Positions 1 through 64,000 of a stretch of 64,000 bases of DNA are shown here, piece by piece. Numbering within the stretch: the stretch's first letter is position 1; each line of letters begins with the position of its first letter. This DNA comes from Pseudomonas phage pPa_SNUABM_DT01, in the sequence record MW735835.1; one strand, 5' to 3'. Position numbers and translations under genes: made by a program. Below the pieces are notes generated by a model, which had not been told where the DNA came from, did no database searches, and worked only from the letters and a program-made list of their open reading frames with translations.

Positions 1-498
1 TTCCGGGTCGTTGCCGAGAGCTGCGGCGATTTCCTGGATGGTGTCCAGGGTGCCCGGAGCAGCGCCAACGAGGTCGTCGATCTTCTTCTGGGCGATCTTG
101 TCGGCCAGGAAGGCAGTGACGTACTTGTCAGCAGCGCCAGCCAGCGCTTCGGCTTCGGTGGCGACGCCGTAGTTCTCGACGTTACCCAGGCCGACGTCGG
201 CTTTGGTCAGAGCGTCGATGACGCCGTTCAGCTCGCCTTTGGCGGCTACGATCGCGGCGGCGATAGCAGCAGCGTAGTCGGCTTCGACGGTGGCCAGGGA
301 CTTGCCGCCCAGGGCCAGGGCGTTGTCGGCGGTGCCGGCAGTGGCGGCCTTACCGGCCAGGATCTCGGTGGTGATCTCGGCAAGAGTCTTGCCGTTCAGC
401 TTCAGAGAGTTCGGAGCGTCTTTGTTCGCCAGAGCGGCGACCAGACGCTGAAGGGCCGCCTTCATTGCGGCTTCGAGTACAGCGTTGGACATTGCCAT
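1..498 (-). CDS. Tail-fibre-like protein, N-terminal 166 aa only; the gene runs off the left edge of the window. N-terminus MAMSNAVLEAAMKAALQRL..KLNGKTLAEITTEILA is paralogous to the gene at 6806..7393. It contains one VGLGNVENYGVATEAEALAG fibre repeat.
   Basis: Hand translation of the reverse strand from the ATG at 496-498. Shares its N-terminal module with 6806..7393 and the repeat motif with the fibres at 58-62 kb. Confidence 0.6.
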   Translation of the reverse strand, partial: MAMSNAVLEAAMKAALQRLVAALANKDAPNSLKLNGKTLAEITTEILAGKAATAGTADNALALGGKSLATVEADYAAAIAAAIVAAKGELNGVIDALTKADVGLGNVENYGVATEAEALAGAADKYVTAFLADKIAQKKIDDLVGAAPGTLDTIQEIAAALGNDPE

Positions 499-640
499 TT
501 GTAGCGGTCCTCATGAGGGATGTGTCGACAGTGGGTGAGCTGAGAAAAAAGCTCTCTCACATACTATCAGATCCTATGAATGCAGGAAATGAACCATTCT
601 GCTCTTACATTCTTTTCCACTAACGCATCGAGGCATCGAC

Positions 641-2707
641 ATGCGCATACATCTCATGGCGGCTGCGATCCGTCAGGTCATTGCACCACCAATTCAGGCG
701 GTGGACCAAAGGAACTTTTGGGATAACACTGTTTCCCAACTGGTAGTGGATGAAGGAGTTATCCGCGACCTTAAACGTGCCGGTTATACCAGTCGAGTCG
801 GTAACCTCGGCACGGGCCCGTTCAGTAAACAGTCCATTCAGTTCAATACCACTTCCCAGGTTCGTTATGGTAGTTCCCCGTTCTCCCTGTACGGAAACTT
901 CACCATTGAAGGCCATGTCAACTTCGATTCTGCTGGCTTCGCCACCAACACGAACCAATACATCTTCGACATCGGGACCAACAACTTTGTGTTCCGTCTG
1001 TACAACAAGAAGTGGCACTTGAGCGCGCCTGCCAACACCACGTTGTTGCAGTCTACTGAAGAAGCGGTGCCGGATAAGTGGTACCATTACGCCATCAGTC
1101 GCTATAACGGCGTGATCAAACTGTTCATCGACGGGGTGATGGTAGCACAAGTGGCTAACACCGCTAGCTTCTCGTTTGCTCAATTCACCTGGGGCAACTA
1201 CGGCGGTGGTGGCTATGGTCTGCGTGGTCGGATGACTAACTGCCGGGTGGTCATGGCTGCCTGCTACACCGAGAACTTCCTGCCACCGACTTCCGATCTG
1301 CCAGCAGGTAACGAGTTCGAAGCAACCTACGATCCGTACTGGGACAATGTGGCATTCCTGTCTCGCGGGGGCGTTGCTGCTCCGGCTGACGATAAGGGTG
1401 CAACCCTCACGGTGACAGGACCGAGTGCAGCACAGATCCTCAATTCGAGTATCTATCGATTTGGTCCTAACGCTTACTTCTTCAATGGTGACGGTACCCG
1501 TGCATCGACACCAAACACCAGTGGAAAGTTCGACTTCGGTTCCGGCGATTTCACAATAGAGGCTTGGGTCCGCCCGACCCTCACTACAGGTGCTTCGGTC
1601 ATCCAGACTATCTGCGGTGTACGCGGGATCTCGGGTGTCGATCAACTGGGCTCGTTCGTTCTGGTGATTGAAGGCAACCGTCCTCGGTTCTACTTCAACA
1701 TGGCTGTTGGTGGATGGTCCAGCATCGCTCCTGCCAGCGGGTTTGAAGTCCTGTTGAACGTGTGGAGCCATATTGTGGCGATGCGCGTAGGCAACACTAT
1801 CCGTCTGATGGTCAATGGTATCCAAGTGGCCACCGTGGCCGTATCTGGAGCCATGACGTCCTCCACCGAGCAGTTGCACATCGGCAGTGTTAACAACGGT
1901 ACATTGCCGTTCAATGGGTATATCGACAGCGTCCGCATTACCAAAGGTATTGCACGTTACTCGATGGACATCTCGCCTAAATGGAACTCCGATTGGGCCG
2001 TCCGCGCGAAGAACGGCACTGACCCAGAACGTCCAGCAAACGACGACCGCTTCGGTCAGGTTTCCTTGAGCCTGCCCTTGAGTGACACACTGTACGAACG
2101 TCGTAATTCCCTGTGGCCTACTGCCGTAGGTAGCCAGACGGCGTTCAGCGGTAGCAAGATGCTCTTCGGTAAACCTACCCTGAACCTCAACACCGGCGCT
2201 AATGGTGATGTGGCCTGGGAGCCCAATAAGGCTCTCTTGAACGGCATGGGCAGTGCAGTCGCTGATTTCACGGTGGAAGGCTGGATCAACACTGACTTCT
2301 ACCACTCTTCGGTACCGATTCCGTTGGTGACCCAATGGCATACCTCTTCCACTGGGACGTGGATGCTGGGCGTGCGAGACCGTAAGCTCTGCTGGGCTTA
2401 TAACGCCACGCAATATCATCAAACTGAAGCCGTGGTGGCCGATGGCCAATGGCACCACATTGCGGCGGTTCGTAAGAACGGGCAGATCACCTTGTTCCTC
2501 GATGGTGTGGCCGTTGGCACGTTTGCCAACTCCATCGTCTATGGTTACGGTGGTACTCTGCATGTGGGCGGTAACCCGCGTAACGTGCTCACCGAAGGCT
2601 TCACGATGGCTGCGGCCGATATCCGTGTCACTGCGGGTCTCGCTCGCTATGAAGGGAACTTCGCGGTACCCACTGCGAACCTGCCCATTCGGGCACTCGC
2701 TGCCTAA
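641..2707 (+). CDS. Receptor-binding / tail-fibre protein with three concanavalin-A-like (LamG) lectin domains, 688 aa.
   Basis: Three repeats of the LamG pattern (WHH/WYH .. R.NG...LFIDGV .. G); tandem paralog of 2818..4845 with a shared MRIHLMAAAIR N-terminus. Confidence 0.75.
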   Translation: MRIHLMAAAIRQVIAPPIQAVDQRNFWDNTVSQLVVDEGVIRDLKRAGYTSRVGNLGTGPFSKQSIQFNTTSQVRYGSSPFSLYGNFTIEGHVNFDSAGFATNTNQYIFDIGTNNFVFRLYNKKWHLSAPANTTLLQSTEEAVPDKWYHYAISRYNGVIKLFIDGVMVAQVANTASFSFAQFTWGNYGGGGYGLRGRMTNCRVVMAACYTENFLPPTSDLPAGNEFEATYDPYWDNVAFLSRGGVAAPADDKGATLTVTGPSAAQILNSSIYRFGPNAYFFNGDGTRASTPNTSGKFDFGSGDFTIEAWVRPTLTTGASVIQTICGVRGISGVDQLGSFVLVIEGNRPRFYFNMAVGGWSSIAPASGFEVLLNVWSHIVAMRVGNTIRLMVNGIQVATVAVSGAMTSSTEQLHIGSVNNGTLPFNGYIDSVRITKGIARYSMDISPKWNSDWAVRAKNGTDPERPANDDRFGQVSLSLPLSDTLYERRNSLWPTAVGSQTAFSGSKMLFGKPTLNLNTGANGDVAWEPNKALLNGMGSAVADFTVEGWINTDFYHSSVPIPLVTQWHTSSTGTWMLGVRDRKLCWAYNATQYHQTEAVVADGQWHHIAAVRKNGQITLFLDGVAVGTFANSIVYGYGGTLHVGGNPRNVLTEGFTMAAADIRVTAGLARYEGNFAVPTANLPIRALAA

Positions 2708-2708
2708 A

Positions 2709-2738
2709 CATAGAGAGGGCCTTCGGGTCCTCTCTATG
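2709..2738 (+). terminator. Stem-loop CATAGAGAGG-loop-CCTCTCTATG followed by CTGTTTATC (CATAGAG family).
   Basis: Perfect 10-bp inverted repeat immediately after the stop codon at 2707. Confidence 0.5.
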
Positions 2739-2817
2739 CTGTTTATCAAATCCTATGGGAGCCTTTAACGAGCATTTCGTTCACGAAGATGTCTTCCTTT
2801 CTCAAGAGGCGATAAAC

Positions 2818-4845
2818 ATGCGCATTCATCTCATGGCTGCGGCCATTCGGAATGTCATCACGCCACCTGTTGTTCCCGCTGGGACATGGGAAAACGTGGT
2901 GGCACAGATCTACGAAGAGGGCGGTAGTTTTTACGACATCCGCAACCCGTCTCTCGGTACCAGGACGGCACTGATCGGGACCGGCAAGTTCGGGGGCAAC
3001 TGCCCACGGTTCACGTCTGCCGAGCAACTGACTTTCACCAGTACGCCTTTCGCGCTGCATGGCGACTTCTGCATCGAGGCCCATTACAACTTCGACGATG
3101 TAGCCAACAACAATCAGTACATGTTCGACTTGGGTAGCAACGGCTTTACTCTGCGCTATCGTAATGATGGTGCTGGTAACGGCCTGCGTATCAGCCAGGG
3201 CGCCGCCAACCTCGTCATCACCTCGTTCGTTCCGGTCCCTGGGACTTGGTACCACGTGGCGGTGGTACGTCGTAATGGCCTCATCATGCTATTTGTGGAC
3301 GGTGTCTTGCGTGGCACTGGCACTTACACCCCGAGCATGGCTTATACGTCGTACACGGTCGGCTGCTATGGTGGCAGCGGAGCGTACTCGATCCATGGTC
3401 GGATCGACCAGTTCCGCGTTTCGGTCTGGGCAGTCTACACCGAAACCTTCAGTCCGCCGATCATGCCATTCCCGACGCACGGTGAAGAAGCCGACTTCGA
3501 CCCGATGTGGTCCGATGTGGTACTGCTTCTGAAAGATGCTTCGGGTGGCATTCCAATCGACGCAACTGGTTTCCACACGGTTACCAAGTTGGGCAATGCT
3601 GCAACCACTACTGCCGCAATGCGCCTGCCAAAAATGAGCATGCAGTTCAGCGGCGCGGCTGGCGAAGCGTTCAACGTGGCCGACTCCAGTGACCGGTTCG
3701 ACATGGGGGCTCTCGACTTCTGCGTTGAAGCCTTTGTACGACCCACCGTTACGTTGCCGGCCTCGTTCGTTCAACTGGTAGGGCGTTCTGGCGCGGCCTA
3801 TGGCGGCTGGTGCCTTGGTTTGAACAACGGTGTTCTCCAGGCACGATTGTCCAACACGGGCACCTCGACTTGGGCGGTATCCTTCACTGCGCCGACCGAC
3901 ACCAAGTTGCAACTCAACCGCTGGTACCATGTCGCACTCACCCGTTACAACGGCTTGTGCACCCTGTGGATCGACGGGAAAGCGGTGGCGACATACACCT
4001 ACGGCACTGCATTGTTTGCAGGCACCGCGGCAGTCAACATCGGCGCCGACAGCAACGGTAACTTCCAATTCGGTGGGCAGATCAACAGCGTCCGTATCAC
4101 TCGGAACAATGCCCGTTACTCCAACAACTTCTCTCCGAAACGAGTCAAAGAGTTGGGTCACGTCACTGGCGACAGCGTTGACTTCGATGCGTACTACTGC
4201 CGTACTTCGGCCATGTTTGAACTGGCAACCGAACTCCAGTCCGGCCTGCGTCAGCTTCAGATCGCCACCCAGCGTTCGACCTCGCAGCTCGATGCTACCC
4301 GGCTGCTACACGGCAAGCCTACCCTGACGCTCACCTCCGGTGCCAACGGCGGGATCAACTACAACTCCTTCAACCGGGCTCTATTGGTTGCTGGAGATTG
4401 TACTGTTGAAGCGTGGGTGAATACCGACTATTCGGGAGCTGCCACGGTACTGCCGATTATTGGTCAGTATCACGCTACCACGTCCGGTGCTTGGATCTTG
4501 GGCGTCTACGATCGTAAAGCCTACTTCTTCATCCGGGGAGGCATCAACGTCGCAGGTACCACCATCATTGCTGACGGTAACTGGCACCATGTGGCAGTAG
4601 TGATTCGTAGCGGTGTAGCTTACCTGTACATCGATGGTGTGCGGGAAGGTAATACCCCCAATGTGGGCTCGGTGTGGCCGTCTTACATCGGTGCCATCCA
4701 ACTGGGTATGAACATCGCATCGGAAGCTCCGGCAGGCGCCCGCATGAACATCGGTCGTGTACGTACCACTCATGGCAAGGCTCGCTACACGGCGAACTTC
4801 ACCCCGAGTGAGAAGACGGTTCAGACGTTGTCCATGGCGGCATAA
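2818..4845 (+). CDS. Second triple-LamG receptor-binding / tail-fibre paralog, 675 aa from the ATG at 2818.
   Basis: Same MRIHLMAAAIR start and three LamG-like repeats (WYHVAVVRRNGLIMLFVDGV; WYHVALTRYNGLCTLWIDG; WHHVAVVIRSGVAYLYIDGV). The track ORF begins 63 nt upstream at a non-RBS start. Confidence 0.75.
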   Translation: MRIHLMAAAIRNVITPPVVPAGTWENVVAQIYEEGGSFYDIRNPSLGTRTALIGTGKFGGNCPRFTSAEQLTFTSTPFALHGDFCIEAHYNFDDVANNNQYMFDLGSNGFTLRYRNDGAGNGLRISQGAANLVITSFVPVPGTWYHVAVVRRNGLIMLFVDGVLRGTGTYTPSMAYTSYTVGCYGGSGAYSIHGRIDQFRVSVWAVYTETFSPPIMPFPTHGEEADFDPMWSDVVLLLKDASGGIPIDATGFHTVTKLGNAATTTAAMRLPKMSMQFSGAAGEAFNVADSSDRFDMGALDFCVEAFVRPTVTLPASFVQLVGRSGAAYGGWCLGLNNGVLQARLSNTGTSTWAVSFTAPTDTKLQLNRWYHVALTRYNGLCTLWIDGKAVATYTYGTALFAGTAAVNIGADSNGNFQFGGQINSVRITRNNARYSNNFSPKRVKELGHVTGDSVDFDAYYCRTSAMFELATELQSGLRQLQIATQRSTSQLDATRLLHGKPTLTLTSGANGGINYNSFNRALLVAGDCTVEAWVNTDYSGAATVLPIIGQYHATTSGAWILGVYDRKAYFFIRGGINVAGTTIIADGNWHHVAVVIRSGVAYLYIDGVREGNTPNVGSVWPSYIGAIQLGMNIASEAPAGARMNIGRVRTTHGKARYTANFTPSEKTVQTLSMAA

Positions 4846-4846
4846 A

Positions 4847-4880
4847 GCATAGAGGGAGGGCAGCTGCCCTCCCTCTATGC
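4847..4880. terminator. Bidirectional terminator hairpin GCATAGAGGGAGGGCAG/CTGCCCTCCCTCTATGC between convergent genes.
   Basis: Perfect 17-bp palindrome between the + gene ending at 4845 and the - gene ending at 4884. Confidence 0.55.
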
Positions 4881-4883
4881 CGT

Positions 4884-5534
4884 TTAGCTGTTGGTGTACA
4901 GATCCTGCACCTCTTCCAAGGACAAGGCCTTGTCGTAGATACGGAGATCTGCTTGCCAGCCTCGCGAGTACTCACCCGTGCCCACACCGTTACCGATGCG
5001 GAAGGTTTTTGCCGCGATGTTCATGGTTACCGAGTAGGTACCACGCAGAACGCCGTTGATGTAGAACTTCAACGTGCCGGCATCGTAGGTGATAGTGATC
5101 AGGTGCCACACATTCACGCTGATGTTGACGTTGGCAAATTTGCTTCCAGCGGGTGCCATGGTCTTAGCGTAGAGGTAGGTCCTGGTCGGTGTCGGATCAG
5201 ACGTCGGAGAGATCTTGAACAGGAACTCGGTGTTGTCAGAGCTGCTCAGCAGGTGTTGATAACCCGCCAGCGTCTCTGGGCAATACCAAGTACTGACCGT
5301 CCAAGGCCCGGCACCGATAGTCAGGCTAGGCAAGTCAATCCAGTTGTTGATCGAACCTGGGAGCTTGACCGCTTTACGACCCAGCTTGGTTTCGAATGTG
5401 AGTCCAGCCGTACCGGTACCGTTCTTACCACCTACGCTGTCAACGTAGTCAGTTTGGAACTTCCACCAGTTCTTCAGGTTGGCAGAGATAGCAGAAGCCT
5501 GCTTGATCGCTGCGGGAAGTAACATGCGCACCAT
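4884..5534 (-). CDS. Single-domain LamG / ConA-like lectin protein, 216 aa; probable fibre or baseplate accessory.
   Basis: WHLITITYDAGTLKFYINGV .. LRIYDKALSLEEV, the classic LamG core. Confidence 0.7.
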   Translation of the reverse strand: MVRMLLPAAIKQASAISANLKNWWKFQTDYVDSVGGKNGTGTAGLTFETKLGRKAVKLPGSINNWIDLPSLTIGAGPWTVSTWYCPETLAGYQHLLSSSDNTEFLFKISPTSDPTPTRTYLYAKTMAPAGSKFANVNISVNVWHLITITYDAGTLKFYINGVLRGTYSVTMNIAAKTFRIGNGVGTGEYSRGWQADLRIYDKALSLEEVQDLYTNS

Positions 5535-5548
5535 GATCGGTACCTTTC

Positions 5549-6739
5549 TTAGAAGCGCAGATCTACCACTTCACTTACGGTGAGTGGTTGGTACAGACCG
5601 GTCGTGTCAAAAGTCAAACGGGTGTAGTTCGATCCAGCGACGTAGTCGTGGACGATCCGTTTGGTCAACATGATGCCGTCGATCTGTGCCTCGGTGATGT
5701 TGTCTGCACGCACATCACCTGTGATGTACAGGTTGAACTGTTTGTCGGTGGTGTTCCACTGAGCGAAGAAGATCGCATTGGTACCTTTGTACAACGGGTT
5801 GGCAATGGAGCCCATGCCGTTGTTCGAAGGATCGCGATAACCCAGCAGTACGAGGCCGGTGAGGGTGCGGGTACCTACGGTGATCTGGCATTCGTGACGA
5901 TATGCCGGGACCGAGGTCTTACCCGTTGCAGTGAAGATCACGACTGGGAGCTTCGCACCTTCTACTTTGGAAATATCCATACCCAAAGTATCGAATACCA
6001 ACGTGGTCTGGTCTGCCGTTGGGGCGTAACGAGAATACTTGAAAGTCAGTAGCACCCCGCCCACCATGACCAACCACTGCTTACCAGCTACACGAGCGTT
6101 ACCCGTGATACCGATGCGGAATTCGTTGAGGGCGTCATGCCAGTTCATGGCATAGATTGGAAGACCTTCCAGATTCACGTCACTCAATGCACCCATCGGG
6201 TTGGGTAGCGAGTTATCACGGAAGCCGTAGGACGGATTTGGAGCATACACGTCGGTGCGCTTGCCGACAATGATCTCTGCTTCGTAAACCTGCACAGGGA
6301 GGTCTCTCGGCGTCGATGTGACGAGTTGGATGGTGACGGGTCGTCCTGGGCCAGTACTTCCAGGAAGAGCCACAGAGGACCAATCGAAGGTCACTGAGGT
6401 GGTATTGGCGCCTGCGTTGTACGAGACCCCTGTCACCGGCACTACCAGGCCATTGATGACGCACTTGGTGAAACTGAGGTTACGATGGTCGCCTTTAATC
6501 ACGAAGCCGCCAGTTCGGTCATAGACGTGCCAGTTGGCCATTAAGACTTCGTATTGGTTATTGAACTGGTTGTTCGACACCGAACCCATTGGGTATTGTT
6601 CTGTGCTTGCGCGGTAACCATAAGAGGGCTGTCCGCCATAGAACGTCCGAGTACCGATGACCAAGGTGGTTTCGAACGCCACCGTGGATTTGTACTTGGC
6701 GTATCTCCGCGCGGCCGCAGCTAGATATCCAATTCGCAT
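5549..6739 (-). CDS. Hypothetical virion / tail protein, 396 aa from MRIGY.
   Basis: Long ORF with an RBS (GAGGACAGG) before the ATG at 6739, tightly packed in the structural block. The track start at 6766 lies inside the upstream terminator hairpin. Confidence 0.55.
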   Translation of the reverse strand: MRIGYLAAAARRYAKYKSTVAFETTLVIGTRTFYGGQPSYGYRASTEQYPMGSVSNNQFNNQYEVLMANWHVYDRTGGFVIKGDHRNLSFTKCVINGLVVPVTGVSYNAGANTTSVTFDWSSVALPGSTGPGRPVTIQLVTSTPRDLPVQVYEAEIIVGKRTDVYAPNPSYGFRDNSLPNPMGALSDVNLEGLPIYAMNWHDALNEFRIGITGNARVAGKQWLVMVGGVLLTFKYSRYAPTADQTTLVFDTLGMDISKVEGAKLPVVIFTATGKTSVPAYRHECQITVGTRTLTGLVLLGYRDPSNNGMGSIANPLYKGTNAIFFAQWNTTDKQFNLYITGDVRADNITEAQIDGIMLTKRIVHDYVAGSNYTRLTFDTTGLYQPLTVSEVVDLRF

Positions 6740-6760
6740 GAACCTGTCCTCGAAAATAAA

Positions 6761-6786
6761 GACCACCGGGGATATCCCCGGTGGTC
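6761..6786 (-). terminator. Hairpin GACCACCGGGGATATCCCCGGTGGTC followed by a T-run in the minus-strand sense.
   Basis: Perfect inverted repeat downstream of the gene 6806..7393; GGGGATATCCCC-loop family. Confidence 0.5.
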
Positions 6787-6805
6787 TAGGACTGAGCAGA
6801 CTGGC

Positions 6806-7393
6806 TTACGCCGGCAGCTTCATGTCGCGGCCGATGTGGTAGCCGTCCCAGGTCGCACCACCGTCGTAGGAGGTGAAGGCCAGGACGTCGCGACCGGCAG
6901 CTTTCAGGGTGGGCTTGGTGCCTTCCGACCAGCTGATGTTCGGCCAGTAGTTCACGGCAGCGGAACCGCCGTTGACCAGGTGCAGGGTGAAGCTCACCAC
7001 GCGACCGCTCTCCGGGACGTTGCTCACCGAAAGGGTGGTGGCGCCGGTGATGGTCTTTTTGTAGTGGTTGGCCAGGCGGACATCGATGGCGGTGCCAGCG
7101 GCCAGGTCGGCCAGCTTCTCGATGATGGCGACGTTCATCTCGCCGCCGACCGGCAGGCCAGCTTCGTTGATGGCTTCGTCGATGGCCGCTACCAGCGCGT
7201 TACCTTCAACGAGGTCGATGACTTCGCCGTCGGTGTAAGTCGCTGCTTGGGCCAGAATTTCAGAGGTGATCTCGGCAAGAGTCTTGCCTTCGAGTTTTGC
7301 AGCATCGTCGGCCTGACGAGCGGCCAGCGCGGTAACGACGCGCTGAATAGACGCCTTCAGCGCGGCTTCAATTACCGGATTGGACATTGCCAT
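6806..7393 (-). CDS. Tail-fibre-like protein, 195 aa from MAMSNPV, sharing an N-terminal attachment module with the partial gene at 1..498.
   Basis: MAMSNPVIEAALKASIQRVVTALAA..KLEGKTLAEITSEILA aligns residue-for-residue with gene 1; the C-terminal part is different. Confidence 0.6.
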   Translation of the reverse strand: MAMSNPVIEAALKASIQRVVTALAARQADDAAKLEGKTLAEITSEILAQAATYTDGEVIDLVEGNALVAAIDEAINEAGLPVGGEMNVAIIEKLADLAAGTAIDVRLANHYKKTITGATTLSVSNVPESGRVVSFTLHLVNGGSAAVNYWPNISWSEGTKPTLKAAGRDVLAFTSYDGGATWDGYHIGRDMKLPA

Positions 7394-7486
7394 GGTTTTG
7401 TACCTTTCAGTTGTTAGAGAGCGTGGTTGATGCTCCCGCATAACATTGGACCAGGCAAAGAGGAGGCCTGAGCCTCCCTCCGCCAA

Positions 7487-7990
7487 TTACTGCTGTTCAG
7501 CTTCCAAGCCGGCGGCAATATCGTCAATGTCATTGGTCACATTGGTCATCACTTGCTGGAATTCGTCACGCAGCAGGTATTCGGAGGCGTTCACCCCACC
7601 CAGCTGCTCAGAGTCTTTAACGGTGCCATCGCGGGCTTCGGTAATGATCTCTTCGCGAGTCTTTCCATCCAACTTCAGTGCGTTGACTGCAATATCTTCA
7701 ACGCCCAACTTTTCCTTGAGCAGGTCTTCGATCTCAGTCCGCGAGAAAGTACCTACTTGGGCAGCAGTTACCTGGTTGGGGTTATCCCGCCTTGCGGCAA
7801 AGATAGCAAGGATAGCATTGATAGTGGTGCGGTAGGTTTTCTTCTCCATACCTGCACCGCCGTCAGCCCGTGTTCTGACGGTAATCTCAATGCTATCCTC
7901 ACCAGAGAGCTGCTCAGGATCGATTGGGGGAAGTTGGAAGATCGTGGCGGTCCAATCATTCGCCGGTACCGGCGGGTTCTCTTCTGCCAT
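7487..7990 (-). CDS. Hypothetical structural protein, 167 aa, with fibre-type motifs (KLDGKTREEI, LGGVNASEYLL).
   Basis: ORF with a clean start; motif similarity to the K(L/F)xGKTxxEI elements in the fibres. Confidence 0.5.
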   Translation of the reverse strand: MAEENPPVPANDWTATIFQLPPIDPEQLSGEDSIEITVRTRADGGAGMEKKTYRTTINAILAIFAARRDNPNQVTAAQVGTFSRTEIEDLLKEKLGVEDIAVNALKLDGKTREEIITEARDGTVKDSEQLGGVNASEYLLRDEFQQVMTNVTNDIDDIAAGLEAEQQ

Positions 7991-8036
7991 GGTCCTTCCC
8001 TCAATTATCCGTGATTAGCTGATCAGATCCGTTGAC

Positions 8037-8561
8037 TTAGGTAGGCTGAGCTTCGCTGTCAACGATTTCGATCTGGAGGCCGCCGAGTTCCGGGTTACCG
8101 ACGGCTTCAGTCAAAGGGAGCTTGTCAACCACCAGGCTGACCAGCAGTTGACCTTTGAACGCGAAGGAGCCCGGCAGGGCTTCCAGGACGATGCTGTCGC
8201 TGCCCGGCTCGATGGCCTGGGCGAAGTCGAAGTCATCGTCGGTGAAGCCCAGGTCGAAGCGGGTGTTCAGCTTCTCGACCAGTGCACCAACGGTCTCGTC
8301 GCCCTGGAGGACTTCGATGTTGTTGATGTTGTAGCTGGCGAACCAGGCGGTCAGGTCCAGACGGTCGTAGAAGGCGGTGGCGCTGCCTTCGAACAGGCTG
8401 TCCGGAGTGGCGGAGTAGACGACCTGAACCTCGCGGTTCGGGTTGGTGGAGGCTTCCGGAGCGGCGAAGCTCAGATCGGAGGCCAGGAAGGAAACGCCTT
8501 CGTTGGCGGCAGCGTTCAGGGCTGCCAGCAGGGCGGCGCGACCAGTTTTGGCGCTGTTCAT
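8037..8561 (-). CDS. Hypothetical protein, 174 aa from MNSAKTG.
   Basis: ATG with GAGGAT upstream; the track ORF extends further to a non-RBS start. Confidence 0.5.
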   Translation of the reverse strand: MNSAKTGRAALLAALNAAANEGVSFLASDLSFAAPEASTNPNREVQVVYSATPDSLFEGSATAFYDRLDLTAWFASYNINNIEVLQGDETVGALVEKLNTRFDLGFTDDDFDFAQAIEPGSDSIVLEALPGSFAFKGQLLVSLVVDKLPLTEAVGNPELGGLQIEIVDSEAQPT

Positions 8562-8676
8562 GCGGTAATCCTCGTTGGGATGGATGAATGCAGCCGTTGA
8601 TGGTAAAAAACAACTGCACATAGGATGTCGGCATAAAACCCTCACGATACCATTACAGTATCGTGAGGGCTGATGC

Positions 8677-9831
8677 TTATTGACGCGGCAGCCAGATTTG
8701 ACTGGATGCGGGGCGGTGCAGCTCGAACGGGAAGGTCATGCCATGGTCATTGTGGCGTACCACGTTGACACGGTATTGGCCGTTGTCCTGCTCTTGCGGA
8801 GCGGCTTGAGTCGCTGCCACATCGAGCCACTTCTCCATGTAGGGGAGCGGCATTTCCAACGGTGCCTTGAAGTCCACCGGACGTTCGAGCACGTCCATGG
8901 CGTCGGCACAGTTGAAGTTGATGTAGGAACCGATCTCGTCCCAGCCCACACCCGGCACCTTGGAACCGGAGTCACGCTGGAAGTTGCGCCAGCGCATTTC
9001 CGAAGCACGGACCTCCAGCATCATGTCGTCGATGAGCTGGCGGTTGGCCTTCCAGGCAGCACGACCACGGGCAGTGGCCATTTCGGTCTGGAGCACGTAC
9101 TTGCCGACGTTCACATGGATCTCGGCTTCGTCCTGAGCGATACGCTGTACCGCTTTGCAGATCGGCATGTAGTCGCCAGTCTGAGCGATAGCGCCGGTCA
9201 CGGCGAAGGAGCCCATGAAGTGGACGCGCTCCAGCAGGAACAGGGCCACGGTGAACATGAAGGCAGCCGAGTAGGCTTCTTCGGAGTTGCGGTCGATCTC
9301 GCCCAGGGAAACACGCAGACCAACGCGGTAGGAATGACCCATGACCTTGCTGACGGTTTCCATGCGGGACATGGCTTCCTTGATCGCCAGGACTTCGGAG
9401 AGCACCTGGTTCGGCGCATCGAAGCTGTACCGCACGATCTCGGAGTAGGTAGTGGCGTGCAGGTTCTCGTTCGCCACGATCTGGTCCCACAGCACTTTGA
9501 GGGCCGGGTTGGTGACGAAGTGGTTGCCTACTGCCATGATGGAGTTGGCTGCGATGGAATCGCCTTCCCACTGCCAGCCGAGGTTCTGGATCATTGCCTG
9601 AGCGATCCACTTGTCCCCGGTCTTGAATTCGAGCAGGCACGGACTGAAGTCGAACTCGTTGGTGTCCCAGTCCAGACCACGCAGCGAACGCCACATCTCC
9701 CACAGACGCGGGTGCGGGTCGTTCACGGTATCCAGCAGGCCCTTTGGTTCACCAAGGAATAGACGCGTGTCCCCATAATCGCCCTTGTTGGCGTTGAAGA
9801 TCACGGAGTCGATGATTGCAATTTCCGACAT
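8677..9831 (-). CDS. nrdB: Ribonucleotide reductase class Ia small subunit (R2, diiron-tyrosyl).
   Basis: 384 aa; ferritin-like R2 signatures (ERVHFMGSFA, NLHATTYSEIV, EAYSAAFMFTVALFLLE); lies immediately downstream of nrdA. Confidence 0.85.
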   Translation of the reverse strand: MSEIAIIDSVIFNANKGDYGDTRLFLGEPKGLLDTVNDPHPRLWEMWRSLRGLDWDTNEFDFSPCLLEFKTGDKWIAQAMIQNLGWQWEGDSIAANSIMAVGNHFVTNPALKVLWDQIVANENLHATTYSEIVRYSFDAPNQVLSEVLAIKEAMSRMETVSKVMGHSYRVGLRVSLGEIDRNSEEAYSAAFMFTVALFLLERVHFMGSFAVTGAIAQTGDYMPICKAVQRIAQDEAEIHVNVGKYVLQTEMATARGRAAWKANRQLIDDMMLEVRASEMRWRNFQRDSGSKVPGVGWDEIGSYINFNCADAMDVLERPVDFKAPLEMPLPYMEKWLDVAATQAAPQEQDNGQYRVNVVRHNDHGMTFPFELHRPASSQIWLPRQ

Positions 9832-9890
9832 GGGTTTGAATTCCGAAAGAGGGAGGAAAGTCGGGGATTGCTCCCCGACTACCGTAGCAG

Positions 9891-12389
9891 TTAAACCGAG
9901 CAGCCGCCCGAGGTGCAGACCGGACCGGAGGTGTCGATGCCGTCGTCTTCCACGACTTCACGACGCACACGGGTCATCACCGCCTTGAGTGCTTCCTTGT
10001 CGGAAGTCTCGGAGTTGGTGTAGTAGACCGTCTTCTGACCCATGTGGGCCATGTAGTTGGTCTCTTCGATCAGCTGAGAAGAGTCGATCTTCTCGTCGCC
10101 CTTGAAGGTCGCGTACCAGTCGGCACTGATGGACTGATCGCCCCACTTCTGGAAGATCGCGTAGGTGTTGGTATGTTCCTTACGCGTGCGGTTCCAGGCA
10201 ATGGAGTACCATTCCTTCAGGGTGTCGGCTTCCGGCGCTACCCAGTAGATGGAGTTGTCGCCATCGGTCTTGACGATCGACAGGTAACGCAGGTCCATCA
10301 GACTGTTGGTGCAGGCACTGTACTTCGAGGACGACTCACCCGGCATGTGAGCAATGAGCGAGCTGAAGCGACCACCGCCTTGTTCGATCAGGCGACGCGA
10401 GACGTCATCCCAGTCGTACTGGTCAACGAACGGCGCCAGGGTGTCGACGTTGCGGTTGTAGGTGGACTTGGGAGTCCAGCCGCGCGGCCAGTCAGTCTTG
10501 TGAATCCACTCGGCGTTGCCGCGCTCCTGACCCAGGCGAATGGACGCATTGATCAGGTGGTACGCATGACGTTCTGCCAGACGGTGCAGTTCCATCATGC
10601 CCTCTTCCGAGGTATAGCTCAGATGGCGCTGAGCCATGTAGTGCGCGACGTCCATGAGGCCCACACCTGCGTTACGTCGTGCTTGTGCGGTGAGCTTCAT
10701 GTGCGGCAGAGCGTAGTCGTTGTGATCGATGCAGTAGTCGATCATGTACAGTGCGTTGTAGGCAGTCTCTGCGTACTGCTCTTCGCTGTGGATGTTGGTC
10801 GGGATGATGGCAGCCAGGGCACAGAGGGACACCTCCGGCTCTTGACGCTTGTCGTTGACCTGGGTCACGCGGGACCAGTCGTCATCGCCTTCCTTACGAT
10901 CCTGCGGCGCACGACGGTACATGACACCCGGCTTGAGTTCCAGCGCTGCCACGCAGCCCGGGATGCCCTTCACTTCGACCGGCACGTTGGAGTCGAGGAA
11001 CACGTCCTTCTTGTCTTCGGTGTCGAACTTGATGAAGCCCAGGAACTTGGTGCTGTACAGCTCAGTCAGGTGGTTGTAGTACCAGGTTGGCTGGGTGATC
11101 TCGACGCACAGGTTGGAGGAGTAGATCGAATCACGGTGCGGCGTGTGATAGTTGATCTCGTCGATCATGGCCAGGTAGAAGCGGCCAGTCTCGAAGCCTT
11201 CCGAACGAGCGTTCACCACCAGCTGACGGGCAGAGATGAACTTCTTCTTGAACTTCTCATCGGCTTCGTACTTGTTGTACAGCTCGATGAAGTGCCTCAG
11301 GTCCTTACCGTACAGCGCGGCGTACAGGTCCGGCGCGGTGTAGATGTTGAACAGGAAGACTTGTTCGCCCTTGGCTGACTTGTCGAGCAGCCAACGGTTC
11401 AGCATCATGGTGTAATCGATGCTGCGGTTACGCTTGTTGATCGGAGTCCGCGGGTTCTTGAGAACCATGATTTCCTGGACTTCCGGATCGTAGCAGCTGA
11501 AGTACTCGTTCAGGCTGCCGCCACGGCTACCTTGCTTGTTCGACTTGACGATGCCAGTCTGCTTGCCGTAGTACGGGATCTTGCCGCTGTGGATGATGGA
11601 ACCACCACGGATGGGGTCGCCCAGCGAGCGCACCTGCATGTTCTCGCCCAGACCGGCGGACATGTAGGTCATGACTTCGGCGATGTGGCTGGCCGCTGCG
11701 ATGGACTCTTTGGAGTCGCCAGCAGTGAACAGGCAGCACGAGAAGAAGCCGTTGTGGCCAGTGCCGAAGTTGTTGTGGTTCGGAGTCGGTGCCGACAGAC
11801 GCTCGCTGTAGAGGTCTTCGTAGATCGACTTCAGGCGAGCCATACGAAGGATCGGGTCGTGATCCTCACACATGACCATCGCGACACGCGCCAGGGCGTG
11901 CTGACGGGTCTCGTAGACCTTGCCGGTGATGCGGTTGCGCAGGGAGTACTTGTCGCGACCCTGCTTGAGTTGGTAGTGCGCGCAATGGAAGTCACGCTCG
12001 TGGTCGATCCAGGTCTCGATCAGCGCGTACTCTTCTTCGGAGTAGTTGAGCTGGACCATGACACCGGCGGCGATCATGATTTCGTGCACTTGCTTCAGCG
12101 GAAGCTTCTTCTTGCTGCCGAATACCTCTTTGTGGATATCGGCGGCATAAATGCGCCCTGCCATCAATTGGCCGGCCCAGCTGTCCTCATTCAGCGCATT
12201 GCGGATGAGGCCGTTGTTGAATTCCTTGGCTGTGCAGCGCTCAGACATCTGCGAGACGGTCTGGACGACGATCTTCTGCCAGTCGATGTATTTGGAGAAG
12301 CCACGAGCACCCCACTTACCCCAACCAAGGGCTTTCTCTGCCTGGAAAGGCACTACTCGTCCGTCGCGTTTGATGAATTCTTTGATCAT
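9891..12389 (-). CDS. nrdA: Ribonucleotide reductase class Ia large subunit (R1).
   Basis: 832 aa; active-site SSNLCVEITQP; ATP-cone-like N-terminus; C-terminal CTSGGCSV redox Cys pair. Confidence 0.85.
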   Translation of the reverse strand: MIKEFIKRDGRVVPFQAEKALGWGKWGARGFSKYIDWQKIVVQTVSQMSERCTAKEFNNGLIRNALNEDSWAGQLMAGRIYAADIHKEVFGSKKKLPLKQVHEIMIAAGVMVQLNYSEEEYALIETWIDHERDFHCAHYQLKQGRDKYSLRNRITGKVYETRQHALARVAMVMCEDHDPILRMARLKSIYEDLYSERLSAPTPNHNNFGTGHNGFFSCCLFTAGDSKESIAAASHIAEVMTYMSAGLGENMQVRSLGDPIRGGSIIHSGKIPYYGKQTGIVKSNKQGSRGGSLNEYFSCYDPEVQEIMVLKNPRTPINKRNRSIDYTMMLNRWLLDKSAKGEQVFLFNIYTAPDLYAALYGKDLRHFIELYNKYEADEKFKKKFISARQLVVNARSEGFETGRFYLAMIDEINYHTPHRDSIYSSNLCVEITQPTWYYNHLTELYSTKFLGFIKFDTEDKKDVFLDSNVPVEVKGIPGCVAALELKPGVMYRRAPQDRKEGDDDWSRVTQVNDKRQEPEVSLCALAAIIPTNIHSEEQYAETAYNALYMIDYCIDHNDYALPHMKLTAQARRNAGVGLMDVAHYMAQRHLSYTSEEGMMELHRLAERHAYHLINASIRLGQERGNAEWIHKTDWPRGWTPKSTYNRNVDTLAPFVDQYDWDDVSRRLIEQGGGRFSSLIAHMPGESSSKYSACTNSLMDLRYLSIVKTDGDNSIYWVAPEADTLKEWYSIAWNRTRKEHTNTYAIFQKWGDQSISADWYATFKGDEKIDSSQLIEETNYMAHMGQKTVYYTNSETSDKEALKAVMTRVRREVVEDDGIDTSGPVCTSGGCSV

Positions 12390-12493
12390 GGGTTACTGCC
12401 CTAGCTGGTGATTCCTTGACCGATTCCGTTAAGTGATGGTCCTCTATGCATAATGTATCCGGGGGTCTATTTCTTTTGTAAATTCGACGGATA

Positions 12494-12513
12494 TATAACG
12501 ATACATTATCGCG
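12494..12513 (+). promoter_or_regulatory. Promoter-like motif TATAACGATACATTATCGCG, about 60 nt upstream of the + gene at 12575.
   Basis: Recurs with variations at 23159, 41087, 42281 and 62320, each time upstream of a plus-strand gene block. Confidence 0.4.
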
Positions 12514-12574
12514 GTGTGAAGGCCCAGTTAAAATAAAAGGACCAACACTTTACTATGCTGTAAGGGGAGTTTTT

Positions 12575-12889
12575 ATGGAAGCCATAACCGTCCACAAGCT
12601 CAACGATAAGCTCATTGTGAGCCTCCTTGAGTTACCGGGGTTTCGCCGCTTGGGGGCAGTGGTAGTGCGGAACGAGCAAGGAGAGAAGTCAGGCGACGTG
12701 GATGTCTACTTCTCGGGCGATTACTTCGATCATCAACTTGAACCAGGGGAGTTCGATAAAACGCGTAACCAGATGACCAAGCTGGTCAGGAACTACGCAA
12801 TCAAAAATAAGCTGGGCGTCTCGACAGGGCGGTTCAATCTGTCCCTGACGTTGCGCGAACGAGCAAACGCAAAACTCGCAGTGGTATAA
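12575..12889 (+). CDS. Hypothetical protein, 104 aa.
   Basis: ORF with GGAG upstream; first gene after the divergent intergenic region. Confidence 0.45.
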   Translation: MEAITVHKLNDKLIVSLLELPGFRRLGAVVVRNEQGEKSGDVDVYFSGDYFDHQLEPGEFDKTRNQMTKLVRNYAIKNKLGVSTGRFNLSLTLRERANAKLAVV

Positions 12890-12899
12890 GGGGAACTCA

Positions 12900-13235
12900 A
12901 TGGGTTGGATCAGAAACATGCGCGGTCGCCAAGAAGAGCGTGAAAGACTGTACAAAAGCATCGAGATCAACGGGAGAGCACTCCTCGGTCTGATCAAGGT
13001 ACCTCCAGCTCGAGCGTACGGGTTAGAAACCCTGAATGAAGAAATCCGTTCCATCTACCGTGAATTCCTTGATCAAGGGAAGCGGCTGGGTGAACTGAGC
13101 AAAGGTCAACCCTGGTATGTGGTTTCCTGGTACGGAACCCGTATCTGTGAAATGGCAACGAATGCCAAAAACTACTTAACCATGATCGAGAAGAAGATCT
13201 ATGGTCCACCATTAACACCCTCGGAAGAAGGTTAA
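12900..13235 (+). CDS. Hypothetical protein, 111 aa.
   Basis: Tightly packed ORF. Confidence 0.45.
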   Translation: MGWIRNMRGRQEERERLYKSIEINGRALLGLIKVPPARAYGLETLNEEIRSIYREFLDQGKRLGELSKGQPWYVVSWYGTRICEMATNAKNYLTMIEKKIYGPPLTPSEEG

Positions 13236-13239
13236 CGAC

Positions 13240-14064
13240 ATGTCCCTCAAGAGCGATGGCTGGATCATCCACCAGTGTTCCAAGCCCACTCACCGTTATC
13301 ACGTTTACGGTCATCCTGAGAAGTTCAGGCTGATCTCTCCGCCTTACTCGTTCGAAGAACGTCAGGCCATCGACAACTGGTGTCCTGAGATGGGTCACGA
13401 GCGCCTGATGCGTCGCGACTACGCCATGCCTCTGGAAGAAGCAGAATTGGCTGACTGGAAGCCAATGATCGAGAACTTCCATGAGCAGCCGGTCCGTTAC
13501 GTGGACAAGACCACGGGTGAGCCGGTGAACCTAGCCGATGGCGTCGACCCTGATGGCGCCCTGCGCAAGGTCATCTCCTACGGCACGTCGTCGTACGGCT
13601 ACGATGTCCGCCTGGCTGGCAACGTCGAACACCTCAAGGTCTTCACCAACGTCTACGAAGCCGAGATCGATCCCAAGCGCATGAAGGCTACGAACTTCGG
13701 CACCCCGGCGATCAAGGTGGATGAGGACGGTGCACGTTACGTGATGATCCCGCCGCACAGCTACCTGCAAGGCCCGACCATGGAGTACTTCCGCATTCCG
13801 CGCGATGTACTCGTGATCGTGTTGGGTAAGAGCACCTACGCCCGCTCTGCCCTGATCTGCAACGTCACTCCGATCGAGCCTGAGTTTGAAGGCGAAGTTG
13901 TGATCGAAGTGGCCAACACCACCAACAGCCCTGTCCGCTGCTACCTGGAAGAAGGCATCGCACAGTTCGTCTTCTTCCAAGGCGACGAAGCCTGCCTGCG
14001 TTCCTACAAGGACAAGCTCGGCAAGTACATGGGACAACGCGGCCTGCAACTGGCTAAGGTATAA
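13240..14064 (+). CDS. dcd: dCTP deaminase / dUTPase-fold enzyme with a ~100-aa N-terminal extension.
   Basis: Dcd-like core: ISYGTSSYGYDVRL .. GKSTYARSALI .. VTPIEPEFEGEVVIEVANTT. Confidence 0.75.
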   Translation: MSLKSDGWIIHQCSKPTHRYHVYGHPEKFRLISPPYSFEERQAIDNWCPEMGHERLMRRDYAMPLEEAELADWKPMIENFHEQPVRYVDKTTGEPVNLADGVDPDGALRKVISYGTSSYGYDVRLAGNVEHLKVFTNVYEAEIDPKRMKATNFGTPAIKVDEDGARYVMIPPHSYLQGPTMEYFRIPRDVLVIVLGKSTYARSALICNVTPIEPEFEGEVVIEVANTTNSPVRCYLEEGIAQFVFFQGDEACLRSYKDKLGKYMGQRGLQLAKV

Positions 14065-14068
14065 CGAG

Positions 14069-14449
14069 ATGAAAGAAGCAGTACTGAAACTCGGCGTGGG
14101 TCAAATCCAGATTTCCGATGAGACCCTGGAGAAACTCAAGGCCAAAGCCGACAAAGGCCAGCTCCTCTCTGAGTTCGGCGCACCTCGATTGCCGGAGGGT
14201 GTAGGTGGCGCTGAGAAAGCTGACCGTTACCGCACCATTCTGCCATCCCGTGTCTGTGCCCAGATCACTAATCTGCACCGTGGTGATGACGGCAACGTCT
14301 ACGGCACTGTCAAACCCCACGGCCCCATGGCCAAGGTGTTGAAGCAGGCAATGGAAGGCGGTAATGCCGAAGCACTTCAATTCGGTGTCCGCGTCGTCAC
14401 CCGCGCCAGCGTCTCTGAAGCCATCACCTACGACCTCGTCAAGTTCTGA
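14069..14449 (+). CDS. Hypothetical protein, 126 aa.
   Basis: ORF coupled to its neighbours. Confidence 0.45.
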   Translation: MKEAVLKLGVGQIQISDETLEKLKAKADKGQLLSEFGAPRLPEGVGGAEKADRYRTILPSRVCAQITNLHRGDDGNVYGTVKPHGPMAKVLKQAMEGGNAEALQFGVRVVTRASVSEAITYDLVKF

Positions 14450-14456
14450 GGACAAC

Positions 14457-15407
14457 ATGAAAGACACCATCGTTCTGTATCACCGTGGCTGCAATGACGG
14501 TATCGTTGCTGCCTGGGCTGTACGCCAGAAACTGGGCATGGGGCCGCACGTCAAGTACTTCCCTTACCAGTACGGCGAGAAGCTGCCGGTAGAAGTGTTC
14601 GGCAACCATGTCATCATGGTCGACCTGTCCGTCCCGGAGAAGCAGCTTGCTGAGCTGCGTCAGGAAGTGGAGTCGGTGCTCATCATTGACCACCACAAGA
14701 CGGCTGAACCGCTGCAAGCTGCCATGCGCCCGGTGAGAACCTACAGCGAGTACATCCGCTATCGGTCGCAGGGCGATATGACGTTCCTGTACTTCGATAA
14801 GGAACATTCGGGTGCGGTCTTGACCTGGGCCTTCTTCAACGACCACAAGGACATCGACACCGCGTTGATGCCTATGGCGCTGAAATTGATCGAGGACTAC
14901 GACCTGTGGAAACACGAGCACCCGGACTCGAAGGCAGTCAACGCCTGGCTGATCAATGGTGGCCTCTCCATGGACCGTGTCGACCAGCTGATGTCGCATG
15001 ATGGCGAAGTACCGGAAGAAGTCTTGCTCGTTGGGCGCGCCCTGATGCGTTACGACGACAAGATCATCAAGTCGGTGCTGCGTGAATACGTGGTCGAGGA
15101 AACCCTCGATGACGGCACCACGCTCGCCATCGTCAACGCTCCGCACCACCTGCGTAACGAGATCGGTGATCGTCTCGCTGACAAGTACGACTTCGTGGCG
15201 CTCTACACCTACCGCAAGGAGAAGGTGATCTGGAGCCTGCGATCCAAGTCCTACGACGTCTCGAAGGTAGCCGAGAAGTTCGATGGTGGTGGTCATCACC
15301 TGGCTGCCGCCTTCGCTCGGGTTCATCATCCGATCCGTCATCCATTCCACCGTTTCAGTATCCGCCGCCGTCTGAAGGCTGCGTGGTACGGCCTGATAGG
15401 GAAATAG
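14457..15407 (+). CDS. DHH-DHHA1 phosphoesterase (NrnA / pAp-phosphatase-like nanoRNase), 316 aa from MKDTIVLY.
   Basis: YHRGCNDGIVAAWA (DHH motifs I/II), LIIDHHK (DHH), GGGHHLAAAF (DHHA1 GGGH). Confidence 0.7.
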   Translation: MKDTIVLYHRGCNDGIVAAWAVRQKLGMGPHVKYFPYQYGEKLPVEVFGNHVIMVDLSVPEKQLAELRQEVESVLIIDHHKTAEPLQAAMRPVRTYSEYIRYRSQGDMTFLYFDKEHSGAVLTWAFFNDHKDIDTALMPMALKLIEDYDLWKHEHPDSKAVNAWLINGGLSMDRVDQLMSHDGEVPEEVLLVGRALMRYDDKIIKSVLREYVVEETLDDGTTLAIVNAPHHLRNEIGDRLADKYDFVALYTYRKEKVIWSLRSKSYDVSKVAEKFDGGGHHLAAAFARVHHPIRHPFHRFSIRRRLKAAWYGLIGK

Positions 15408-15409
15408 CA

Positions 15410-15640
15410 ATGGCAAAAAAGAAACTGCGTGCTCCCGCTCGTGTCAATGCTTACGAGCATTACATGCGCGGTCGTGATCTCTGCGACACCAGCGTGGAGA
15501 TCACTCAAGGCAACGGCCACAAGGCCTGGGTCCCTGCTCGGTTCATGGGCTATGACACCATCCTCGAACGGATCAAGCTCACCTGGGCGGTCTTCACGGG
15601 CCGTGCAGACGCACTGTTCTGGCCGGGGCAGGAGGACTGA
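15410..15640 (+). CDS. Hypothetical protein, 76 aa (MAKKKLRAP..).
   Basis: ATG 3 nt after the preceding stop. Confidence 0.4.
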   Translation: MAKKKLRAPARVNAYEHYMRGRDLCDTSVEITQGNGHKAWVPARFMGYDTILERIKLTWAVFTGRADALFWPGQED

Positions 15641-15642
15641 GC

Positions 15643-15852
15643 ATGACCGACAACTCCGTGCTGATCATCGCATCTGTCGTCATGGCTGCGGTGGTTCAGA
15701 TGCTCGTCCCGTTCCTGTTCCAACTCTGGCGACCGAGCAAGACCGTCCCCAACCCGCTGCTGGTGATCTTCGTTTACTGGCCAGCGGCATCGCTGGTCAT
15801 CTGGGCGATCCTCTGGATTGCCTACCGGCTGTATTTCAACTCTTACCCCTGA
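15643..15852 (+). CDS. Small two-helix membrane protein, 69 aa.
   Basis: Two hydrophobic stretches. Confidence 0.4.
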   Translation: MTDNSVLIIASVVMAAVVQMLVPFLFQLWRPSKTVPNPLLVIFVYWPAASLVIWAILWIAYRLYFNSYP

Positions 15853-15868
15853 GAAAGGGTATAACCCA

Positions 15869-15888
15869 CCGGCTACATGAGTAGCCGG
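15869..15888 (+). terminator. Hairpin CCGGCTACATGAGTAGCCGG followed by TTTTT.
   Basis: Canonical intrinsic terminator after the gene ending at 15852. Confidence 0.5.
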
Positions 15889-15946
15889 TTTTTAACCGTC
15901 CGCAAGGACATCACCCTAAAGCTACCCAAGTAGCAGGAGACTTCCC

Positions 15947-16366
15947 ATGGAAGCCAAAGAAACCGCCCGTCAAGCCGCACTGCACGAGAACCTCGAAGTC
16001 CTGACCATTCGCCAACTGAAGGCGTTGCTCTGCTTCCAGACTCTCCAGATGATGGCCACGCGGAAACAGACCGTCAACTACGAGACCCTGGCGATCATGT
16101 TAGGCATGCCTTCTCAAGGCAGCCAATTGGCCCAGTCGATCTCGCCGGTCCTGTACGACGTCTTCAACTTCTGCATCGAAGCAGGCCTACCGCACCTGAC
16201 CGTCCTGGTGGTGCGTAAGTCCGGCCGTGACCGCGATCTCCCTGGTCCGGGCTTCTGGAAGGTGTACCGCCCGAATGAAGAGCTGAACATGGCTCAGAAG
16301 GTGGAACTCACCGAAGAAGAAACCACGAAGTGCTTCCGCCTGTTCGAGAAGCTTGGCGCCTCGTAA
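15947..16366 (+). CDS. Hypothetical protein, 139 aa.
   Basis: ORF with GGAG upstream. Confidence 0.45.
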   Translation: MEAKETARQAALHENLEVLTIRQLKALLCFQTLQMMATRKQTVNYETLAIMLGMPSQGSQLAQSISPVLYDVFNFCIEAGLPHLTVLVVRKSGRDRDLPGPGFWKVYRPNEELNMAQKVELTEEETTKCFRLFEKLGAS

Positions 16367-16385
16367 CGCCTAGAAGGAACCTATC

Positions 16386-17189
16386 ATGAAACGAATTCTC
16401 AGCATCCTGTTACTGTCGTTCTGCGCCAATGCACTGGCCGCGGTGGACTACACATGGACCAGCCTCGCCATCCCGGATGAGACCTCCACCAAGGGCCTCC
16501 CTGCCGTGATCCCTTGCGTAACCAAGACGGCACAGGACGGCAAGCCTCTGCTAGTGTGCACCTGGATGGAGACTTCGCGTGAAGTCCTTATCTGGGATGC
16601 TCAGCGGCAGCAGGATGTACGCTACGTCAACCAGGTGGGTGGCACGTGCCTCCGTGGCAAATGTCGCACCAGCAACGCCATTGTCGGTCAATGGAACCAA
16701 GACGGCTATTTCCGGCTGTCCATCTGGTACCAGATCGGCGTGAGCACCGATGGCTTGCCGGTGGCCTACCGCATTGATACCAACAAACAGGTGTCGTACC
16801 TGGATGCTGGGATTTCGTTGCTGCAATTCTATCTGGACATCGGGGTGCCCGACGATCAGATCCGTCCGACCTTCGAAAACCGCTACCAAGGCGGTTATCA
16901 AGGTTTCCGTGATGCAGGCGGTTACCTGTCCAGCGATCCGTTGGACTTGCCGCCTACTAACGTCACGGCCAGCGCTACTCAATCCGAGTGGCCTGAAGTC
17001 AAAACTGCGTGGTGTAACCCGCGCATGGATGACGACTGCTACATCAACGGGAAGAAGGTACCGATTGCCGAGTTGGGCAAGTGGCTCCCAGACGTCGCCG
17101 AATCGAACATAGACCAGATCGGCGGCTACTGCGAGACCATCCTCTGCTTCGACAAGGACAATCAGCCGATCGGCTACCTGTTGCAATAA
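16386..17189 (+). CDS. Secreted / periplasmic Cys-rich protein, 267 aa, with an N-terminal signal peptide.
   Basis: MKRILSILLLSFCANALAAV, a signal peptide with an AxA cleavage site. Confidence 0.5.
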   Translation: MKRILSILLLSFCANALAAVDYTWTSLAIPDETSTKGLPAVIPCVTKTAQDGKPLLVCTWMETSREVLIWDAQRQQDVRYVNQVGGTCLRGKCRTSNAIVGQWNQDGYFRLSIWYQIGVSTDGLPVAYRIDTNKQVSYLDAGISLLQFYLDIGVPDDQIRPTFENRYQGGYQGFRDAGGYLSSDPLDLPPTNVTASATQSEWPEVKTAWCNPRMDDDCYINGKKVPIAELGKWLPDVAESNIDQIGGYCETILCFDKDNQPIGYLLQ

Positions 17190-17244
17190 CTTCGTTCCAC
17201 AGGGGCTGCCCATGTAGCCCCTTTGACCACTATGGGGTAACAAA

Positions 17245-17787
17245 ATGTCTGTAATGATCCTGAAGACCGGCTACATCATTCATGACCTCGGTCTGGTTCC
17301 GCGTATCAAAGGCTTGTCCCGTGACCCGCACAGCGGACGTGACCGCTGGGTCGTCAATCCGACCAACAGCAACACTGTCGAAGAGCGCACCGTGTTCCAC
17401 GACGGTTGCTACGGCCAGTCTGCTGCCATGTCTTACAAGGCTGCCATCGAGTTCCTCTACGCCCACAGCGAACGCCTCTACACCGGCGGCATGCGTCGTA
17501 CGCTCCACGAGCGTCGGGACAAGAAGAACAAGACAGGTACAGTCGGCGTGTGCTTGAACATCACGCACCGTGGCAATCTGGATTACTACTGTGTGGTGGC
17601 CACACCTCTGGCTGAGCAGCCGGGCATGATGATCTATGCGGGTAACGAGAACACCAAGGATAAATACCTTGCTGCTGCACTCGTGCTGGCTAAGGACCAT
17701 CGGGATAACGCTGTGCACAAGTACAGCAAGCGACGCCGCGTGAAACTCAAGGACGCCATGCCATGGCGAATCCCGGGTATCATGTGA
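17245..17787 (+). CDS. Hypothetical basic protein, 180 aa; possible AP2-like DNA-binding fold.
   Basis: KTGTVGVCLNITHRGNLDYYCVVA .. KDKYLAAALVLA loosely resembles an AP2 / integrase DNA-binding domain; weak. Confidence 0.4.
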   Translation: MSVMILKTGYIIHDLGLVPRIKGLSRDPHSGRDRWVVNPTNSNTVEERTVFHDGCYGQSAAMSYKAAIEFLYAHSERLYTGGMRRTLHERRDKKNKTGTVGVCLNITHRGNLDYYCVVATPLAEQPGMMIYAGNENTKDKYLAAALVLAKDHRDNAVHKYSKRRRVKLKDAMPWRIPGIM

Positions 17788-17797
17788 CGATCTCTAG

Positions 17798-17821
17798 CAG
17801 GGAGGGGTCATCCCCTCCCTG
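17798..17821 (+). terminator. Hairpin CAGGGAGGGGTCATCCCCTCCCTG followed by TTTATTTTTTCTTTG.
   Basis: Inverted repeat plus T-run. Confidence 0.5.
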
Positions 17822-17854
17822 CATCCCTTTATTTTTTCTTTGTTCGAGGACGCC

Positions 17855-18466
17855 ATGGCTCGTAACACTCCTCCGATGAATGTCTCGGGTGCCTTCCTCC
17901 TACGTTCCCCATTTGTGGCCGACCCAGCGAAAAGCTACACGGTCACTGCCCTGCGTAGCTTCGCAGAACTGGTGGCACGTGGACAGGACCCACTCAAGCT
18001 GATCTACCTGCCCGTCAACCTCAGCGAAACCAACTACGCTGAAGACCAACTGGAAGGTGCGCTGGTTGTTGCACTGCGTGACAGCACTGGCAAGATCCTC
18101 TATGTCCCTGACACCTGGATCGACCGTTACCCGAACATGGGCAGCGTACCGTACAGTCGTCTGGTGGCTGCGATTGATCTGGGCATGTGGCCTGACGCTC
18201 GTGACCTGGACGATGTCGAACAGGCGATCAAGGAATCCATCCGGTCCAAGATCGGCGTAGACGTCGAAGTCAAGCTGACTCGCGGCATTGCCACCGACTT
18301 CGTCTCTGAGGAACGTCACGTCCAACTCACCCAAGCCCGTGAGAACGCCGTGACCAACAACGAGACCTACACCGCCACCATCATTCGCCTGTCCGATGAG
18401 ATCGCCCGTAAGGACGTTACCATCGCCGAACAAGCGGAATTGATCCAAGCCCTGGCCAACCCCTAG
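17855..18466 (+). CDS. Hypothetical protein, 203 aa from MARNTPP.
   Basis: ATG with GAGGAC 6 nt upstream; the track start is a TTG 15 nt further up. Confidence 0.5.
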   Translation: MARNTPPMNVSGAFLLRSPFVADPAKSYTVTALRSFAELVARGQDPLKLIYLPVNLSETNYAEDQLEGALVVALRDSTGKILYVPDTWIDRYPNMGSVPYSRLVAAIDLGMWPDARDLDDVEQAIKESIRSKIGVDVEVKLTRGIATDFVSEERHVQLTQARENAVTNNETYTATIIRLSDEIARKDVTIAEQAELIQALANP

Positions 18467-18481
18467 AGTACCTGACAAACG

Positions 18482-18517
18482 GCATAGAGAGCAGCTCCTA
18501 GGAGCTGCTCTCTATGC
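18482..18517. terminator. Bidirectional hairpin GCATAGAGAGCAGCTCCTAGGAGCTGCTCTCTATGC (CATAGAG family).
   Basis: 36-nt perfect palindrome between convergent genes. Confidence 0.55.
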
Positions 18518-18527
18518 TGCTGTGCTG

Positions 18528-20093
18528 TTACGCGGCTTCGTTCATCTCGTCGATGTCGTTCCACTGCATCCCACCACCTTGGGAATTCGGACGACCACCC
18601 ACGATCTTGTAACTCAGATCCTCCTCGAGGTCAAAGTCGTACGGCAGACCATACATCGGGCTCTCATGGAACTTCATGACGAAGTACTTGTGAGCTTCCG
18701 GTGTCGGCTCTACCACACCCCGGTGCTTGCCCCAGAGGTATTCCAGGTACGCACCATCGTTGACCACTTGCTTGTTGACGTAGAACTCCCAGTCCACTTC
18801 GGTGTCAAGCTTCTTGCACCCTTGGTAGTAACCACCACCCGGCATATCACGAATGAACTTGGTGGGGTTCATCCGCTTCTCTTCCTTGGCTTGGGTCGAG
18901 AGCTGGTGGGCAGTGACTTGCAAGATCTTCTCAGCGGCCGTGTATTCACGGGTACGCTTGTACAGGTCTTGCAGGTCGTCGCCAGTGGCGCCTTGGATAC
19001 AGCCGTCTTTGCTGAACATTGCCAGGTAATCGACAAAGGACGCGCAGACTTCGTAACCCTTGGCCTTGTACTGCTCCAGGTGCTTGATGTACTTGGCATA
19101 GGTGAACGCCGAGCCCTTGATCCGGTGAATCTCGACGAACCATCCACGGGCCTGGAGTTTCTCCATGACGTACGCAGCTGCTTCGGCTGGGTCGATGCCC
19201 TTGACGGACACTGCATAGCCCAGCTCACGCTGCTTGAGGATGACGTAGATCTTCTGGATGATGACAGGAACATCGTCCTCGGTGCTGTACAGCATGCACA
19301 GGGGCTTCTTGGTCGTGTCGAACAAGAACGGATCGTTGAACAAGCAGGTCCCGATGAACAGGTCCAGCAAGGTACCCGACTTGTTGTTGTGCGGCAAGGC
19401 GTTGACCAAGCCGAACTCACCCCGACGTCCACCGGATTGGACGCCCATCATCCGGTTCAGTGCCTTGAACGGGAACTTGATGATACCTTCTGTACTCAAG
19501 GACTTGTTCATGTCCTCGAACGCAGCGGTCACCGAGCCAATGTCGTTGAAGTTCACCGAAGTGATGAAGGCCGGGTCTACCCGTTCTTCGGTCTCCATGT
19601 CCACCGAGAGTAGGTCCTGGGCGGTTTGCAGCACGAAGCTGTCCCAGTCTTCCACATCGGCTTCGTTGAAGTTCAGGGTGTACGACGCTTTCTTGATGAT
19701 CTCGTGGAGCTTTTCGCGGTTCTTGTACCGGCGCATCTCCCGAGCAATGTCGTTGATGTGTTTCCGAATCACCGATTCATCGGCATACTTCCGGATGGCC
19801 TTTTCAAAGGCCTTGTAGGTCACATCGTCGGTCTGCACGTTCATCCGTAGACGCTGTAGCAGCATTTCCGGTTCATATCTCTGTGAACCACCGCTATTTA
19901 GCATCTCCAGTACCGTGGAGCGCAGATTCGACAGGACGTTCCGTCCTTCTCCTAGGTCACCAATGTTCTCTGGGAGCTTGATTTCCGACAGCATCTCCCG
20001 AATCACCGATGCGTTGCTCGAGCTGAATCCTTCGATTTGGCTTTCGAGATACAACATGGTGATGGATTTGACTAGGAATAACTTGATGTCCAT
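18528..20093 (-). CDS. Hypothetical protein, 521 aa.
   Basis: Long ORF with a clean start; no motif I can assign confidently. Confidence 0.55.
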   Translation of the reverse strand: MDIKLFLVKSITMLYLESQIEGFSSSNASVIREMLSEIKLPENIGDLGEGRNVLSNLRSTVLEMLNSGGSQRYEPEMLLQRLRMNVQTDDVTYKAFEKAIRKYADESVIRKHINDIAREMRRYKNREKLHEIIKKASYTLNFNEADVEDWDSFVLQTAQDLLSVDMETEERVDPAFITSVNFNDIGSVTAAFEDMNKSLSTEGIIKFPFKALNRMMGVQSGGRRGEFGLVNALPHNNKSGTLLDLFIGTCLFNDPFLFDTTKKPLCMLYSTEDDVPVIIQKIYVILKQRELGYAVSVKGIDPAEAAAYVMEKLQARGWFVEIHRIKGSAFTYAKYIKHLEQYKAKGYEVCASFVDYLAMFSKDGCIQGATGDDLQDLYKRTREYTAAEKILQVTAHQLSTQAKEEKRMNPTKFIRDMPGGGYYQGCKKLDTEVDWEFYVNKQVVNDGAYLEYLWGKHRGVVEPTPEAHKYFVMKFHESPMYGLPYDFDLEEDLSYKIVGGRPNSQGGGMQWNDIDEMNEAA

Positions 20094-20134
20094 TCTGTAG
20101 TCCCAAAACTGCTCTTTGAGAGGATGAAATTCTG

Positions 20135-20677
20135 ATGAGCAATCTCAAACTGGTCATCATGCCCGCTTGGCTCGACCTCATTAAGAAGGAGCTGGGCATC
20201 ACGTCCGATGATCTTGCGAAGTGTGAAAAGCTTTCTGGCATAGTATCGCCCCGAGATCTTTTGATTTACAAGATGCTCAATTTCCGCAGCGATGAAGTCT
20301 TCCTTCAGCTGCTGGGCGATGCGGGTTTGGCCCGTGAATTGGGCTACGATTTCGACGCAGGCTTCCCGACGCCGACGCTCGAAGAGCGTGCGTTCTGCGC
20401 CAACATGGACATCGACACTCTTATCTATGGGGCAACTTCGCTTCGTGATAAGGGTCAGCCTCTGCTGGCGGACGTCTTCATGGCGGACACCGAAGTGCTG
20501 TGCATTCGCCTGGTCCCGCAGTCTCGCGCCAGCGACGAACTGAAGGAAACCAGCGCCGGCCTGCCCGAACGCATGTTCAAGGCCGTGTTCGAACGACTGG
20601 GTCTGGAAAGAGCGGTTCAGTTCCGCGCTTTCAAACAGTATGTAAAGGAAATTCCTTTTAACCCGGTATTCTATTGA
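20135..20677 (+). CDS. Hypothetical protein, 180 aa.
   Basis: GAGGATG RBS-start context. Confidence 0.5.
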   Translation: MSNLKLVIMPAWLDLIKKELGITSDDLAKCEKLSGIVSPRDLLIYKMLNFRSDEVFLQLLGDAGLARELGYDFDAGFPTPTLEERAFCANMDIDTLIYGATSLRDKGQPLLADVFMADTEVLCIRLVPQSRASDELKETSAGLPERMFKAVFERLGLERAVQFRAFKQYVKEIPFNPVFY

Positions 20678-20799
20678 GACCAGTGCGGTAAAAAACTGCA
20701 ATGGTATGCAAACATGCGGAAGTACTGAGGGACGGCAATGAGAACTCAGTATGTCCGCTGTAAATCGCTGCGCGCGCAGCAAACCTCCGGAGAAACATA

Positions 20800-23040
20800 A
20801 TGAGCGTAGTAGGTAAAAAGGCTCGTACGGCCCAGGAGACCCTGGCCGCACAAGCGGACGCGATTCAGCACCGTTACGGCCAAGGCGGTTTCACTGCCAA
20901 CGGCCACATCACCGCTTCCTTCGAAAGCCTGAGCGAACTGGACCACGAGAACCTGACCGGTTCCATGGAATCCGCCGTCAAGGGCCTGGAAGCGTCGATG
21001 GAATCCCTGGGTGGCTTCGGCGACCTGACCACCGCTCAGAAGGACGCCATGGCCGTTCTGGCAGTGGCCACCGGTGACCTGGTTGGTTACCACCGCCAGG
21101 CCCTGGGCCAGAGCGACACAGGAGCGCCGAAAGGTGCCGGTTCCGTCGTTTCCGTCGAGTCGCTGGGCGACTTCGACTTCATGGACAAAGCCGTTCCGTC
21201 GATGGAAGCCTTCGACAACAGCAACCTGACCGACTTCATCGGTCTGTCCATGGTCTACAACCAGAAAGTGGCCAAGCAGGGCGAGTTCGCTGAAGCGTTC
21301 TACCGCACTGTGATCCTGACCCCGGAACAAGGCGGCGCCGACGTAACCATCCGTTCGCACCTGGTTCTGAACCACTTCCTGCACAACACCCGTGGCGACC
21401 ACGCTGACTTCAAACAGCGCCGTCTGCTCGAAGCCGCGATCAACTACAAGATCCTGGCTGACCAGAGCACCACTCTGGTTCCGGAAGTGCACAGCGGCAA
21501 CGCCGATCTGTTCGTTCCCGAGTCCAAGGTCGAGCGTCGCAACGTCGAGCTGGGCAACCGCACCGTGACCACCGCTCCGCTGCTGCTCGGCAAGCGCGTG
21601 AACCTGGTGGGCCTGGCCCAGAACACCCTGGTCAAGATCGCCGGTCAGGCGAACCAGACCGATGCCCTGGACCGCGCCGTTGGCCTGAAGTCCCTGTACC
21701 TGCAACTGGGCGACGCTGACGTTCTGTCCTTCGACGTGGAAACCATGCCGCGCGCTGCCTTCATCAAAGGCAACCAAGGTCTGGCCCGCGAGCTGGAACT
21801 GAACTTCCGCACCTCCTCGCTCCAGCTGAACGCTCACAGCGTCAACTACAAGGGCGAAGCTCTGGTCGCTCCGGTTCTGAAGCAGATCGTCGACGGTGGC
21901 TACACCGTGACCCTGTCCATGACCGTTACCGGCCAGGTCGACACCGAGAAAGGCAACGCTTCCGTGAACGCTGCCCCGATCAACGTCGAGAAGGTCGTGA
22001 ACGCCGCTGGCGAAATCCTCTCCACCACCGCTGCCGGTGTGGGCAAGGACATCGCTGATGGTCTGGCCGAACTGGCCATCATCGGCTGGGAACCGAACGC
22101 TCGTCTGTCCAACGCCAACCGCCGTCTGCGCGGTCTGCAACTGAACAGCTCCGAGTACACCGAGCGCTACCCGGTAATGCTGGGCAGCCCGCTGTCGATC
22201 CCGAGCCCGCTGGCCGAAGCTCGTGGCATGGCTGACATCGACCTGCTGGTCACCGCAGCTCGTCTGCGTAACGACAACATGGCGATCACCACCCTGCTGC
22301 GCTTCACCGACGGCCTGAGCCGCTGGCGCTTCCTGACCGACGTGGTCAACAGCGACGACCTGCTGCCGGAAGTCGAAGGTATCGCACGCTTCCTGGTGAA
22401 GCCGTGGTACCGTGAGCGTGATCTGGACCTGCGTACCCTCGTGGTATCGCTGCGTTCCTACGAGCGCGTTCAGGACGTCCAGGCTGCCCTGGCCAACGTC
22501 CTGCGTAGCGACATCCAGGACGCCATCCTGGAATCGAACTACAAGACCGCTCTGGACGCCTACACCGGCTACACCGGCGAGAAAGTGAACGTGCTGATCG
22601 GTTCCGATCCGAAGACCGCCAGCTACATCCTCCAGACCGGCGACAGCCGCACCCTGGGCGATGACATCACCTTCGAGAAGGTGTCCTCGGTTGACCAGCG
22701 CATCCGCAAGCAGATCTTCTGGACCTTCAAGCGTCCGACCGAAGGTCTCGATCCGCTGAACTGCGGTACCCACTTCTGGATTCCGGAGCTGATCTCCCAC
22801 GTGAACGTATCGCGTGACGAGACCCAGATCCGCGAGGCCATGGTGCAGCCGCGTAACCGTCACGTGAACCACCTGCCGATCTTCGGCAAGATCAACGTGA
22901 TCGGCCTGGACGAAGTGCTGTCGGAGGGCTGGGCTATCCCTGTCGCCACATTTCCCGGAGACGCCGACGACACCACCGGTCAAGACCCCGTTGGCGGGGC
23001 TGGTACCGGAAGTGATACCGGCGCTGGCACTCAGCCCTAA
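20800..23040 (+). CDS. Putative major capsid protein of the phiKZ-like / jumbo type, 746 aa.
   Basis: Size (about 750 aa) matches jumbo-phage HK97-fold capsid proteins; balanced composition; monocistronic with a strong RBS and flanking terminators. Assignment is by size and context, not by a motif. Confidence 0.45.
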   Translation: MSVVGKKARTAQETLAAQADAIQHRYGQGGFTANGHITASFESLSELDHENLTGSMESAVKGLEASMESLGGFGDLTTAQKDAMAVLAVATGDLVGYHRQALGQSDTGAPKGAGSVVSVESLGDFDFMDKAVPSMEAFDNSNLTDFIGLSMVYNQKVAKQGEFAEAFYRTVILTPEQGGADVTIRSHLVLNHFLHNTRGDHADFKQRRLLEAAINYKILADQSTTLVPEVHSGNADLFVPESKVERRNVELGNRTVTTAPLLLGKRVNLVGLAQNTLVKIAGQANQTDALDRAVGLKSLYLQLGDADVLSFDVETMPRAAFIKGNQGLARELELNFRTSSLQLNAHSVNYKGEALVAPVLKQIVDGGYTVTLSMTVTGQVDTEKGNASVNAAPINVEKVVNAAGEILSTTAAGVGKDIADGLAELAIIGWEPNARLSNANRRLRGLQLNSSEYTERYPVMLGSPLSIPSPLAEARGMADIDLLVTAARLRNDNMAITTLLRFTDGLSRWRFLTDVVNSDDLLPEVEGIARFLVKPWYRERDLDLRTLVVSLRSYERVQDVQAALANVLRSDIQDAILESNYKTALDAYTGYTGEKVNVLIGSDPKTASYILQTGDSRTLGDDITFEKVSSVDQRIRKQIFWTFKRPTEGLDPLNCGTHFWIPELISHVNVSRDETQIREAMVQPRNRHVNHLPIFGKINVIGLDEVLSEGWAIPVATFPGDADDTTGQDPVGGAGTGSDTGAGTQP

Positions 23041-23069
23041 TCCGTAAGGATCGGGTTGATCCACGTCCA

Positions 23070-23101
23070 CATAGAGAGGAGCCTTCGGGCTCCTCTCTAT
23101 G
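23070..23101 (+). terminator. Hairpin CATAGAGAGGAGCC-ttcg-GGCTCCTCTCTATG followed by CTGCC (CATAGAG family).
   Basis: Inverted repeat directly after the capsid-like gene. Confidence 0.5.
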
Positions 23102-23236
23102 CTGCCTCTCTTTATTTTCCGTGTTGCCATTATAGTGCCATGTCTGCTCAACCAATTTAAAGCAATACATTATCTAACAGAGCAAACGTGTGGTAATAAA
23201 ATACACGTGTAATTTTTTAAAGAAGAGCCATCATCT

Positions 23237-24364
23237 ATGGACGAGTTCTCGCGTATCGACCAACGCCGTAATACCGCAAAACGCACAGACACCCAGTACC
23301 ATCAGTCCAAACCGGCTCTGCCGTTTCAGAACAGAAGCGCGAACCGGATGCGGGGCGCGAGTCGCACACACGAGAACGGCATCAAAGGTGCCCCGGTCGT
23401 CACCATCTCTTATTTCAACTACATGGACCGCGATCTTCTGGTTACCACGCGAGACGGTACCAGTGTCGTTGTCTCTCCCATCGGAGATTATTCGTCGGAC
23501 GAGTTCGTTGTCTGTGTCACGCATGCCATGAGCCGTGAGGCGATGGAGCGAGCACTGGACTTCCTGCGTAATCGGACGAGTACCGAAGATCGGGAAACCT
23601 ACTACTGGATCAGGGCGTACGAGAACGCGTTGTACAACAACACGCGTCAGTCGCTCAGTGCCAGTGTCGAGTACGTCATTTATCATCGCGACATCCAGGA
23701 CGCCGCAGGGCGTTGCTATATGCCGGATGTTGATTTGCTGGTGGAGTTTCTGGCAGATCACGGAGCCGTACATCCGTTTGACAAGGTCAAGCGTGATGAG
23801 GCCATGGTGCAGTCCATTGCGCCTGGGGTGGGTGAATCGACTTTCGTCTTTATGGTGAAGTTGGTTGACAACTCCCAGCACGTGCAGCGGGCAACGCGCT
23901 ACGTCAACCTGGGTGGCGACATCTTCATGCTCCCGATCGAACGGGATCTCAACTATCAGACGGGCGTCCATGTAGTCAGTCGTTCACCGATCCGTGATGG
24001 AGAAGTGGTGACAGACATCATCGCTCGAACGTATACTTTCGAGGAGGCAGATGAGAAGCTAGGCCTACGCCGGACCATTGAGGACGCCATCCAAGGCGGG
24101 CCGCTCAATGACATGGTGAAAGCTATCATCGAACGCGAGACGACCTTGAAGAAGGTTGAGGAAGTAAAACTCCGTGGGGAGCAGGTGGGCGATGACATTA
24201 CCCTCCAGCGCCTGCGGAACGAGGGAGCCCTGTCGCGAGCCCAGCAAGATAAAGAAGCCGCGATGCGGCGCAACTATGTCGAATGGGCCAAGACGGGTGT
24301 CGCTCTGCTAGGGGCGGCAATAACCATTTATGGGATATTGTCAAAGTTAAGATCCGACAAGTGA
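23237..24364 (+). CDS. Hypothetical protein, 375 aa, with a C-terminal transmembrane helix.
   Basis: Hydrophobic GVALLGAAITIYGIL near the C-terminus. Confidence 0.5.
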   Translation: MDEFSRIDQRRNTAKRTDTQYHQSKPALPFQNRSANRMRGASRTHENGIKGAPVVTISYFNYMDRDLLVTTRDGTSVVVSPIGDYSSDEFVVCVTHAMSREAMERALDFLRNRTSTEDRETYYWIRAYENALYNNTRQSLSASVEYVIYHRDIQDAAGRCYMPDVDLLVEFLADHGAVHPFDKVKRDEAMVQSIAPGVGESTFVFMVKLVDNSQHVQRATRYVNLGGDIFMLPIERDLNYQTGVHVVSRSPIRDGEVVTDIIARTYTFEEADEKLGLRRTIEDAIQGGPLNDMVKAIIERETTLKKVEEVKLRGEQVGDDITLQRLRNEGALSRAQQDKEAAMRRNYVEWAKTGVALLGAAITIYGILSKLRSDK

Positions 24365-24374
24365 AGGCGTTCCA

Positions 24375-26021
24375 ATGGACGACAAACTATTCGAATTCAG
24401 TCACCGTAAACGCGCACCGGTTTTTAACCAGGACGTGGTGAAAGGGATTGCCTGCAAGGATGTGCCGTCGGCGCGCAAGTATGTCGATAACATCATCCGT
24501 TGCGGGGAGTCGCAGTATCCCGATGAATTCGTCTTCATCAGAAGTGAGCGTTGCAATCCTCTCGAGGAGTACAACGTCATCACTCGAGCCAGGGCTGGTA
24601 ATAATCGGATCTACGACATCGCGCGAAGTGACGTCTACCTGGTGAAGTACCTCTTCTCCTACAAGGGGAAAGAGCTGGCACCGATGTACATGTACCTGCC
24701 ATTCGTCCGGCAGGCGGGCATGCTATACATTTCCGGTAAGCAGTTTGCCATTGCACCGGTGATGGGGGATATAGCATTCGAGATCGAGGAGAATAGCATC
24801 TTCATCCGCATTCCTCGAGCGCCCATCAGTTTCAACCGTGAAGCACACACGGTGGTGATTGACGGGATTCGGGTCAAGCCGTTCGTGGTCTACTCGTTGC
24901 TGCACAACAAGGGCGGCAAGAAATCACGCAACCGTTCCGACCTGATTCGATTGGGCCATGTACACAGTTCGCTGCCGCACTACCTGTTCTGTAAGCACGG
25001 AATGTACGGCGCGTTCGAGAAGTATTGCGGTACCCGCCCCATCGTGCTGAAAGAAGAAGACTACAGCGAAGAGCAGTACCCCAACGAACATTGGGTGAAG
25101 ATCTCCTCGCTGCGCAAAGCGCCTGACGGCATCAACCCCCGTCGGCAGTACGAGCACATCGCTACCAAGCTGATCATGCTCGTGGACCGCGGTGCGTGGA
25201 CGGACCTGACCAAGTCGTTCGCCACGGGCTTCTTCTACGTGATTGACCACTTCCCAGAATTCGTGACAGAACCAGCTGAGCTGGATGATACCTGGTGGTG
25301 GAAAGTCTGGATGGCCTTCATCCTCTGGGGTGAGGGTAACAACTATGGTCGACTCGTGGACGATGTCGAGACGCACTTGAACTCTCTGGACGGCTATGTC
25401 GACCAAGAGACTGTCAAGACGCTCGCTCAGGTGAACGTGCACTGTAAAGATCTGTACGATCTCATGGCTTACATCATGCGTGAGATGAACACGATGCTGG
25501 AAAACAACCGCGGCAAGGAAGCTTGCCTGTACAACAAGCGGTTGGAAGTGCTCCGGTATCTGTTGCGTAACATCAACAACAACATGTTCGAGTTCCTGTT
25601 CAAGATCACGGGCAACAGCAAGAAGGTCCTCCAACCGAAAGAGTACGAGGACATCCTGCGCAAGTATTTCAACCCTTGGCTGATTCATGGCATCAGCTCA
25701 GCAGCTGAGCATCCTGAAGTCTCCTCGGTATCCAACCCGAGCGACAACATGTTCTTCAAGGTCACCTCGGTGATCGTGCAGCAGACTGACACGCATGGTC
25801 GTGGTAAGTCGCAGGATGCCAAGCCGATCGGCCCCACCATGTACTTGGATTCCTCCTTCGCCGAAGTCACCGGCTTCGGGGTTCTGCCCAAGTCGATGCC
25901 GATTGGTAACAATCGGTTCAACCCTTGCGTCAAGCTTGATCCGGAAACCCGCACCACGGTAGCGAGCCCGGAGCACGAGCCTGTTCTCGGCGGTGTACAA
26001 CGCCTGATTCAACGCATTTAA
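24375..26021 (+). CDS. Hypothetical protein, 548 aa.
   Basis: Long ORF with GAAGG upstream. Confidence 0.5.
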   Translation: MDDKLFEFSHRKRAPVFNQDVVKGIACKDVPSARKYVDNIIRCGESQYPDEFVFIRSERCNPLEEYNVITRARAGNNRIYDIARSDVYLVKYLFSYKGKELAPMYMYLPFVRQAGMLYISGKQFAIAPVMGDIAFEIEENSIFIRIPRAPISFNREAHTVVIDGIRVKPFVVYSLLHNKGGKKSRNRSDLIRLGHVHSSLPHYLFCKHGMYGAFEKYCGTRPIVLKEEDYSEEQYPNEHWVKISSLRKAPDGINPRRQYEHIATKLIMLVDRGAWTDLTKSFATGFFYVIDHFPEFVTEPAELDDTWWWKVWMAFILWGEGNNYGRLVDDVETHLNSLDGYVDQETVKTLAQVNVHCKDLYDLMAYIMREMNTMLENNRGKEACLYNKRLEVLRYLLRNINNNMFEFLFKITGNSKKVLQPKEYEDILRKYFNPWLIHGISSAAEHPEVSSVSNPSDNMFFKVTSVIVQQTDTHGRGKSQDAKPIGPTMYLDSSFAEVTGFGVLPKSMPIGNNRFNPCVKLDPETRTTVASPEHEPVLGGVQRLIQRI

Positions 26022-26037
26022 TCCAGCTGGAGTCATC

Positions 26038-27963
26038 ATGAGCGATTTTGTCAACTACGTCTACGACCGCACCATCGATTACATCGAGAACCGTGCACCC
26101 GATAACCCGCTACGTGAAGAGTACGCTCGTTACATGAGCGCGCAGAACTACAACAACCGCGACATGCAAGACCTGGTGGACGTGGTAGCCACCATCGCGG
26201 ACAACGAAGTCCGTGGCGCTCGCAACGACCGCGAGGCCGAAGCCATCGTACGCGATATCGTCACCCTGGTGATCGATGCGCACGTGGGTCACTTCGGTAT
26301 CTCCGATCAGCGCATCGCCAATGCGGTAAGCGACGACGTCTACCAGGACATGCGTCGTGCCAATGCCAAGTGGGAAGAGATCATCGGTCGTCTGACTGGC
26401 CGTGGTCGTGGCATGGGCGGTAGCCGCAGCAGCTTCGGTGGTGGTCGCAGCAGCGGCGGCCGCAGTGTGTTCGAGACCGATCGTGGTTCCTTCGGTTCCG
26501 GCCGGGGTGGCAGCATCTTCGGTGATCGTGAGCAGCCGGATGAGCGTGCCAGCAACAGCGTCTTTGGCGGTGGCCGTAGCTCGCAGCGTCCGCAGCGCAG
26601 CAGCAGCCCGGTGTTCCAGAACGCTGAAGAGCGCGGTACCCAGCAGCGCAGCAGCTGGGCAGGTGGTGGTCGTCAGGAAGAACAACGCCAGGGGCAACGC
26701 CGCGAAGAACCGGCACCGGCTCAGAGCGCTCGCCAAGAAGAGCGTAAAGAAGACGGCCCGGACATGACCAAAGATCGTCCGTACGACGATTTCTGGATCA
26801 ACGGCGAGAATTGGCAGATCGCTCACCGCTCCAAGTTCGTCTGGACCTGGAGTCCGAAACAACAAACCCGCCGTGCCTACGATCCGGATAACGAAGTTCG
26901 TTTCCTGGTCAAGGGGAAAGACGGCCTTGTCCGCGAGGAGTTCATCGCAATGACCGACGATTTGGTCGAATCCGCTCACGAGATCCGTGAACAGCAGCGC
27001 CCCAACCGCACCCGCCACACCATCGACCGTGTCGACGGTGACGCCATGTTCGTCGGCAGCGATCCCGACGCCGTGGACCTGAACGCGCTGGGCGAAACCC
27101 TGAAGCTGGCCCGCAAGGAATTCCTGGCCGAGCTGGAAGTCAGCAACCCGACCATCATTGGTCAGGGCACCTCCGTGAGCAACCTGGAAGAAGCCATCGT
27201 TCGTGTGGCCGGTGAAGCCCACCGTTCCGACACCGACGTTACTTCGGTGAACACCATCCAGGGCATCATGCTCCCGGCTGACCAAGTCACCATGGAAGCG
27301 CTGGATTCCATCAAGTCCATCGGGCAATCCGACGGCGATCTGCTGATCCTCCAGAAGCGCCTGAAGTCGCTGCGCGGCACCATGGCGGAAAACGTGCTGA
27401 CCTACCTGGACAAGCACTTCACCGGTGAAGTCAACGCGGCTCTGCGCGATCAGTTCGGCATGCCGAAGCTGAACATCGACAGCTTCATCGACGACTTCGA
27501 AGATCTGCTCAACTGCAAGGCGTTCCAGAAGCACGGCACCGCCTACTCCAGCCAGTTCCTCAGCCGTACCCGGGTTCTCCTGGCGTCGCTGCACTACATG
27601 ACCGAGGCCGACCAACGTGCCGAGTTCCTGGACTGTGCCGACATGCTGCCGGCAGGCGAGAACGACCCGGAGGTCTTCACCGAGTTCCGCAAGAACGTGG
27701 TGGTGATCTTCAAACCGCTGGCGATGGTACACATCAAGCTGGACAGCGACCAACTCGGCTTCGTCAACGACGAGGTTCGTGTGCCGCAGCGTAGCGGCAA
27801 GGGCGCAGATCCGGCCATGGCCGAAGCTCTGAACGTGCTGTACACCATCGGTCGTAAGACCAGTGGCGCTGGTCATGTCTACCTGGTATCCGCTGACAAC
27901 ATCTGCTTCGAGCTGGTGCCGATCAGTGGTGCACGTGACATCATCGGCATCCGTACTGCCTAA
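26038..27963 (+). CDS. Hypothetical protein, 641 aa, with an internal RGG / Gly-Ser-Arg low-complexity segment.
   Basis: GRGRGMGGSRSSFGGGRSSGGRS...GGGRSSQRPQRSS between two ordered regions. Confidence 0.55.
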   Translation: MSDFVNYVYDRTIDYIENRAPDNPLREEYARYMSAQNYNNRDMQDLVDVVATIADNEVRGARNDREAEAIVRDIVTLVIDAHVGHFGISDQRIANAVSDDVYQDMRRANAKWEEIIGRLTGRGRGMGGSRSSFGGGRSSGGRSVFETDRGSFGSGRGGSIFGDREQPDERASNSVFGGGRSSQRPQRSSSPVFQNAEERGTQQRSSWAGGGRQEEQRQGQRREEPAPAQSARQEERKEDGPDMTKDRPYDDFWINGENWQIAHRSKFVWTWSPKQQTRRAYDPDNEVRFLVKGKDGLVREEFIAMTDDLVESAHEIREQQRPNRTRHTIDRVDGDAMFVGSDPDAVDLNALGETLKLARKEFLAELEVSNPTIIGQGTSVSNLEEAIVRVAGEAHRSDTDVTSVNTIQGIMLPADQVTMEALDSIKSIGQSDGDLLILQKRLKSLRGTMAENVLTYLDKHFTGEVNAALRDQFGMPKLNIDSFIDDFEDLLNCKAFQKHGTAYSSQFLSRTRVLLASLHYMTEADQRAEFLDCADMLPAGENDPEVFTEFRKNVVVIFKPLAMVHIKLDSDQLGFVNDEVRVPQRSGKGADPAMAEALNVLYTIGRKTSGAGHVYLVSADNICFELVPISGARDIIGIRTA

Positions 27964-27984
27964 TAGGCACTGACGGGTAATAGG

Positions 27985-28004
27985 TGGGGGCCTTCGGGCC
28001 CCCA
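27985..28004 (+). terminator. Hairpin TGGGGGCC-ttcg-GGCCCCCA followed by TTTATTATG.
   Basis: GC stem with a TTCG tetraloop after the stop codon. Confidence 0.45.
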
Positions 28005-28057
28005 TTTATTATGACACAGTTCCTTTTTCTTTTTTCTCCCTTTAGGCAGAACCGGTT

Positions 28058-28768
28058 ATGAACAAAGCAATGATGAAGCAATACCTCGGCGTAGTCGAAA
28101 TGACCACGTCGCTGGAATCACTCGAGGGCGTGACCCAAGAAGAGCGTGAATATGAAATCTACGGTCGGGTGGATGATCTGGCTGCCATGAAAGCGGCTGC
28201 CAGTCGTTCTGAGTACCAGGAACAGTGGGGCCTGCCCTGCAATGCTGGTGCCGATGCGGGCGTCTTTGGTAACATCCGCGTGCGCATGACCCGCGAGGGT
28301 GATGACGGCGAACCGAAGTACACCCAGACCATCAAGGTCAAGAAAGATACCGGTAACGATGAGAACGAGATGGACATCTCTGCCGGTACCTTCGAGATCT
28401 TCTCCCGACTGGTGCCGACTGGTCTGCTGAAGACCCGTTACTTCTTCCCGCTGGAAGGTACTGACTACGAACTGGAAGTGGACGTGTTCCATTCCCCGGA
28501 CGGTAAGCAGTGCCCGGTGGTCAAGATCGACCTGGAAGTGCCGGAAGGCGCCACCGTGGATCAGATCAAGATCCCGTTCAAGTTGGAAGACGTACGTGTC
28601 ATCAAGCCTGGCAAGAAATCGCCTGAAGATGCCGACTTCGCCCGTAACCTGTTCGCGAACCACTACGAGTTCAAGAACCCTCTGCATATCAAGGCCGCTC
28701 CTGAGCAGCCTGAAGAGCCCGTAGAGAGCGGCGAAGGCGAAACCCAGGGCGACGCCCAGCCTGCGTAA
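28058..28768 (+). CDS. Hypothetical acidic protein, 236 aa.
   Basis: ORF followed by a hairpin. Confidence 0.5.
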   Translation: MNKAMMKQYLGVVEMTTSLESLEGVTQEEREYEIYGRVDDLAAMKAAASRSEYQEQWGLPCNAGADAGVFGNIRVRMTREGDDGEPKYTQTIKVKKDTGNDENEMDISAGTFEIFSRLVPTGLLKTRYFFPLEGTDYELEVDVFHSPDGKQCPVVKIDLEVPEGATVDQIKIPFKLEDVRVIKPGKKSPEDADFARNLFANHYEFKNPLHIKAAPEQPEEPVESGEGETQGDAQPA

Positions 28769-28780
28769 GAACATGCGTCA

Positions 28781-28822
28781 TAGAGCCACTCCAGTCCCCT
28801 TACGGAGGCTGGAGTGGCTCTT
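28781..28822. terminator. Hairpin TAGAGCCACTCCAG..CTGGAGTGGCTCTTATG (CATAGAG-family variant).
   Basis: Inverted repeat between convergent genes. Confidence 0.45.
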
Positions 28823-28827
28823 ATGCA

Positions 28828-29058
28828 CTATTCGCCGGATGGCGGAGACCCTAGCAAGGTCAGCAGCGTGTCCAGAGCCTTGTTGATAAGCTCCATGTTC
28901 ATGCTGCGGCCCTCTTTCAATGCTGCGATTGCTTCCACAGCGAAAGAGGCAATAGTCAGTATGATGATCGTGATGATCACGTACCGACTGAGGCCCGACT
29001 TTGCTGCCGGGCTTTTATTTTCGTCTGGCTCAGCCATGGTAGCCTCCCTAGAAGCCAA
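28828..29058 (-). CDS. Small membrane protein (about 69-76 aa); holin-like candidate.
   Basis: One strong transmembrane segment (YVIITIIILTIASFAVEAIAAL). Start ambiguous; MAEPDE at 29037 is likely. Confidence 0.4.
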   Translation of the reverse strand: MASREATMAEPDENKSPAAKSGLSRYVIITIIILTIASFAVEAIAALKEGRSMNMELINKALDTLLTLLGSPPSGE

Positions 29059-29524
29059 AGACTTTCCAGAACGCCGAGAAGACAGCGCTCCAGTCGATGC
29101 CGTTGTGCACCGACAATGTCGAGATCATGTAGCCAGCCATACACAGTCCAAGGAAGACCATGAAAAACACCCCCATGAACTGAGGGTTCATCAGCGCGTG
29201 CCGCAGGGCGGCAGTGTCCGCAGTAACTTCATCAGAGTCAGGAGCAGGTTCCGGCTTGCGATCCACGTGCTCCACTACCATCCCTCCCCCGATGGGAGTA
29301 GTGGTGCAACGGCGGTTCGGGTCGATGCTTGCCCGCATGACGAGGTCACGGTTTTCTTCTGGCAGAGACTCAAGGGCGGCGAGGACATCGACGCCGGTGG
29401 ACGCATCCGTCAACCTGTACGGGTCAACAGCGAACACGTTCACCGTATCGCGTACTGCACAGCCCCAAGGGAACTCTTTCAAGGTCGTGTTCCCCAAGAC
29501 CTTTATTACGTCAGAGATTAACAT
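29048..29524 (-). CDS. Membrane protein, 158 aa.
   Basis: C-terminal hydrophobic helices (FMGVFFMVFLGLCMAGYMI). Confidence 0.45.
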   Translation of the reverse strand: MLISDVIKVLGNTTLKEFPWGCAVRDTVNVFAVDPYRLTDASTGVDVLAALESLPEENRDLVMRASIDPNRRCTTTPIGGGMVVEHVDRKPEPAPDSDEVTADTAALRHALMNPQFMGVFFMVFLGLCMAGYMISTLSVHNGIDWSAVFSAFWKVFGF

Positions 29525-29542
29525 GACGTGATCCTCACAGGC

Positions 29543-30133
29543 TTATCCCCTGAGGAACCCGGCCGCTTTCCGAATGGCTTCACCATGTGCAATGATGACG
29601 GCAATGGCGTCGTACTCGTGCTCCGTCAGGGCATCTTTGCGAATGTCTTCATTATAGGTGATGAACGGCAATGCGAGGACGCAATCCTTGATTACGACCT
29701 TCTTCATTGAGAAGTTGGCAGTTTGGACGGCACGCTTGGCTTCACCCGGAGTGACCCGGTAGATGTCCGATGAAGGATTATACTCCTCAACCGCTTGGCG
29801 GATGAAGATCATCATCTCTGTCAGCGTCTCGAAGCTCTGCACGCGTCTTGGCATGAAGAACGGAGTTTCGACAGCAACAGCGTGAGGGTTGTGGAACCGG
29901 AGTTCCCTGCGTAACGCAGCTTGCAGGGTGTTCTGGCGGGCCCAGCGAGCACCATGAGTCGTTACCAACCCAGAGTACTCGCCAAGCATTTTCTCTGCCA
30001 CAAACGTGTCTTTAAACAGGATGTGGTAGGTACCGTGCCTAAGGTCAAGATCGGCAATCACCATTCCCAGTTGGGATGAACCATTGTCGATCCCCATAAT
30101 CCGGTAGATGAATGACTCGTCAGAGAACTGCAT
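29543..30133 (-). CDS. RuvC-like Holliday-junction resolvase.
   Basis: MGIDNGSSQLGMVIADL (RuvC motif I) and a C-terminal EHEYDAIAVIIAHG acidic motif. Confidence 0.7.
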   Translation of the reverse strand: MQFSDESFIYRIMGIDNGSSQLGMVIADLDLRHGTYHILFKDTFVAEKMLGEYSGLVTTHGARWARQNTLQAALRRELRFHNPHAVAVETPFFMPRRVQSFETLTEMMIFIRQAVEEYNPSSDIYRVTPGEAKRAVQTANFSMKKVVIKDCVLALPFITYNEDIRKDALTEHEYDAIAVIIAHGEAIRKAAGFLRG

Positions 30134-30155
30134 AAACTTTACCTTAGGCGGTTAC

Positions 30156-31031
30156 TTAGCCGCCAAGCAGAGACATGGTCACGGTCGGAATCTGACCGGT
30201 GGCGAGCAGCGGTTGAACGGCACCCACTTCGAGGCTGAAGTCGAAGCCTTTGCTGTTGAAGATCAGCTCGTAATGACCACTGATGTGCGCTGCGATCTGG
30301 GCGGCAATCACTTCCTTGAAATTGACTGCACCAGCCGAGGTGTTGATGGAAACGTCGGCGTCAACGCCGGTCACGAAGCCGAACTCGGAGATGATCGCCA
30401 TGCGGCGGTCACCGAAGAGGGTCTCGGCTACGTTGTACAGCTCAGCGACGTCTTTCTCGGTGAACGGCATCGGTACGATGGCGCTGGTGGCCAGGTACTC
30501 GTTGCTGGTGGTGACAGCGCCGGTGTTCGGGATCTCCGGCGGAGTCGGGCTCAGGTTCGCTTCGGTGTAGACGTAATCTTCGATCACGGTCTGACCGTCA
30601 ACGATGGTGCGCTTGGTCATCTTCGGCAGGACGCCGGTCTTGTCCAGACGCTTGCCGTAGTAGGCGATCTTGTTGACGCTGTCGACCGAAATGATCTTGC
30701 GCAGGAAGTACTTCGAACGCTCACCGGCCGTCAGGTCGTCGTTCATGTCACGGATGACGAACGGCAGGTGCTTGTACAGACCAGCATCACCCGAGCTGTG
30801 GTCCACGACCTGGCTCAGCGGGATGTTGTTGGCGCCCATGGTGTACGCGTGACCGCCGATACCGATGGTGAAACCCTTCAGGTTCGGGATCATGCCCGGC
30901 TGAATGACGGCGTTGGCTTGGACGTCGAACTTCTGGTTCAGCGTGGTGTTGTCTTTCTTGTCGAAGTTCACACCCAGGAAGTTGGATACCTGGAGGAAGT
31001 TCGACAACTGAGTTGGAACGATCTTTTGCAT
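30156..31031 (-). CDS. Hypothetical virion protein, 291 aa; possibly tail-tube-like.
   Basis: Start of the minus-strand structural run; no motif. Confidence 0.45.
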   Translation of the reverse strand: MQKIVPTQLSNFLQVSNFLGVNFDKKDNTTLNQKFDVQANAVIQPGMIPNLKGFTIGIGGHAYTMGANNIPLSQVVDHSSGDAGLYKHLPFVIRDMNDDLTAGERSKYFLRKIISVDSVNKIAYYGKRLDKTGVLPKMTKRTIVDGQTVIEDYVYTEANLSPTPPEIPNTGAVTTSNEYLATSAIVPMPFTEKDVAELYNVAETLFGDRRMAIISEFGFVTGVDADVSINTSAGAVNFKEVIAAQIAAHISGHYELIFNSKGFDFSLEVGAVQPLLATGQIPTVTMSLLGG

Positions 31032-31086
31032 GACTGAGGCCTTTAAAGGTCAGGGACGAATAGGGTTCATACGATTGGCAGCGAGG

Positions 31087-32106
31087 TCACTGATCGCCGA
31101 TCGGCAGGTTATCGATGCGATCGCGCCTGAGCCAGGTATCACGGTTGTAGTAACCGATGATCCACTGACCGCGGATGTTCTTGCAGTACACATCCGAGAA
31201 CTGGATGATGAGCAAGTTGGTGACCTTGGGGTCGTCAATGTAGACTTCGCCCGTGTTCAAGCCGTTGTAAATCACCTTGGCGCCATAGAGGTTGAACGGC
31301 ACCATGTCTTCACCGGTGAAGACCCAGTTGTCGTGGGTCACGGCTTTCGCTGTATCGACAATCCATTCCCCTACCAAATCGCCGACCTTCTGGCCTTGCA
31401 TCACATGGTAGTGGTCTACGAACTTGTGGTTCGGCAGAATCATCTCAGCCGGCATCTTGTTGTGATCACCCGGGCCGAGGTACGTACGGACTTCCAGGGT
31501 GGTCTTGATGTCACGGTCGAGGAACTGCACGGCCTCGCGGATGAAGACGTTGATTTCACCCATGAAGATCGGGTGCTCAGGCTTCATGCGAATGACCACG
31601 TTCTGGGCAATCGGAGCGACGAAGTCACCGCACGTATCGGTTTCCAGGATGGAGCCCATGTGCGTGCGGAACAGTACGTCGTTCAGATCCACTGGCTTGA
31701 ATTCAAATTCCACCAGATCCAGATCAAGAAAGAGACCATATTGTTCCAGCAAAGCTTTCAAAATTACTTCATGAGCCATGTCCACCGCGTAGATCACGAA
31801 GGGAACAGATACGAAGTAATCCTGGATCACCAGACGGCGGTAGGTGAGCTGTTGCTCCTTGCGCCAGCCCGATTCCGGTGTCGGCTTGACAACGATACCG
31901 GTCAGGGTGCCCTGAGTGGGTCGCGGGTTGTCGTAAGCCTGCATGTGAGTCAGTTTGATCTGCGGTTCCGTCTCTTGCATCGGGAACGGCGCACCAAAGG
32001 TGATCTGCCACGGCTCGACAGCGGTCTTGTTGGTAAAGTTGAAGATGTCCAGCAACATCTCGTTTGCGGGCTTGTTATACCGCAGGGGACGTACGTAAGC
32101 AGACAT
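31087..32106 (-). CDS. Hypothetical virion protein, 339 aa.
   Basis: ORF in the structural block. Confidence 0.5.
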   Translation of the reverse strand: MSAYVRPLRYNKPANEMLLDIFNFTNKTAVEPWQITFGAPFPMQETEPQIKLTHMQAYDNPRPTQGTLTGIVVKPTPESGWRKEQQLTYRRLVIQDYFVSVPFVIYAVDMAHEVILKALLEQYGLFLDLDLVEFEFKPVDLNDVLFRTHMGSILETDTCGDFVAPIAQNVVIRMKPEHPIFMGEINVFIREAVQFLDRDIKTTLEVRTYLGPGDHNKMPAEMILPNHKFVDHYHVMQGQKVGDLVGEWIVDTAKAVTHDNWVFTGEDMVPFNLYGAKVIYNGLNTGEVYIDDPKVTNLLIIQFSDVYCKNIRGQWIIGYYNRDTWLRRDRIDNLPIGDQ

Positions 32107-32115
32107 GTGAACCTC

Positions 32116-32559
32116 TTAGGCTTTCTGGATGGTCATCTGACCGTACCACCGCAGGGAGTTTGCAGCTGCCTGTAGGGTAAAGGACGGTGTGTTGAAGACC
32201 ACTGAATCGAAGTCGCTCTGAGCGAAGACGATGCCGGTCTTGGCGGAGATCGCATTGCCTACGTCGTGGCTGAGGATCTCGCCGTCGAACGGCACAGGGA
32301 ACGGCGTGCTGAACAGAGCACCCAAATCGATGCGTTTGATCGTGATGTCGCACTGACCACTGAAGCGGTTCGCCTCCGAGTTCGGGAGCGAAGCGCGGGC
32401 CTTTATGCGCAGCACGATGTCAGGGCCATTGCTGCTGACCACGGAAACCAGTTCCACGAAACGCGGATTAAACTGGGTGCCGTGCACTTCATTGAAAGCA
32501 ATCAGCGCGGCCTCGAACGGTTCGTACTTGAGCAGCTGCTCGAGGGTAAAGTTGGCCAT
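32116..32559 (-). CDS. Hypothetical virion protein, 147 aa.
   Basis: Coupled to its neighbours. Confidence 0.45.
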   Translation of the reverse strand: MANFTLEQLLKYEPFEAALIAFNEVHGTQFNPRFVELVSVVSSNGPDIVLRIKARASLPNSEANRFSGQCDITIKRIDLGALFSTPFPVPFDGEILSHDVGNAISAKTGIVFAQSDFDSVVFNTPSFTLQAAANSLRWYGQMTIQKA

Positions 32560-32561
32560 GA

Positions 32562-33545
32562 TCAGTTCGCCTTGTAGTCGATGGTCAGCTCGCCGGTGTA
32601 ACGCAGGTTGTCAGCCCGGAAGACGATAGTCAACGTCACCAGCTGACCAGAAGGCACTGGCTGGTAGGTTTCGATCTCCACGTCAACCAATGCGATAGGC
32701 AAGCCGGTCTGCTGAGCCACCGCAGCGATCATGTACATGGTGGTCGGGACACTCGGACCCTGGACCACGAACTGTGCACCGCTCTGGCTCCAGCCAAAAT
32801 CGTAACGGGTGTAGACCAGTTCGACATTGCCCAGGTAGTAGCCATCACCGGAAGCAGTGGCCACGATCTTGGTGTTGTCGTACCGGTAACCGCTGATCTT
32901 TTCCGGCGTACCAAACGTCATCCGAGCCGGCTCCAGAGGGTACGGCAGAGTGGCGTTGTTATCGGCTTGCATCTGGGTGATGAGTCTGGCCTGGGCCTCG
33001 CCAGTGAAGTCGGCTGCCGCGCGGAACCCACTGAGAGTGGTGTCAGCGATGACATCGACCAGCTGTCGCTGTTTCGGCTTGAGCACGAAAGTGTCCGACC
33101 CGTAGAGCAGGAACTGGCCCGGATTCATCGTCAGAGTGACGTTACCCAGTGCATTGACCGGAGCGTTCACCACCTGGTCCGAACGATCGGCCAAACCGTT
33201 GGCATGGCAGAAGATCGCCATCAGCTCTTTGGTGGTGGTGGGGAGGTCTGCTCGGATGGTCGAACCGAACTTGCTCTTGAGCGCTGCCAGTGCGATCCGG
33301 CGGTACCGGATGTCCTGGCTGTTCTGATAACCCCACAGGGAGACATCAGCTTTACTGCGGTTGATCGACACAGCAGTCTTGGCAAACTGAGCATCAGCCT
33401 CCACGCGAATGGGGCCGTATTGGAATCCCGAAGCATCTACGCCCGCAGTAAGCAAAGAGCCCAGGAGGCGCTGGAACGCCTCCTGGTCGGATTCCTTCAG
33501 TGCTGCCAGGGTCAACTGGGCGCCACTAAGGATTTGTGAAGGCAT
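32562..33545 (-). CDS. Hypothetical virion protein, 327 aa.
   Basis: 3-nt spacing to the next gene. Confidence 0.5.
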   Translation of the reverse strand: MPSQILSGAQLTLAALKESDQEAFQRLLGSLLTAGVDASGFQYGPIRVEADAQFAKTAVSINRSKADVSLWGYQNSQDIRYRRIALAALKSKFGSTIRADLPTTTKELMAIFCHANGLADRSDQVVNAPVNALGNVTLTMNPGQFLLYGSDTFVLKPKQRQLVDVIADTTLSGFRAAADFTGEAQARLITQMQADNNATLPYPLEPARMTFGTPEKISGYRYDNTKIVATASGDGYYLGNVELVYTRYDFGWSQSGAQFVVQGPSVPTTMYMIAAVAQQTGLPIALVDVEIETYQPVPSGQLVTLTIVFRADNLRYTGELTIDYKAN

Positions 33546-35715
33546 CGGTTTCTGTCCTGTCGAAAAGGTCAGCGATTGGCTTGGACTGGAGGCTCGGGAT
33601 AGCAGCCACTTTACCGTTCAAGGTAGTCAGGTCCACCGTCGGTTGCGTAATCGCCCCGAACAATGTTCCCAGGGACACACCTCGTTCGATGTATTGGTTC
33701 ATCCCAGACATGTCCCAGTCCAACCCGATCTGCATTTCCATGTCGTGAGCAGCGTGCTGATCGAATGCCCGAATGGACACGCCGCTCAGGTCGATCAACT
33801 GCTTCCACTTGGCCTTGCCGTAGAAGTCCAGCGGGACTGCCAAGGTGACCGGGAGACGCATGTGGTGGTGGGAAATGCCGCCTTGGTTGTGCCAGCGGAT
33901 GTGCGGCCAGTCAAACATCATGACCGCTTCTTCGTTGATCTGTTGAATGAACTGGATGCTGTAGGACGACAGCTGCGACATGATGTTCAGCATCGCACGC
34001 TGGATGTCTTTCAGGGTCATGGCGGTGCGCAACGACAGACCAGTGGCCTGGTTGAGGATACCGAGCATGATTTCATCAAGTTCAGACGGGGTGTAGTTCT
34101 CGAAGCTAAGTCCACGGTCACGCAACCACTGGGAATAGTTCTGCCCGTGGTCCATGTCGACTGGGATGTCGGCATAGAAGCGATTGGTCATCAACTGGAT
34201 CTCGGCGTATTGCAGGAGGTCTTCCCGGAACACGTAAAGATCACGGTGCAGGAGCATCCGGGCTTGGATTTCTTGACACGCCTTGAGGAATGAGTCCACC
34301 GACACGTAGTTGGTGATAACGACATTGTCCTTCAAAGCTTCATTGATGAATGCATCGCTGGTGACTTCGCGAGTGGTGATGCTGCGCAGCTCTTCGAAGG
34401 TCGGCAAAGGCATCCGACGTACCCGTTTGGCCATGATCCGAGGGATCTCGACCATCTCCACGCCCAGACGGAGCATGTAGAGGTACTGGTAGACGATGTA
34501 CGCCTCTTTCATGGACAGCTTGAAGCTCTCGCCGCCATTCGGCATCTGCAAAGTCAGCACCGTGCGGTACAAACCCTTGTCTGCGAAGTAGATCCACTGG
34601 TTCAGTAGCACTTCCGAGAGGGTGTACGGCTCGGATTCCTTCAGATCGAGGACGTTCGACTCAAGCGTCTTGGTCTCGACCTCGGCATTGAGGCTTCTGG
34701 CCGCCAATGTCGGGATGTATTCCTCAGCATACTCCTGTTCGGAGAGGTTCGAACGGGCCAACGTGCGCTGAAGATCCAACATCTGTCGGGTATTCTTGAT
34801 GTCTTCACCCAACGCCGACGGAATTCCGTTGATGCTGGAGCGGAAGTACTGAATTTCCGGGTCGTAGTTCTCAGCGACCGCCTCATCTTGTTGCTGGAGG
34901 GTGTATTCGGCCACCGGGAAGTTCCGTTTGGTCATGACTTGCTCGACCAGTTCACGGAAAATCTCGTCTTTACCGTTGTTGCGCATGATGTAACGAATGT
35001 TGCGGTAGAAATACAGCCGCTGGAACTCGTTCATCTCGTTGTAGTACTGGTCCAAGGGACCAAACGACGCCAGGTAACGACGAATGTGGTAGCTGTGCAC
35101 CTTCTCGGTACGGCAGTTGTCCAAACGAATGGACTTGATCTGCTTACCCATGGCCATGAACATCACGCCGAGGCGTGCTGCGATGAACATGCTGTTGTTG
35201 ATGCGGTAATCATCAGCTGCCCAACGGATAAAAAGACCGTTGATCCACTCTTGCAGCTGTGGGATCAGGTTGGTTTCCCGCGATTCGACCAGGGACGGGT
35301 CATAATAGAGAATACTATGATCCGGCGCGGCGATTGCCTTAGCCATATCCACTGGATACAAGATTCCGTGGATAAGCATGTCTTGATGCGGGTACCGAGC
35401 AATCAGCTCTCTATAGTAGCGGGAGTCGTACTGATACTCTCGCCACGTGGCTCGGTGGATGTCCATGTTCTCACGGGTGAAATCAATCTCCTCGTGGGTA
35501 TCCATGGAGGTGACTTTCATGGGCGTGTCAGTAGAGTGGTACTGACCCGCCAGGTTGAGGTAGTATTTCCAGGTCTCTGGCTTGCCGGCGAGTACTTCGT
35601 GTCCCATGATGGACAGTCGGCTGTTGATGATCTCGCAAGTCGCCTCATCCTTCACCACCATAGTGGCAGCCAACCTGACCACCGACTCGTGATAGATCTG
35701 ATAAAGAGTACTCAT
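33526..35715 (-). CDS. Hypothetical large virion (baseplate / tail) protein, 729 aa.
   Basis: Long ORF overlapping its neighbour by 20 nt. Confidence 0.55.
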   Translation of the reverse strand: MSTLYQIYHESVVRLAATMVVKDEATCEIINSRLSIMGHEVLAGKPETWKYYLNLAGQYHSTDTPMKVTSMDTHEEIDFTRENMDIHRATWREYQYDSRYYRELIARYPHQDMLIHGILYPVDMAKAIAAPDHSILYYDPSLVESRETNLIPQLQEWINGLFIRWAADDYRINNSMFIAARLGVMFMAMGKQIKSIRLDNCRTEKVHSYHIRRYLASFGPLDQYYNEMNEFQRLYFYRNIRYIMRNNGKDEIFRELVEQVMTKRNFPVAEYTLQQQDEAVAENYDPEIQYFRSSINGIPSALGEDIKNTRQMLDLQRTLARSNLSEQEYAEEYIPTLAARSLNAEVETKTLESNVLDLKESEPYTLSEVLLNQWIYFADKGLYRTVLTLQMPNGGESFKLSMKEAYIVYQYLYMLRLGVEMVEIPRIMAKRVRRMPLPTFEELRSITTREVTSDAFINEALKDNVVITNYVSVDSFLKACQEIQARMLLHRDLYVFREDLLQYAEIQLMTNRFYADIPVDMDHGQNYSQWLRDRGLSFENYTPSELDEIMLGILNQATGLSLRTAMTLKDIQRAMLNIMSQLSSYSIQFIQQINEEAVMMFDWPHIRWHNQGGISHHHMRLPVTLAVPLDFYGKAKWKQLIDLSGVSIRAFDQHAAHDMEMQIGLDWDMSGMNQYIERGVSLGTLFGAITQPTVDLTTLNGKVAAIPSLQSKPIADLFDRTETDAFTNP

Positions 35716-35746
35716 CGTTTAGATTCCAGATGGATAAGAGGTAAAC

Positions 35747-38700
35747 ATGAATGACCAAGTGAGGCGGTTTCCGCAGTTCGCTGGCCAGCGTTCGATCCCG
35801 AACGAGGTAAAGGCTGCGATCTCGAAACTCGGCGCAGATCCGCACGGTTCCGCCAATAAACGCGGAAATATGCGGCTACCCGATGGTCGTGTGATGGCAC
35901 ACGTTGCCAACACGACCATCGGTAACATCCGCGATGCACGCAACCTCTTCCAAATCCTGCCGGACATGGACTATGCGCGGCAGATCCTGATCTCGGCCAC
36001 CATCTCCCCCGGTGACCTGACGGACACGAAGGTTCTGTACAGCCTGGCGGATGACTCGCTCGATAGCAACCTGTCCGGACCTCTCTTGAGGATGGTCCAG
36101 GAGTTCTTCGATAATTCCTATAGGATTAGGCCGCTGCTACACCCGATCCTGAACGACGTTATGTTCGAGACGGGCTCCTATCCGATCATGATGATGCCTG
36201 AGTCGTCTATCGACCGAATCATCAACTCGGAGAACTATGGCGGCGTGTCCATGGAGTCTGCCCAACAGACCCTCGACGCGTACATGCAGGAAGAAACCAA
36301 GGATGGCAAGTACATCCCGTGGGGCATCCTGGGTAACGCCAACGCAGCCAAGGACAACGTCGATAGCTACACCGGCGTGTCGTTTGAAAGTCTGACCTTC
36401 AACGGTAGCAGCTACAACTCGGCGGTGCAAACCACCGAACTGAAGGTATCGTTCGAAAACCTGCTGGTGGACAACGAGGCCAACAAGAAGTACCGCAGTG
36501 ACCTGCAAGTGCAGTCCACTGAGATGAACAAGATCCTCAACAGCAAGGGATCGACGGTTGACGTCATCGACAACCTGACCATCCTGAAGCGTCCGCAGAT
36601 CGTGGAGACCCGTCGTAAGTTGGCCGTGCGCCGCATTTATGGCGGCAAGCTGCATCAGCGCGCTTCGCTGGAAAGTCGTGCTCAGAACGGCGACAGAGAT
36701 GCAGCACGTAACCTGGCCGCTGTTGAACGCAGCATGTACCAGAAGCGCCGCTACCAGCACATCCCTGTCCAGCCGATCATGACCCACTCCCAGACCGGCA
36801 CCGAGACCTATGGTCATCCGCTGGTCATGCACCTGCCGTCGGAATCGGTGATCCCGATCCACGTCCCAGGCAACCCGGCTGAACACGTTGGCTACTACGT
36901 CATGTTGGACATCGATGGCAACCCCATCAGCGTGGCTGATCAGACGTCGTACTACGACGACATCAAGTCGCAGATGAACAACGTGGACAGCTACGCCTCG
37001 CAAATCATCCAACAGGCCCGTCGGGGCTTCGAGGGGATGGGCGACTTCCACAACGAGATCATCGACGAGATGGGCAAGGTGTATTCCGAGGCCATCGAAC
37101 GTGATCTGCTGGCGCGGCTGCGTGCCGGTGCCCTCTCTGGCAACTACGAGCTGGGCAAGACCGAGAACATCAACCGCATCATGTTCGGTCGTCACATGAA
37201 GGGTCAGAAGACCATCATGCTGTACGTGCCTGCTGAACTGATGACTTACATCGCATTCGACTACAACGAGTTCGGTGTCGGTAAATCGGTCCTGGAAGAC
37301 GGCAAGATCCTGGGCGCTATCCGTGCCTCGCTGATGCTGTCCAACACCCTGGCTACCCTCAACAACGCGGTCGGTGGTAAGACCATCGAGATCGAGCTGG
37401 ACCCTGAAGACGAAGACCCGGTATCCACGGTGGAGTTCATGCTCTCCGAGTACGCCAAGGTCAACGCCCAAGGCTTCAGTCGCATCATCGGTTCTACTCA
37501 CCCGTTGGGCCTGGCTGACCAGATCCAAAACCACGGCGTCAACGTGGTGGTCTCGGGTAACACCCGTTATCCGGAAACCAAGCTCAACGTCAGCTCGCGT
37601 GATGGCACCAACAAGCCCATCGACTCTGATTTCGAAGAGACGATGCGTAAGCGTCACATCCAGATGTTCGGCTTGTCGCCGGAGGTCATGGAGGGCATCA
37701 ACCAGGCTGACTTCGCGACTACGGTCGTGCAGAACAACCTGATGCTGCTCAAACGCGTGATCATGAACCAGGAGAAGTTCGAGCCATTCCTCACCGACTT
37801 CGTGCGGCGGTACATCTTGAACAGCGGTACCTTCCTGGAAGACATGCGTGCCTTGATCATCGAGAACAAGACGCTCATCCCAGACCACATCAAGCAAGAC
37901 GAACGCTTCAAGGACGACGAAGCCGCTCAGGTGGATGCGTTCCTGTTCGAGTTCATCGACAGCCTGATGGTAGGTCTGCCTTCGCCGGAAGTGGGCGACA
38001 TCAGAAAGGCCATGGAGTCTTTCGATTCGTACAGCGAGGCGCTGGACAAGGTCATCGACGCGTACGTCAACGAGGAGATGTTTGCTGCCGATTACTCGGT
38101 GGGCATGGAACAACTCATCCCCAACATCAAAGCGGTCACCAAAGCGGAGTTCCAACGCCGCTGGTTGCGCAAGCACAACGTCATGCCCGAGCTGGATGTG
38201 TTCAACACGGTCAGGGAAGAAGATCAAGGCCCAGCCTTCGATCTCCTGGGCGCGGCGGAAGAACACCTCGACGGCCTCAATGGCTCCATTGCCAGCTACG
38301 TCAAACGTCTGGTTAAGGCAGCCAAGAAGCGCGCCAAAGTGCTCGAGAAACTCACCGAAGAGAAGACCGAACTGGAAAATCTCAAGAACGACGCCGCCGG
38401 CGCCGGTGGTGACGACTACGGCAGCGATGCCGGAGGCGGTGATGGTGGTGATGATCTGGGTGACGGCGGTGACGCCGGTCTGGATCTGGATGGCGGTGAT
38501 GCAGGAGACGGGGGTACTGACGAGGGCGGAGACGGCCTTGACATGGACCTCGATGGAGGTGACGGCACTGACACCGGCGATGCCGGTGATGGCACCGATG
38601 GTCTCGACCTTGACGGTGGAGATGGTGCTGACGGTACCGACGGTGGTGAATCCGGCGCCGATGCAGAGCTTGCCGCTCTGGACGCTGGTGGGGAGGGCGG

Positions 38701-39322
38701 TGACGCAGAACCTGCTGCCGCTGAAGCTGCATCTGCTGATGCTGACCTGGCTCTGGATGACACTGCTGCTGACGCTACTGGCGATGAGGCTCCGGCCGAA
38801 CCCGCAGAGGCTGACGCAGACCTCGACCTGGATGAAGGTGATGGAACCGGAACTGACACCGACGCAGACAATGCAGGTGCTGGTGACGATCTGGATCTGG
38901 ATGCAGGCACTGAACAACCGGCAGAAAACGAAGGCGCTGAGTCTGAATTGGAAGTAGAGGACGAACCTGAAGCTGCTCCTGAGCCGAAGGAAGACACCCC
39001 TGCTGAACAACCGGCTGAGAGCAACGTAGAACCGGTCACTGAAGAAAACCTCCAGATCAAGGATATCCCGATCGAAGAGGAAGAAGAGCCTGAACTGGAA
39101 GGCGCTGCTGCCACTGACGAACCCGCTGCTCCGGCAGAAGGTACCGACGGTGAACAGCCTGCTGCGGAAGAACCTGAGCCGGAACTGGAGGAGACCCCAG
39201 AAGCCCCGCAGGTAGACGACGAAGCAAACAAGCCAGAAGGTGAGGAAGAAGAGGAAGAGAGCAAGGATAAGTCCGACAAGGACGATCTGGATCTCGACCT
39301 GCCGACTCCTCCTAAGGCGTAA
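35747..39322 (+). CDS. Large protein, 1191 aa, with an ~300-aa hyper-acidic D/G/E/A low-complexity C-terminus.
   Basis: The C-terminus is GGDDYGSDAGGGDGGDDLGDGGDAGLDLDGGD... then EPE/AAE runs ending DDLDLDLPTPPKA. Confidence 0.6.
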   Translation: MNDQVRRFPQFAGQRSIPNEVKAAISKLGADPHGSANKRGNMRLPDGRVMAHVANTTIGNIRDARNLFQILPDMDYARQILISATISPGDLTDTKVLYSLADDSLDSNLSGPLLRMVQEFFDNSYRIRPLLHPILNDVMFETGSYPIMMMPESSIDRIINSENYGGVSMESAQQTLDAYMQEETKDGKYIPWGILGNANAAKDNVDSYTGVSFESLTFNGSSYNSAVQTTELKVSFENLLVDNEANKKYRSDLQVQSTEMNKILNSKGSTVDVIDNLTILKRPQIVETRRKLAVRRIYGGKLHQRASLESRAQNGDRDAARNLAAVERSMYQKRRYQHIPVQPIMTHSQTGTETYGHPLVMHLPSESVIPIHVPGNPAEHVGYYVMLDIDGNPISVADQTSYYDDIKSQMNNVDSYASQIIQQARRGFEGMGDFHNEIIDEMGKVYSEAIERDLLARLRAGALSGNYELGKTENINRIMFGRHMKGQKTIMLYVPAELMTYIAFDYNEFGVGKSVLEDGKILGAIRASLMLSNTLATLNNAVGGKTIEIELDPEDEDPVSTVEFMLSEYAKVNAQGFSRIIGSTHPLGLADQIQNHGVNVVVSGNTRYPETKLNVSSRDGTNKPIDSDFEETMRKRHIQMFGLSPEVMEGINQADFATTVVQNNLMLLKRVIMNQEKFEPFLTDFVRRYILNSGTFLEDMRALIIENKTLIPDHIKQDERFKDDEAAQVDAFLFEFIDSLMVGLPSPEVGDIRKAMESFDSYSEALDKVIDAYVNEEMFAADYSVGMEQLIPNIKAVTKAEFQRRWLRKHNVMPELDVFNTVREEDQGPAFDLLGAAEEHLDGLNGSIASYVKRLVKAAKKRAKVLEKLTEEKTELENLKNDAAGAGGDDYGSDAGGGDGGDDLGDGGDAGLDLDGGDAGDGGTDEGGDGLDMDLDGGDGTDTGDAGDGTDGLDLDGGDGADGTDGGESGADAELAALDAGGEGGDAEPAAAEAASADADLALDDTAADATGDEAPAEPAEADADLDLDEGDGTGTDTDADNAGAGDDLDLDAGTEQPAENEGAESELEVEDEPEAAPEPKEDTPAEQPAESNVEPVTEENLQIKDIPIEEEEEPELEGAAATDEPAAPAEGTDGEQPAAEEPEPELEETPEAPQVDDEANKPEGEEEEEESKDKSDKDDLDLDLPTPPKA

Positions 39323-39324
39323 CA

Positions 39325-39358
39325 GCATAGAGCGGGAGCCATTGGCTCCCGCTCTATG
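39325..39358. terminator. Bidirectional hairpin GCATAGAGCGGGAGCCA/TGGCTCCCGCTCTATG (CATAGAG family).
   Basis: Palindrome between convergent genes. Confidence 0.5.
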
Positions 39359-39365
39359 TCGCGTG

Positions 39366-40040
39366 TCACAGATCGCCGATATTGGTCGATGGGTACGCTC
39401 GATTCGGACCCCAGATAATGCGGACGGCACCCTTACCACCAGCCGAGTGGTTATACGGGTAGCCAGGACCAGCGTTATAAGAACCACCACCACCACCGAA
39501 GTCACTACCAGTACGAACAGCTGGCCAGTTATAGCCAGCAGGGCGAACGGTGTACTGTGTCCAGGTTTTGATGTTGAAGCCGTATTCGTTGTTGGCGGGG
39601 GCTAGACCACCTGCGTTACCACCACCTATCGAAGGACTGTTAAGGTAAGTAGGTGCTGCATCCATACCCTGGATCTTCCCACCGAGTGGATCTTCCGAAG
39701 AATACCCAAATGCGGTGGCAGGGGAGCCGATGCCGGACACTGCTCCTGCTCCACCACCCGGTGGCACTACGATGGTGTATTTTTCACCTGGGGTAACGGG
39801 GATGTCGTTGATGTACCGGACGTTACCACCTCGTCCGTTATGACACAGTGCAGCACTGGAAGAACTGCGAGCACCACCACCGGCACCGACCATGGCCAAG
39901 CTGATACTGTAGACGTTATCCGGACAAGTCCATTCGAATGTACCTACGGTGGTGAAGTACTGCTGACCATTCACCAGCGTCAGCTTTTTAGCAGGAGGCC
40001 CACCTGCAAGAAGAAAGGTTCTCACGTTGTGATCTCTCAA
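39366..40040 (-). CDS. Glycine-rich protein, 224 aa; probable virion or fibre accessory.
   Basis: GGGARSSS, PPGGGAGAVSGIG, GGGNAGG, GGGGGSYNAGPGY. The track start is TTG, no in-frame ATG lies upstream, and a GTG is 15 nt downstream, so the start is uncertain. Confidence 0.5.
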   Translation of the reverse strand: MRDHNVRTFLLAGGPPAKKLTLVNGQQYFTTVGTFEWTCPDNVYSISLAMVGAGGGARSSSSAALCHNGRGGNVRYINDIPVTPGEKYTIVVPPGGGAGAVSGIGSPATAFGYSSEDPLGGKIQGMDAAPTYLNSPSIGGGNAGGLAPANNEYGFNIKTWTQYTVRPAGYNWPAVRTGSDFGGGGGSYNAGPGYPYNHSAGGKGAVRIIWGPNRAYPSTNIGDL

Positions 40041-40249
40041 TCAGTTAAAAAAGGTCGTACATAGGATTTCCCCGTAATTTATTCCGGGTGGGGGTAATCC
40101 TCTGAATAAATTCGAAATGCTATAAAAAGCATTGTCGGAGCCTGCGTAGACAATGCGCTAGCGGAGGAGCGAAGCGACGACTTCTTCTATTCTTTTCTGT
40201 GGGACGCGAGTCCGAGTACAGTATGAAGTACTCCTAGGCTCATCTGGAC

Positions 40250-40465
40250 GTGACTATGGACATCAAACTGTTTTCTGACGTAGCGTTGTTTCTGGCATTG
40301 TTGGTCTCTACAGTGACCATCAGTCATTGTGCAGGTTTCGTGAAGCATAACAACATCCAACCGATCAAGATCCATCTGGATGCAATCGAGATGTTGAACA
40401 TCGTATTGACCCTGACGATTGCAGCAAAGATCGGTATCCAGGTATGGAATTGGAGTAATCCCTGA
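40250..40465 (+). CDS. Small membrane protein, 71 aa.
   Basis: Two hydrophobic segments; first gene of the accessory array. Confidence 0.35.
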   Translation: MTMDIKLFSDVALFLALLVSTVTISHCAGFVKHNNIQPIKIHLDAIEMLNIVLTLTIAAKIGIQVWNWSNP

Positions 40466-40680
40466 TGTACACCCTTGCGTTGATGGTCATTGCCCTGTGC
40501 TTAGTGTTTTCGATCATCGTGACTTTCGATGTCCACCACAAGTTGAGTTACACCAGTATCCGAGATCACCGTAAGGTCTTGAGGCTGGCAGGGACGGTGC
40601 AGATCTTGATCCTCCTGTGGATCATTGGTGTCATCCTGTATCGCCACGTGCGCATTGTGAACGGATGGTGGCCACTATGA
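40465..40680 (+). CDS. Small membrane protein, 71 aa.
   Basis: ATGA overlap with the previous gene; two hydrophobic segments. Confidence 0.35.
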   Translation: MYTLALMVIALCLVFSIIVTFDVHHKLSYTSIRDHRKVLRLAGTVQILILLWIIGVILYRHVRIVNGWWPL

Positions 40681-40898
40681 GCGAGATCTCTGAGAAAGCC
40701 CAACTGGAAGCGGATCTGGCGTACATCGATGCTATCTTGATTGCCATTGATGATGCAGCAGAGAAACGTCAACAGGCCCTCCATACGAAGCATAAGGACT
40801 ACCTGTCACCTTCTGTCGTAGAAGCCCGGAATACCCTGTCTATCCGTCGGGTAGGGATCGCGGCTAAGCTGCAACGGATCAAGCTCATCGGGCGTTAG
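40677..40898 (+). CDS. Hypothetical protein, 73 aa (MSEISEKAQLEAD..).
   Basis: ATGA overlap coupling with the gene before it. Confidence 0.4.
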   Translation: MSEISEKAQLEADLAYIDAILIAIDDAAEKRQQALHTKHKDYLSPSVVEARNTLSIRRVGIAAKLQRIKLIGR

Positions 40899-41086
40899 AT
40901 AGAGGGGTGGAAATCTCAGCTAACTCCCCCAAGACGGATAAGCAAAAATCAAAGCGTAGCAGGGGGCTTTTCCCTGCTTATGCTCCGCGTCACCGTGAAA
41001 TTCGGGGAGGACGGAAGCTGCATCTAGTTATATAGCTTTTAGACACCCTATTTATATCGGGATTAAGAATTCCATCCGAATCAATT

Positions 41087-41106
41087 ATAACGATACATCA
41101 TTAACA
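41087..41106 (+). promoter_or_regulatory. Promoter-like motif TATAACGATACATCATTAAC.
   Basis: Near-identical to 12494..12513; sits 50 nt upstream of the RBS-ATG at 41157. Confidence 0.4.
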
Positions 41107-41156
41107 TGAAGTGGCGTCACTTCTTCGCCCTAATCTTCCAACTTACTGGAGGCATA

Positions 41157-41360
41157 ATGAAACCGTATATCTGGATAGTCCTCATCATCGGCGCTATCTT
41201 CTTCTTTTCGGGATGTCTCCTCGGCCGTGCTGAAGGTGGGGAGGCAGAACGGCAAGTGACTGTTCGCGAGATGGTGACCTTTACGTTTATCGTTAATGGC
41301 GGAACGACCATGGCGCTGGGTCTGATATGGATGATCACCTTCCATGTTCAAACTGGCTAA
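41157..41360 (+). CDS. Small membrane protein, 67 aa from MKPYIW.
   Basis: GGAGG RBS before the ATG at 41157. The track start at 41106 lies inside the promoter-like motif. Confidence 0.35.
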   Translation: MKPYIWIVLIIGAIFFFSGCLLGRAEGGEAERQVTVREMVTFTFIVNGGTTMALGLIWMITFHVQTG

Positions 41361-41519
41361 ATGGTAAATAAATACTAGGTCGGGTAATGATGTAGGGGAA
41401 GGGTACCAGCATCCCCGGGACAGACCAGGCGCGCGGTTAGGCAACGGCCACCGCCCCTGGCTGTCAGCTATGCCGCGTGACAGGTAGTCTACACTAACGA
41501 TGCACTATGGGGACTCGTC

Positions 41520-41714
41520 ATGAGTGAAGCCGTAGCACTGCTCCGTCGTTCTACCGAGACAAAGCAAGATACCCTGGACCTCCATTCACCGGAGATAGAG
41601 GCTAAGAACCGTGAGGCACTCCTGCTGGTCAGGAAACTACTTCGCGATTCAGTGGTCATGCCAGTGAATGAGATCGTGCTGCACAGGCTTTACCAACCCG
41701 AGTTGATTGCGTAA
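41520..41714 (+). CDS. Hypothetical small protein, 64 aa.
   Basis: ORF only. Confidence 0.3.
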   Translation: MSEAVALLRRSTETKQDTLDLHSPEIEAKNREALLLVRKLLRDSVVMPVNEIVLHRLYQPELIA

Positions 41715-41851
41715 CCGCTACACCACTAAAACTCTTTACTATGCTGCTGCTCCTTCAGCATTAACCCGTAGCCGACATTGTCGGTCCTACCCAGAGCCTC
41801 CCATAGGGCTCTGGGTAGGGGGTCTATTCCCTTTGACCATGAGAGGTAACC

Positions 41852-42229
41852 ATGAAGTTCCTACGTAGACTGTACGCTCGAATCTGTCACCGCATCACCG
41901 GTGAGATGCCCACCCTGTACGAAGGCTATATGTACGGCATGGGTTTCACGCCTCCGAACTTCCTGATCCGTTTCAGACCAGGCTGTCCCTTTGTCAAGAA
42001 CAACGTCCCTGTCTCCCTCAACCATCAGGTGATCCACCTCAGCTATTACGATCAGAACGGTCTGGGGGATTTCTCCTACGTCATGACACTCAAAGACGAG
42101 CAAGATCGTCTCATCAAGATCCGTACCGGTAAGAAAGAGATCGGAGACATCGGCATCGAGTTCGTCCCGTTCTATGACATCTTCATCCGGCCTGGGCTTG
42201 CTCAGCCGATAGAGTCTATCGAGAGCTAG
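41852..42229 (+). CDS. Hypothetical protein, 125 aa.
   Basis: GAGAGGTAACC before the ATG; followed by a terminator. Confidence 0.45.
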   Translation: MKFLRRLYARICHRITGEMPTLYEGYMYGMGFTPPNFLIRFRPGCPFVKNNVPVSLNHQVIHLSYYDQNGLGDFSYVMTLKDEQDRLIKIRTGKKEIGDIGIEFVPFYDIFIRPGLAQPIESIES

Positions 42230-42246
42230 GGGATATCCCCTAGCTT
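42225..42246 (+). terminator. Hairpin AGCTAGGGGATATCCCCTAGCT followed by TCTTTTTTCTTTG.
   Basis: Inverted repeat plus T-run; GGGGATATCCCC-loop family. Confidence 0.5.
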
Positions 42247-42355
42247 CTTTTTTCTTTGTCAGAAAGTCGATTCGAATATTTTTCAGCAATACATAGTACT
42301 GGTGATCCACTGGAATAATCCATTGGTTAACCATGTACTGAACTGGAGATACATC

Positions 42356-42880
42356 ATGCTGAAGAATGTCCTGGGTGTTGCTGCTGTTGCTGGCGTAGCT
42401 TTCGTTGGTTACAAAGCCATTCGCCACTTCAAGAAAGACAGCCCTGCCGAGCTGCAAGTGTCGGCAAAGGAAGCAGTTGATAACGCACTGAAGGGCGTGC
42501 GTGAAGACCTGGCCAAGCCGGCTCCGGCCAAGTCCGATCTGCACCAGACCTTCGAGGCCTACTACGCCACCATCGCCACGTCGATTGGTTTCGAGCAGTC
42601 CTGGAAGAACGGCACCGACTACCTGAACGGTGCCATCAAGAACGTGAAGCTGGAAGATGGCAAGCTGGCCAAGTCGATCGACGATCACGGTCGTCGCATC
42701 ATCCTGATCGGCACTCAACACGGCACCATCGTGCTGTTCGAGCGTTTCAGCCCGCAAGTCCCCAACCAGCCGTTCGTCGTGGTTCACAACGAGCCACGTG
42801 AGCTGATCAACGACATCCCGCGCAGCAACCTGACCATGGAACAATTCGTTTCCGTGGTCGGCACGTTCGCAAAGCGTTAA
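42356..42880 (+). CDS. Protein of 174 aa with an N-terminal signal / anchor helix (MLKNVLGVAAVAGVAFVGY).
   Basis: ATG with GGAGAT upstream; the track start is 54 nt further up. Confidence 0.45.
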   Translation: MLKNVLGVAAVAGVAFVGYKAIRHFKKDSPAELQVSAKEAVDNALKGVREDLAKPAPAKSDLHQTFEAYYATIATSIGFEQSWKNGTDYLNGAIKNVKLEDGKLAKSIDDHGRRIILIGTQHGTIVLFERFSPQVPNQPFVVVHNEPRELINDIPRSNLTMEQFVSVVGTFAKR

Positions 42881-42983
42881 TGATGAAGGGCTGGGGTCAC
42901 ACCCAGCCCCATCACTTAGTTTCATTCCGAGAGTGAGACTAAGTGATGGACCGTGTACCCACAATCCCAACTGGAGATAGAAC

Positions 42984-43184
42984 ATGACTAAGTTCTTCAG
43001 GTTGGTAAATGGTGAGTACCTTCCCATGAGTACTAGCGAGCTTAGGTTCTACCCGCTAGTGAAGTTTCTGAAGGAAACCTTTTACCAACTTCCCGACGGC
43101 CAAATGGTCAAGTCGGCTGTCGTACCAACCGAGTATCCCGAACTCATCGACGAGTTCACCAGCGCCCTCATGGCGTCTGAATAA
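42984..43184 (+). CDS. Hypothetical small protein, 66 aa.
   Basis: GGAGATAGAAC before the ATG. Confidence 0.35.
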   Translation: MTKFFRLVNGEYLPMSTSELRFYPLVKFLKETFYQLPDGQMVKSAVVPTEYPELIDEFTSALMASE

Positions 43185-43206
43185 CCCTGTTCTTAGGAGA
43201 ACAATC

Positions 43207-43770
43207 ATGAAAGTTTCCAAAGCCCCGGTTACCTCCACTGTAGCCGCCCTGATGTCCGCTGCCCGTGTTACTGAACCGACGCGCGTTGAGTGGGGCAGTG
43301 GTACCCGCGTTGAGTTCAAGCGCGGTAACAACCATTCTGGCATCGCCCTGAAATACGTGATGGACGACTACGATCGCGAAAGCATCTGGTTGTCTTCCGA
43401 ATGGAGCGATCTGGATAGCGACAAACAAGACCTGGTGCTGGCTGCGGCTATCAAGCTCGGCTACACCTGCTTCATGGTCAACAAGGACCTGGTCTCCATC
43501 ATCTCCTCGATCCACACCGTGATCATCGAGCCGGATGTGAGCGTCAAGTCCAAACCCCGTCATGCCACTTCCTGGGAGAACGCTCAGGAGTACGGCCTGT
43601 CGGGTTATCGCAAGAACGCCGATCGCCGTGTCGAGACCAAAGTCGAAACCGGCCCGGTCACCGTCAGCACCAACGTGAAAGTCACCGGTAAGGGTCTGAT
43701 GATCGGTCTGGGTGTCCTGGCTGTAGGCCTGGGCATCTGCGCCATCGCAGCCTCTGTATCCGACAACTGA
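43207..43770 (+). CDS. C-terminally membrane-anchored protein, 187 aa.
   Basis: C-terminal helix GLMIGLGVLAVGLGICAIAA; AGGAGAACAATC before the ATG. Confidence 0.45.
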   Translation: MKVSKAPVTSTVAALMSAARVTEPTRVEWGSGTRVEFKRGNNHSGIALKYVMDDYDRESIWLSSEWSDLDSDKQDLVLAAAIKLGYTCFMVNKDLVSIISSIHTVIIEPDVSVKSKPRHATSWENAQEYGLSGYRKNADRRVETKVETGPVTVSTNVKVTGKGLMIGLGVLAVGLGICAIAASVSDN

Positions 43771-43801
43771 TCCATAACCCCGTCCCATTAGGAGAGACAC
43801 C

Positions 43802-44080
43802 ATGCAACAAGCCCAAGCCGCCAAGAAAGAATACCACGACGCCAACGGCAAGTTCTTCACCCGTCGTGAGACCCCCGACATGGTCTACTGGGAACTGTGC
43901 CGTTACGGTTCCTCGGTGTCCGATGCCCAAGCGGTAGAAGACATCAAGAAGAACGGCTACAAGCGTGTGGAAACCCGTGGCCAGAACGATCACGTCTACG
44001 TGAAAGTCTCGGTGCTGCTGGCCACCACTGCGAAAGACGAAGTGCTGAAAGAAATCAACGCCCACATGGGCATCCAGTAA
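43802..44080 (+). CDS. Hypothetical protein, 92 aa.
   Basis: AGGAGAGACACC before the ATG. Confidence 0.45.
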   Translation: MQQAQAAKKEYHDANGKFFTRRETPDMVYWELCRYGSSVSDAQAVEDIKKNGYKRVETRGQNDHVYVKVSVLLATTAKDEVLKEINAHMGIQ

Positions 44081-44156
44081 GCGTTGAGTCTCTCAGAGGG
44101 GTTCGTAAGAGCCCCTCTCGGAGAAACAACCCATAACCTAATCTTGGAGATACACC

Positions 44157-44579
44157 ATGTCTTATTACACCTACCAGCTGAACCCTGGTGCTGAATCCGC
44201 CGTCAAAGCCGTCACCCATGATGGCAAGCGCGGTACCGTAGAAGCTGGTCTGTGGGTCGATTACGAAGTCGCTGGTGACACGATGGTGGTCAAAGCCATC
44301 GCCAGCGGTATCCTCCCACCTGTAACCATCACCCGCTTCACTTCCTTCAATCGCCTGGCCCAAGGCGATCAAGGAGTGATCGCCGTAGTGGCAAAATCCC
44401 TCAACATGAAGAAGATCAAAGTCGGCTCCGACACTGTCCACCTGGTGGATTCTGCGGCAGAATCGGACAAGGTCTTCAGCAAAATCAAACGTGACAGTGC
44501 ACTGAAGACTCTGGGCGTTCTGGCCGGGGTTGCCGTAGTCATCGGCGTTGGTTCCTGGCTGTCCAACCGTAACAACTAA
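44157..44579 (+). CDS. C-terminally membrane-anchored protein, 140 aa.
   Basis: C-terminal helix TLGVLAGVAVVIGVGSWL. Confidence 0.45.
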   Translation: MSYYTYQLNPGAESAVKAVTHDGKRGTVEAGLWVDYEVAGDTMVVKAIASGILPPVTITRFTSFNRLAQGDQGVIAVVAKSLNMKKIKVGSDTVHLVDSAAESDKVFSKIKRDSALKTLGVLAGVAVVIGVGSWLSNRNN

Positions 44580-44603
44580 CCACACCTGAAAGGAGGAGTG
44601 GCC

Positions 44604-44825
44604 ATGTCTAGCATCAACAAGCAAATCATCGCCACTCGTCTCCGTGTGGCCAAGAACTTCAATCTCCTGATCGGCGCTGGCGTTGACAGCATGGTCGCCG
44701 CGGAGATTGTCAGTAAGCACAACAACCTGGCCTTCAACGACATCCGTGTCGCTGACGACCGCATCGTAATCGAATACAAGACCTGTACTTCCAAACACAG
44801 TGTCGATTTCCCTATCGCTGCATAA
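44604..44825 (+). CDS. Hypothetical protein, 73 aa from MSSINKQ.
   Basis: AGGAGG RBS before the ATG at 44604; the track start is a GTG 6 nt upstream. Confidence 0.4.
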   Translation: MSSINKQIIATRLRVAKNFNLLIGAGVDSMVAAEIVSKHNNLAFNDIRVADDRIVIEYKTCTSKHSVDFPIAA

Positions 44826-44836
44826 GGAGCAATACC

Positions 44837-45004
44837 ATGGATAAGAAAGAAGTTGCGCTGTACGTTGGAGCTGCTGTTGTTGGTACTATCATCGGTACCG
44901 TCACTGGCAACTGGCTGAGCAAGAAACTGTTCCACCCGCTGATGTGCGATTGCGACAAGTGCAAAGCTGAGAACGATGCGCTGGCTGCCAAAGGCAACAA
45001 GTAA
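44837..45004 (+). CDS. Small membrane protein, 55 aa, with a C-terminal CDCDKC cluster; not in the ORF track because it is under 60 aa.
   Basis: AAGGAG RBS 6 nt before the ATG; a transmembrane helix then MCDCDKCKAEN. Confidence 0.35.
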   Translation: MDKKEVALYVGAAVVGTIIGTVTGNWLSKKLFHPLMCDCDKCKAENDALAAKGNK

Positions 45005-45071
45005 GACAGCATAAGAGGGAGGGCAACCTCCCTCTATCCTCTCATCTCATTTTATCTTTGGAGGATCTGGC

Positions 45072-45809
45072 ATGAGCGAGATCTTGGTTGTAGAACTTCG
45101 TCGAGGTAAGCTTGGCAAAGAAGAACAACTGTTGGTCGATATGGCCAATGAATTGGGTATCGAGGTACAGACCACGTACGAGAAAGTGGTCTCTCGTAAC
45201 CAATTCGCCTTCAACGAGAATCACATCGTTGCGGGTGGGGTGCAATTTATCAAACATGCGCTCCGGGCCTACGGTAAAGAGTTGCCAGTTGAGAACTCTT
45301 ATCCGGAATGCTTGCACAAGTACTTGAAACGTGAAGTGAGGAAGGTTCGCACTCTGCGCGAAGCCAAGGCGATGCTCGATGAGGGCAGAACACTCTTCAT
45401 CAAACCGTGCAACATAAAGCGATTCACAGGCTTCGTCACCTGCGATCGAAACGACTTCCGGTTTAATGGCGCATCGGATCAAACGCCGGTGTGGATTTCC
45501 GAACCGGTGCAGTTCGACAGTGAATGGCGCTGTTATGTGGCCAACGGTATCATCGTGGGCGTGGAGTTCACTGACAATAGCGGTATGATTTCAGTCAAGC
45601 CTCACGTAGGCGTCATCTACGATGCCGTGCGGATCTTGACGGAGAATGGTGGTCATGCGGGTTATGCCATTGATTTCGGTGTCCTGAAGAACGGCCAGAC
45701 TGTGTTGGTTGAACTCAACGACGGTTTCTCCATAGGTGCCTACGGTGACATAGACCCAGAAGCGTACTGGGAAGTCATCCGTCAACGCTGGAAAGAGATG
45801 ATCCGCTAG
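45072..45809 (+). CDS. ATP-grasp fold protein (phage R2K / DUF4343-like), 245 aa.
   Basis: RTLFIKPCNIKRFTGFV .. WRCYVANGIIVGVE .. GYAIDFGVLKNGQTVLVELNDGFSIGAYG. Confidence 0.6.
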   Translation: MSEILVVELRRGKLGKEEQLLVDMANELGIEVQTTYEKVVSRNQFAFNENHIVAGGVQFIKHALRAYGKELPVENSYPECLHKYLKREVRKVRTLREAKAMLDEGRTLFIKPCNIKRFTGFVTCDRNDFRFNGASDQTPVWISEPVQFDSEWRCYVANGIIVGVEFTDNSGMISVKPHVGVIYDAVRILTENGGHAGYAIDFGVLKNGQTVLVELNDGFSIGAYGDIDPEAYWEVIRQRWKEMIR

Positions 45810-45817
45810 ACGGCATA

Positions 45818-45841
45818 AGAGGGAGCCCTAGGGCTCCCTCT
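45818..45841. terminator. Hairpin AGAGGGAGCCCTAGGGCTCCCTCT followed by TAGCTTTCTTTTTTCTTTTTTGC; between convergent genes.
   Basis: Palindrome plus T-run (CATAGAG-family variant). Confidence 0.5.
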
Positions 45842-45863
45842 AGCTTTCTTTTTTCTTTTTTGC

Positions 45864-46589
45864 TTACGCGATGCGCAGGTTGCTCGGATGCAGACCTTCC
45901 ACCAACTTCTGCTCGACCTTGGCCGCAGCTTCCGCTTTGGTGATCAGACCGTCCTTGTTTGCATCCAGGCCCTTGTTCTGCATGTAGGCTTTGGACTTGG
46001 CGTTCGCTTCGCTGAACAGCACGTAGTCTTCAGGCTTACCGACAGCAACCGGGTAGAGGATGCGCATGTAGACGTCGGAAAGGGTCTGCAACTTGCCTGC
46101 GTAGGGCTTGAAGAAGTTGTAGACGTAGGTCAGCTGTTCTTCAGCGGTCATCTTCAGAAGCTTGGCCACGGTGGTGCCAGCATCCTTAGCGGCCGCATCG
46201 CCGAACTGGATGATGCCGTAGTACGGAGCACCCGCGCCGTTCTTGATGGTCGGGGAGAACGTACCGCCGGTCTCGAACGCCATGCAGGCCATCAACTGAT
46301 CCTGACCCTGCCAGCCCATCTTCAGCTTCTGGGCGATCTCGCCAGTCTTGAAGCAGAAGTCCAGGGACACCCGTTCAGACCACGCAGGAGCCTTGCAGTA
46401 AGCGAAAAGCAGGACACCAATACCATCGGGTGCATTCGACGGTTTGGACATCGTGGAGGCCTTCCTACGGGCGTTCAGGAACGCCCCGTGAGATGCCGGA
46501 CCCCACAGGCCGTCAATGACGCCGGTGTAGAGGCCCATGGCCTTCATGTTGCGCTGAAGTTCCTTCAGCTGTTCCTTAGTTGCTGCCAT
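45864..46589 (-). CDS. Endolysin: N-terminal peptidoglycan-binding domain plus a C-terminal muramidase / GH19-like catalytic domain, 241 aa from MAATKEQ.
   Basis: LQRNMKAMGLYTGVIDGLWGPASHGAF (PG_binding_1 pattern); C-terminal AFETGGTFSP..YYGIIQFGD. Confidence 0.6.
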   Translation of the reverse strand: MAATKEQLKELQRNMKAMGLYTGVIDGLWGPASHGAFLNARRKASTMSKPSNAPDGIGVLLFAYCKAPAWSERVSLDFCFKTGEIAQKLKMGWQGQDQLMACMAFETGGTFSPTIKNGAGAPYYGIIQFGDAAAKDAGTTVAKLLKMTAEEQLTYVYNFFKPYAGKLQTLSDVYMRILYPVAVGKPEDYVLFSEANAKSKAYMQNKGLDANKDGLITKAEAAAKVEQKLVEGLHPSNLRIA

Positions 46590-47226
46590 TGCCAAGGCCC
46601 TCGAGGAAAGTCTGCATGGCCGGATACATGTCACGCAGCTTGGTGAATGGGAGGTTGCTGATCTGGGCGGACTGCGGCTGTTCGATGCCAGTGACCTTCC
46701 AGTCGAAACGCAGGCCCTGCTGGGTCAGCGTCAACGGAGTCGAACTGGTTGCCTCGAACTTGGTGATGTGCACCGCGTTCTGGTAAGACCACTTGGTTTT
46801 CTCCAGCACACGCCACAGTGCTGCCGATGCCACCTGCTCAGCGGACTCCTGAGCGTAGGTCAGCAGGCTCATGGAGTCGGCCAGGACCTTGGCGTTCAGG
46901 AAGTCGTTGATGATGGCGTCTTCCACGTAGAGCATCTTCGGCGTGATGGTGCCCTTGGTGCGGAAGTACAGACGGGAGATCTGCGGACGGTTACGCGGGA
47001 TGTACGGTTGAGCGTTGCCACCTTCGTGAGGGGCATCGGCTTCTTCCGGCCACCACTCGATGGTGTAACCCACGATGGCGTATTGCAGATCGCTCAGGAA
47101 GTTGAAGACCGTGGCTTCCTTGATGCGGCAGTTGGCGCGCAGTTGCACACCGGAGTTGTCGATCAGGCGCAGGCAGCGGAAATGCCCACGATCTGCACCG
47201 GCATAGAGGGGTTGTTCTTCAGCCAC
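46576..47226 (-). CDS. Hypothetical protein, 216 aa.
   Basis: Coupled ORF in the late operon. Confidence 0.45.
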   Translation of the reverse strand: MAEEQPLYAGADRGHFRCLRLIDNSGVQLRANCRIKEATVFNFLSDLQYAIVGYTIEWWPEEADAPHEGGNAQPYIPRNRPQISRLYFRTKGTITPKMLYVEDAIINDFLNAKVLADSMSLLTYAQESAEQVASAALWRVLEKTKWSYQNAVHITKFEATSSTPLTLTQQGLRFDWKVTGIEQPQSAQISNLPFTKLRDMYPAMQTFLEGLGNGSN

Positions 47227-47235
47227 GATGGCCTC

Positions 47236-47826
47236 CTAAAGGTCTTTGACGACGTAGTACTCGTGCAGCAGACTCAGCCGCATCTCTTCCGTCACGTGCG
47301 TCACGCTGTGCTGGATATAGCTGGGGAAGATGTAGACATCACCAGCTTTGGGTGAGATGCGATAGTTGCCGAAATGGAACTGACGCATGGGTTTGGGATA
47401 CCCGCGACATGCGTTACCACGAGGGTCGAACATGTTCAAACCATTTGCCGAGTCCGACGGGTAGCAAATTGCCGACAGGACAGACCCGGGATGGTAATGC
47501 GGATACAGGCCTTCACCGCTTTCGATCCACTTGCCATTGGTCTCGACGTAGAACTCTTCCATGCTGGTGCCGAAGGCATGCTTGGAGAACTCTTTGACCG
47601 CCGGAGTGATCACGTCGTCACGGATCTCGATGATCAGTGGCATGACATCGCGCAGGACTTTCACCTGCGAGGCGTCTTCGCCCTGGGTCATGGTGAACAG
47701 CAGGAAGATCTCTTCTGCGTAGGCTTCCATGTCGAAGCGGTCAGCCACGTTGAAGTGTGCAATCTCGGTTTTCCACGGTTGGATGATTTCCACGTTACGC
47801 TCCATTAACAGAAATGATGCCCTCAT
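47236..47826 (-). CDS. 2OG-Fe(II)-oxygenase-like protein (phage / cyanophage-associated PF13759-type), 196 aa.
   Basis: LYPHYHPGSVLSAICYP .. GDVYIFPSYIQHSV (HxH .. FPS..H.V pattern). Confidence 0.55.
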   Translation of the reverse strand: MRASFLLMERNVEIIQPWKTEIAHFNVADRFDMEAYAEEIFLLFTMTQGEDASQVKVLRDVMPLIIEIRDDVITPAVKEFSKHAFGTSMEEFYVETNGKWIESGEGLYPHYHPGSVLSAICYPSDSANGLNMFDPRGNACRGYPKPMRQFHFGNYRISPKAGDVYIFPSYIQHSVTHVTEEMRLSLLHEYYVVKDL

Positions 47827-48226
47827 CCGTGCACTCGAGCAGACAGTACCGGACAGTCTGCGGAGCCCAACCCGAATTGATCCAATCAGGGATCTCCTTT
47901 AGACGCTCAATAATGGCGTCGTAGGTGGCTTGGTCTTGGTCGTAAGTGACGAAGTAAGGATCTTGACCCAGGAACAGGTCCTCATCACGCAAGGTCTCGT
48001 AAATGTCAATCCCGAAGAGTTCATTCAGCTTGTAGGCGTAAATGATCGCTACCGAGTAAGACTTGGCCGGGTAGTAAAGCGGGAAGGTCGCCTCTTTGAA
48101 GTAGTGCAGGGCGTTTTCGATCTTCTCCTCGCTCTCGACCATCTCCATCAACTCGAAGTCGTCGGTGTGGTCTCGGACAAGTTGGTTGTACAGGCGCTGG
48201 TTGTCTTTATACGGATGGGAACTCAT
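47795..48226 (-). CDS. Hypothetical acidic protein, 143 aa.
   Basis: ORF overlapping both neighbours (32 and 20 nt). Confidence 0.45.
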   Translation of the reverse strand: MSSHPYKDNQRLYNQLVRDHTDDFELMEMVESEEKIENALHYFKEATFPLYYPAKSYSVAIIYAYKLNELFGIDIYETLRDEDLFLGQDPYFVTYDQDQATYDAIIERLKEIPDWINSGWAPQTVRYCLLECTDEGIISVNGA

Positions 48227-48644
48227 AGTTGCTCACAAACGAGATGCGCAACTCATCATGAGGTGACCGCTCAACATGATGCAACAGTCGAGCTGAGAAG
48301 ATGACCAAGCGGCCTTCCTTCGGGTGCACACGGTGATGGTTGCCTTGTTGATCGTGGATCACCAATGGTCCTTCGGCATCCAGTAGGTAGAGTACCGAAG
48401 TGAACACATGAGGCAGGTGATCATGAGGGGTGAGGCCTCCCGGACCGATGTGCACGTGGTTCGCACAGATGACCAAGTCCTGGAGTTGCAGATGCTGCTG
48501 CGTCAGGGGCAGGATTGTTTCGTCCGCCCACTTGATCAGGTCTTCATTGATCACGACATCTTTGTCGATCTCGCAGAAAGCCTGATCTACGACCCAGTCG
48601 GGGACAGGTATCCCTTCAACCTGGAAGAACAAAGGCTCGTTCAT
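48207..48644 (-). CDS. Second 2OG-Fe(II)-oxygenase-like paralog, 145 aa from MNEPLFF.
   Basis: GLTPHDHLPHVFTSVLYL .. GRLVIFSARLLHHV; ATGA overlap with the upstream radical-SAM gene. Confidence 0.5.
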   Translation of the reverse strand: MNEPLFFQVEGIPVPDWVVDQAFCEIDKDVVINEDLIKWADETILPLTQQHLQLQDLVICANHVHIGPGGLTPHDHLPHVFTSVLYLLDAEGPLVIHDQQGNHHRVHPKEGRLVIFSARLLHHVERSPHDELRISFVSNYEFPSV

Positions 48645-49666
48645 ACCAGCACGTCCCATTTATTTTTCATGTTGACAAGGCAGGTATCGTGCTTGAGATG
48701 ATTCATGACCGCATGGATATCGCCACGCGCACAACGATCCAAATGCAAGCACTTCCCACACTCAGGCGAATGACTGCGCTGCACCAACTGCTCGAAGTAC
48801 ATCTCTTCTTCGAACTGCTCGAGGTTGATCCCAATCCATGGCTTCTTCAGTTCGAAGTCTGGCGCAAAGATGGGGAACTTCTCGATCAAGGTAGGTGTGT
48901 AGTACAACTTGCCTTGTCGGTAGGTAGCCTCCAGACTGTCCGTCTTGGGCTTGATCAGGAACCGGTTGTACTGGGTATCCTTGCAGGCCTGAATGACGTC
49001 ACAGAAGCGACTGAAGGCGTTCAGGAATGCTTGCCGGTTGACGAGGTCATCGAAGCCCTTACGCACATGCGGAAACACGTACTCGACCAAACGACGCATG
49101 CCGAATTCCAGCTCATGGATTTGCTGATTGGTCTCCACGGAGAAGTTCTCAATGGAGTCGCCAGTCATGTTCACCGTCAGGTACAGCAGCTCGAACTTCA
49201 CGTCCGGCAGGTGGTCAATCACGTACCGGACACGCTGACGGATCAAGTCCTGGTGCTTAGGGTTGTTGATACTCTTGAGCGGGAAGGGTGTCGCCAAGGT
49301 GAAAGACTTGCCTTTCATCAGGACGTTGATCTTCTCGCAGAGCACATCGAGCCCTGTGTCGTCTAACAAGGCCAAGGGCAATACCACGCTGTCAAAGCGT
49401 TCAGCGAGTCCCTGGATCAGAGCATGTTCCAGGATACCGACACTCGCCTTAGAGGCAATGACGTCCACCGGACCAATGGTGAACTCCCGCAAGCGGTAGC
49501 CTTCCTGCTTCATGTCATCGACCAGATCCAACAGATCCCGTCGATCTTTGTTGAACGGACCGGGATCGAAGTCCCGGTCTACCATGCAACCCACGCAGTG
49601 GTACTTACAGCCTTGAAGAATCTCAAGCGTCAGGTTGAACGCTCTGTTCGGAACCAGTGCTGACAT
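48641..49666 (-). CDS. Radical SAM enzyme 1, 341 aa.
   Basis: LEILQGCKYHCVGCMVD (CxxxCxxC) at residues 20-27; C-terminal CGKCLHLDRCARG. Confidence 0.75.
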   Translation of the reverse strand: MSALVPNRAFNLTLEILQGCKYHCVGCMVDRDFDPGPFNKDRRDLLDLVDDMKQEGYRLREFTIGPVDVIASKASVGILEHALIQGLAERFDSVVLPLALLDDTGLDVLCEKINVLMKGKSFTLATPFPLKSINNPKHQDLIRQRVRYVIDHLPDVKFELLYLTVNMTGDSIENFSVETNQQIHELEFGMRRLVEYVFPHVRKGFDDLVNRQAFLNAFSRFCDVIQACKDTQYNRFLIKPKTDSLEATYRQGKLYYTPTLIEKFPIFAPDFELKKPWIGINLEQFEEEMYFEQLVQRSHSPECGKCLHLDRCARGDIHAVMNHLKHDTCLVNMKNKWDVLV

Positions 49667-50672
49667 ATTGGAGCCCTACCAGGCAGTCTTTTATTTTCAT
49701 GCGTTCCATGATGTTGATGATGCCCTTCTCACTGCAACTGGACATGTAGACGCAGGACATGCATGGCGTATCTGCCAGATAGTCCAGGGCGCGTTCTAGG
49801 GCCTTCTGACGGGTGTTCAGAAGATTCTCCATAGTCCAGGGGCGGGGAATGACGAAGTCGTCTTCTAGGAAGGGACAATCGTCTTTGAGGAAGGGTACCC
49901 AGTACAGCTTGCTGTCGGTGTACAGCAAGTTCACCATAGTGCCGGTGTGGTAGCAGAGATCGGGGTTACGGCGGCGCTCATCCTCACCCGACAGACCCGA
50001 GTAGAACTGGGTGATGCGGTGAGACATACGCTTGATGTTCTGGGCGACCATCAGGTCCTTCACTGGCACACGCCCGTACGGGATGTTCAGGATGTCGTCC
50101 TTGTCCACCGGGAAGTCGACCTTGAAACCGTTCTTCATCATCTCGTCGAAGTCTTCGCCCACGGTGTCCGTGGTGCAGTTGACCACAAAGCCTGCTTCGT
50201 TGAGGTAGGCCTTTTTCAAGTGCTCCTTCACGAAGTCCAGCTTGGAGACGATCATCTTGCTGAACTTGTCCGACTTGAAGAACGATGGCGCAGCTGGCAT
50301 CAGGAACCGCACAGCCTTGCCGGGTATGGCCTCGTCGATCTCTTCGCACATGACCTTGTACAGGTCCATGTTCTTCTCAAGGAACGCCGCGTTGAAGGTG
50401 ACCTGATGAAACCCCTGAGCCATCTCACGGAACACCGGATGTTCCATGACCTCAGCCACGTTGTCCGCAGACATGTAGTCGGTCGGGCCGATCCCCATGT
50501 CGAACGCCACGTAGCCATTGGCCACCATTTCGTTGACCAAGGCAGCCAGTTTAGGAATGTCATCGACATCCCCTCCCAACTCACGGTCAATCATGCAGCC
50601 GGCGCAATGGTTCGCGCAACCCCGGAAGATGTCCAGGGTGATTTCCAGCCGTTGACGATGTTGTACGATCAT
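49623..50672 (-). CDS. Radical SAM enzyme 2, 349 aa; paralog of enzyme 1.
   Basis: ITLDIFRGCANHCAGCMID; C-terminal CMSCVYMSSCSEKG; overlaps enzyme 1 by 44 nt. Confidence 0.75.
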   Translation of the reverse strand: MIVQHRQRLEITLDIFRGCANHCAGCMIDRELGGDVDDIPKLAALVNEMVANGYVAFDMGIGPTDYMSADNVAEVMEHPVFREMAQGFHQVTFNAAFLEKNMDLYKVMCEEIDEAIPGKAVRFLMPAAPSFFKSDKFSKMIVSKLDFVKEHLKKAYLNEAGFVVNCTTDTVGEDFDEMMKNGFKVDFPVDKDDILNIPYGRVPVKDLMVAQNIKRMSHRITQFYSGLSGEDERRRNPDLCYHTGTMVNLLYTDSKLYWVPFLKDDCPFLEDDFVIPRPWTMENLLNTRQKALERALDYLADTPCMSCVYMSSCSEKGIINIMERMKIKDCLVGLQYVSTGSEQSVQPDA

Positions 50673-51601
50673 TTCTTACGTCCAGCCCAATTGTCCAATA
50701 GACCCCGGAAGCCGTTACAGGAATTCTTCAGGGAGGTGACTTCACGCAAGTGTTCGGAAAGGCAGTTGCCAAAGTACGGGCAGGAGGAGCAGAAGGGATT
50801 GTCTTGGACCCGGTCGCGTTCAAAACCACACCAGTCCAGATACCCTTGTACTCCATCGACCGTCAGGAAATACTCACGGTCGTCCTTGTCGAACTCCAGT
50901 ACTGCAAAATCCCCAGAGGGCGTGATGTAGATGTGGTCGTCGCTGAATGCATTGCGCTTACCTTCTACCGCCTCTTTTACTTGGGTCTCGTTCTCGAAGT
51001 AGAACTTGCGTGCAGGATGCTTGATCACTGCCCATACAAACTCTTCGAATTCCTTGAACGACACCTCGTGCTCGTTAGCCTGGTTGGTGCTGTACGGCTT
51101 GATCTCACACCCCATGAGGTGCGGGAACATGTTCATCGTCTCGACGTAATCGTCAGGCGTTGTCTTATCGAGGAACGCACGACTGGCCAGCGTCAGCACG
51201 TTGAAGCGCTGACTCAGCAGGAACATGTTGTTCAACACCAGCTCATGTTTCTCACGGGCTTCGAAGTCGTACGACACCGAGATCATGAACGCCTTGTCAT
51301 GGACGATGTCTGGCACGTGAGACAGGTTGGTCACCAGCACGATGTCAGTGATCCCACGGGTCAACAGAACCTGCTTGACGCCAATGAGGTACTCTTGAGG
51401 CAGCACCAGCACCTCACCACCGTAGATGTCGACATGACCAATTTCGAAGTGCTCCATCAGAGCATCGAGCCGATCAGCAAAGACATCCACAGGCAACAGA
51501 GTGCGGTCGCTTAACTGTTGCTCGGTGAGGTAACAAAACGAGCACCGGAAGTTGCAGTAGTACCAGGGGTTGAAGCTGATGTTGAGGCTGGGTTTGGCCA
51601 T
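50669..51601 (-). CDS. Radical SAM / SPASM-domain enzyme 3 (anSME / peptide-maturase-like), 310 aa.
   Basis: NPWYYCNFRCSFCYL; C-terminal CGFERDRVQDNPFCSSCPYFGNCLSEH Cys cluster. Confidence 0.8.
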   Translation of the reverse strand: MAKPSLNISFNPWYYCNFRCSFCYLTEQQLSDRTLLPVDVFADRLDALMEHFEIGHVDIYGGEVLVLPQEYLIGVKQVLLTRGITDIVLVTNLSHVPDIVHDKAFMISVSYDFEAREKHELVLNNMFLLSQRFNVLTLASRAFLDKTTPDDYVETMNMFPHLMGCEIKPYSTNQANEHEVSFKEFEEFVWAVIKHPARKFYFENETQVKEAVEGKRNAFSDDHIYITPSGDFAVLEFDKDDREYFLTVDGVQGYLDWCGFERDRVQDNPFCSSCPYFGNCLSEHLREVTSLKNSCNGFRGLLDNWAGRKK

Positions 51602-51780
51602 GATTGCAACGATTCCAGGAAGCGGCGTTGGTAGGGATGCAGGGGCTTGGTGTGACCGAGCGCCATCTCGGCAAAATCAGCGAGGTTGTCTCGGCAACGC
51701 TTGACGACTACTTTCTTGAGGACTTCGGGGATCTCAAGCTTGAGTTCGTATCCCGGAGGGAAGAATGCCATTTGATCCAT
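51511..51780 (-). CDS. Small ORF, 89 aa, between radical-SAM genes; its 3-prime 91 nt overlap the enzyme-3 start.
   Basis: ORF only; begins 3 nt after the enzyme-4 stop. Could be a precursor or accessory peptide, or spurious. Confidence 0.3.
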   Translation of the reverse strand: MDQMAFFPPGYELKLEIPEVLKKVVVKRCRDNLADFAEMALGHTKPLHPYQRRFLESLQSWPNPASTSASTPGTTATSGARFVTSPSNS

Positions 51781-51782
51781 GA

Positions 51783-52874
51783 TTAACCTTTCGCGATGAG
51801 TTGGACGGATTCGTCCTCGTAAGGGGTCGGTGTCAGATGGGCCGACATGCCATTGATCTCGATGATCTTGGCTGCCTGACTCTTCATCTTCCGACAGTGG
51901 TGTTCGGTCAAGCCAAACCGCTTGGTGTCCGAGATGGTCTTACGGCAACCATTGCAGATGGCAAACATCGGGCAGATGTAGCAGGATTCCTTCATCGACT
52001 GAAGGTGTTCCTGATCCCGTAACGGCAGGACCAGTTCCTTGCCAGACATCTCGGTCTCGAAGTCAATCGGGAACGCCATGTCGTCAGCAAAGGCACCGCA
52101 GGAGAAGTAATGACCACCGGGCTGCAAGGTACGGATACCTTCATCGCAGTTGCGAGCCAGAGGACACGTGGTGTGCTTGCCTTTAAGGCGCTTGGCCATC
52201 TGTTTGGTGTTGTACTCCCACTCCATCAGACCGGCTTCGTAGATCTGGATGTAGTGGCCGTAGATATCGGCTTGGGTGAAGAAGTTGTTCTCACTACCCA
52301 TCACCGTGCCGCGGTTGTTCACTTCAGGCCCAGAGGCCACGACATGGTTCACCTTGGCCTCGACACCCATCTCCTTGGCCAGCCTGACCGTATCCAAGAC
52401 AGTGTGCTCGTTGTCCTTGTCGATCACCGCAATGAAGTCCAAGCGGTAGCCGATGCGTTCAAAGAACAGGTCCGAGACCTTACGGAAATCCTCTTCAGTG
52501 AACGGCGTACCATCACCCTTCAGGCGTTTGTCGCCGTATTGGAACGACGTGGTGATGCCCAGACGTTCATGCTTGAACAACTCTTCCCACATCTCGGGCT
52601 TCTTGTAGAAAGCCCAGAGGTTAGAAGTGAAGCTGATGGATGCATCGCAGTTGTTGCGGTCCAGGATGGCGATCATGTCCCAGTAGTACTGGGGCGGCAT
52701 CATCAGAGGATCGCCACCGTTGACGATGATGGTGTTGGTATCGGGGAAGCGCTGAATGAAGCGTTCGATCTGATCCAGCTCAACGATGTCCTTGGGGTCC
52801 TCGGACAGGTAAGTACTGGAGCAGAACGTGCACTTGAAGTTACAGGCTACCGTTGGCTTGACGATGAGATCCAA
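51783..52874 (-). CDS. Radical SAM / SPASM-domain enzyme 4, 363 aa.
   Basis: VKPTVACNFKCTFCSS; C-terminal CPLARNCDEG .. SCGAF .. CYICPMFAICNGC (two auxiliary-cluster-like motifs). Confidence 0.8.
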   Translation of the reverse strand: MDLIVKPTVACNFKCTFCSSTYLSEDPKDIVELDQIERFIQRFPDTNTIIVNGGDPLMMPPQYYWDMIAILDRNNCDASISFTSNLWAFYKKPEMWEELFKHERLGITTSFQYGDKRLKGDGTPFTEEDFRKVSDLFFERIGYRLDFIAVIDKDNEHTVLDTVRLAKEMGVEAKVNHVVASGPEVNNRGTVMGSENNFFTQADIYGHYIQIYEAGLMEWEYNTKQMAKRLKGKHTTCPLARNCDEGIRTLQPGGHYFSCGAFADDMAFPIDFETEMSGKELVLPLRDQEHLQSMKESCYICPMFAICNGCRKTISDTKRFGLTEHHCRKMKSQAAKIIEINGMSAHLTPTPYEDESVQLIAKG

Positions 52875-53028
52875 TTGCCTGCTCCTGAGGTTGAGTGGTC
52901 CAAAGGTTGAAGTAATCGCGCTTGTCGATCTTGTCCGGGTTCTCGATAGTGAGTTGTTTCAGCTTCTCGGCTATTTCTTTTTCGGACATCTTGAGAAAAT
53001 TACGGGGAGGTACGGCCATGGCAGTCAC
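52840..53028 (-). CDS. Small ORF, 62 aa (MTAMAVPPRNFLKMSEKEIAEKLKQLTIENPDKIDKRDYFNLWTTQPQEQ..); overlaps enzyme 4 by 35 nt.
   Basis: ORF only; located between two SPASM maturase-like genes. Confidence 0.3.
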   Translation of the reverse strand: MTAMAVPPRNFLKMSEKEIAEKLKQLTIENPDKIDKRDYFNLWTTQPQEQAIGSHRQANGSL

Positions 53029-53116
53029 CCTCTTTAAAGAAAAGATTCATAAGAAAGGTTCCGCATGTTTTAAGACACACGGCATAAAGGCCCGGTCTAG
53101 CCGGGCCCCTATGTTG

Positions 53117-54118
53117 TCACGCAAGGATCACCTTGAACATGGCCTTGATCGAGCAGTCTTTCGACTTCTCGCCCAGGACCGTGTCATGCAGGAAACACCG
53201 TAGGCCACAGCGCTGATAGAACTCGCAACTGAAGCACCCGTAGTGTTCCACAAATGTCACTTCTGCGTTGTCCTTCGCGATCAGGCCTTCCTTCTCATCG
53301 AGGATTGCATCTTTGCCCGCTTCAGACCAACAGGTACTGATCACCCCATCCTTGTTGATGATCTTGGTGGAACGGCACGTGGTCTCGTTGACGACGTTAC
53401 GTTTCCAGTCCTTGATCGGATAGGAGTTCGGGTACTTGTCGTTCAGCTTGATGTACAGCTGACTGATCAGGTCTTCGTCGGGTTGATGATAGGCGTACAG
53501 CTGACTGGGGATGTAATGATCGAAGTACACGTCGTACTTGTCACAGAGCCAGACGAACTCGTCACCTTCCTTGCCATCGAGGAAGATTTGGATGTTCTGC
53601 TTGGTGATCACCACGTTGACCGTCTGAACGTACTCGCCCAGGACTTCGAGGTTCTGGAAGAACAGTTCACGCTGAGCACCATTGAAGCGCCCAGCAGGGT
53701 CGTAGGACGTGGCTAGCCAAACACGTGGGTCGATCAGCCGGAGCCGTTCGATCAGGTGCTTGACGCGGTCGGTGTTGTGGTAGACGAGATTGGTACCGAA
53801 GACCAACTTGACATCCTTGAAGTGTTCCAAGCACATCTTGCCGACTTGGTAGTACGCCTCGAAGACGTCATCACCAATCTCGTTCATGAACAGTTCACCG
53901 CCGGTGATGTTGACCACCATAGCCGTGTCTGGGTGCGTGGTTGCCAAGAGCTTGGCAGCCTTCTCGATCATCAGATCCCCGTCGAGACCCACTTTGGAAT
54001 CATGGTCCTGGTGGCAGAACGAGCAACGCATGTTGCACAGCTCGAACAGGATCAGGTGGGCTTCTTTCCACTTGCCCTTCTTGTCACGCAGGATGTCTAC
54101 AACAGGGATCAGGTCCAT
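53117..54118 (-). CDS. Radical SAM / SPASM-domain enzyme 5, 333 aa from MDLIPVV.
   Basis: ILFELCNMRCSFCHQD; C-terminal CWSEAG .. CFSCEFYQRCGLRCF. The track start is a TTG 6 nt upstream; the ATG shares one nucleotide with the upstream stop (TAATG). Confidence 0.8.
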   Translation of the reverse strand: MDLIPVVDILRDKKGKWKEAHLILFELCNMRCSFCHQDHDSKVGLDGDLMIEKAAKLLATTHPDTAMVVNITGGELFMNEIGDDVFEAYYQVGKMCLEHFKDVKLVFGTNLVYHNTDRVKHLIERLRLIDPRVWLATSYDPAGRFNGAQRELFFQNLEVLGEYVQTVNVVITKQNIQIFLDGKEGDEFVWLCDKYDVYFDHYIPSQLYAYHQPDEDLISQLYIKLNDKYPNSYPIKDWKRNVVNETTCRSTKIINKDGVISTCWSEAGKDAILDEKEGLIAKDNAEVTFVEHYGCFSCEFYQRCGLRCFLHDTVLGEKSKDCSIKAMFKVILA

Positions 54119-55173
54119 TACCAACGCGCTCCGGTGAGAGCCGCCTTCAGGCCTGCCAGGTCAGTGGTCAGGATGTGGCGGATCAGGTTCTCGTCGTACT
54201 TGCCGGTGTCACGCATCGCCAGGGCAATACGCATCTCGCCAGCAAACATGTCGGTCACACGACGCAGGCAGTTCTCGGGTTCACGCATGTTGGCTTCGTC
54301 GTTCAGCAGCGAGAGGATCTGAGCAGCACGGCGGGACGAGGATTCGTCTTCGAGCTGGTGCATCAGTTCAACGGCCTCCATCAGCATGCCCTTGATCCAG
54401 ACGTCGGTCGGACGGAAGTCGTACAGGCCCGGACGGAGCAACTGTTGAGACGCCAGGTGCGGCAGATTGAGGCAACCTTCGAACACGGTCGGTGCGTTCA
54501 GCAAGGTGTCGACGTCGGCGCCGGCCAGTTCCCAGTTCTCGGGACGGGTCAGGTGACGAGCCCAGACGTCCATGGCATCGTGGGCGTTCGACAGTGCGAT
54601 ACGACGCAGGATGTTCTTGGTGGTCTTCGGGATCTTGCCGACACGGGCATCGGTACGCAGGCGAGCAATGTGCCACTCCAGCGAGAGGGCTTCCGGGTTA
54701 CGGAGTACCAGCTCGTTCATGGCCTCTTGCAGCGGTTCGTCCTTGTCGAACAGCGCCTGCACGACCTTGGTGTCGATCTTGATGCTGGACAGCACATCGA
54801 CGCGAGGTTCGCCCATGGCGACGATCAGGCTGTTGAAGGTGGCCTTCTTGCACACGAAGAACCAACGGAAGTTCTCGAAGTCGATCTTCGGGAACAACGC
54901 CTTGATCAACATGGCGTACAGGCGGGTATAGGTGTCGCTGTCGCAGTACACCATGACCTTGTCCTTGCTCTCGAGCGCTGCACCGAAGACCTCGGTGAAT
55001 TGCTCGGGTTCGAACTGGTCGAGGCTCTGGGCGAAACCCAGCTGCACACCGACTTCTTCGAACTCGCCCGGGCTGTGTTTCCAGCCGATCTGGGGCGAGA
55101 TGGTAATGACGTTCTTCGAGCGGTCAATCCGCAGTTCGGAGTCGACGTACGCCTGGTTAAACAGATGGTACAT
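54118..55173 (-). CDS. Hypothetical protein, 351 aa, within the radical-SAM cluster.
   Basis: Coupled ORF; no recognisable motif. Confidence 0.5.
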   Translation of the reverse strand: MYHLFNQAYVDSELRIDRSKNVITISPQIGWKHSPGEFEEVGVQLGFAQSLDQFEPEQFTEVFGAALESKDKVMVYCDSDTYTRLYAMLIKALFPKIDFENFRWFFVCKKATFNSLIVAMGEPRVDVLSSIKIDTKVVQALFDKDEPLQEAMNELVLRNPEALSLEWHIARLRTDARVGKIPKTTKNILRRIALSNAHDAMDVWARHLTRPENWELAGADVDTLLNAPTVFEGCLNLPHLASQQLLRPGLYDFRPTDVWIKGMLMEAVELMHQLEDESSSRRAAQILSLLNDEANMREPENCLRRVTDMFAGEMRIALAMRDTGKYDENLIRHILTTDLAGLKAALTGARW

Positions 55174-56032
55174 GTTCGATACCTTTCAGGACATTGAGGT
55201 TGGACTGGAGTTCCGCACGTCCAGCTTGCTCGAGTCGAACCAGCTGCTCGGGTTCGCTCAGCGACAGCAGACCCAGGAAGTAGGGGTTGTGCTCGCTATC
55301 GAAGAAGGCGAACAGGTTCTTGCCGGCGAAGCAGTACTCGTTGAAGAACATCTTGTTCCAGCACCAGTCTTCTTCCGGGATGTCTTGCATCAGCACCGGG
55401 AACAACGGGTGTTGGATGAGCTTCACGAAGTTCAGGCCCAGCAGGCTTTCACCTTCGATCTCGGGGTAGTTGGCTACCTGATCCTTCAGCGTGGCGTAGC
55501 TGTGCAGGGCGTAGACCGGGACCATGCAGACGTTCTGCATCCAGGTCTCGAGGATGTCGCGATGCTCCTCGATGAACGGGACGGGATTGAACGGCAGCAG
55601 GTAAGGCTTGCCCGACGCAGCCAAAAGCAAGTTGATGGCCAGGTCTTCCATCTCAGGCAGATTCACCATGGAGGTGATGTAGAGATAGTCCTTCAGCATG
55701 TCCAACTTGGCTTCCAGCGAGGAGAACTTGATCTCGCACTTGATGTCCAGGTTGGTTAGGTAGGTGATCAGCACACTGCCTTTGTACTTGCTGTTGTCGT
55801 AGTCGACGATGAACTTCACGTTCTCCGAGAACTTACGCTTGAGCGTCAGCATCGGGATCGGAACGGTCACTTCGAGCACGACCAACTTGTCCCGCCACTC
55901 CTGCTCTTCTTTCAAGAGCAGTTTGTATTCCAGCTTCATGCCGAGAGACATGCTGTTCAGGCGCTCTCGGTCTTTTCTCGGATTGCCGGTCAACTTGTGC
56001 CGTTTGCGGAACTCGTCGAGTTGCTTCTCCAT
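55157..56032 (-). CDS. Hypothetical protein, 291 aa, within the radical-SAM cluster.
   Basis: ORF overlapping the downstream gene by 17 nt. Confidence 0.5.
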   Translation of the reverse strand: MEKQLDEFRKRHKLTGNPRKDRERLNSMSLGMKLEYKLLLKEEQEWRDKLVVLEVTVPIPMLTLKRKFSENVKFIVDYDNSKYKGSVLITYLTNLDIKCEIKFSSLEAKLDMLKDYLYITSMVNLPEMEDLAINLLLAASGKPYLLPFNPVPFIEEHRDILETWMQNVCMVPVYALHSYATLKDQVANYPEIEGESLLGLNFVKLIQHPLFPVLMQDIPEEDWCWNKMFFNEYCFAGKNLFAFFDSEHNPYFLGLLSLSEPEQLVRLEQAGRAELQSNLNVLKGIEHVPSV

Positions 56033-56044
56033 GGTGAACTCCTA

Positions 56045-56581
56045 TTACCGGCGGCCGCGAGCAGAGTGACAGCTCGTGTGGCAGCTGGTGTGACAGATGG
56101 TATTTTGCAGGGTGAGGACCTGTGCACGGCAGGCATTCTGATAAGCGCTCAGGAGAGCGTTACATGCGTTGTTATAGACGTTGAGGTCCATGTTGGTGCC
56201 TTCGGTCAGAGCGCCGAGGTTAGCACCAGAGGCGAAATCCACTCCATAGACCGTATGACCAACAGCGGTCACATCGAAGATCAGTTCCTGACCAACAGCG
56301 TAATGGGTACGCCAGATCAGGACACGGCACGTCCGAATACCACTGAATAGGTTGGCCACGTAACGAAGAACCTGGGTGGCTTGCAGTGCTTGCGGCTCAC
56401 CGGCGGTGAATTGCTCGGTAGCGAACAGTGCGCCTTTGCCACCGGTAGTGCCAGCGAACCAGCCTGGCAGGCCATTCGGCGGTACGTTGTTGGTACCCCA
56501 GGCGATACCGGCGTTCATGTTGTTGCTGAGAATCGTGTTGGCGTTGGCAGCCAGTCGACTCCGACGAATCACTTCGGTCAT
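56045..56581 (-). CDS. Protein of 178 aa with a Gly/Ala/Thr/Asn-rich body and a C-terminal tandem Cys motif ..NTICHTSCHTSCHSARGRR; candidate radical-SAM substrate.
   Basis: Starts 1 nt after the stop of radical-SAM enzyme 6; three tandem CHTS/CHS units at the extreme C-terminus. Confidence 0.55.
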   Translation of the reverse strand: MTEVIRRSRLAANANTILSNNMNAGIAWGTNNVPPNGLPGWFAGTTGGKGALFATEQFTAGEPQALQATQVLRYVANLFSGIRTCRVLIWRTHYAVGQELIFDVTAVGHTVYGVDFASGANLGALTEGTNMDLNVYNNACNALLSAYQNACRAQVLTLQNTICHTSCHTSCHSARGRR

Positions 56582-56582
56582 A

Positions 56583-57623
56583 TCACACCTTCAGAATCAG
56601 ATTGGTCTGTTGCGTTCGACCGGAGAGGTAACGCAGGGTGTTCTTGAGACCCCCACAGCGACCCTTCTGCCAAGGCAGTCGGTGACAGTCGCCCCCACAC
56701 AGATCAAACACGTCGCACGTAATGCACGTATCGCCCCAAGTCAGTTCTTTGGCTTGTTGCTCCACCCGGCCATCCGAAATAAGGAAAGCGTCGACACCAT
56801 CCTCCAAGCGTGCATGGTGCAGCTTAGCGGCAGCGTTAGGGCAACCAGACAAAGAACCGTCCGAGTTGATGGTCACCAGGTTCTGCTCGCAGTTGCGGCA
56901 GTTGGTGTCCACCTTGACGACGTTCTTCTTGAGCTTTTCCTCGAGGATGTCGAGGGTCTTGATGCGCACACGTGGCTTGCGTTCTTTGTAGCGCAGGTAC
57001 AGCGCAAGGTACCAGTTGTCCTGGTCCTCATTGTTAGGGAAGATCTCGGGGTTATCGACAGCACTGCCATCGTTGGTCAACCGTTCCAAGGACGCTTCAT
57101 CCACTGCAAAGCTGTCCAACTGGTCCATCAGCCAATCGGGCGACATGGCGATGAGTTGCTTGCTGACCGACACCTTGACATTGATGCCCACGCCGTGGGA
57201 CTTCAGGGTCTCGAGGTTCTTCTTCCATAGCTGGAACTGCTTGTCGTTGCTCCAGCGAATCCAGTGGTCCCAGCTGGTCCCAATGAATGCACCGAAGTAA
57301 TCCTTGATGAAGGCGATGTGCTCATCCGTCAACTTGAAGGTCAGGTTGCTGGCGGCACACATCGACACGTTCGGCAGATCCACGAAGTGATCAGCGAAAC
57401 GCTTGAGCTTTTCCAACGGGACCAGGAACGGTTCCCCACCATGGAACTCCATGTGGTAGTGCGTGCTCTTGGGGTACTTGGACATGAAGTCCTTCACCCA
57501 ATCGCTGACCTGGTCCGGATCGAACGGGGTCTTATCCCCGGCCTTGCCGTTGGTGAAACAATGCTGACAGTTCAGATTGCAAGTGCCCGTGGTCTTGACA
57601 TAGATGGTTTTGTAGGCGTTCAC
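56583..57623 (-). CDS. Radical SAM / SPASM-domain enzyme 6, 346 aa.
   Basis: VKTTGTCNLNCQHCFTNG; C-terminal CRNCEQN .. GCPN .. CITCDVFDLCGGDCH. Confidence 0.8.
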   Translation of the reverse strand: MNAYKTIYVKTTGTCNLNCQHCFTNGKAGDKTPFDPDQVSDWVKDFMSKYPKSTHYHMEFHGGEPFLVPLEKLKRFADHFVDLPNVSMCAASNLTFKLTDEHIAFIKDYFGAFIGTSWDHWIRWSNDKQFQLWKKNLETLKSHGVGINVKVSVSKQLIAMSPDWLMDQLDSFAVDEASLERLTNDGSAVDNPEIFPNNEDQDNWYLALYLRYKERKPRVRIKTLDILEEKLKKNVVKVDTNCRNCEQNLVTINSDGSLSGCPNAAAKLHHARLEDGVDAFLISDGRVEQQAKELTWGDTCITCDVFDLCGGDCHRLPWQKGRCGGLKNTLRYLSGRTQQTNLILKV

Positions 57624-58177
57624 AGCTTCGCTTCCAAAAAGAGTTCCAAGCCGAAACTAATCATCAGGGAACTGTCGACATTGATGGCCTGGTGAAGTTC
57701 ACCACGCGGAATATGGATGCTGTCCCCGGCAGTGAGTTCGATCTCGCCATCAGGGAACTTGAAAACTTTACGGCCTTCGACCATGTAGATGACGACGTCA
57801 TCTAGGTCTGTGTGCATCGGGAAGCTGACGCCCCCTTTCGGCGAAATGAAAAGATGAGCGCTCACTGGCCCCACGTGTCCGAAATGCGCAGCAAGCCGCG
57901 CACAGTTCTGGAACATGGTGGCATTGAGGCGCTCGATCCCTTCGATCTTGACCGGGCAATCGCTGTTCTCCAGGAAGTCAGACTGACTGTAGAGGTCGAA
58001 CGATTGCGCGTTCTTGATGTATTTCACCAGGCACTGCTCGTACAGATGCGGGCTTGACAGCAGAAGGTCCACATCGAGAAGCTCAGGAGTGATCCCCTCG
58101 AATTGAAAACCAAGACGTTCGAACATGTTCAAGCCCTCTCTGAAGTTGGTGTCTATAGGATTGCCTAGAAGGATCAA
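57620..58177 (-). CDS. Cupin / JmjC-like Fe(II)-oxygenase-fold protein, 185 aa.
   Basis: SFPMHTDLDDVVIYMVEGRKVF .. GDSIHIPRGELHQA (HxD .. H triad in a cupin-like spacing); ATGA-coupled on both sides. Confidence 0.55.
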   Translation of the reverse strand: MILLGNPIDTNFREGLNMFERLGFQFEGITPELLDVDLLLSSPHLYEQCLVKYIKNAQSFDLYSQSDFLENSDCPVKIEGIERLNATMFQNCARLAAHFGHVGPVSAHLFISPKGGVSFPMHTDLDDVVIYMVEGRKVFKFPDGEIELTAGDSIHIPRGELHQAINVDSSLMISFGLELFLEAKL

Positions 58178-59748
58178 TCCTGCCAGAGCGGCGGCCAGAC
58201 CTGCTGCCAGACACTGTTCACGGAGGCGTACAGACGGCCACCGGCGTTCAGCAGGGCAATGGTCGGATCGCTACCCAGGTTCGGGTCATTAGCCCCCGGA
58301 GCAGCGAAGCCGGTCCAGGTAGCCGGCCACAGTTGGCGCCAGGCACCAGAGATGTAACCTTGCAGGGTGCTACCCACTACACGAAGCGAGGTGTTCTGCG
58401 AGACGTTGATCTTCACATAACGCGAATCGTGGTCACCCGACTGCACGTGATCGTACATCCCGCCTGCGGTGAGCAGGTAGGCATCGGAGTTCAGCGTACG
58501 GGAACGAGTGATGGCGTTCGGCAGGTTGCCGAGGCCCACTTGTGCCTTGGTCGTTTGGTGCGGGTTGTTGAGGTTGGACACGTGGGAGTTGATCAGGTTA
58601 CCGGCGATTGCGTCGATGGCCTGCTTGGTCCGCAGAGGTGTCATGAACCGGTCATTGAGAACACCGGCTACCGCTTCGGCTTGGGTGGCGGTCTGGAAGT
58701 TGTCTACCAGGCCCAGGCCCACCTGTGCTTTCGTGGTGTTGTGCGGGTTGTTCTTATCGTTGACGTGGTTCTGGATGAGGGTACCGGCGTGGACCATGAT
58801 GGCCTGGTAAGTGCGCTGCGGCGTCATGAACGCGTTAGCAGCAGTACCGGCTTCGGCTTGAGCCTGGGTCGCTGTCGGGAAGTTGTCCACGCTACCGAGC
58901 CCGACTTGGGCCTTGGTGGTATTGTGGGGGTTGTTCTTGTCCGCGATGTGCGTGTCGACGGCTTCATTGGCCAGACGAGCAGCAAGCACTGCCACCAGAC
59001 TCGGGGTCATGTACTTGTTGTTCACGACACCGGCCAGCGCTTCTGCGTTGGTGGCGATACCGTAGTTCTCGACCGAACCCAACCCTACCTGCGCCTTGGT
59101 GGTGCGGTGTGGGTTGTTGAAGTCGTTCAGGTGCGCATCGACTTTGTCATCCAGAGCATCGATGTTCGCCTGGAGCTGGTCACGGATGAATTGCATCTGT
59201 TGACGCAGTTCGTCGTGAGACGCCTCATCACCCACCAGGATGGCATTGGTGATGCGTTCCAGCTGCCATACGACGTATTCCCAGCCATAGCTGTCGCCGA
59301 TGTCGTGGATGTGCGGAGCCGGCGGGTAAGCCGTCGGACGACCGATGATCGAACCCCACTTGATGGGGCGTTCATCGAGGTCCAGCTCAGCGATGAGGTC
59401 AGCCAGGGCACCCAGGTTCCAGGAGTACTCGCCACCGACGACTTGGTAGTCCATGCGGACTGCAACCGGGGCTTGTACCTTCAGAACGACGGCACACTGC
59501 ACGTCCTTGCCGCTGCGCAGAGAAGCTTGAGCGAATGGTTGAGCGAGCACGTAGTCGTCGACCGGAATCAACGGCTCACCGGTGTCGTCGTTGACCAGGA
59601 CCATGCTCTCAGTGTAGAACGGGCCAGCCTTGGGAACGAAGACCCGCTCGTTGTTGGCGGAGATCTCTCGGCGTTCCCCGACGATCTTGTTCGTCGGCGA
59701 GGTACCCTTGAGATCAAGAGGGTACTGAATGATCGGTGGTACTGGCAT
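58174..59748 (-). CDS. Tail fibre protein B, 524 aa, with about 3.5 tandem ~60-aa repeats (NNPHxTTKAQVGLGSVxNF..ATxAxAxAG..FMTP).
   Basis: Repeats at residues about 211-415. N-terminal domain YPLDLKGTSPTNKIVGE..FVPKAGPFYTESM is paralogous to the fibre A N-terminus. Confidence 0.7.
   Translation of the reverse strand: MPVPPIIQYPLDLKGTSPTNKIVGERREISANNERVFVPKAGPFYTESMVLVNDDTGEPLIPVDDYVLAQPFAQASLRSGKDVQCAVVLKVQAPVAVRMDYQVVGGEYSWNLGALADLIAELDLDERPIKWGSIIGRPTAYPPAPHIHDIGDSYGWEYVVWQLERITNAILVGDEASHDELRQQMQFIRDQLQANIDALDDKVDAHLNDFNNPHRTTKAQVGLGSVENYGIATNAEALAGVVNNKYMTPSLVAVLAARLANEAVDTHIADKNNPHNTTKAQVGLGSVDNFPTATQAQAEAGTAANAFMTPQRTYQAIMVHAGTLIQNHVNDKNNPHNTTKAQVGLGLVDNFQTATQAEAVAGVLNDRFMTPLRTKQAIDAIAGNLINSHVSNLNNPHQTTKAQVGLGNLPNAITRSRTLNSDAYLLTAGGMYDHVQSGDHDSRYVKINVSQNTSLRVVGSTLQGYISGAWRQLWPATWTGFAAPGANDPNLGSDPTIALLNAGGRLYASVNSVWQQVWPPLWQD
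58503..59118 (-). repeat. Coding tandem repeats (about 180-nt units) inside tail fibre B.
   Basis: Near-identical NNPHNTTKAQVGLG blocks; they also generate the spurious plus-strand ORFs at 58508..58810 and 58883..59065. Confidence 0.6.
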
Positions 59749-59816
59749 GGATTACTCCATTTCCTAAAAGGGGATCGAATAATGACACGCTCCGCCGAAA
59801 CGGAGCGTGTTCATGG

Positions 59817-62210
59817 TCAGGCGAACAGGTTGGTCATCGCGTTATCGATAACCGAGATCAGCCCATCGCAGAGCAGACCAATGTCGTTGTCCACCTTGGC
59901 CGCGGTCGATTTCGGAGTCATGTACAGGTTGGTCGCAGTGCCAGTTACAGCTTGAGCGTCAGTCGCCGTACCGTAGTTGTTGACGCTGCCGAGGCCCACC
60001 TGAGCCTTCGTCACTTGCATCGGGTTGTCCCGACGGGCAATGAAGGTTTGCAGGGCTTCGATATCTGCCGAACCGTCAGCGATGACTTCCGGGTACACGA
60101 TGCCAGCAGGTTCTACACGGATCAGATCCGCGACATCTTCCCACACGGGGTATTCAGCCCCAACGAACCGCTTGAAGGACAGTTCGGTGATGGTCAGACG
60201 GTTACGCGAACCGGTGGACTTCAGCCACACTTCCATGATCGCATCGGTACCGGTGCCCACAGCCAGCACACCGATCTCGATGGGCTTGTCGGCAGGCGAC
60301 AGATGCTTGACCGAGGCACCCTTGAGCACCATCAGGAACGGACCAGCGCCATCGATGTTGTCGTACACCGCACCGATCTCTACCAGCACCGTGTGGTGTT
60401 TGAAATCACCGAGGCTATCGTCGTCACGACCACCGCTGATCAACAGGGTCAGGTCAGCAGTCAGGTCTTCAGCAGTGTTGCTGAAATGACCCAGCTTGAC
60501 CCAGTTCGTTGGCGCCTGGACTTCGTTGCCCACGTCATCGAACAGCTGCGGCATCGGCGGTACATCCCACTGGATGGAACTGCCTTCCACGGCCGTGGCC
60601 ATGTCTGCCTTAACCTGAGCGTAGGTCTTGCCGTCGAACTTGCTGGTGTCGGCCGCTTTACCGGTCAGGATGTCGGTTTTGGCTTCGAGGTAGGTCTTAC
60701 CTTCGAACTTCAGCGCGTTACCCGCAGTCTGGGTGGCCAGCCAAGCGATCATCTCTGCCTGACTCATGCCGTAGACACGGTTGGAGTTGGCAGCGGTGTC
60801 GTTCAGCCCGATCTTGTCCTCGAGGAGGGTATCGATCTCTTGCTCGGTGTACGTGCCGACCTGTGCAGCGGTCACCCGGTGTGGGTTGGTGTAGTCGGTC
60901 ACGTGAGCATTGGAGCTGTCACCCACAAGTTCGTTGATCGCATAACGCACCTGGAGCGGGGTCATGTAACGATCGTTGGCAGTGGCTGCCCGAGACTCGG
61001 CTTCCGTAGCGATGCCGTAGTTCTGAACGAGGCCCAGACCTACTTGTGCTTTGGTAGTGCCGTGTGGGTTGTTGAAGTTGTTGACGTGATCGCTCACGCC
61101 CGAACCAACGGTCTGGCTCAGCACCAGCGCCAGCAGACGCGGGGTGATGATGCCGGAGTCATCCACGCCCGACAGGGCCGCAGAGTCACTGGCAACGGGG
61201 ATGTTCGGGACGTTACCCAGACCTACCTGAGCCTTGGTCGTTTGGTGCGGGTTGTTCTTATCGGCAACGTGAGCATCGAAGGCATTGCCAATGATGGCGA
61301 CGATGGCCTCACGGACACGAACCGGGGTCATGTAACGGGCAGCGGATGCACCGGCCTCGGCTTCTGCCTGAGTGGCGATCGCGTAGTTCTGCACGTTACC
61401 CAGGCCGACCTGAGTCTTGGTGACCTGGTGAGGATTGTTCATGTCGGCCATGTGCAGGTTGAGGTTTGCCTGCGCGGTCGCATCGATCAGCTGCTTGACG
61501 CGCAGCGGCGTCATGAAGCGATTGTTCGCTGTACCGGTGGTCGCTTCACCAACGGTAGCCGTCGGGAAGTTATCGACCAGACCCAGACCCACTTGGGCCT
61601 TGGTCACATCGTGCGGGTTACTCTTGTCCGCCAAGTGGTCAGCCAGGCCGCCAGCGTTCTTCATCAGAATCGCTTGTTCGATGTCACCCAGTTCGTCGAC
61701 CACTTCCGACATGCCGACGAAATCGTCGATATTGAAGTCGTGGTTGACCACCGGGAACTGATGCGGCAATTCGACGACCTGTTCCCAGGTGCCGATACGC
61801 GGGTTGAAGGCGACGTTGAGCAGCAGCTCGCTGTACTTCTGATCATCGAGCACCCACTCGCCGCCGATGTTCTGGTATTCCATCCGCAGCTGACCGGCCA
61901 AGTTGCGGTCATAGAACGTGATGGCACCGTAGACGGGCAGTCCAATGGTATGCGATGCGTGAGCGAAGTGGTAACCGAAGTTATAGTGCACGCCCTCTTC
62001 GAGGGCCTGACCTAGTGCCGGATTGTTGGTGTTGGCTCCAGCCGGATAGAGGCGGAGTTTAACGCTTTCGGCATAAAACGGGCCACTGCGCGGAATGATG
62101 TAATAATGGTCGAACATCCCACGAGATTGGATCTGTTGGGTTTCGACCACCTTATTCGTCGCCGCAGTCCCCGTCGGATCGAAAGGGTATTGTGGAAGGA
62201 CAGTACTCAT
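59817..62210 (-). CDS. Tail fibre protein A, 797 aa, with at least five tandem NNPHxxTKAQVGLGxVxNY..ATxAEAxAG..YMTP repeats plus one more near the C-terminus.
   Basis: Repeats at residues about 197-455 and about 720-760. Also has K(F)EGKTYLEAKTDIL / KFDGKTYAQVKADM elements like the other fibre-type proteins. Confidence 0.7.
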   Translation of the reverse strand: MSTVLPQYPFDPTGTAATNKVVETQQIQSRGMFDHYYIIPRSGPFYAESVKLRLYPAGANTNNPALGQALEEGVHYNFGYHFAHASHTIGLPVYGAITFYDRNLAGQLRMEYQNIGGEWVLDDQKYSELLLNVAFNPRIGTWEQVVELPHQFPVVNHDFNIDDFVGMSEVVDELGDIEQAILMKNAGGLADHLADKSNPHDVTKAQVGLGLVDNFPTATVGEATTGTANNRFMTPLRVKQLIDATAQANLNLHMADMNNPHQVTKTQVGLGNVQNYAIATQAEAEAGASAARYMTPVRVREAIVAIIGNAFDAHVADKNNPHQTTKAQVGLGNVPNIPVASDSAALSGVDDSGIITPRLLALVLSQTVGSGVSDHVNNFNNPHGTTKAQVGLGLVQNYGIATEAESRAATANDRYMTPLQVRYAINELVGDSSNAHVTDYTNPHRVTAAQVGTYTEQEIDTLLEDKIGLNDTAANSNRVYGMSQAEMIAWLATQTAGNALKFEGKTYLEAKTDILTGKAADTSKFDGKTYAQVKADMATAVEGSSIQWDVPPMPQLFDDVGNEVQAPTNWVKLGHFSNTAEDLTADLTLLISGGRDDDSLGDFKHHTVLVEIGAVYDNIDGAGPFLMVLKGASVKHLSPADKPIEIGVLAVGTGTDAIMEVWLKSTGSRNRLTITELSFKRFVGAEYPVWEDVADLIRVEPAGIVYPEVIADGSADIEALQTFIARRDNPMQVTKAQVGLGSVNNYGTATDAQAVTGTATNLYMTPKSTAAKVDNDIGLLCDGLISVIDNAMTNLFA
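60845..61622 (-). repeat. Coding tandem repeats inside tail fibre A.
   Basis: Five consecutive about 60-aa units beginning (N/S/T)NPH. Confidence 0.6.
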
Positions 62211-62322
62211 TTAAGCTCTCCGTGGGGGAACTCCATCGGTTTCAAATAGCCGCGTGGAAGGCCTCGAAATCTGAGTCATTCTTTAAAAACAAAGTCTGTT
62301 TAATATTGGATATCAAACAACT

Positions 62323-62339
62323 GGCATACCATTATCGTG
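62323..62339 (+). promoter_or_regulatory. Promoter-like motif GGCATACCATTATCGTG just upstream of the gene at 62353.
   Basis: Variant of the ATACAT(T)ATCG motif family in an AT-rich intergenic region. Confidence 0.3.
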
Positions 62340-62352
62340 GGAGACTCGATAA

Positions 62353-63654
62353 ATGTACGAATACCAAGGCGCTTTGGTCAAGCACCGTAAGCCTGACGTC
62401 CGCTTTGAAGAAAAGGACGTGAAGGATATCGCGGTCAAGACCCTCCTGCGTGATTATGCCGAGGTCTACCTCACCCTGACTCATCCGAGTCTGGAAGGGA
62501 AACACACCCTCGTGTTGACCGAAGTGGCAGACCGGACAGGCAGCCTTCTCGAAACCACCACCGTAGCGCAGTGGTTGGTCGATAACGGCAATCTGACCCT
62601 GCCCACGCACGAAGGAATCCCATTCACCAAGACCAGTGTCGTCATGGCGCGTGATGCCTGGATGGCAGGGTATCGGGTGGATCGCTGCATCCCCAATGGT
62701 TCTCCGTTCAACGACGCCATTGACTCGGACAAGACCGACATCTGGCTGACTCGCGACGACACCGACTACGTGGATGTCCAACGCCACTGCTTGGGCACAG
62801 TCAACGGCCTGTTCCACCGGGTGGATGCAGACAACGATGGCGTCTACCTGAAAGACGGCGGTATCACGTTCCGTAAAACCCAGAACGCGCTGGTCGGTCT
62901 GGTGAGTTTCAAGAACATCGGTCGAGTGCACACTGCCAGCATCACGCCGGACATGGTGTACAACCCCGACATCACCAAGCGTTACTCGGACAACTTCTAC
63001 CTGAAGGTCCCGTTCGACACCAGCAACAAGGTAATGGGCATCGTGATCGGTGGTTACCTGCATCTGCACACCAACGACATCCAAGTCATCGGCGGCAATG
63101 CGATGAAGGTACGCATGAACAAGATCCCGTTCCTGGATCGTTACATGGTTTCGCGCTACCTGATCGACCAGTCGTCTATGGAACGCTTCCACGAGGTGTC
63201 GGCCACCAACGAATTGGACTATGACCTGCAAGGGTTCCTGTCCAATGAATGCATGTTGGAACTGTTGACCCTGAGTCAGTCGTTCATCGTTGGTATCGAA
63301 GTGGATCATCTGACCACCAAGGTGTTCCAGACCTCGCGCACTCATCTGCCGGGTCGGTTCTACCATGACCAACGTCCCCTGCTGCCGCTGCGTACCCAAC
63401 TGGGCCTGATGCCCTCGTACATCAGTGAAGAAGAGAACGGTGTCTGGGTTATCCGGGTGGACAACAACCTGCAACAACACCGCTTCATGAACACCCGTGA
63501 TTACAGCCTCCAACCCAAGGTCGATGAGAAACGCATCTCCTCGGAACCGGAGACGCTGGCCCGCGGCGAACTCGTACAGTGGGCAACCCACACGGTCGAG
63601 ATCAAGGTTCCTGAAGTGCAAGTCCCGGCAGACATCCTGCCAATCGTGCCCTAA
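62353..63654 (+). CDS. Hypothetical virion / baseplate-like protein, 433 aa.
   Basis: Long ORF followed by a CATAGAG-family terminator. Confidence 0.5.
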   Translation: MYEYQGALVKHRKPDVRFEEKDVKDIAVKTLLRDYAEVYLTLTHPSLEGKHTLVLTEVADRTGSLLETTTVAQWLVDNGNLTLPTHEGIPFTKTSVVMARDAWMAGYRVDRCIPNGSPFNDAIDSDKTDIWLTRDDTDYVDVQRHCLGTVNGLFHRVDADNDGVYLKDGGITFRKTQNALVGLVSFKNIGRVHTASITPDMVYNPDITKRYSDNFYLKVPFDTSNKVMGIVIGGYLHLHTNDIQVIGGNAMKVRMNKIPFLDRYMVSRYLIDQSSMERFHEVSATNELDYDLQGFLSNECMLELLTLSQSFIVGIEVDHLTTKVFQTSRTHLPGRFYHDQRPLLPLRTQLGLMPSYISEEENGVWVIRVDNNLQQHRFMNTRDYSLQPKVDEKRISSEPETLARGELVQWATHTVEIKVPEVQVPADILPIVP

Positions 63655-63661
63655 CGGCAAA

Positions 63662-63686
63662 AGAGGAGGGCCAGTGGCCCTCCTCT
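63662..63686. terminator. Hairpin AGAGGAGGGCCAGTGGCCCTCCTCT followed by ATGCTGTC; between convergent genes.
   Basis: Palindrome; CATAGAG-family right arm (CTCTATGCTG). Confidence 0.5.
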
Positions 63687-63694
63687 ATGCTGTC

Positions 63695-63958
63695 TTACGG
63701 GATGTCCATATCACTGGAGCCTGTGGCTCCGTGGCCGCACGAGGCGACGCTTCCGACCCGAGTCACGGGAATGCCATTGATCGTCATCCAAGGACTTGCT
63801 GTGGAGATTACAGGGGCGTTGTGAGGGGGTTGTCCGTGGCCACTGACGCCATCACCCAGCAACGAGATGGGTTTACCGTTCCAGGTCCAATTGGGAGCGC
63901 CTGGTCCAGTGATCACAGCGCCAGCAGAGTCGGCTCCGACTAACGATACGATGCCCAT
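63695..63958 (-). CDS. PAAR-repeat protein (spike-tip sharpener), 87 aa.
   Basis: GDGVSGHGQPPH .. INGIPVTRVGSVASCGHGATGSS pattern (G-H-G .. INGxP..RVGD/S .. CGHG). Confidence 0.6.
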   Translation of the reverse strand: MGIVSLVGADSAGAVITGPGAPNWTWNGKPISLLGDGVSGHGQPPHNAPVISTASPWMTINGIPVTRVGSVASCGHGATGSSDMDIP

Positions 63959-64000
63959 CAGCTCATCCCTTTGAAGGTTGGCGTTACGAGAGTGGTGCCG

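Follow-up and report, generated by a model that had tools for sequence, protein, structure and literature searches.

The closest described counterparts of the fibre locus analyzed here are found in phiKZ, whose gp131–gp135 form a paralogous baseplate/fibre family (Sycheva et al. 2012, as cited in PMC12676376 and PMC5694885). A cryo-EM atlas of phiKZ contains 12 peripheral fibres, each with a base of three gp131 chains plus gp133, gp134 and gp135 docked beneath gp130; this six-chain base was fitted at 4.4–6 Å with predicted models, and the shafts could not be built (PMC13250141). No transposon insertions are tolerated in phiKZ gp131–135 (PMC12676376). In Goslar, mass spectrometry detected gp25 and gp29 in virions, and the map does not resolve the fibre shafts (10.64898/2026.04.21.720040), and in SPN3US gp168–170 are missing from a tailless mutant (PMC5694885). 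By sequence and predicted fold, the same family takes in the jumbo-phage proteins of PhiEaH1, Goslar (gp25/gp29), RP12, RTH11 and SPN3US (gp168–170) that are listed as "YomR-like" or under PHROG 2163 and 13857, all three of which are annotation labels only. A second point of comparison is provided by the "alpha-helix-containing" fibrous repeat of T4 gp34 and gp12, whose consensus includes a conserved turn glycine and an (S/T)-P that opens the axial helix (PMC5537660).

Two gp131-family fibres beside a gp130 homologue

The window, a stretch of 64,000 nt from Pseudomonas phage pPa_SNUABM_DT01 (MW735835.1), belongs to a phiKZ-like phage as judged from its major head protein (PHROG 3231, E=7.6e-161). 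Among 50,697 phage records, megablast returned no close relative for either the locus or 25 kb of the window, and the relatives of this phage are metagenomic only. Two of its products, fibre A and fibre B (Table 1), are the paired fibres of the baseplate in this giant phage and belong to a protein family already known. In BLASTP, fibre A matches phiKZ gp131 (35% identity over 332 aa, E=5e-50), and fibre B matches gp135 (35% identity over 280 aa, E=2e-39), gp133 (E=1.7e-26) and gp134 (E=5e-26). Both proteins match PHROG 2163, "virion structural protein" (A, E=2.5e-139; B, E=1.4e-139), and fibre A also matches PHROG 13857, "tail protein" (E=3e-116). A divergently transcribed gp130 homologue adjoins the pair. 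The gene order is that of phiKZ and recurs in all of the related contigs examined apart from L012, which is a fragment of 5.5 kb. The evidence for a virion location comes from the homologues in phiKZ, Goslar and SPN3US.

The first-pass annotation had delimited both open reading frames exactly as in Table 1 and had described A and B as paralogous tail fibres with a common N-terminal domain. This description stands: the whole proteins match each other at E=3e-78 (BLASTP), both genes are built from a common module, and the proteins orthologous to theirs are baseplate or fibre components of virions. The N-terminal part of fibre A alone retrieves, by phmmer, the A-type protein of RTH11 (E=1.2e-48), RSF1 ORF066 (3.1e-35), phiKZ gp131 (7.4e-31), Goslar gp29 (8.4e-24) and the N-terminal domain of fibre B (1.4e-14). 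The corresponding part of fibre B retrieves the B-type protein of RTH11 (1.3e-57), Goslar gp25 (2.8e-37) and phiKZ gp135 (5.2e-26).

Table 1. Fibre genes, their parts and other genes discussed in the text, by position in the window
Feature	Position	Strand	Remarks
5' part of another fibre-like gene	1..498	-	Cut by window edge; one module copy
Small fibre-like ORF	7487..7990	-	About 167 aa; stub variant DNPNQVTAAQVGTFS and NALKLDGKT repeat
178-aa protein after radical-SAM gene	56045-56581		Ends CHTSCHTSCHSARGRR
Fibre B CDS	58174..59748	-	524 aa; B-type, phiKZ gp133-135 orthologue
Fibre B C-terminal small beta domain	58177..58512	-	aa 413-524; two W..WP..W motifs
Fibre B tandem array	58513..59133	-	Three full modules aa 206-388 and 24-aa stub aa 389-412
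Fibre B N-terminal region	59134..59748	-	Beta domain, aa 20-103; long helix (predicted), aa 156-207
Fibre B His-x-His	59305..59313	-	PPAPHIH, aa 146-148; H146 and H148 invariant in 85-sequence alignment
Fibre A CDS	59817..62210	-	797 aa; A-type, phiKZ gp131 orthologue
Fibre A displaced C-terminal module (unit A6)	59865..60044	-	aa 723-782; DNPM, Met for His; HMM E=7e-30
Fibre A beta-sandwich domain	60072..60575	-	aa 546-713; AlphaFold2 pLDDT 82-89
Fibre A linker region	60576..60854	-	aa 453-545; two 23-aa KF(E/D)GKTY repeats
Fibre A tandem array	60855..61637	-	Four full 61-aa modules aa 192-435 and 17-aa stub aa 436-452, TNPHRVTAAQVGTYT
Fibre A N-terminal region: gp131-like docking domain, neck helix	61641..62210	-	aa 1-190; phmmer
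phiKZ gp130 homologue, divergently transcribed	62353..63654	+	433 aa; BLASTP 28% over 402 aa, E=1.3e-40; PHROG 3337 E=1.2e-86

Each fibre consists of a gp131-like N-terminal beta domain, a helix, a shaft of 61-residue modules and a distal domain, which differs between the two. In the AlphaFold2 monomer of fibre B, pLDDT is about 90 at aa 11–100 and 80–92 over the long helix that follows the N-domain; the phiKZ base has a six-helix bundle. The distal domains predicted for A and for B bear no relation to each other. That of fibre B has six predicted strands at aa 455–518 (pLDDT 50–77) and is kept in the B-type proteins of L016, L017 and L018 and in RSF1 ORF067. In fibre A, a linker with a 21-nt direct repeat spaced 69 nt (D6), modelled as helices at low confidence, leads to a beta-sandwich with weak Foldseek matches (E 1e-3 to 1e-2) to T4 gp9 (1qex), the Klebsiella phage Kp9 tail fibre gp42 (7xy1) and N-terminal parts of Acinetobacter tailspikes.

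The locus thus resembles that of phiKZ in its gp131-like N-domains, its adjoining gp130 homologue, its A-type and B-type paralogues and its modules of the same NPH..VGLG type, which number 2 and 1 in phiKZ and 4 and 3 here. It differs in that phiKZ has three B-type genes whereas the window has one, so the stoichiometry may differ. The proteins also differ distally: gp131 ends in a seven-bladed propeller, while fibre A ends in the beta-sandwich of about 170 aa and an extra module. The similarity is confined to gp131 aa 9–347 (N-terminal domain and repeat modules), which on the side of fibre A corresponds to aa 8–463 and the displaced C-terminal module. A gp131-like propeller was looked for in fibre A and is absent, its C-terminal model being a beta-sandwich like T4 gp9 and tailspike anchors; the propeller is a feature of gp131 itself and not of the whole gp131–135 family. 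Taken as a whole, the locus probably encodes the A-type and B-type peripheral baseplate fibres (phiKZ gp131/gp133–135) of a Chimalliviridae-type jumbo phage. For annotation, this places two previously anonymous ORFs, together with the gene beside them, in the phiKZ gp130/gp131/gp133–135 fibre module.

A module of fixed length

The repeat has a period of exactly 61 aa (183 nt) in both fibres. HMM domains start at aa 192, 253, 314 and 375 of fibre A (E about 1e-28 to 1e-32), with the stub at 436, and at aa 206, 267, 328 and 389 of fibre B; NPH motifs start at aa 198, 259, 320, 381 and 442 (and again at 729) in A and at aa 212, 273, 334 and 395 in B. The repeat itself is therefore real, but the four to seven tandem copies initially counted were too many, since the HMM gives 3–4 full tandem units. 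A second detail also needs revision: within the supposedly invariant NNPHxTT, NP is constant in the window, but the first Asn is S, T or D in three units and TT is often VT. The histidine held to be invariant is indeed kept family-wide, but is replaced by Met in unit A6. The full units in the window are 34–67% identical at the protein level, and all 8 share N7, P8, T12, K13, Q15, V16, G17, L18, G19, V21, N23, A27, T43 and P44. Across the family (264 distinct units), H1, N7, P8, H9, L18 and V21 are 100% conserved, followed by T43 (98%), P44 (97%) and G35 (91%). Among 120 homologues, 428 of 468 spacings are exactly 61 aa.

Other genes of the window also carry the module. The gene cut by the window edge, in which the first-pass annotation had already noted a copy, has one copy without the H..NPH head (HMM positions 11–59, E=2.4e-14), and the small ORF at 7487..7990 matches module positions 2–17 and also resembles the linker region of fibre A. 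The module is widespread, with 1,399 clusters at 50% identity and up to 27 matched stretches in one protein. It has no curated Pfam or NCBIfam family: Pfam gave nothing for fibre A at E<=0.1 and only DUF3618 for fibre B (E=0.071), and in NCBIfam CIS13 scored 24.9 bits, well below its cut-off of 370. No description of the 61-aa period was found in the literature searched, including by motif strings and "YomR".

With respect to fold, the module is a T4-type alpha/beta repeat lengthened by a helix of some 21 residues and by a turn, the site of two invariant histidines, to which no solved structure corresponds. A profile of the unit matches T4 gp34 (9x3r, E=3.2e-10; 5nxh, E=2.8e-5) and gp12 (5iv5, 5lye, 9f4b), although these matches are confined to positions 24–56; the whole of fibre A found no match among PDB sequences by phmmer, and only the unit profile reached gp34 and gp12. 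In the AlphaFold2 monomer (mean pLDDT 76), each unit runs as loop, strand, short helix, strand and 21-residue helix. Each of the five best Foldseek matches in the PDB is a chain of gp12 or gp34 (E=3e-4 to 8e-3); their TM-scores are low, which is usual when chains are extended. By profile and predicted model, the second half of each unit is the T4 gp12/gp34 fibrous repeat (ATxAEAxAGTxxxxYMTP). Shared with T4 are the motif A-T-x-x-E-x-x-x-G-T-x(5)-(I/V/M)-T-P and the order strand, short helix, strand and helix from (S/T)P, the latter predicted here. The T4 repeat, however, measures 33–47 aa, its axial helix being 4 residues long and its loops variable, whereas this module has a fixed length of 61 aa and a helix of roughly 21 residues. 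It also adds a first half (H-x5-NPH..TKAQVGLG.V.N) that matched no solved chain in the profile search of the PDB and no Pfam family. In T4 the repeat forms an intertwined homotrimer; the models here are of single chains.

Module numbers of the two fibres

The new point of this analysis is that the module numbers of the two fibres are locked together across related phages, as n+1 in A and n in B. Fibre A has exactly one full tandem module more than fibre B in 13 of 13 genomes with scorable arrays, which are phylogenetically related and represent six distinct count states with at least one within-clade double change. The A/B counts are 2/1 in phiKZ; 4/3 in the window, L003, L005 and L015; 5/4 in L014; 6/5 in L011, RTH11, Goslar and L017; 8/7 in L013 and L018; and 11/10 in L016. 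RSF1, which has no full modules in either protein, was left out of the scoring. The relation was not found in the literature searched. It provides a simple rule for annotating fibre pairs and for estimating fibre length in uncultured jumbo phages, and it suggests that A and B are length-matched partner fibres.

Changes in module number arise by block duplication within each of the two genes. In L011, a close relative, both genes gained two units: A duplicated its units 3–4 and B its units 1–2. The duplicates are 73–91% identical in protein within each gene, whereas cross-identity between A and B is at most 62%, which points to separate duplications and not to copying between paralogues. Gene conversion between A and B was considered as a cause of the co-variation and rejected, the new units of L011 deriving from each gene's own units.

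According to the first-pass annotation, near-identical repeat DNA makes the locus a recombination or expansion hot-spot for changing fibre length; on this view slippage or unequal crossing-over would alter the length fast and freely. Module number does differ among relatives (0 to 11), homologues carry 2–10 NPH motifs per protein, and two relatives of fibre B (P0001 and P0002, 646 aa) have an exact two-unit (122-aa) duplication with copies 90–92% identical. The near-identity, conversely, is contradicted by the DNA: full units are only 49–67% identical, the 69-nt core is 61–78% identical and the longest exact common run is 26 nt. Tandem Repeats Finder reports no 183-nt array, and a direct-repeat search found diverged 183-nt periodicity only. 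The units in the window are thus old and diverged, which leaves the hot-spot mechanism unsupported and, as stated, refuted; even the "recent" duplicates of L011 are only 67–83% identical in DNA. Lengths are also retained, with A at about 797 aa and B at 524 aa in relatives down to about 73% identity, and many 524-aa clusters lie at 65–92% identity. Moreover, each change seen in module number has its match in the partner gene, which indicates constraint. Rapid and free change of length is thus very unlikely, and what stands of the claim is that module number varies among relatives.

What holds the two numbers together may be the architecture of the fibre. Judging by the structure of phiKZ and by the predicted models, the chains would trimerise, and the N-domains of A and B would dock under the gp130 homologue to form a six-chain base with a six-helix bundle. 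A 31-residue helical spacer in B would stand in for the first module of A, so that both shafts would end at a similar distance from the baseplate and module number would set the length of both fibres like a common ruler. Host contact would fall to the distal domains. Because the shafts are not resolved in the phiKZ and Goslar maps, we infer the trimerisation of the module and the lateral pairing of A with B. A stronger form of this proposal, possible but somewhat short of probable, is that a single composite fibre of six chains needs both A and B, with the 61-residue module as common ruler. The spacer in B would then keep the shafts in register, and length could change only through matching block duplications, such as the separate two-unit gains of L011.

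Alternatively, A and B could be independent homotrimeric fibres at different baseplate sites, with the n+1/n relation arising from a common distance or from shared ancestry. The unrelated distal domains would fit this arrangement, and the phiKZ atlas leaves room for it, its shafts unbuilt and its six-chain base fitted from predicted models at 4.4–6 Å. That same fit, however, puts A-type and B-type N-domains in one six-chain base. Shared ancestry by itself accounts neither for two-unit duplications that occurred twice, separately, within one lineage nor for an exact offset from 2/1 to 11/10, and we consider this alternative unlikely. A fixed 61-residue module with its count locked between the two paralogues offers a concrete, testable model for the shafts missing from the phiKZ and Goslar maps. 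For engineering, altering fibre length would need both genes to be edited together.

Histidines and neighbouring enzymes

In metal sites of the T4 gp12/gp37 type, HxH is repeated along the fibre and Fe or Zn is bound on the three-fold axis. Such sites in the gp12 and gp37 fibre tips were reportedly described by Thomassen et al. in 2003 and Bartual et al. in 2010. The present fibres are similar in having an invariant His in a presumed trimer, but the repeat carries H-x7-H (H1 and H9) and no HxH. In a trimer, H1, where the axial helix ends, and H9, within NPH, could together clamp a metal on the axis with six His once per module. A true HxH is found in the N-terminal region of fibre B, with counterparts in phiKZ gp135 (PHGH) and gp134 (HMH), and is a putative metal-binding site by its sequence.

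It had also been proposed that the cupin/JmjC and radical-SAM enzymes, whose genes follow just downstream, modify invariant His, Asn and Thr residues in the repeat. The genes for fibre B, the cupin, the radical-SAM protein and the next protein are directly adjacent on one strand, and this order is kept in L003, L005, L011, L014, L015, L016, L017 and L018; in RSF1, a GIY-YIG nuclease gene stands between the fibre genes and the cupin. The repeat and the enzymes nevertheless occur apart from each other. The NPH..VGLG core is equally conserved in phiKZ, Goslar and RTH11, none of which is among the 14 phage records with cupin or radical-SAM homologues, as against 594 records that match fibre B. Conversely, Atu_ph07 has the enzyme cluster but no such repeat within 9 kb, and L013 retains the fibre pair with a GP38-like gene where the enzymes stand elsewhere. 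Modification of the repeat is thus highly improbable, and a better candidate substrate lies nearby. The radical-SAM protein is of the SPASM peptide-maturase type, and the gene right after it encodes a 178-aa protein with a more typical substrate signature. In the family of this protein the very C terminus is always (CHxS)3-R[GS]RR, whereas the remainder is barely alignable; the cupin and radical-SAM enzymes more plausibly act on this downstream protein, ending (CHxS)3-RGRR, than on the fibres.

Two fibre genes and their repeated module

The first-pass annotation had described two paralogous fibre genes built from tandem repeats, and both open reading frames, here called fibre A and fibre B, are present in the window (see table). 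Their products are paralogues (BLASTP E=3e-78 overall) and share an N-terminal domain, recognised with the N-terminal 190-205 residues alone (phmmer 1.4e-14). The tandem repeat was confirmed, with an exact period of 61 aa (183 nt). NPH motifs start at aa 198, 259, 320, 381 and 442 of fibre A, where one more stands apart at 729, and at aa 212, 273, 334 and 395 of fibre B. An HMM made from eight full units divides fibre A into four full tandem units, a 17-residue stub (a partial module ending the array) and one displaced C-terminal unit, and fibre B into three full units and a 24-residue stub. The same HMM detects the single copy that had been noticed in the truncated gene at the window start, where the H..NPH head is missing. 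The core described as invariant does recur, although not strictly: three units of the window have S, T or D in place of its first Asn, and His is changed to Met in the C-terminal module copy of fibre A. The reported near-identity of the repeats in DNA did not hold, as full units are just 49-67% identical; the 69-nt repeat core reaches 61-78% between units with a longest exact run of 26 nt, and Tandem Repeats Finder gives no 183-nt array.

Features of the fibre locus, its surroundings and related loci (window coordinates unless a locus is named; L003-L018 are loci of other genomes compared with the window)
Feature	Coordinates	Strand	Remarks
Fibre A CDS	59817-62210	-	797 aa
Fibre A 23-aa KF(E/D)GKTY repeats	60621-60710	-	aa 501-530; two copies, KFEGKTYLEAKTD... 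and KFDGKTYAQVKAD...
Fibre B CDS	58174-59748	-	524 aa
Fibre B His-x-His (PPAPHIH)	59305-59313	-	aa 146-148, just ahead of long helix
gp130 homologue	62353-63654		433 aa; divergent from the fibres; matches phiKZ gp130, E=1.3e-40
Enzyme cluster	47236-58177	-	directly after fibre B; also in L003, L005, L007 (RSF1), L008 (Atu_ph07), L011, L014-L018
Cupin/JmjC-like gene	57620-58177	-	downstream of fibre B
Radical-SAM/SPASM protein	56583-57623	-	peptide-maturase type
178-aa protein	56045-56581	-	encoded right after radical-SAM gene
Homologue, RSF1 ORF071	L007 10069-10629		
Homologue, Atu_ph07 gp170	L008 10044-10934		
GP38-like (PF05268) adhesin gene	L013 9180-10880		566 aa; after fibre B
Fibre-like gene, 5' part	1-498	-	cut by window edge; ends GAAPGTLDTIQEIAAALGNDPE
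Small fibre-like ORF	7487-7990	-	~167 aa; stub-form module DNPNQVTAAQVGTFSRTEIEDLL and NALKLDGKT repeat (module HMM)
Adjacent paralogue 1	641-2707	+	
Adjacent paralogue 2	2755-4845	+	
87-aa ORF	63695-63958	-	

Among 120 fibre B homologues, the NPH-to-NPH spacing is exactly 61 residues in 428 of 468 cases, and each protein has 2 to 10 NPH motifs. When 1.84 billion representatives were searched exhaustively, 1,399 clusters contained the module, and one cluster had 27 matched stretches. In L003-L006 (73-83% identity), fibres A and B measure 797 and 524 aa; the L015 pair measures 796 and 481 aa, and 524 aa is also the length of many clusters at 65-92% identity. Because lengths are near-constant in the close clade, the locus is not fast-changing. 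The proposal of a recombination or expansion hot-spot is unsupported. Expansion does occur: two fibre B orthologues of 646 aa (P0001 and P0002) carry an exact two-unit (122-aa) insertion.

The profile of the unit matches solved structures only at unit positions 24-56, namely T4 gp34 (9x3r, E=3.2e-10; 5nxh), gp12 (5iv5, 5lye) and Klebsiella phage KP1 gp12 (9f4b). This segment is the ‘alpha-helix-containing’ fibrous repeat of gp34 and gp12, which has a conserved Gly turn and an (S/T)-P helix start (PMC5537660). Unit residues 1-24 have no solved or curated counterpart, and Pfam and NCBIfam give no match above cut-offs. An AlphaFold2 monomer model of fibre B (85 sequences, mean pLDDT 76) places a beta domain near the N terminus (aa 20-103), ahead of a long helix (aa 156-207). 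Each unit is predicted to contain, in order, the NPH..VGLG.V.N loop, two strands (the second being YMTP) separated by a short ATxAEA helix, and a helix of 21 residues. The closest PDB folds of the model are gp12 and gp34. In a set of 264 distinct units drawn from 104 homologues, positions H1, N7, P8, H9, L18 and V21 are 100% conserved. Each unit therefore has two invariant His eight residues apart, with H1 at the helix end, on its hydrophobic face. The His-x-His of fibre B is kept in 85 of 85 aligned B-type sequences, as well as in phiKZ gp135 and gp134, and is a better candidate than the repeat His for a metal site like that of gp12 or gp37. Either the module His pair or this motif may bind metal.

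Relation to virion proteins of phiKZ-like phages

The window belongs to a phiKZ-like jumbo phage. Its major head protein matches PHROG 3231 (E=7.6e-161), other phage functions are also encoded, and its GC content is 56%. Megablast of the locus and of 25 kb of the window against 50,697 phage records gave no close DNA relative among cultured phages; close homologues are encoded on numerous metagenomic contigs, 220-310 kb in length. By BLASTP, fibre A is similar to phiKZ gp131 (35% identity over 332 aa, E=5e-50) and fibre B to gp135 (E=2e-39), gp133 and gp134. The gene order of the locus is that of phiKZ gp130(-)/gp131-135(+). The paralogous fibre genes and their common module had thus been correctly recognised, in a family already known from phiKZ gp131-135.

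The phiKZ structural atlas contains twelve peripheral fibres with unresolved shafts (PMC13250141). Goslar gp25 and gp29, classified here by N-domain as B-type and A-type, respectively, were detected in purified virions and are structurally unresolved as well (10.64898/2026.04.21.720040). Transposon insertions are not tolerated in phiKZ gp131-135 (PMC12676376), and the gp131-like proteins gp168-170 of SPN3US are missing from a tailless mutant (PMC5694885). PHROGs labels for the family read ‘virion structural protein’ or ‘tail protein’, and predicted viral structures are concordant. Since the literature places homologues in the virion, homology argues for the fibre ORFs being virion components.

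Paired module numbers in fibres A and B

Syntenic genes were assigned to A or B by N-domain, and full tandem modules were counted with one same HMM; RSF1, whose A has a stub only and whose B has no module, was left out of scoring. In 13 of 13 scorable genomes, fibre A has exactly one module more than fibre B. Six distinct A/B states occur: 2/1 in phiKZ (gp131 against each of gp133, gp134 and gp135), 4/3 in the window, L003, L005 and L015, 5/4 in L014, 6/5 in L011, L017, Xanthomonas phage RTH11 and Goslar (gp29/gp25), 8/7 in L013 and L018, and 11/10 in L016. Random pairing of the six states would match with a probability of 1/720 by our own arithmetic, a figure that is indicative only because the genomes are related.

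In L011, which is closely related to the window's clade, fibre A has duplicated units 3-4 of its own array (73% and 86% aa identity) and fibre B units 1-2 of its own (75% and 91%). Copying between the paralogues was rejected, as the new units resemble those of their own gene and A-B unit cross-identity is at most 62%. The L011 arrays are the product of two separate duplications of equal size.

The two fibres also differ at the base of the array. The first module of fibre A begins at most 6 residues past the conserved end of the N-terminal region, and fibre B has a 31-residue helical spacer where A enters its first module. A helix rises 1.5 Å per residue, and standard geometry gives ~4.6 nm for the spacer. 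One module comprises a 21-residue helix (~3.2 nm) and an alpha/beta knob, so that the length of the spacer is comparable with that expected of a single module. With B lengthened at its base by about one module, the A and B shafts may end level. Two points go beyond the literature searched: a composite module fixed at 61 residues, and module counts that are locked at n+1 in A and n in B.

Neighbouring enzymes and distal fibre parts

The enzyme cluster encodes, in order, a cupin/JmjC protein, a radical-SAM/SPASM protein, the 178-aa protein, two unknowns, three radical-SAM proteins, one unknown, a weak radical-SAM-like protein and two 2OG-Fe(II) oxygenases. The listed cupin ORF starts with a TTG overlapping the stop codon of fibre B; since its homologues are ~170 aa long, the true start is probably the ATG at 58126 (MFERLG...). 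The suggestion that these enzymes modify the fibre repeat is unsupported. The cupin and radical-SAM pair occurs in just 14 phage records, compared with 594 records matching fibre B, and the 14 come from two unrelated jumbo-phage groups. One of them, Agrobacterium phage Atu_ph07, has no such fibre repeat within 9 kb of its enzyme cluster. Conversely, phiKZ, Goslar and RTH11 keep the same repeat core, and none is among the records with enzyme homologues. In L013, the adhesin gene replaces the cupin/radical-SAM cluster.

The 178-aa protein is a more plausible enzyme substrate than the fibres. Its family is barely alignable except for three Cys-His-x-Ser repeats at the very C terminus (CHTSCHTSCHSARGRR in the window), which follow the pattern (CH[ST]S)(CHxS)(CHxx)R[GS]RR in the window, L003, L005, L014, L016, L017, RSF1 and Atu_ph07 and are degenerate in L018. 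These features suggest a maturase substrate of a RiPP-like or His-Xaa-Ser-like kind. The position of the cluster straight after fibre B is conserved in many relatives, and a role in fibre biogenesis is possible.

The distal parts of the fibres are unlike each other. Fibre A has a second, shorter fibre repeat (the 23-aa repeats), a beta-sandwich at aa 546-713, modelled with confidence and weakly similar to T4 gp9 and tail-fibre/tailspike anchor domains, and one more module at its C-terminal end, whereas fibre B has a small beta domain and two W..WP..W motifs. G-K-T/S motifs akin to the 23-aa repeats are seen in the truncated gene at 1-498 and in the small fibre-like ORF, which may encode a short fibre or adaptor. 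The motif GAAPGTLDTIQEIAAALGNDPE is common in other phage tail fibres. The two adjacent paralogues, ~690 aa each, are alike at their N termini, and the product of the first has hits to PHROGs whose annotations read baseplate wedge subunit or virion structural protein. The 87-aa ORF sits where L005, L011, L013 and L017 have a PAAR-motif (PF05488) gene.
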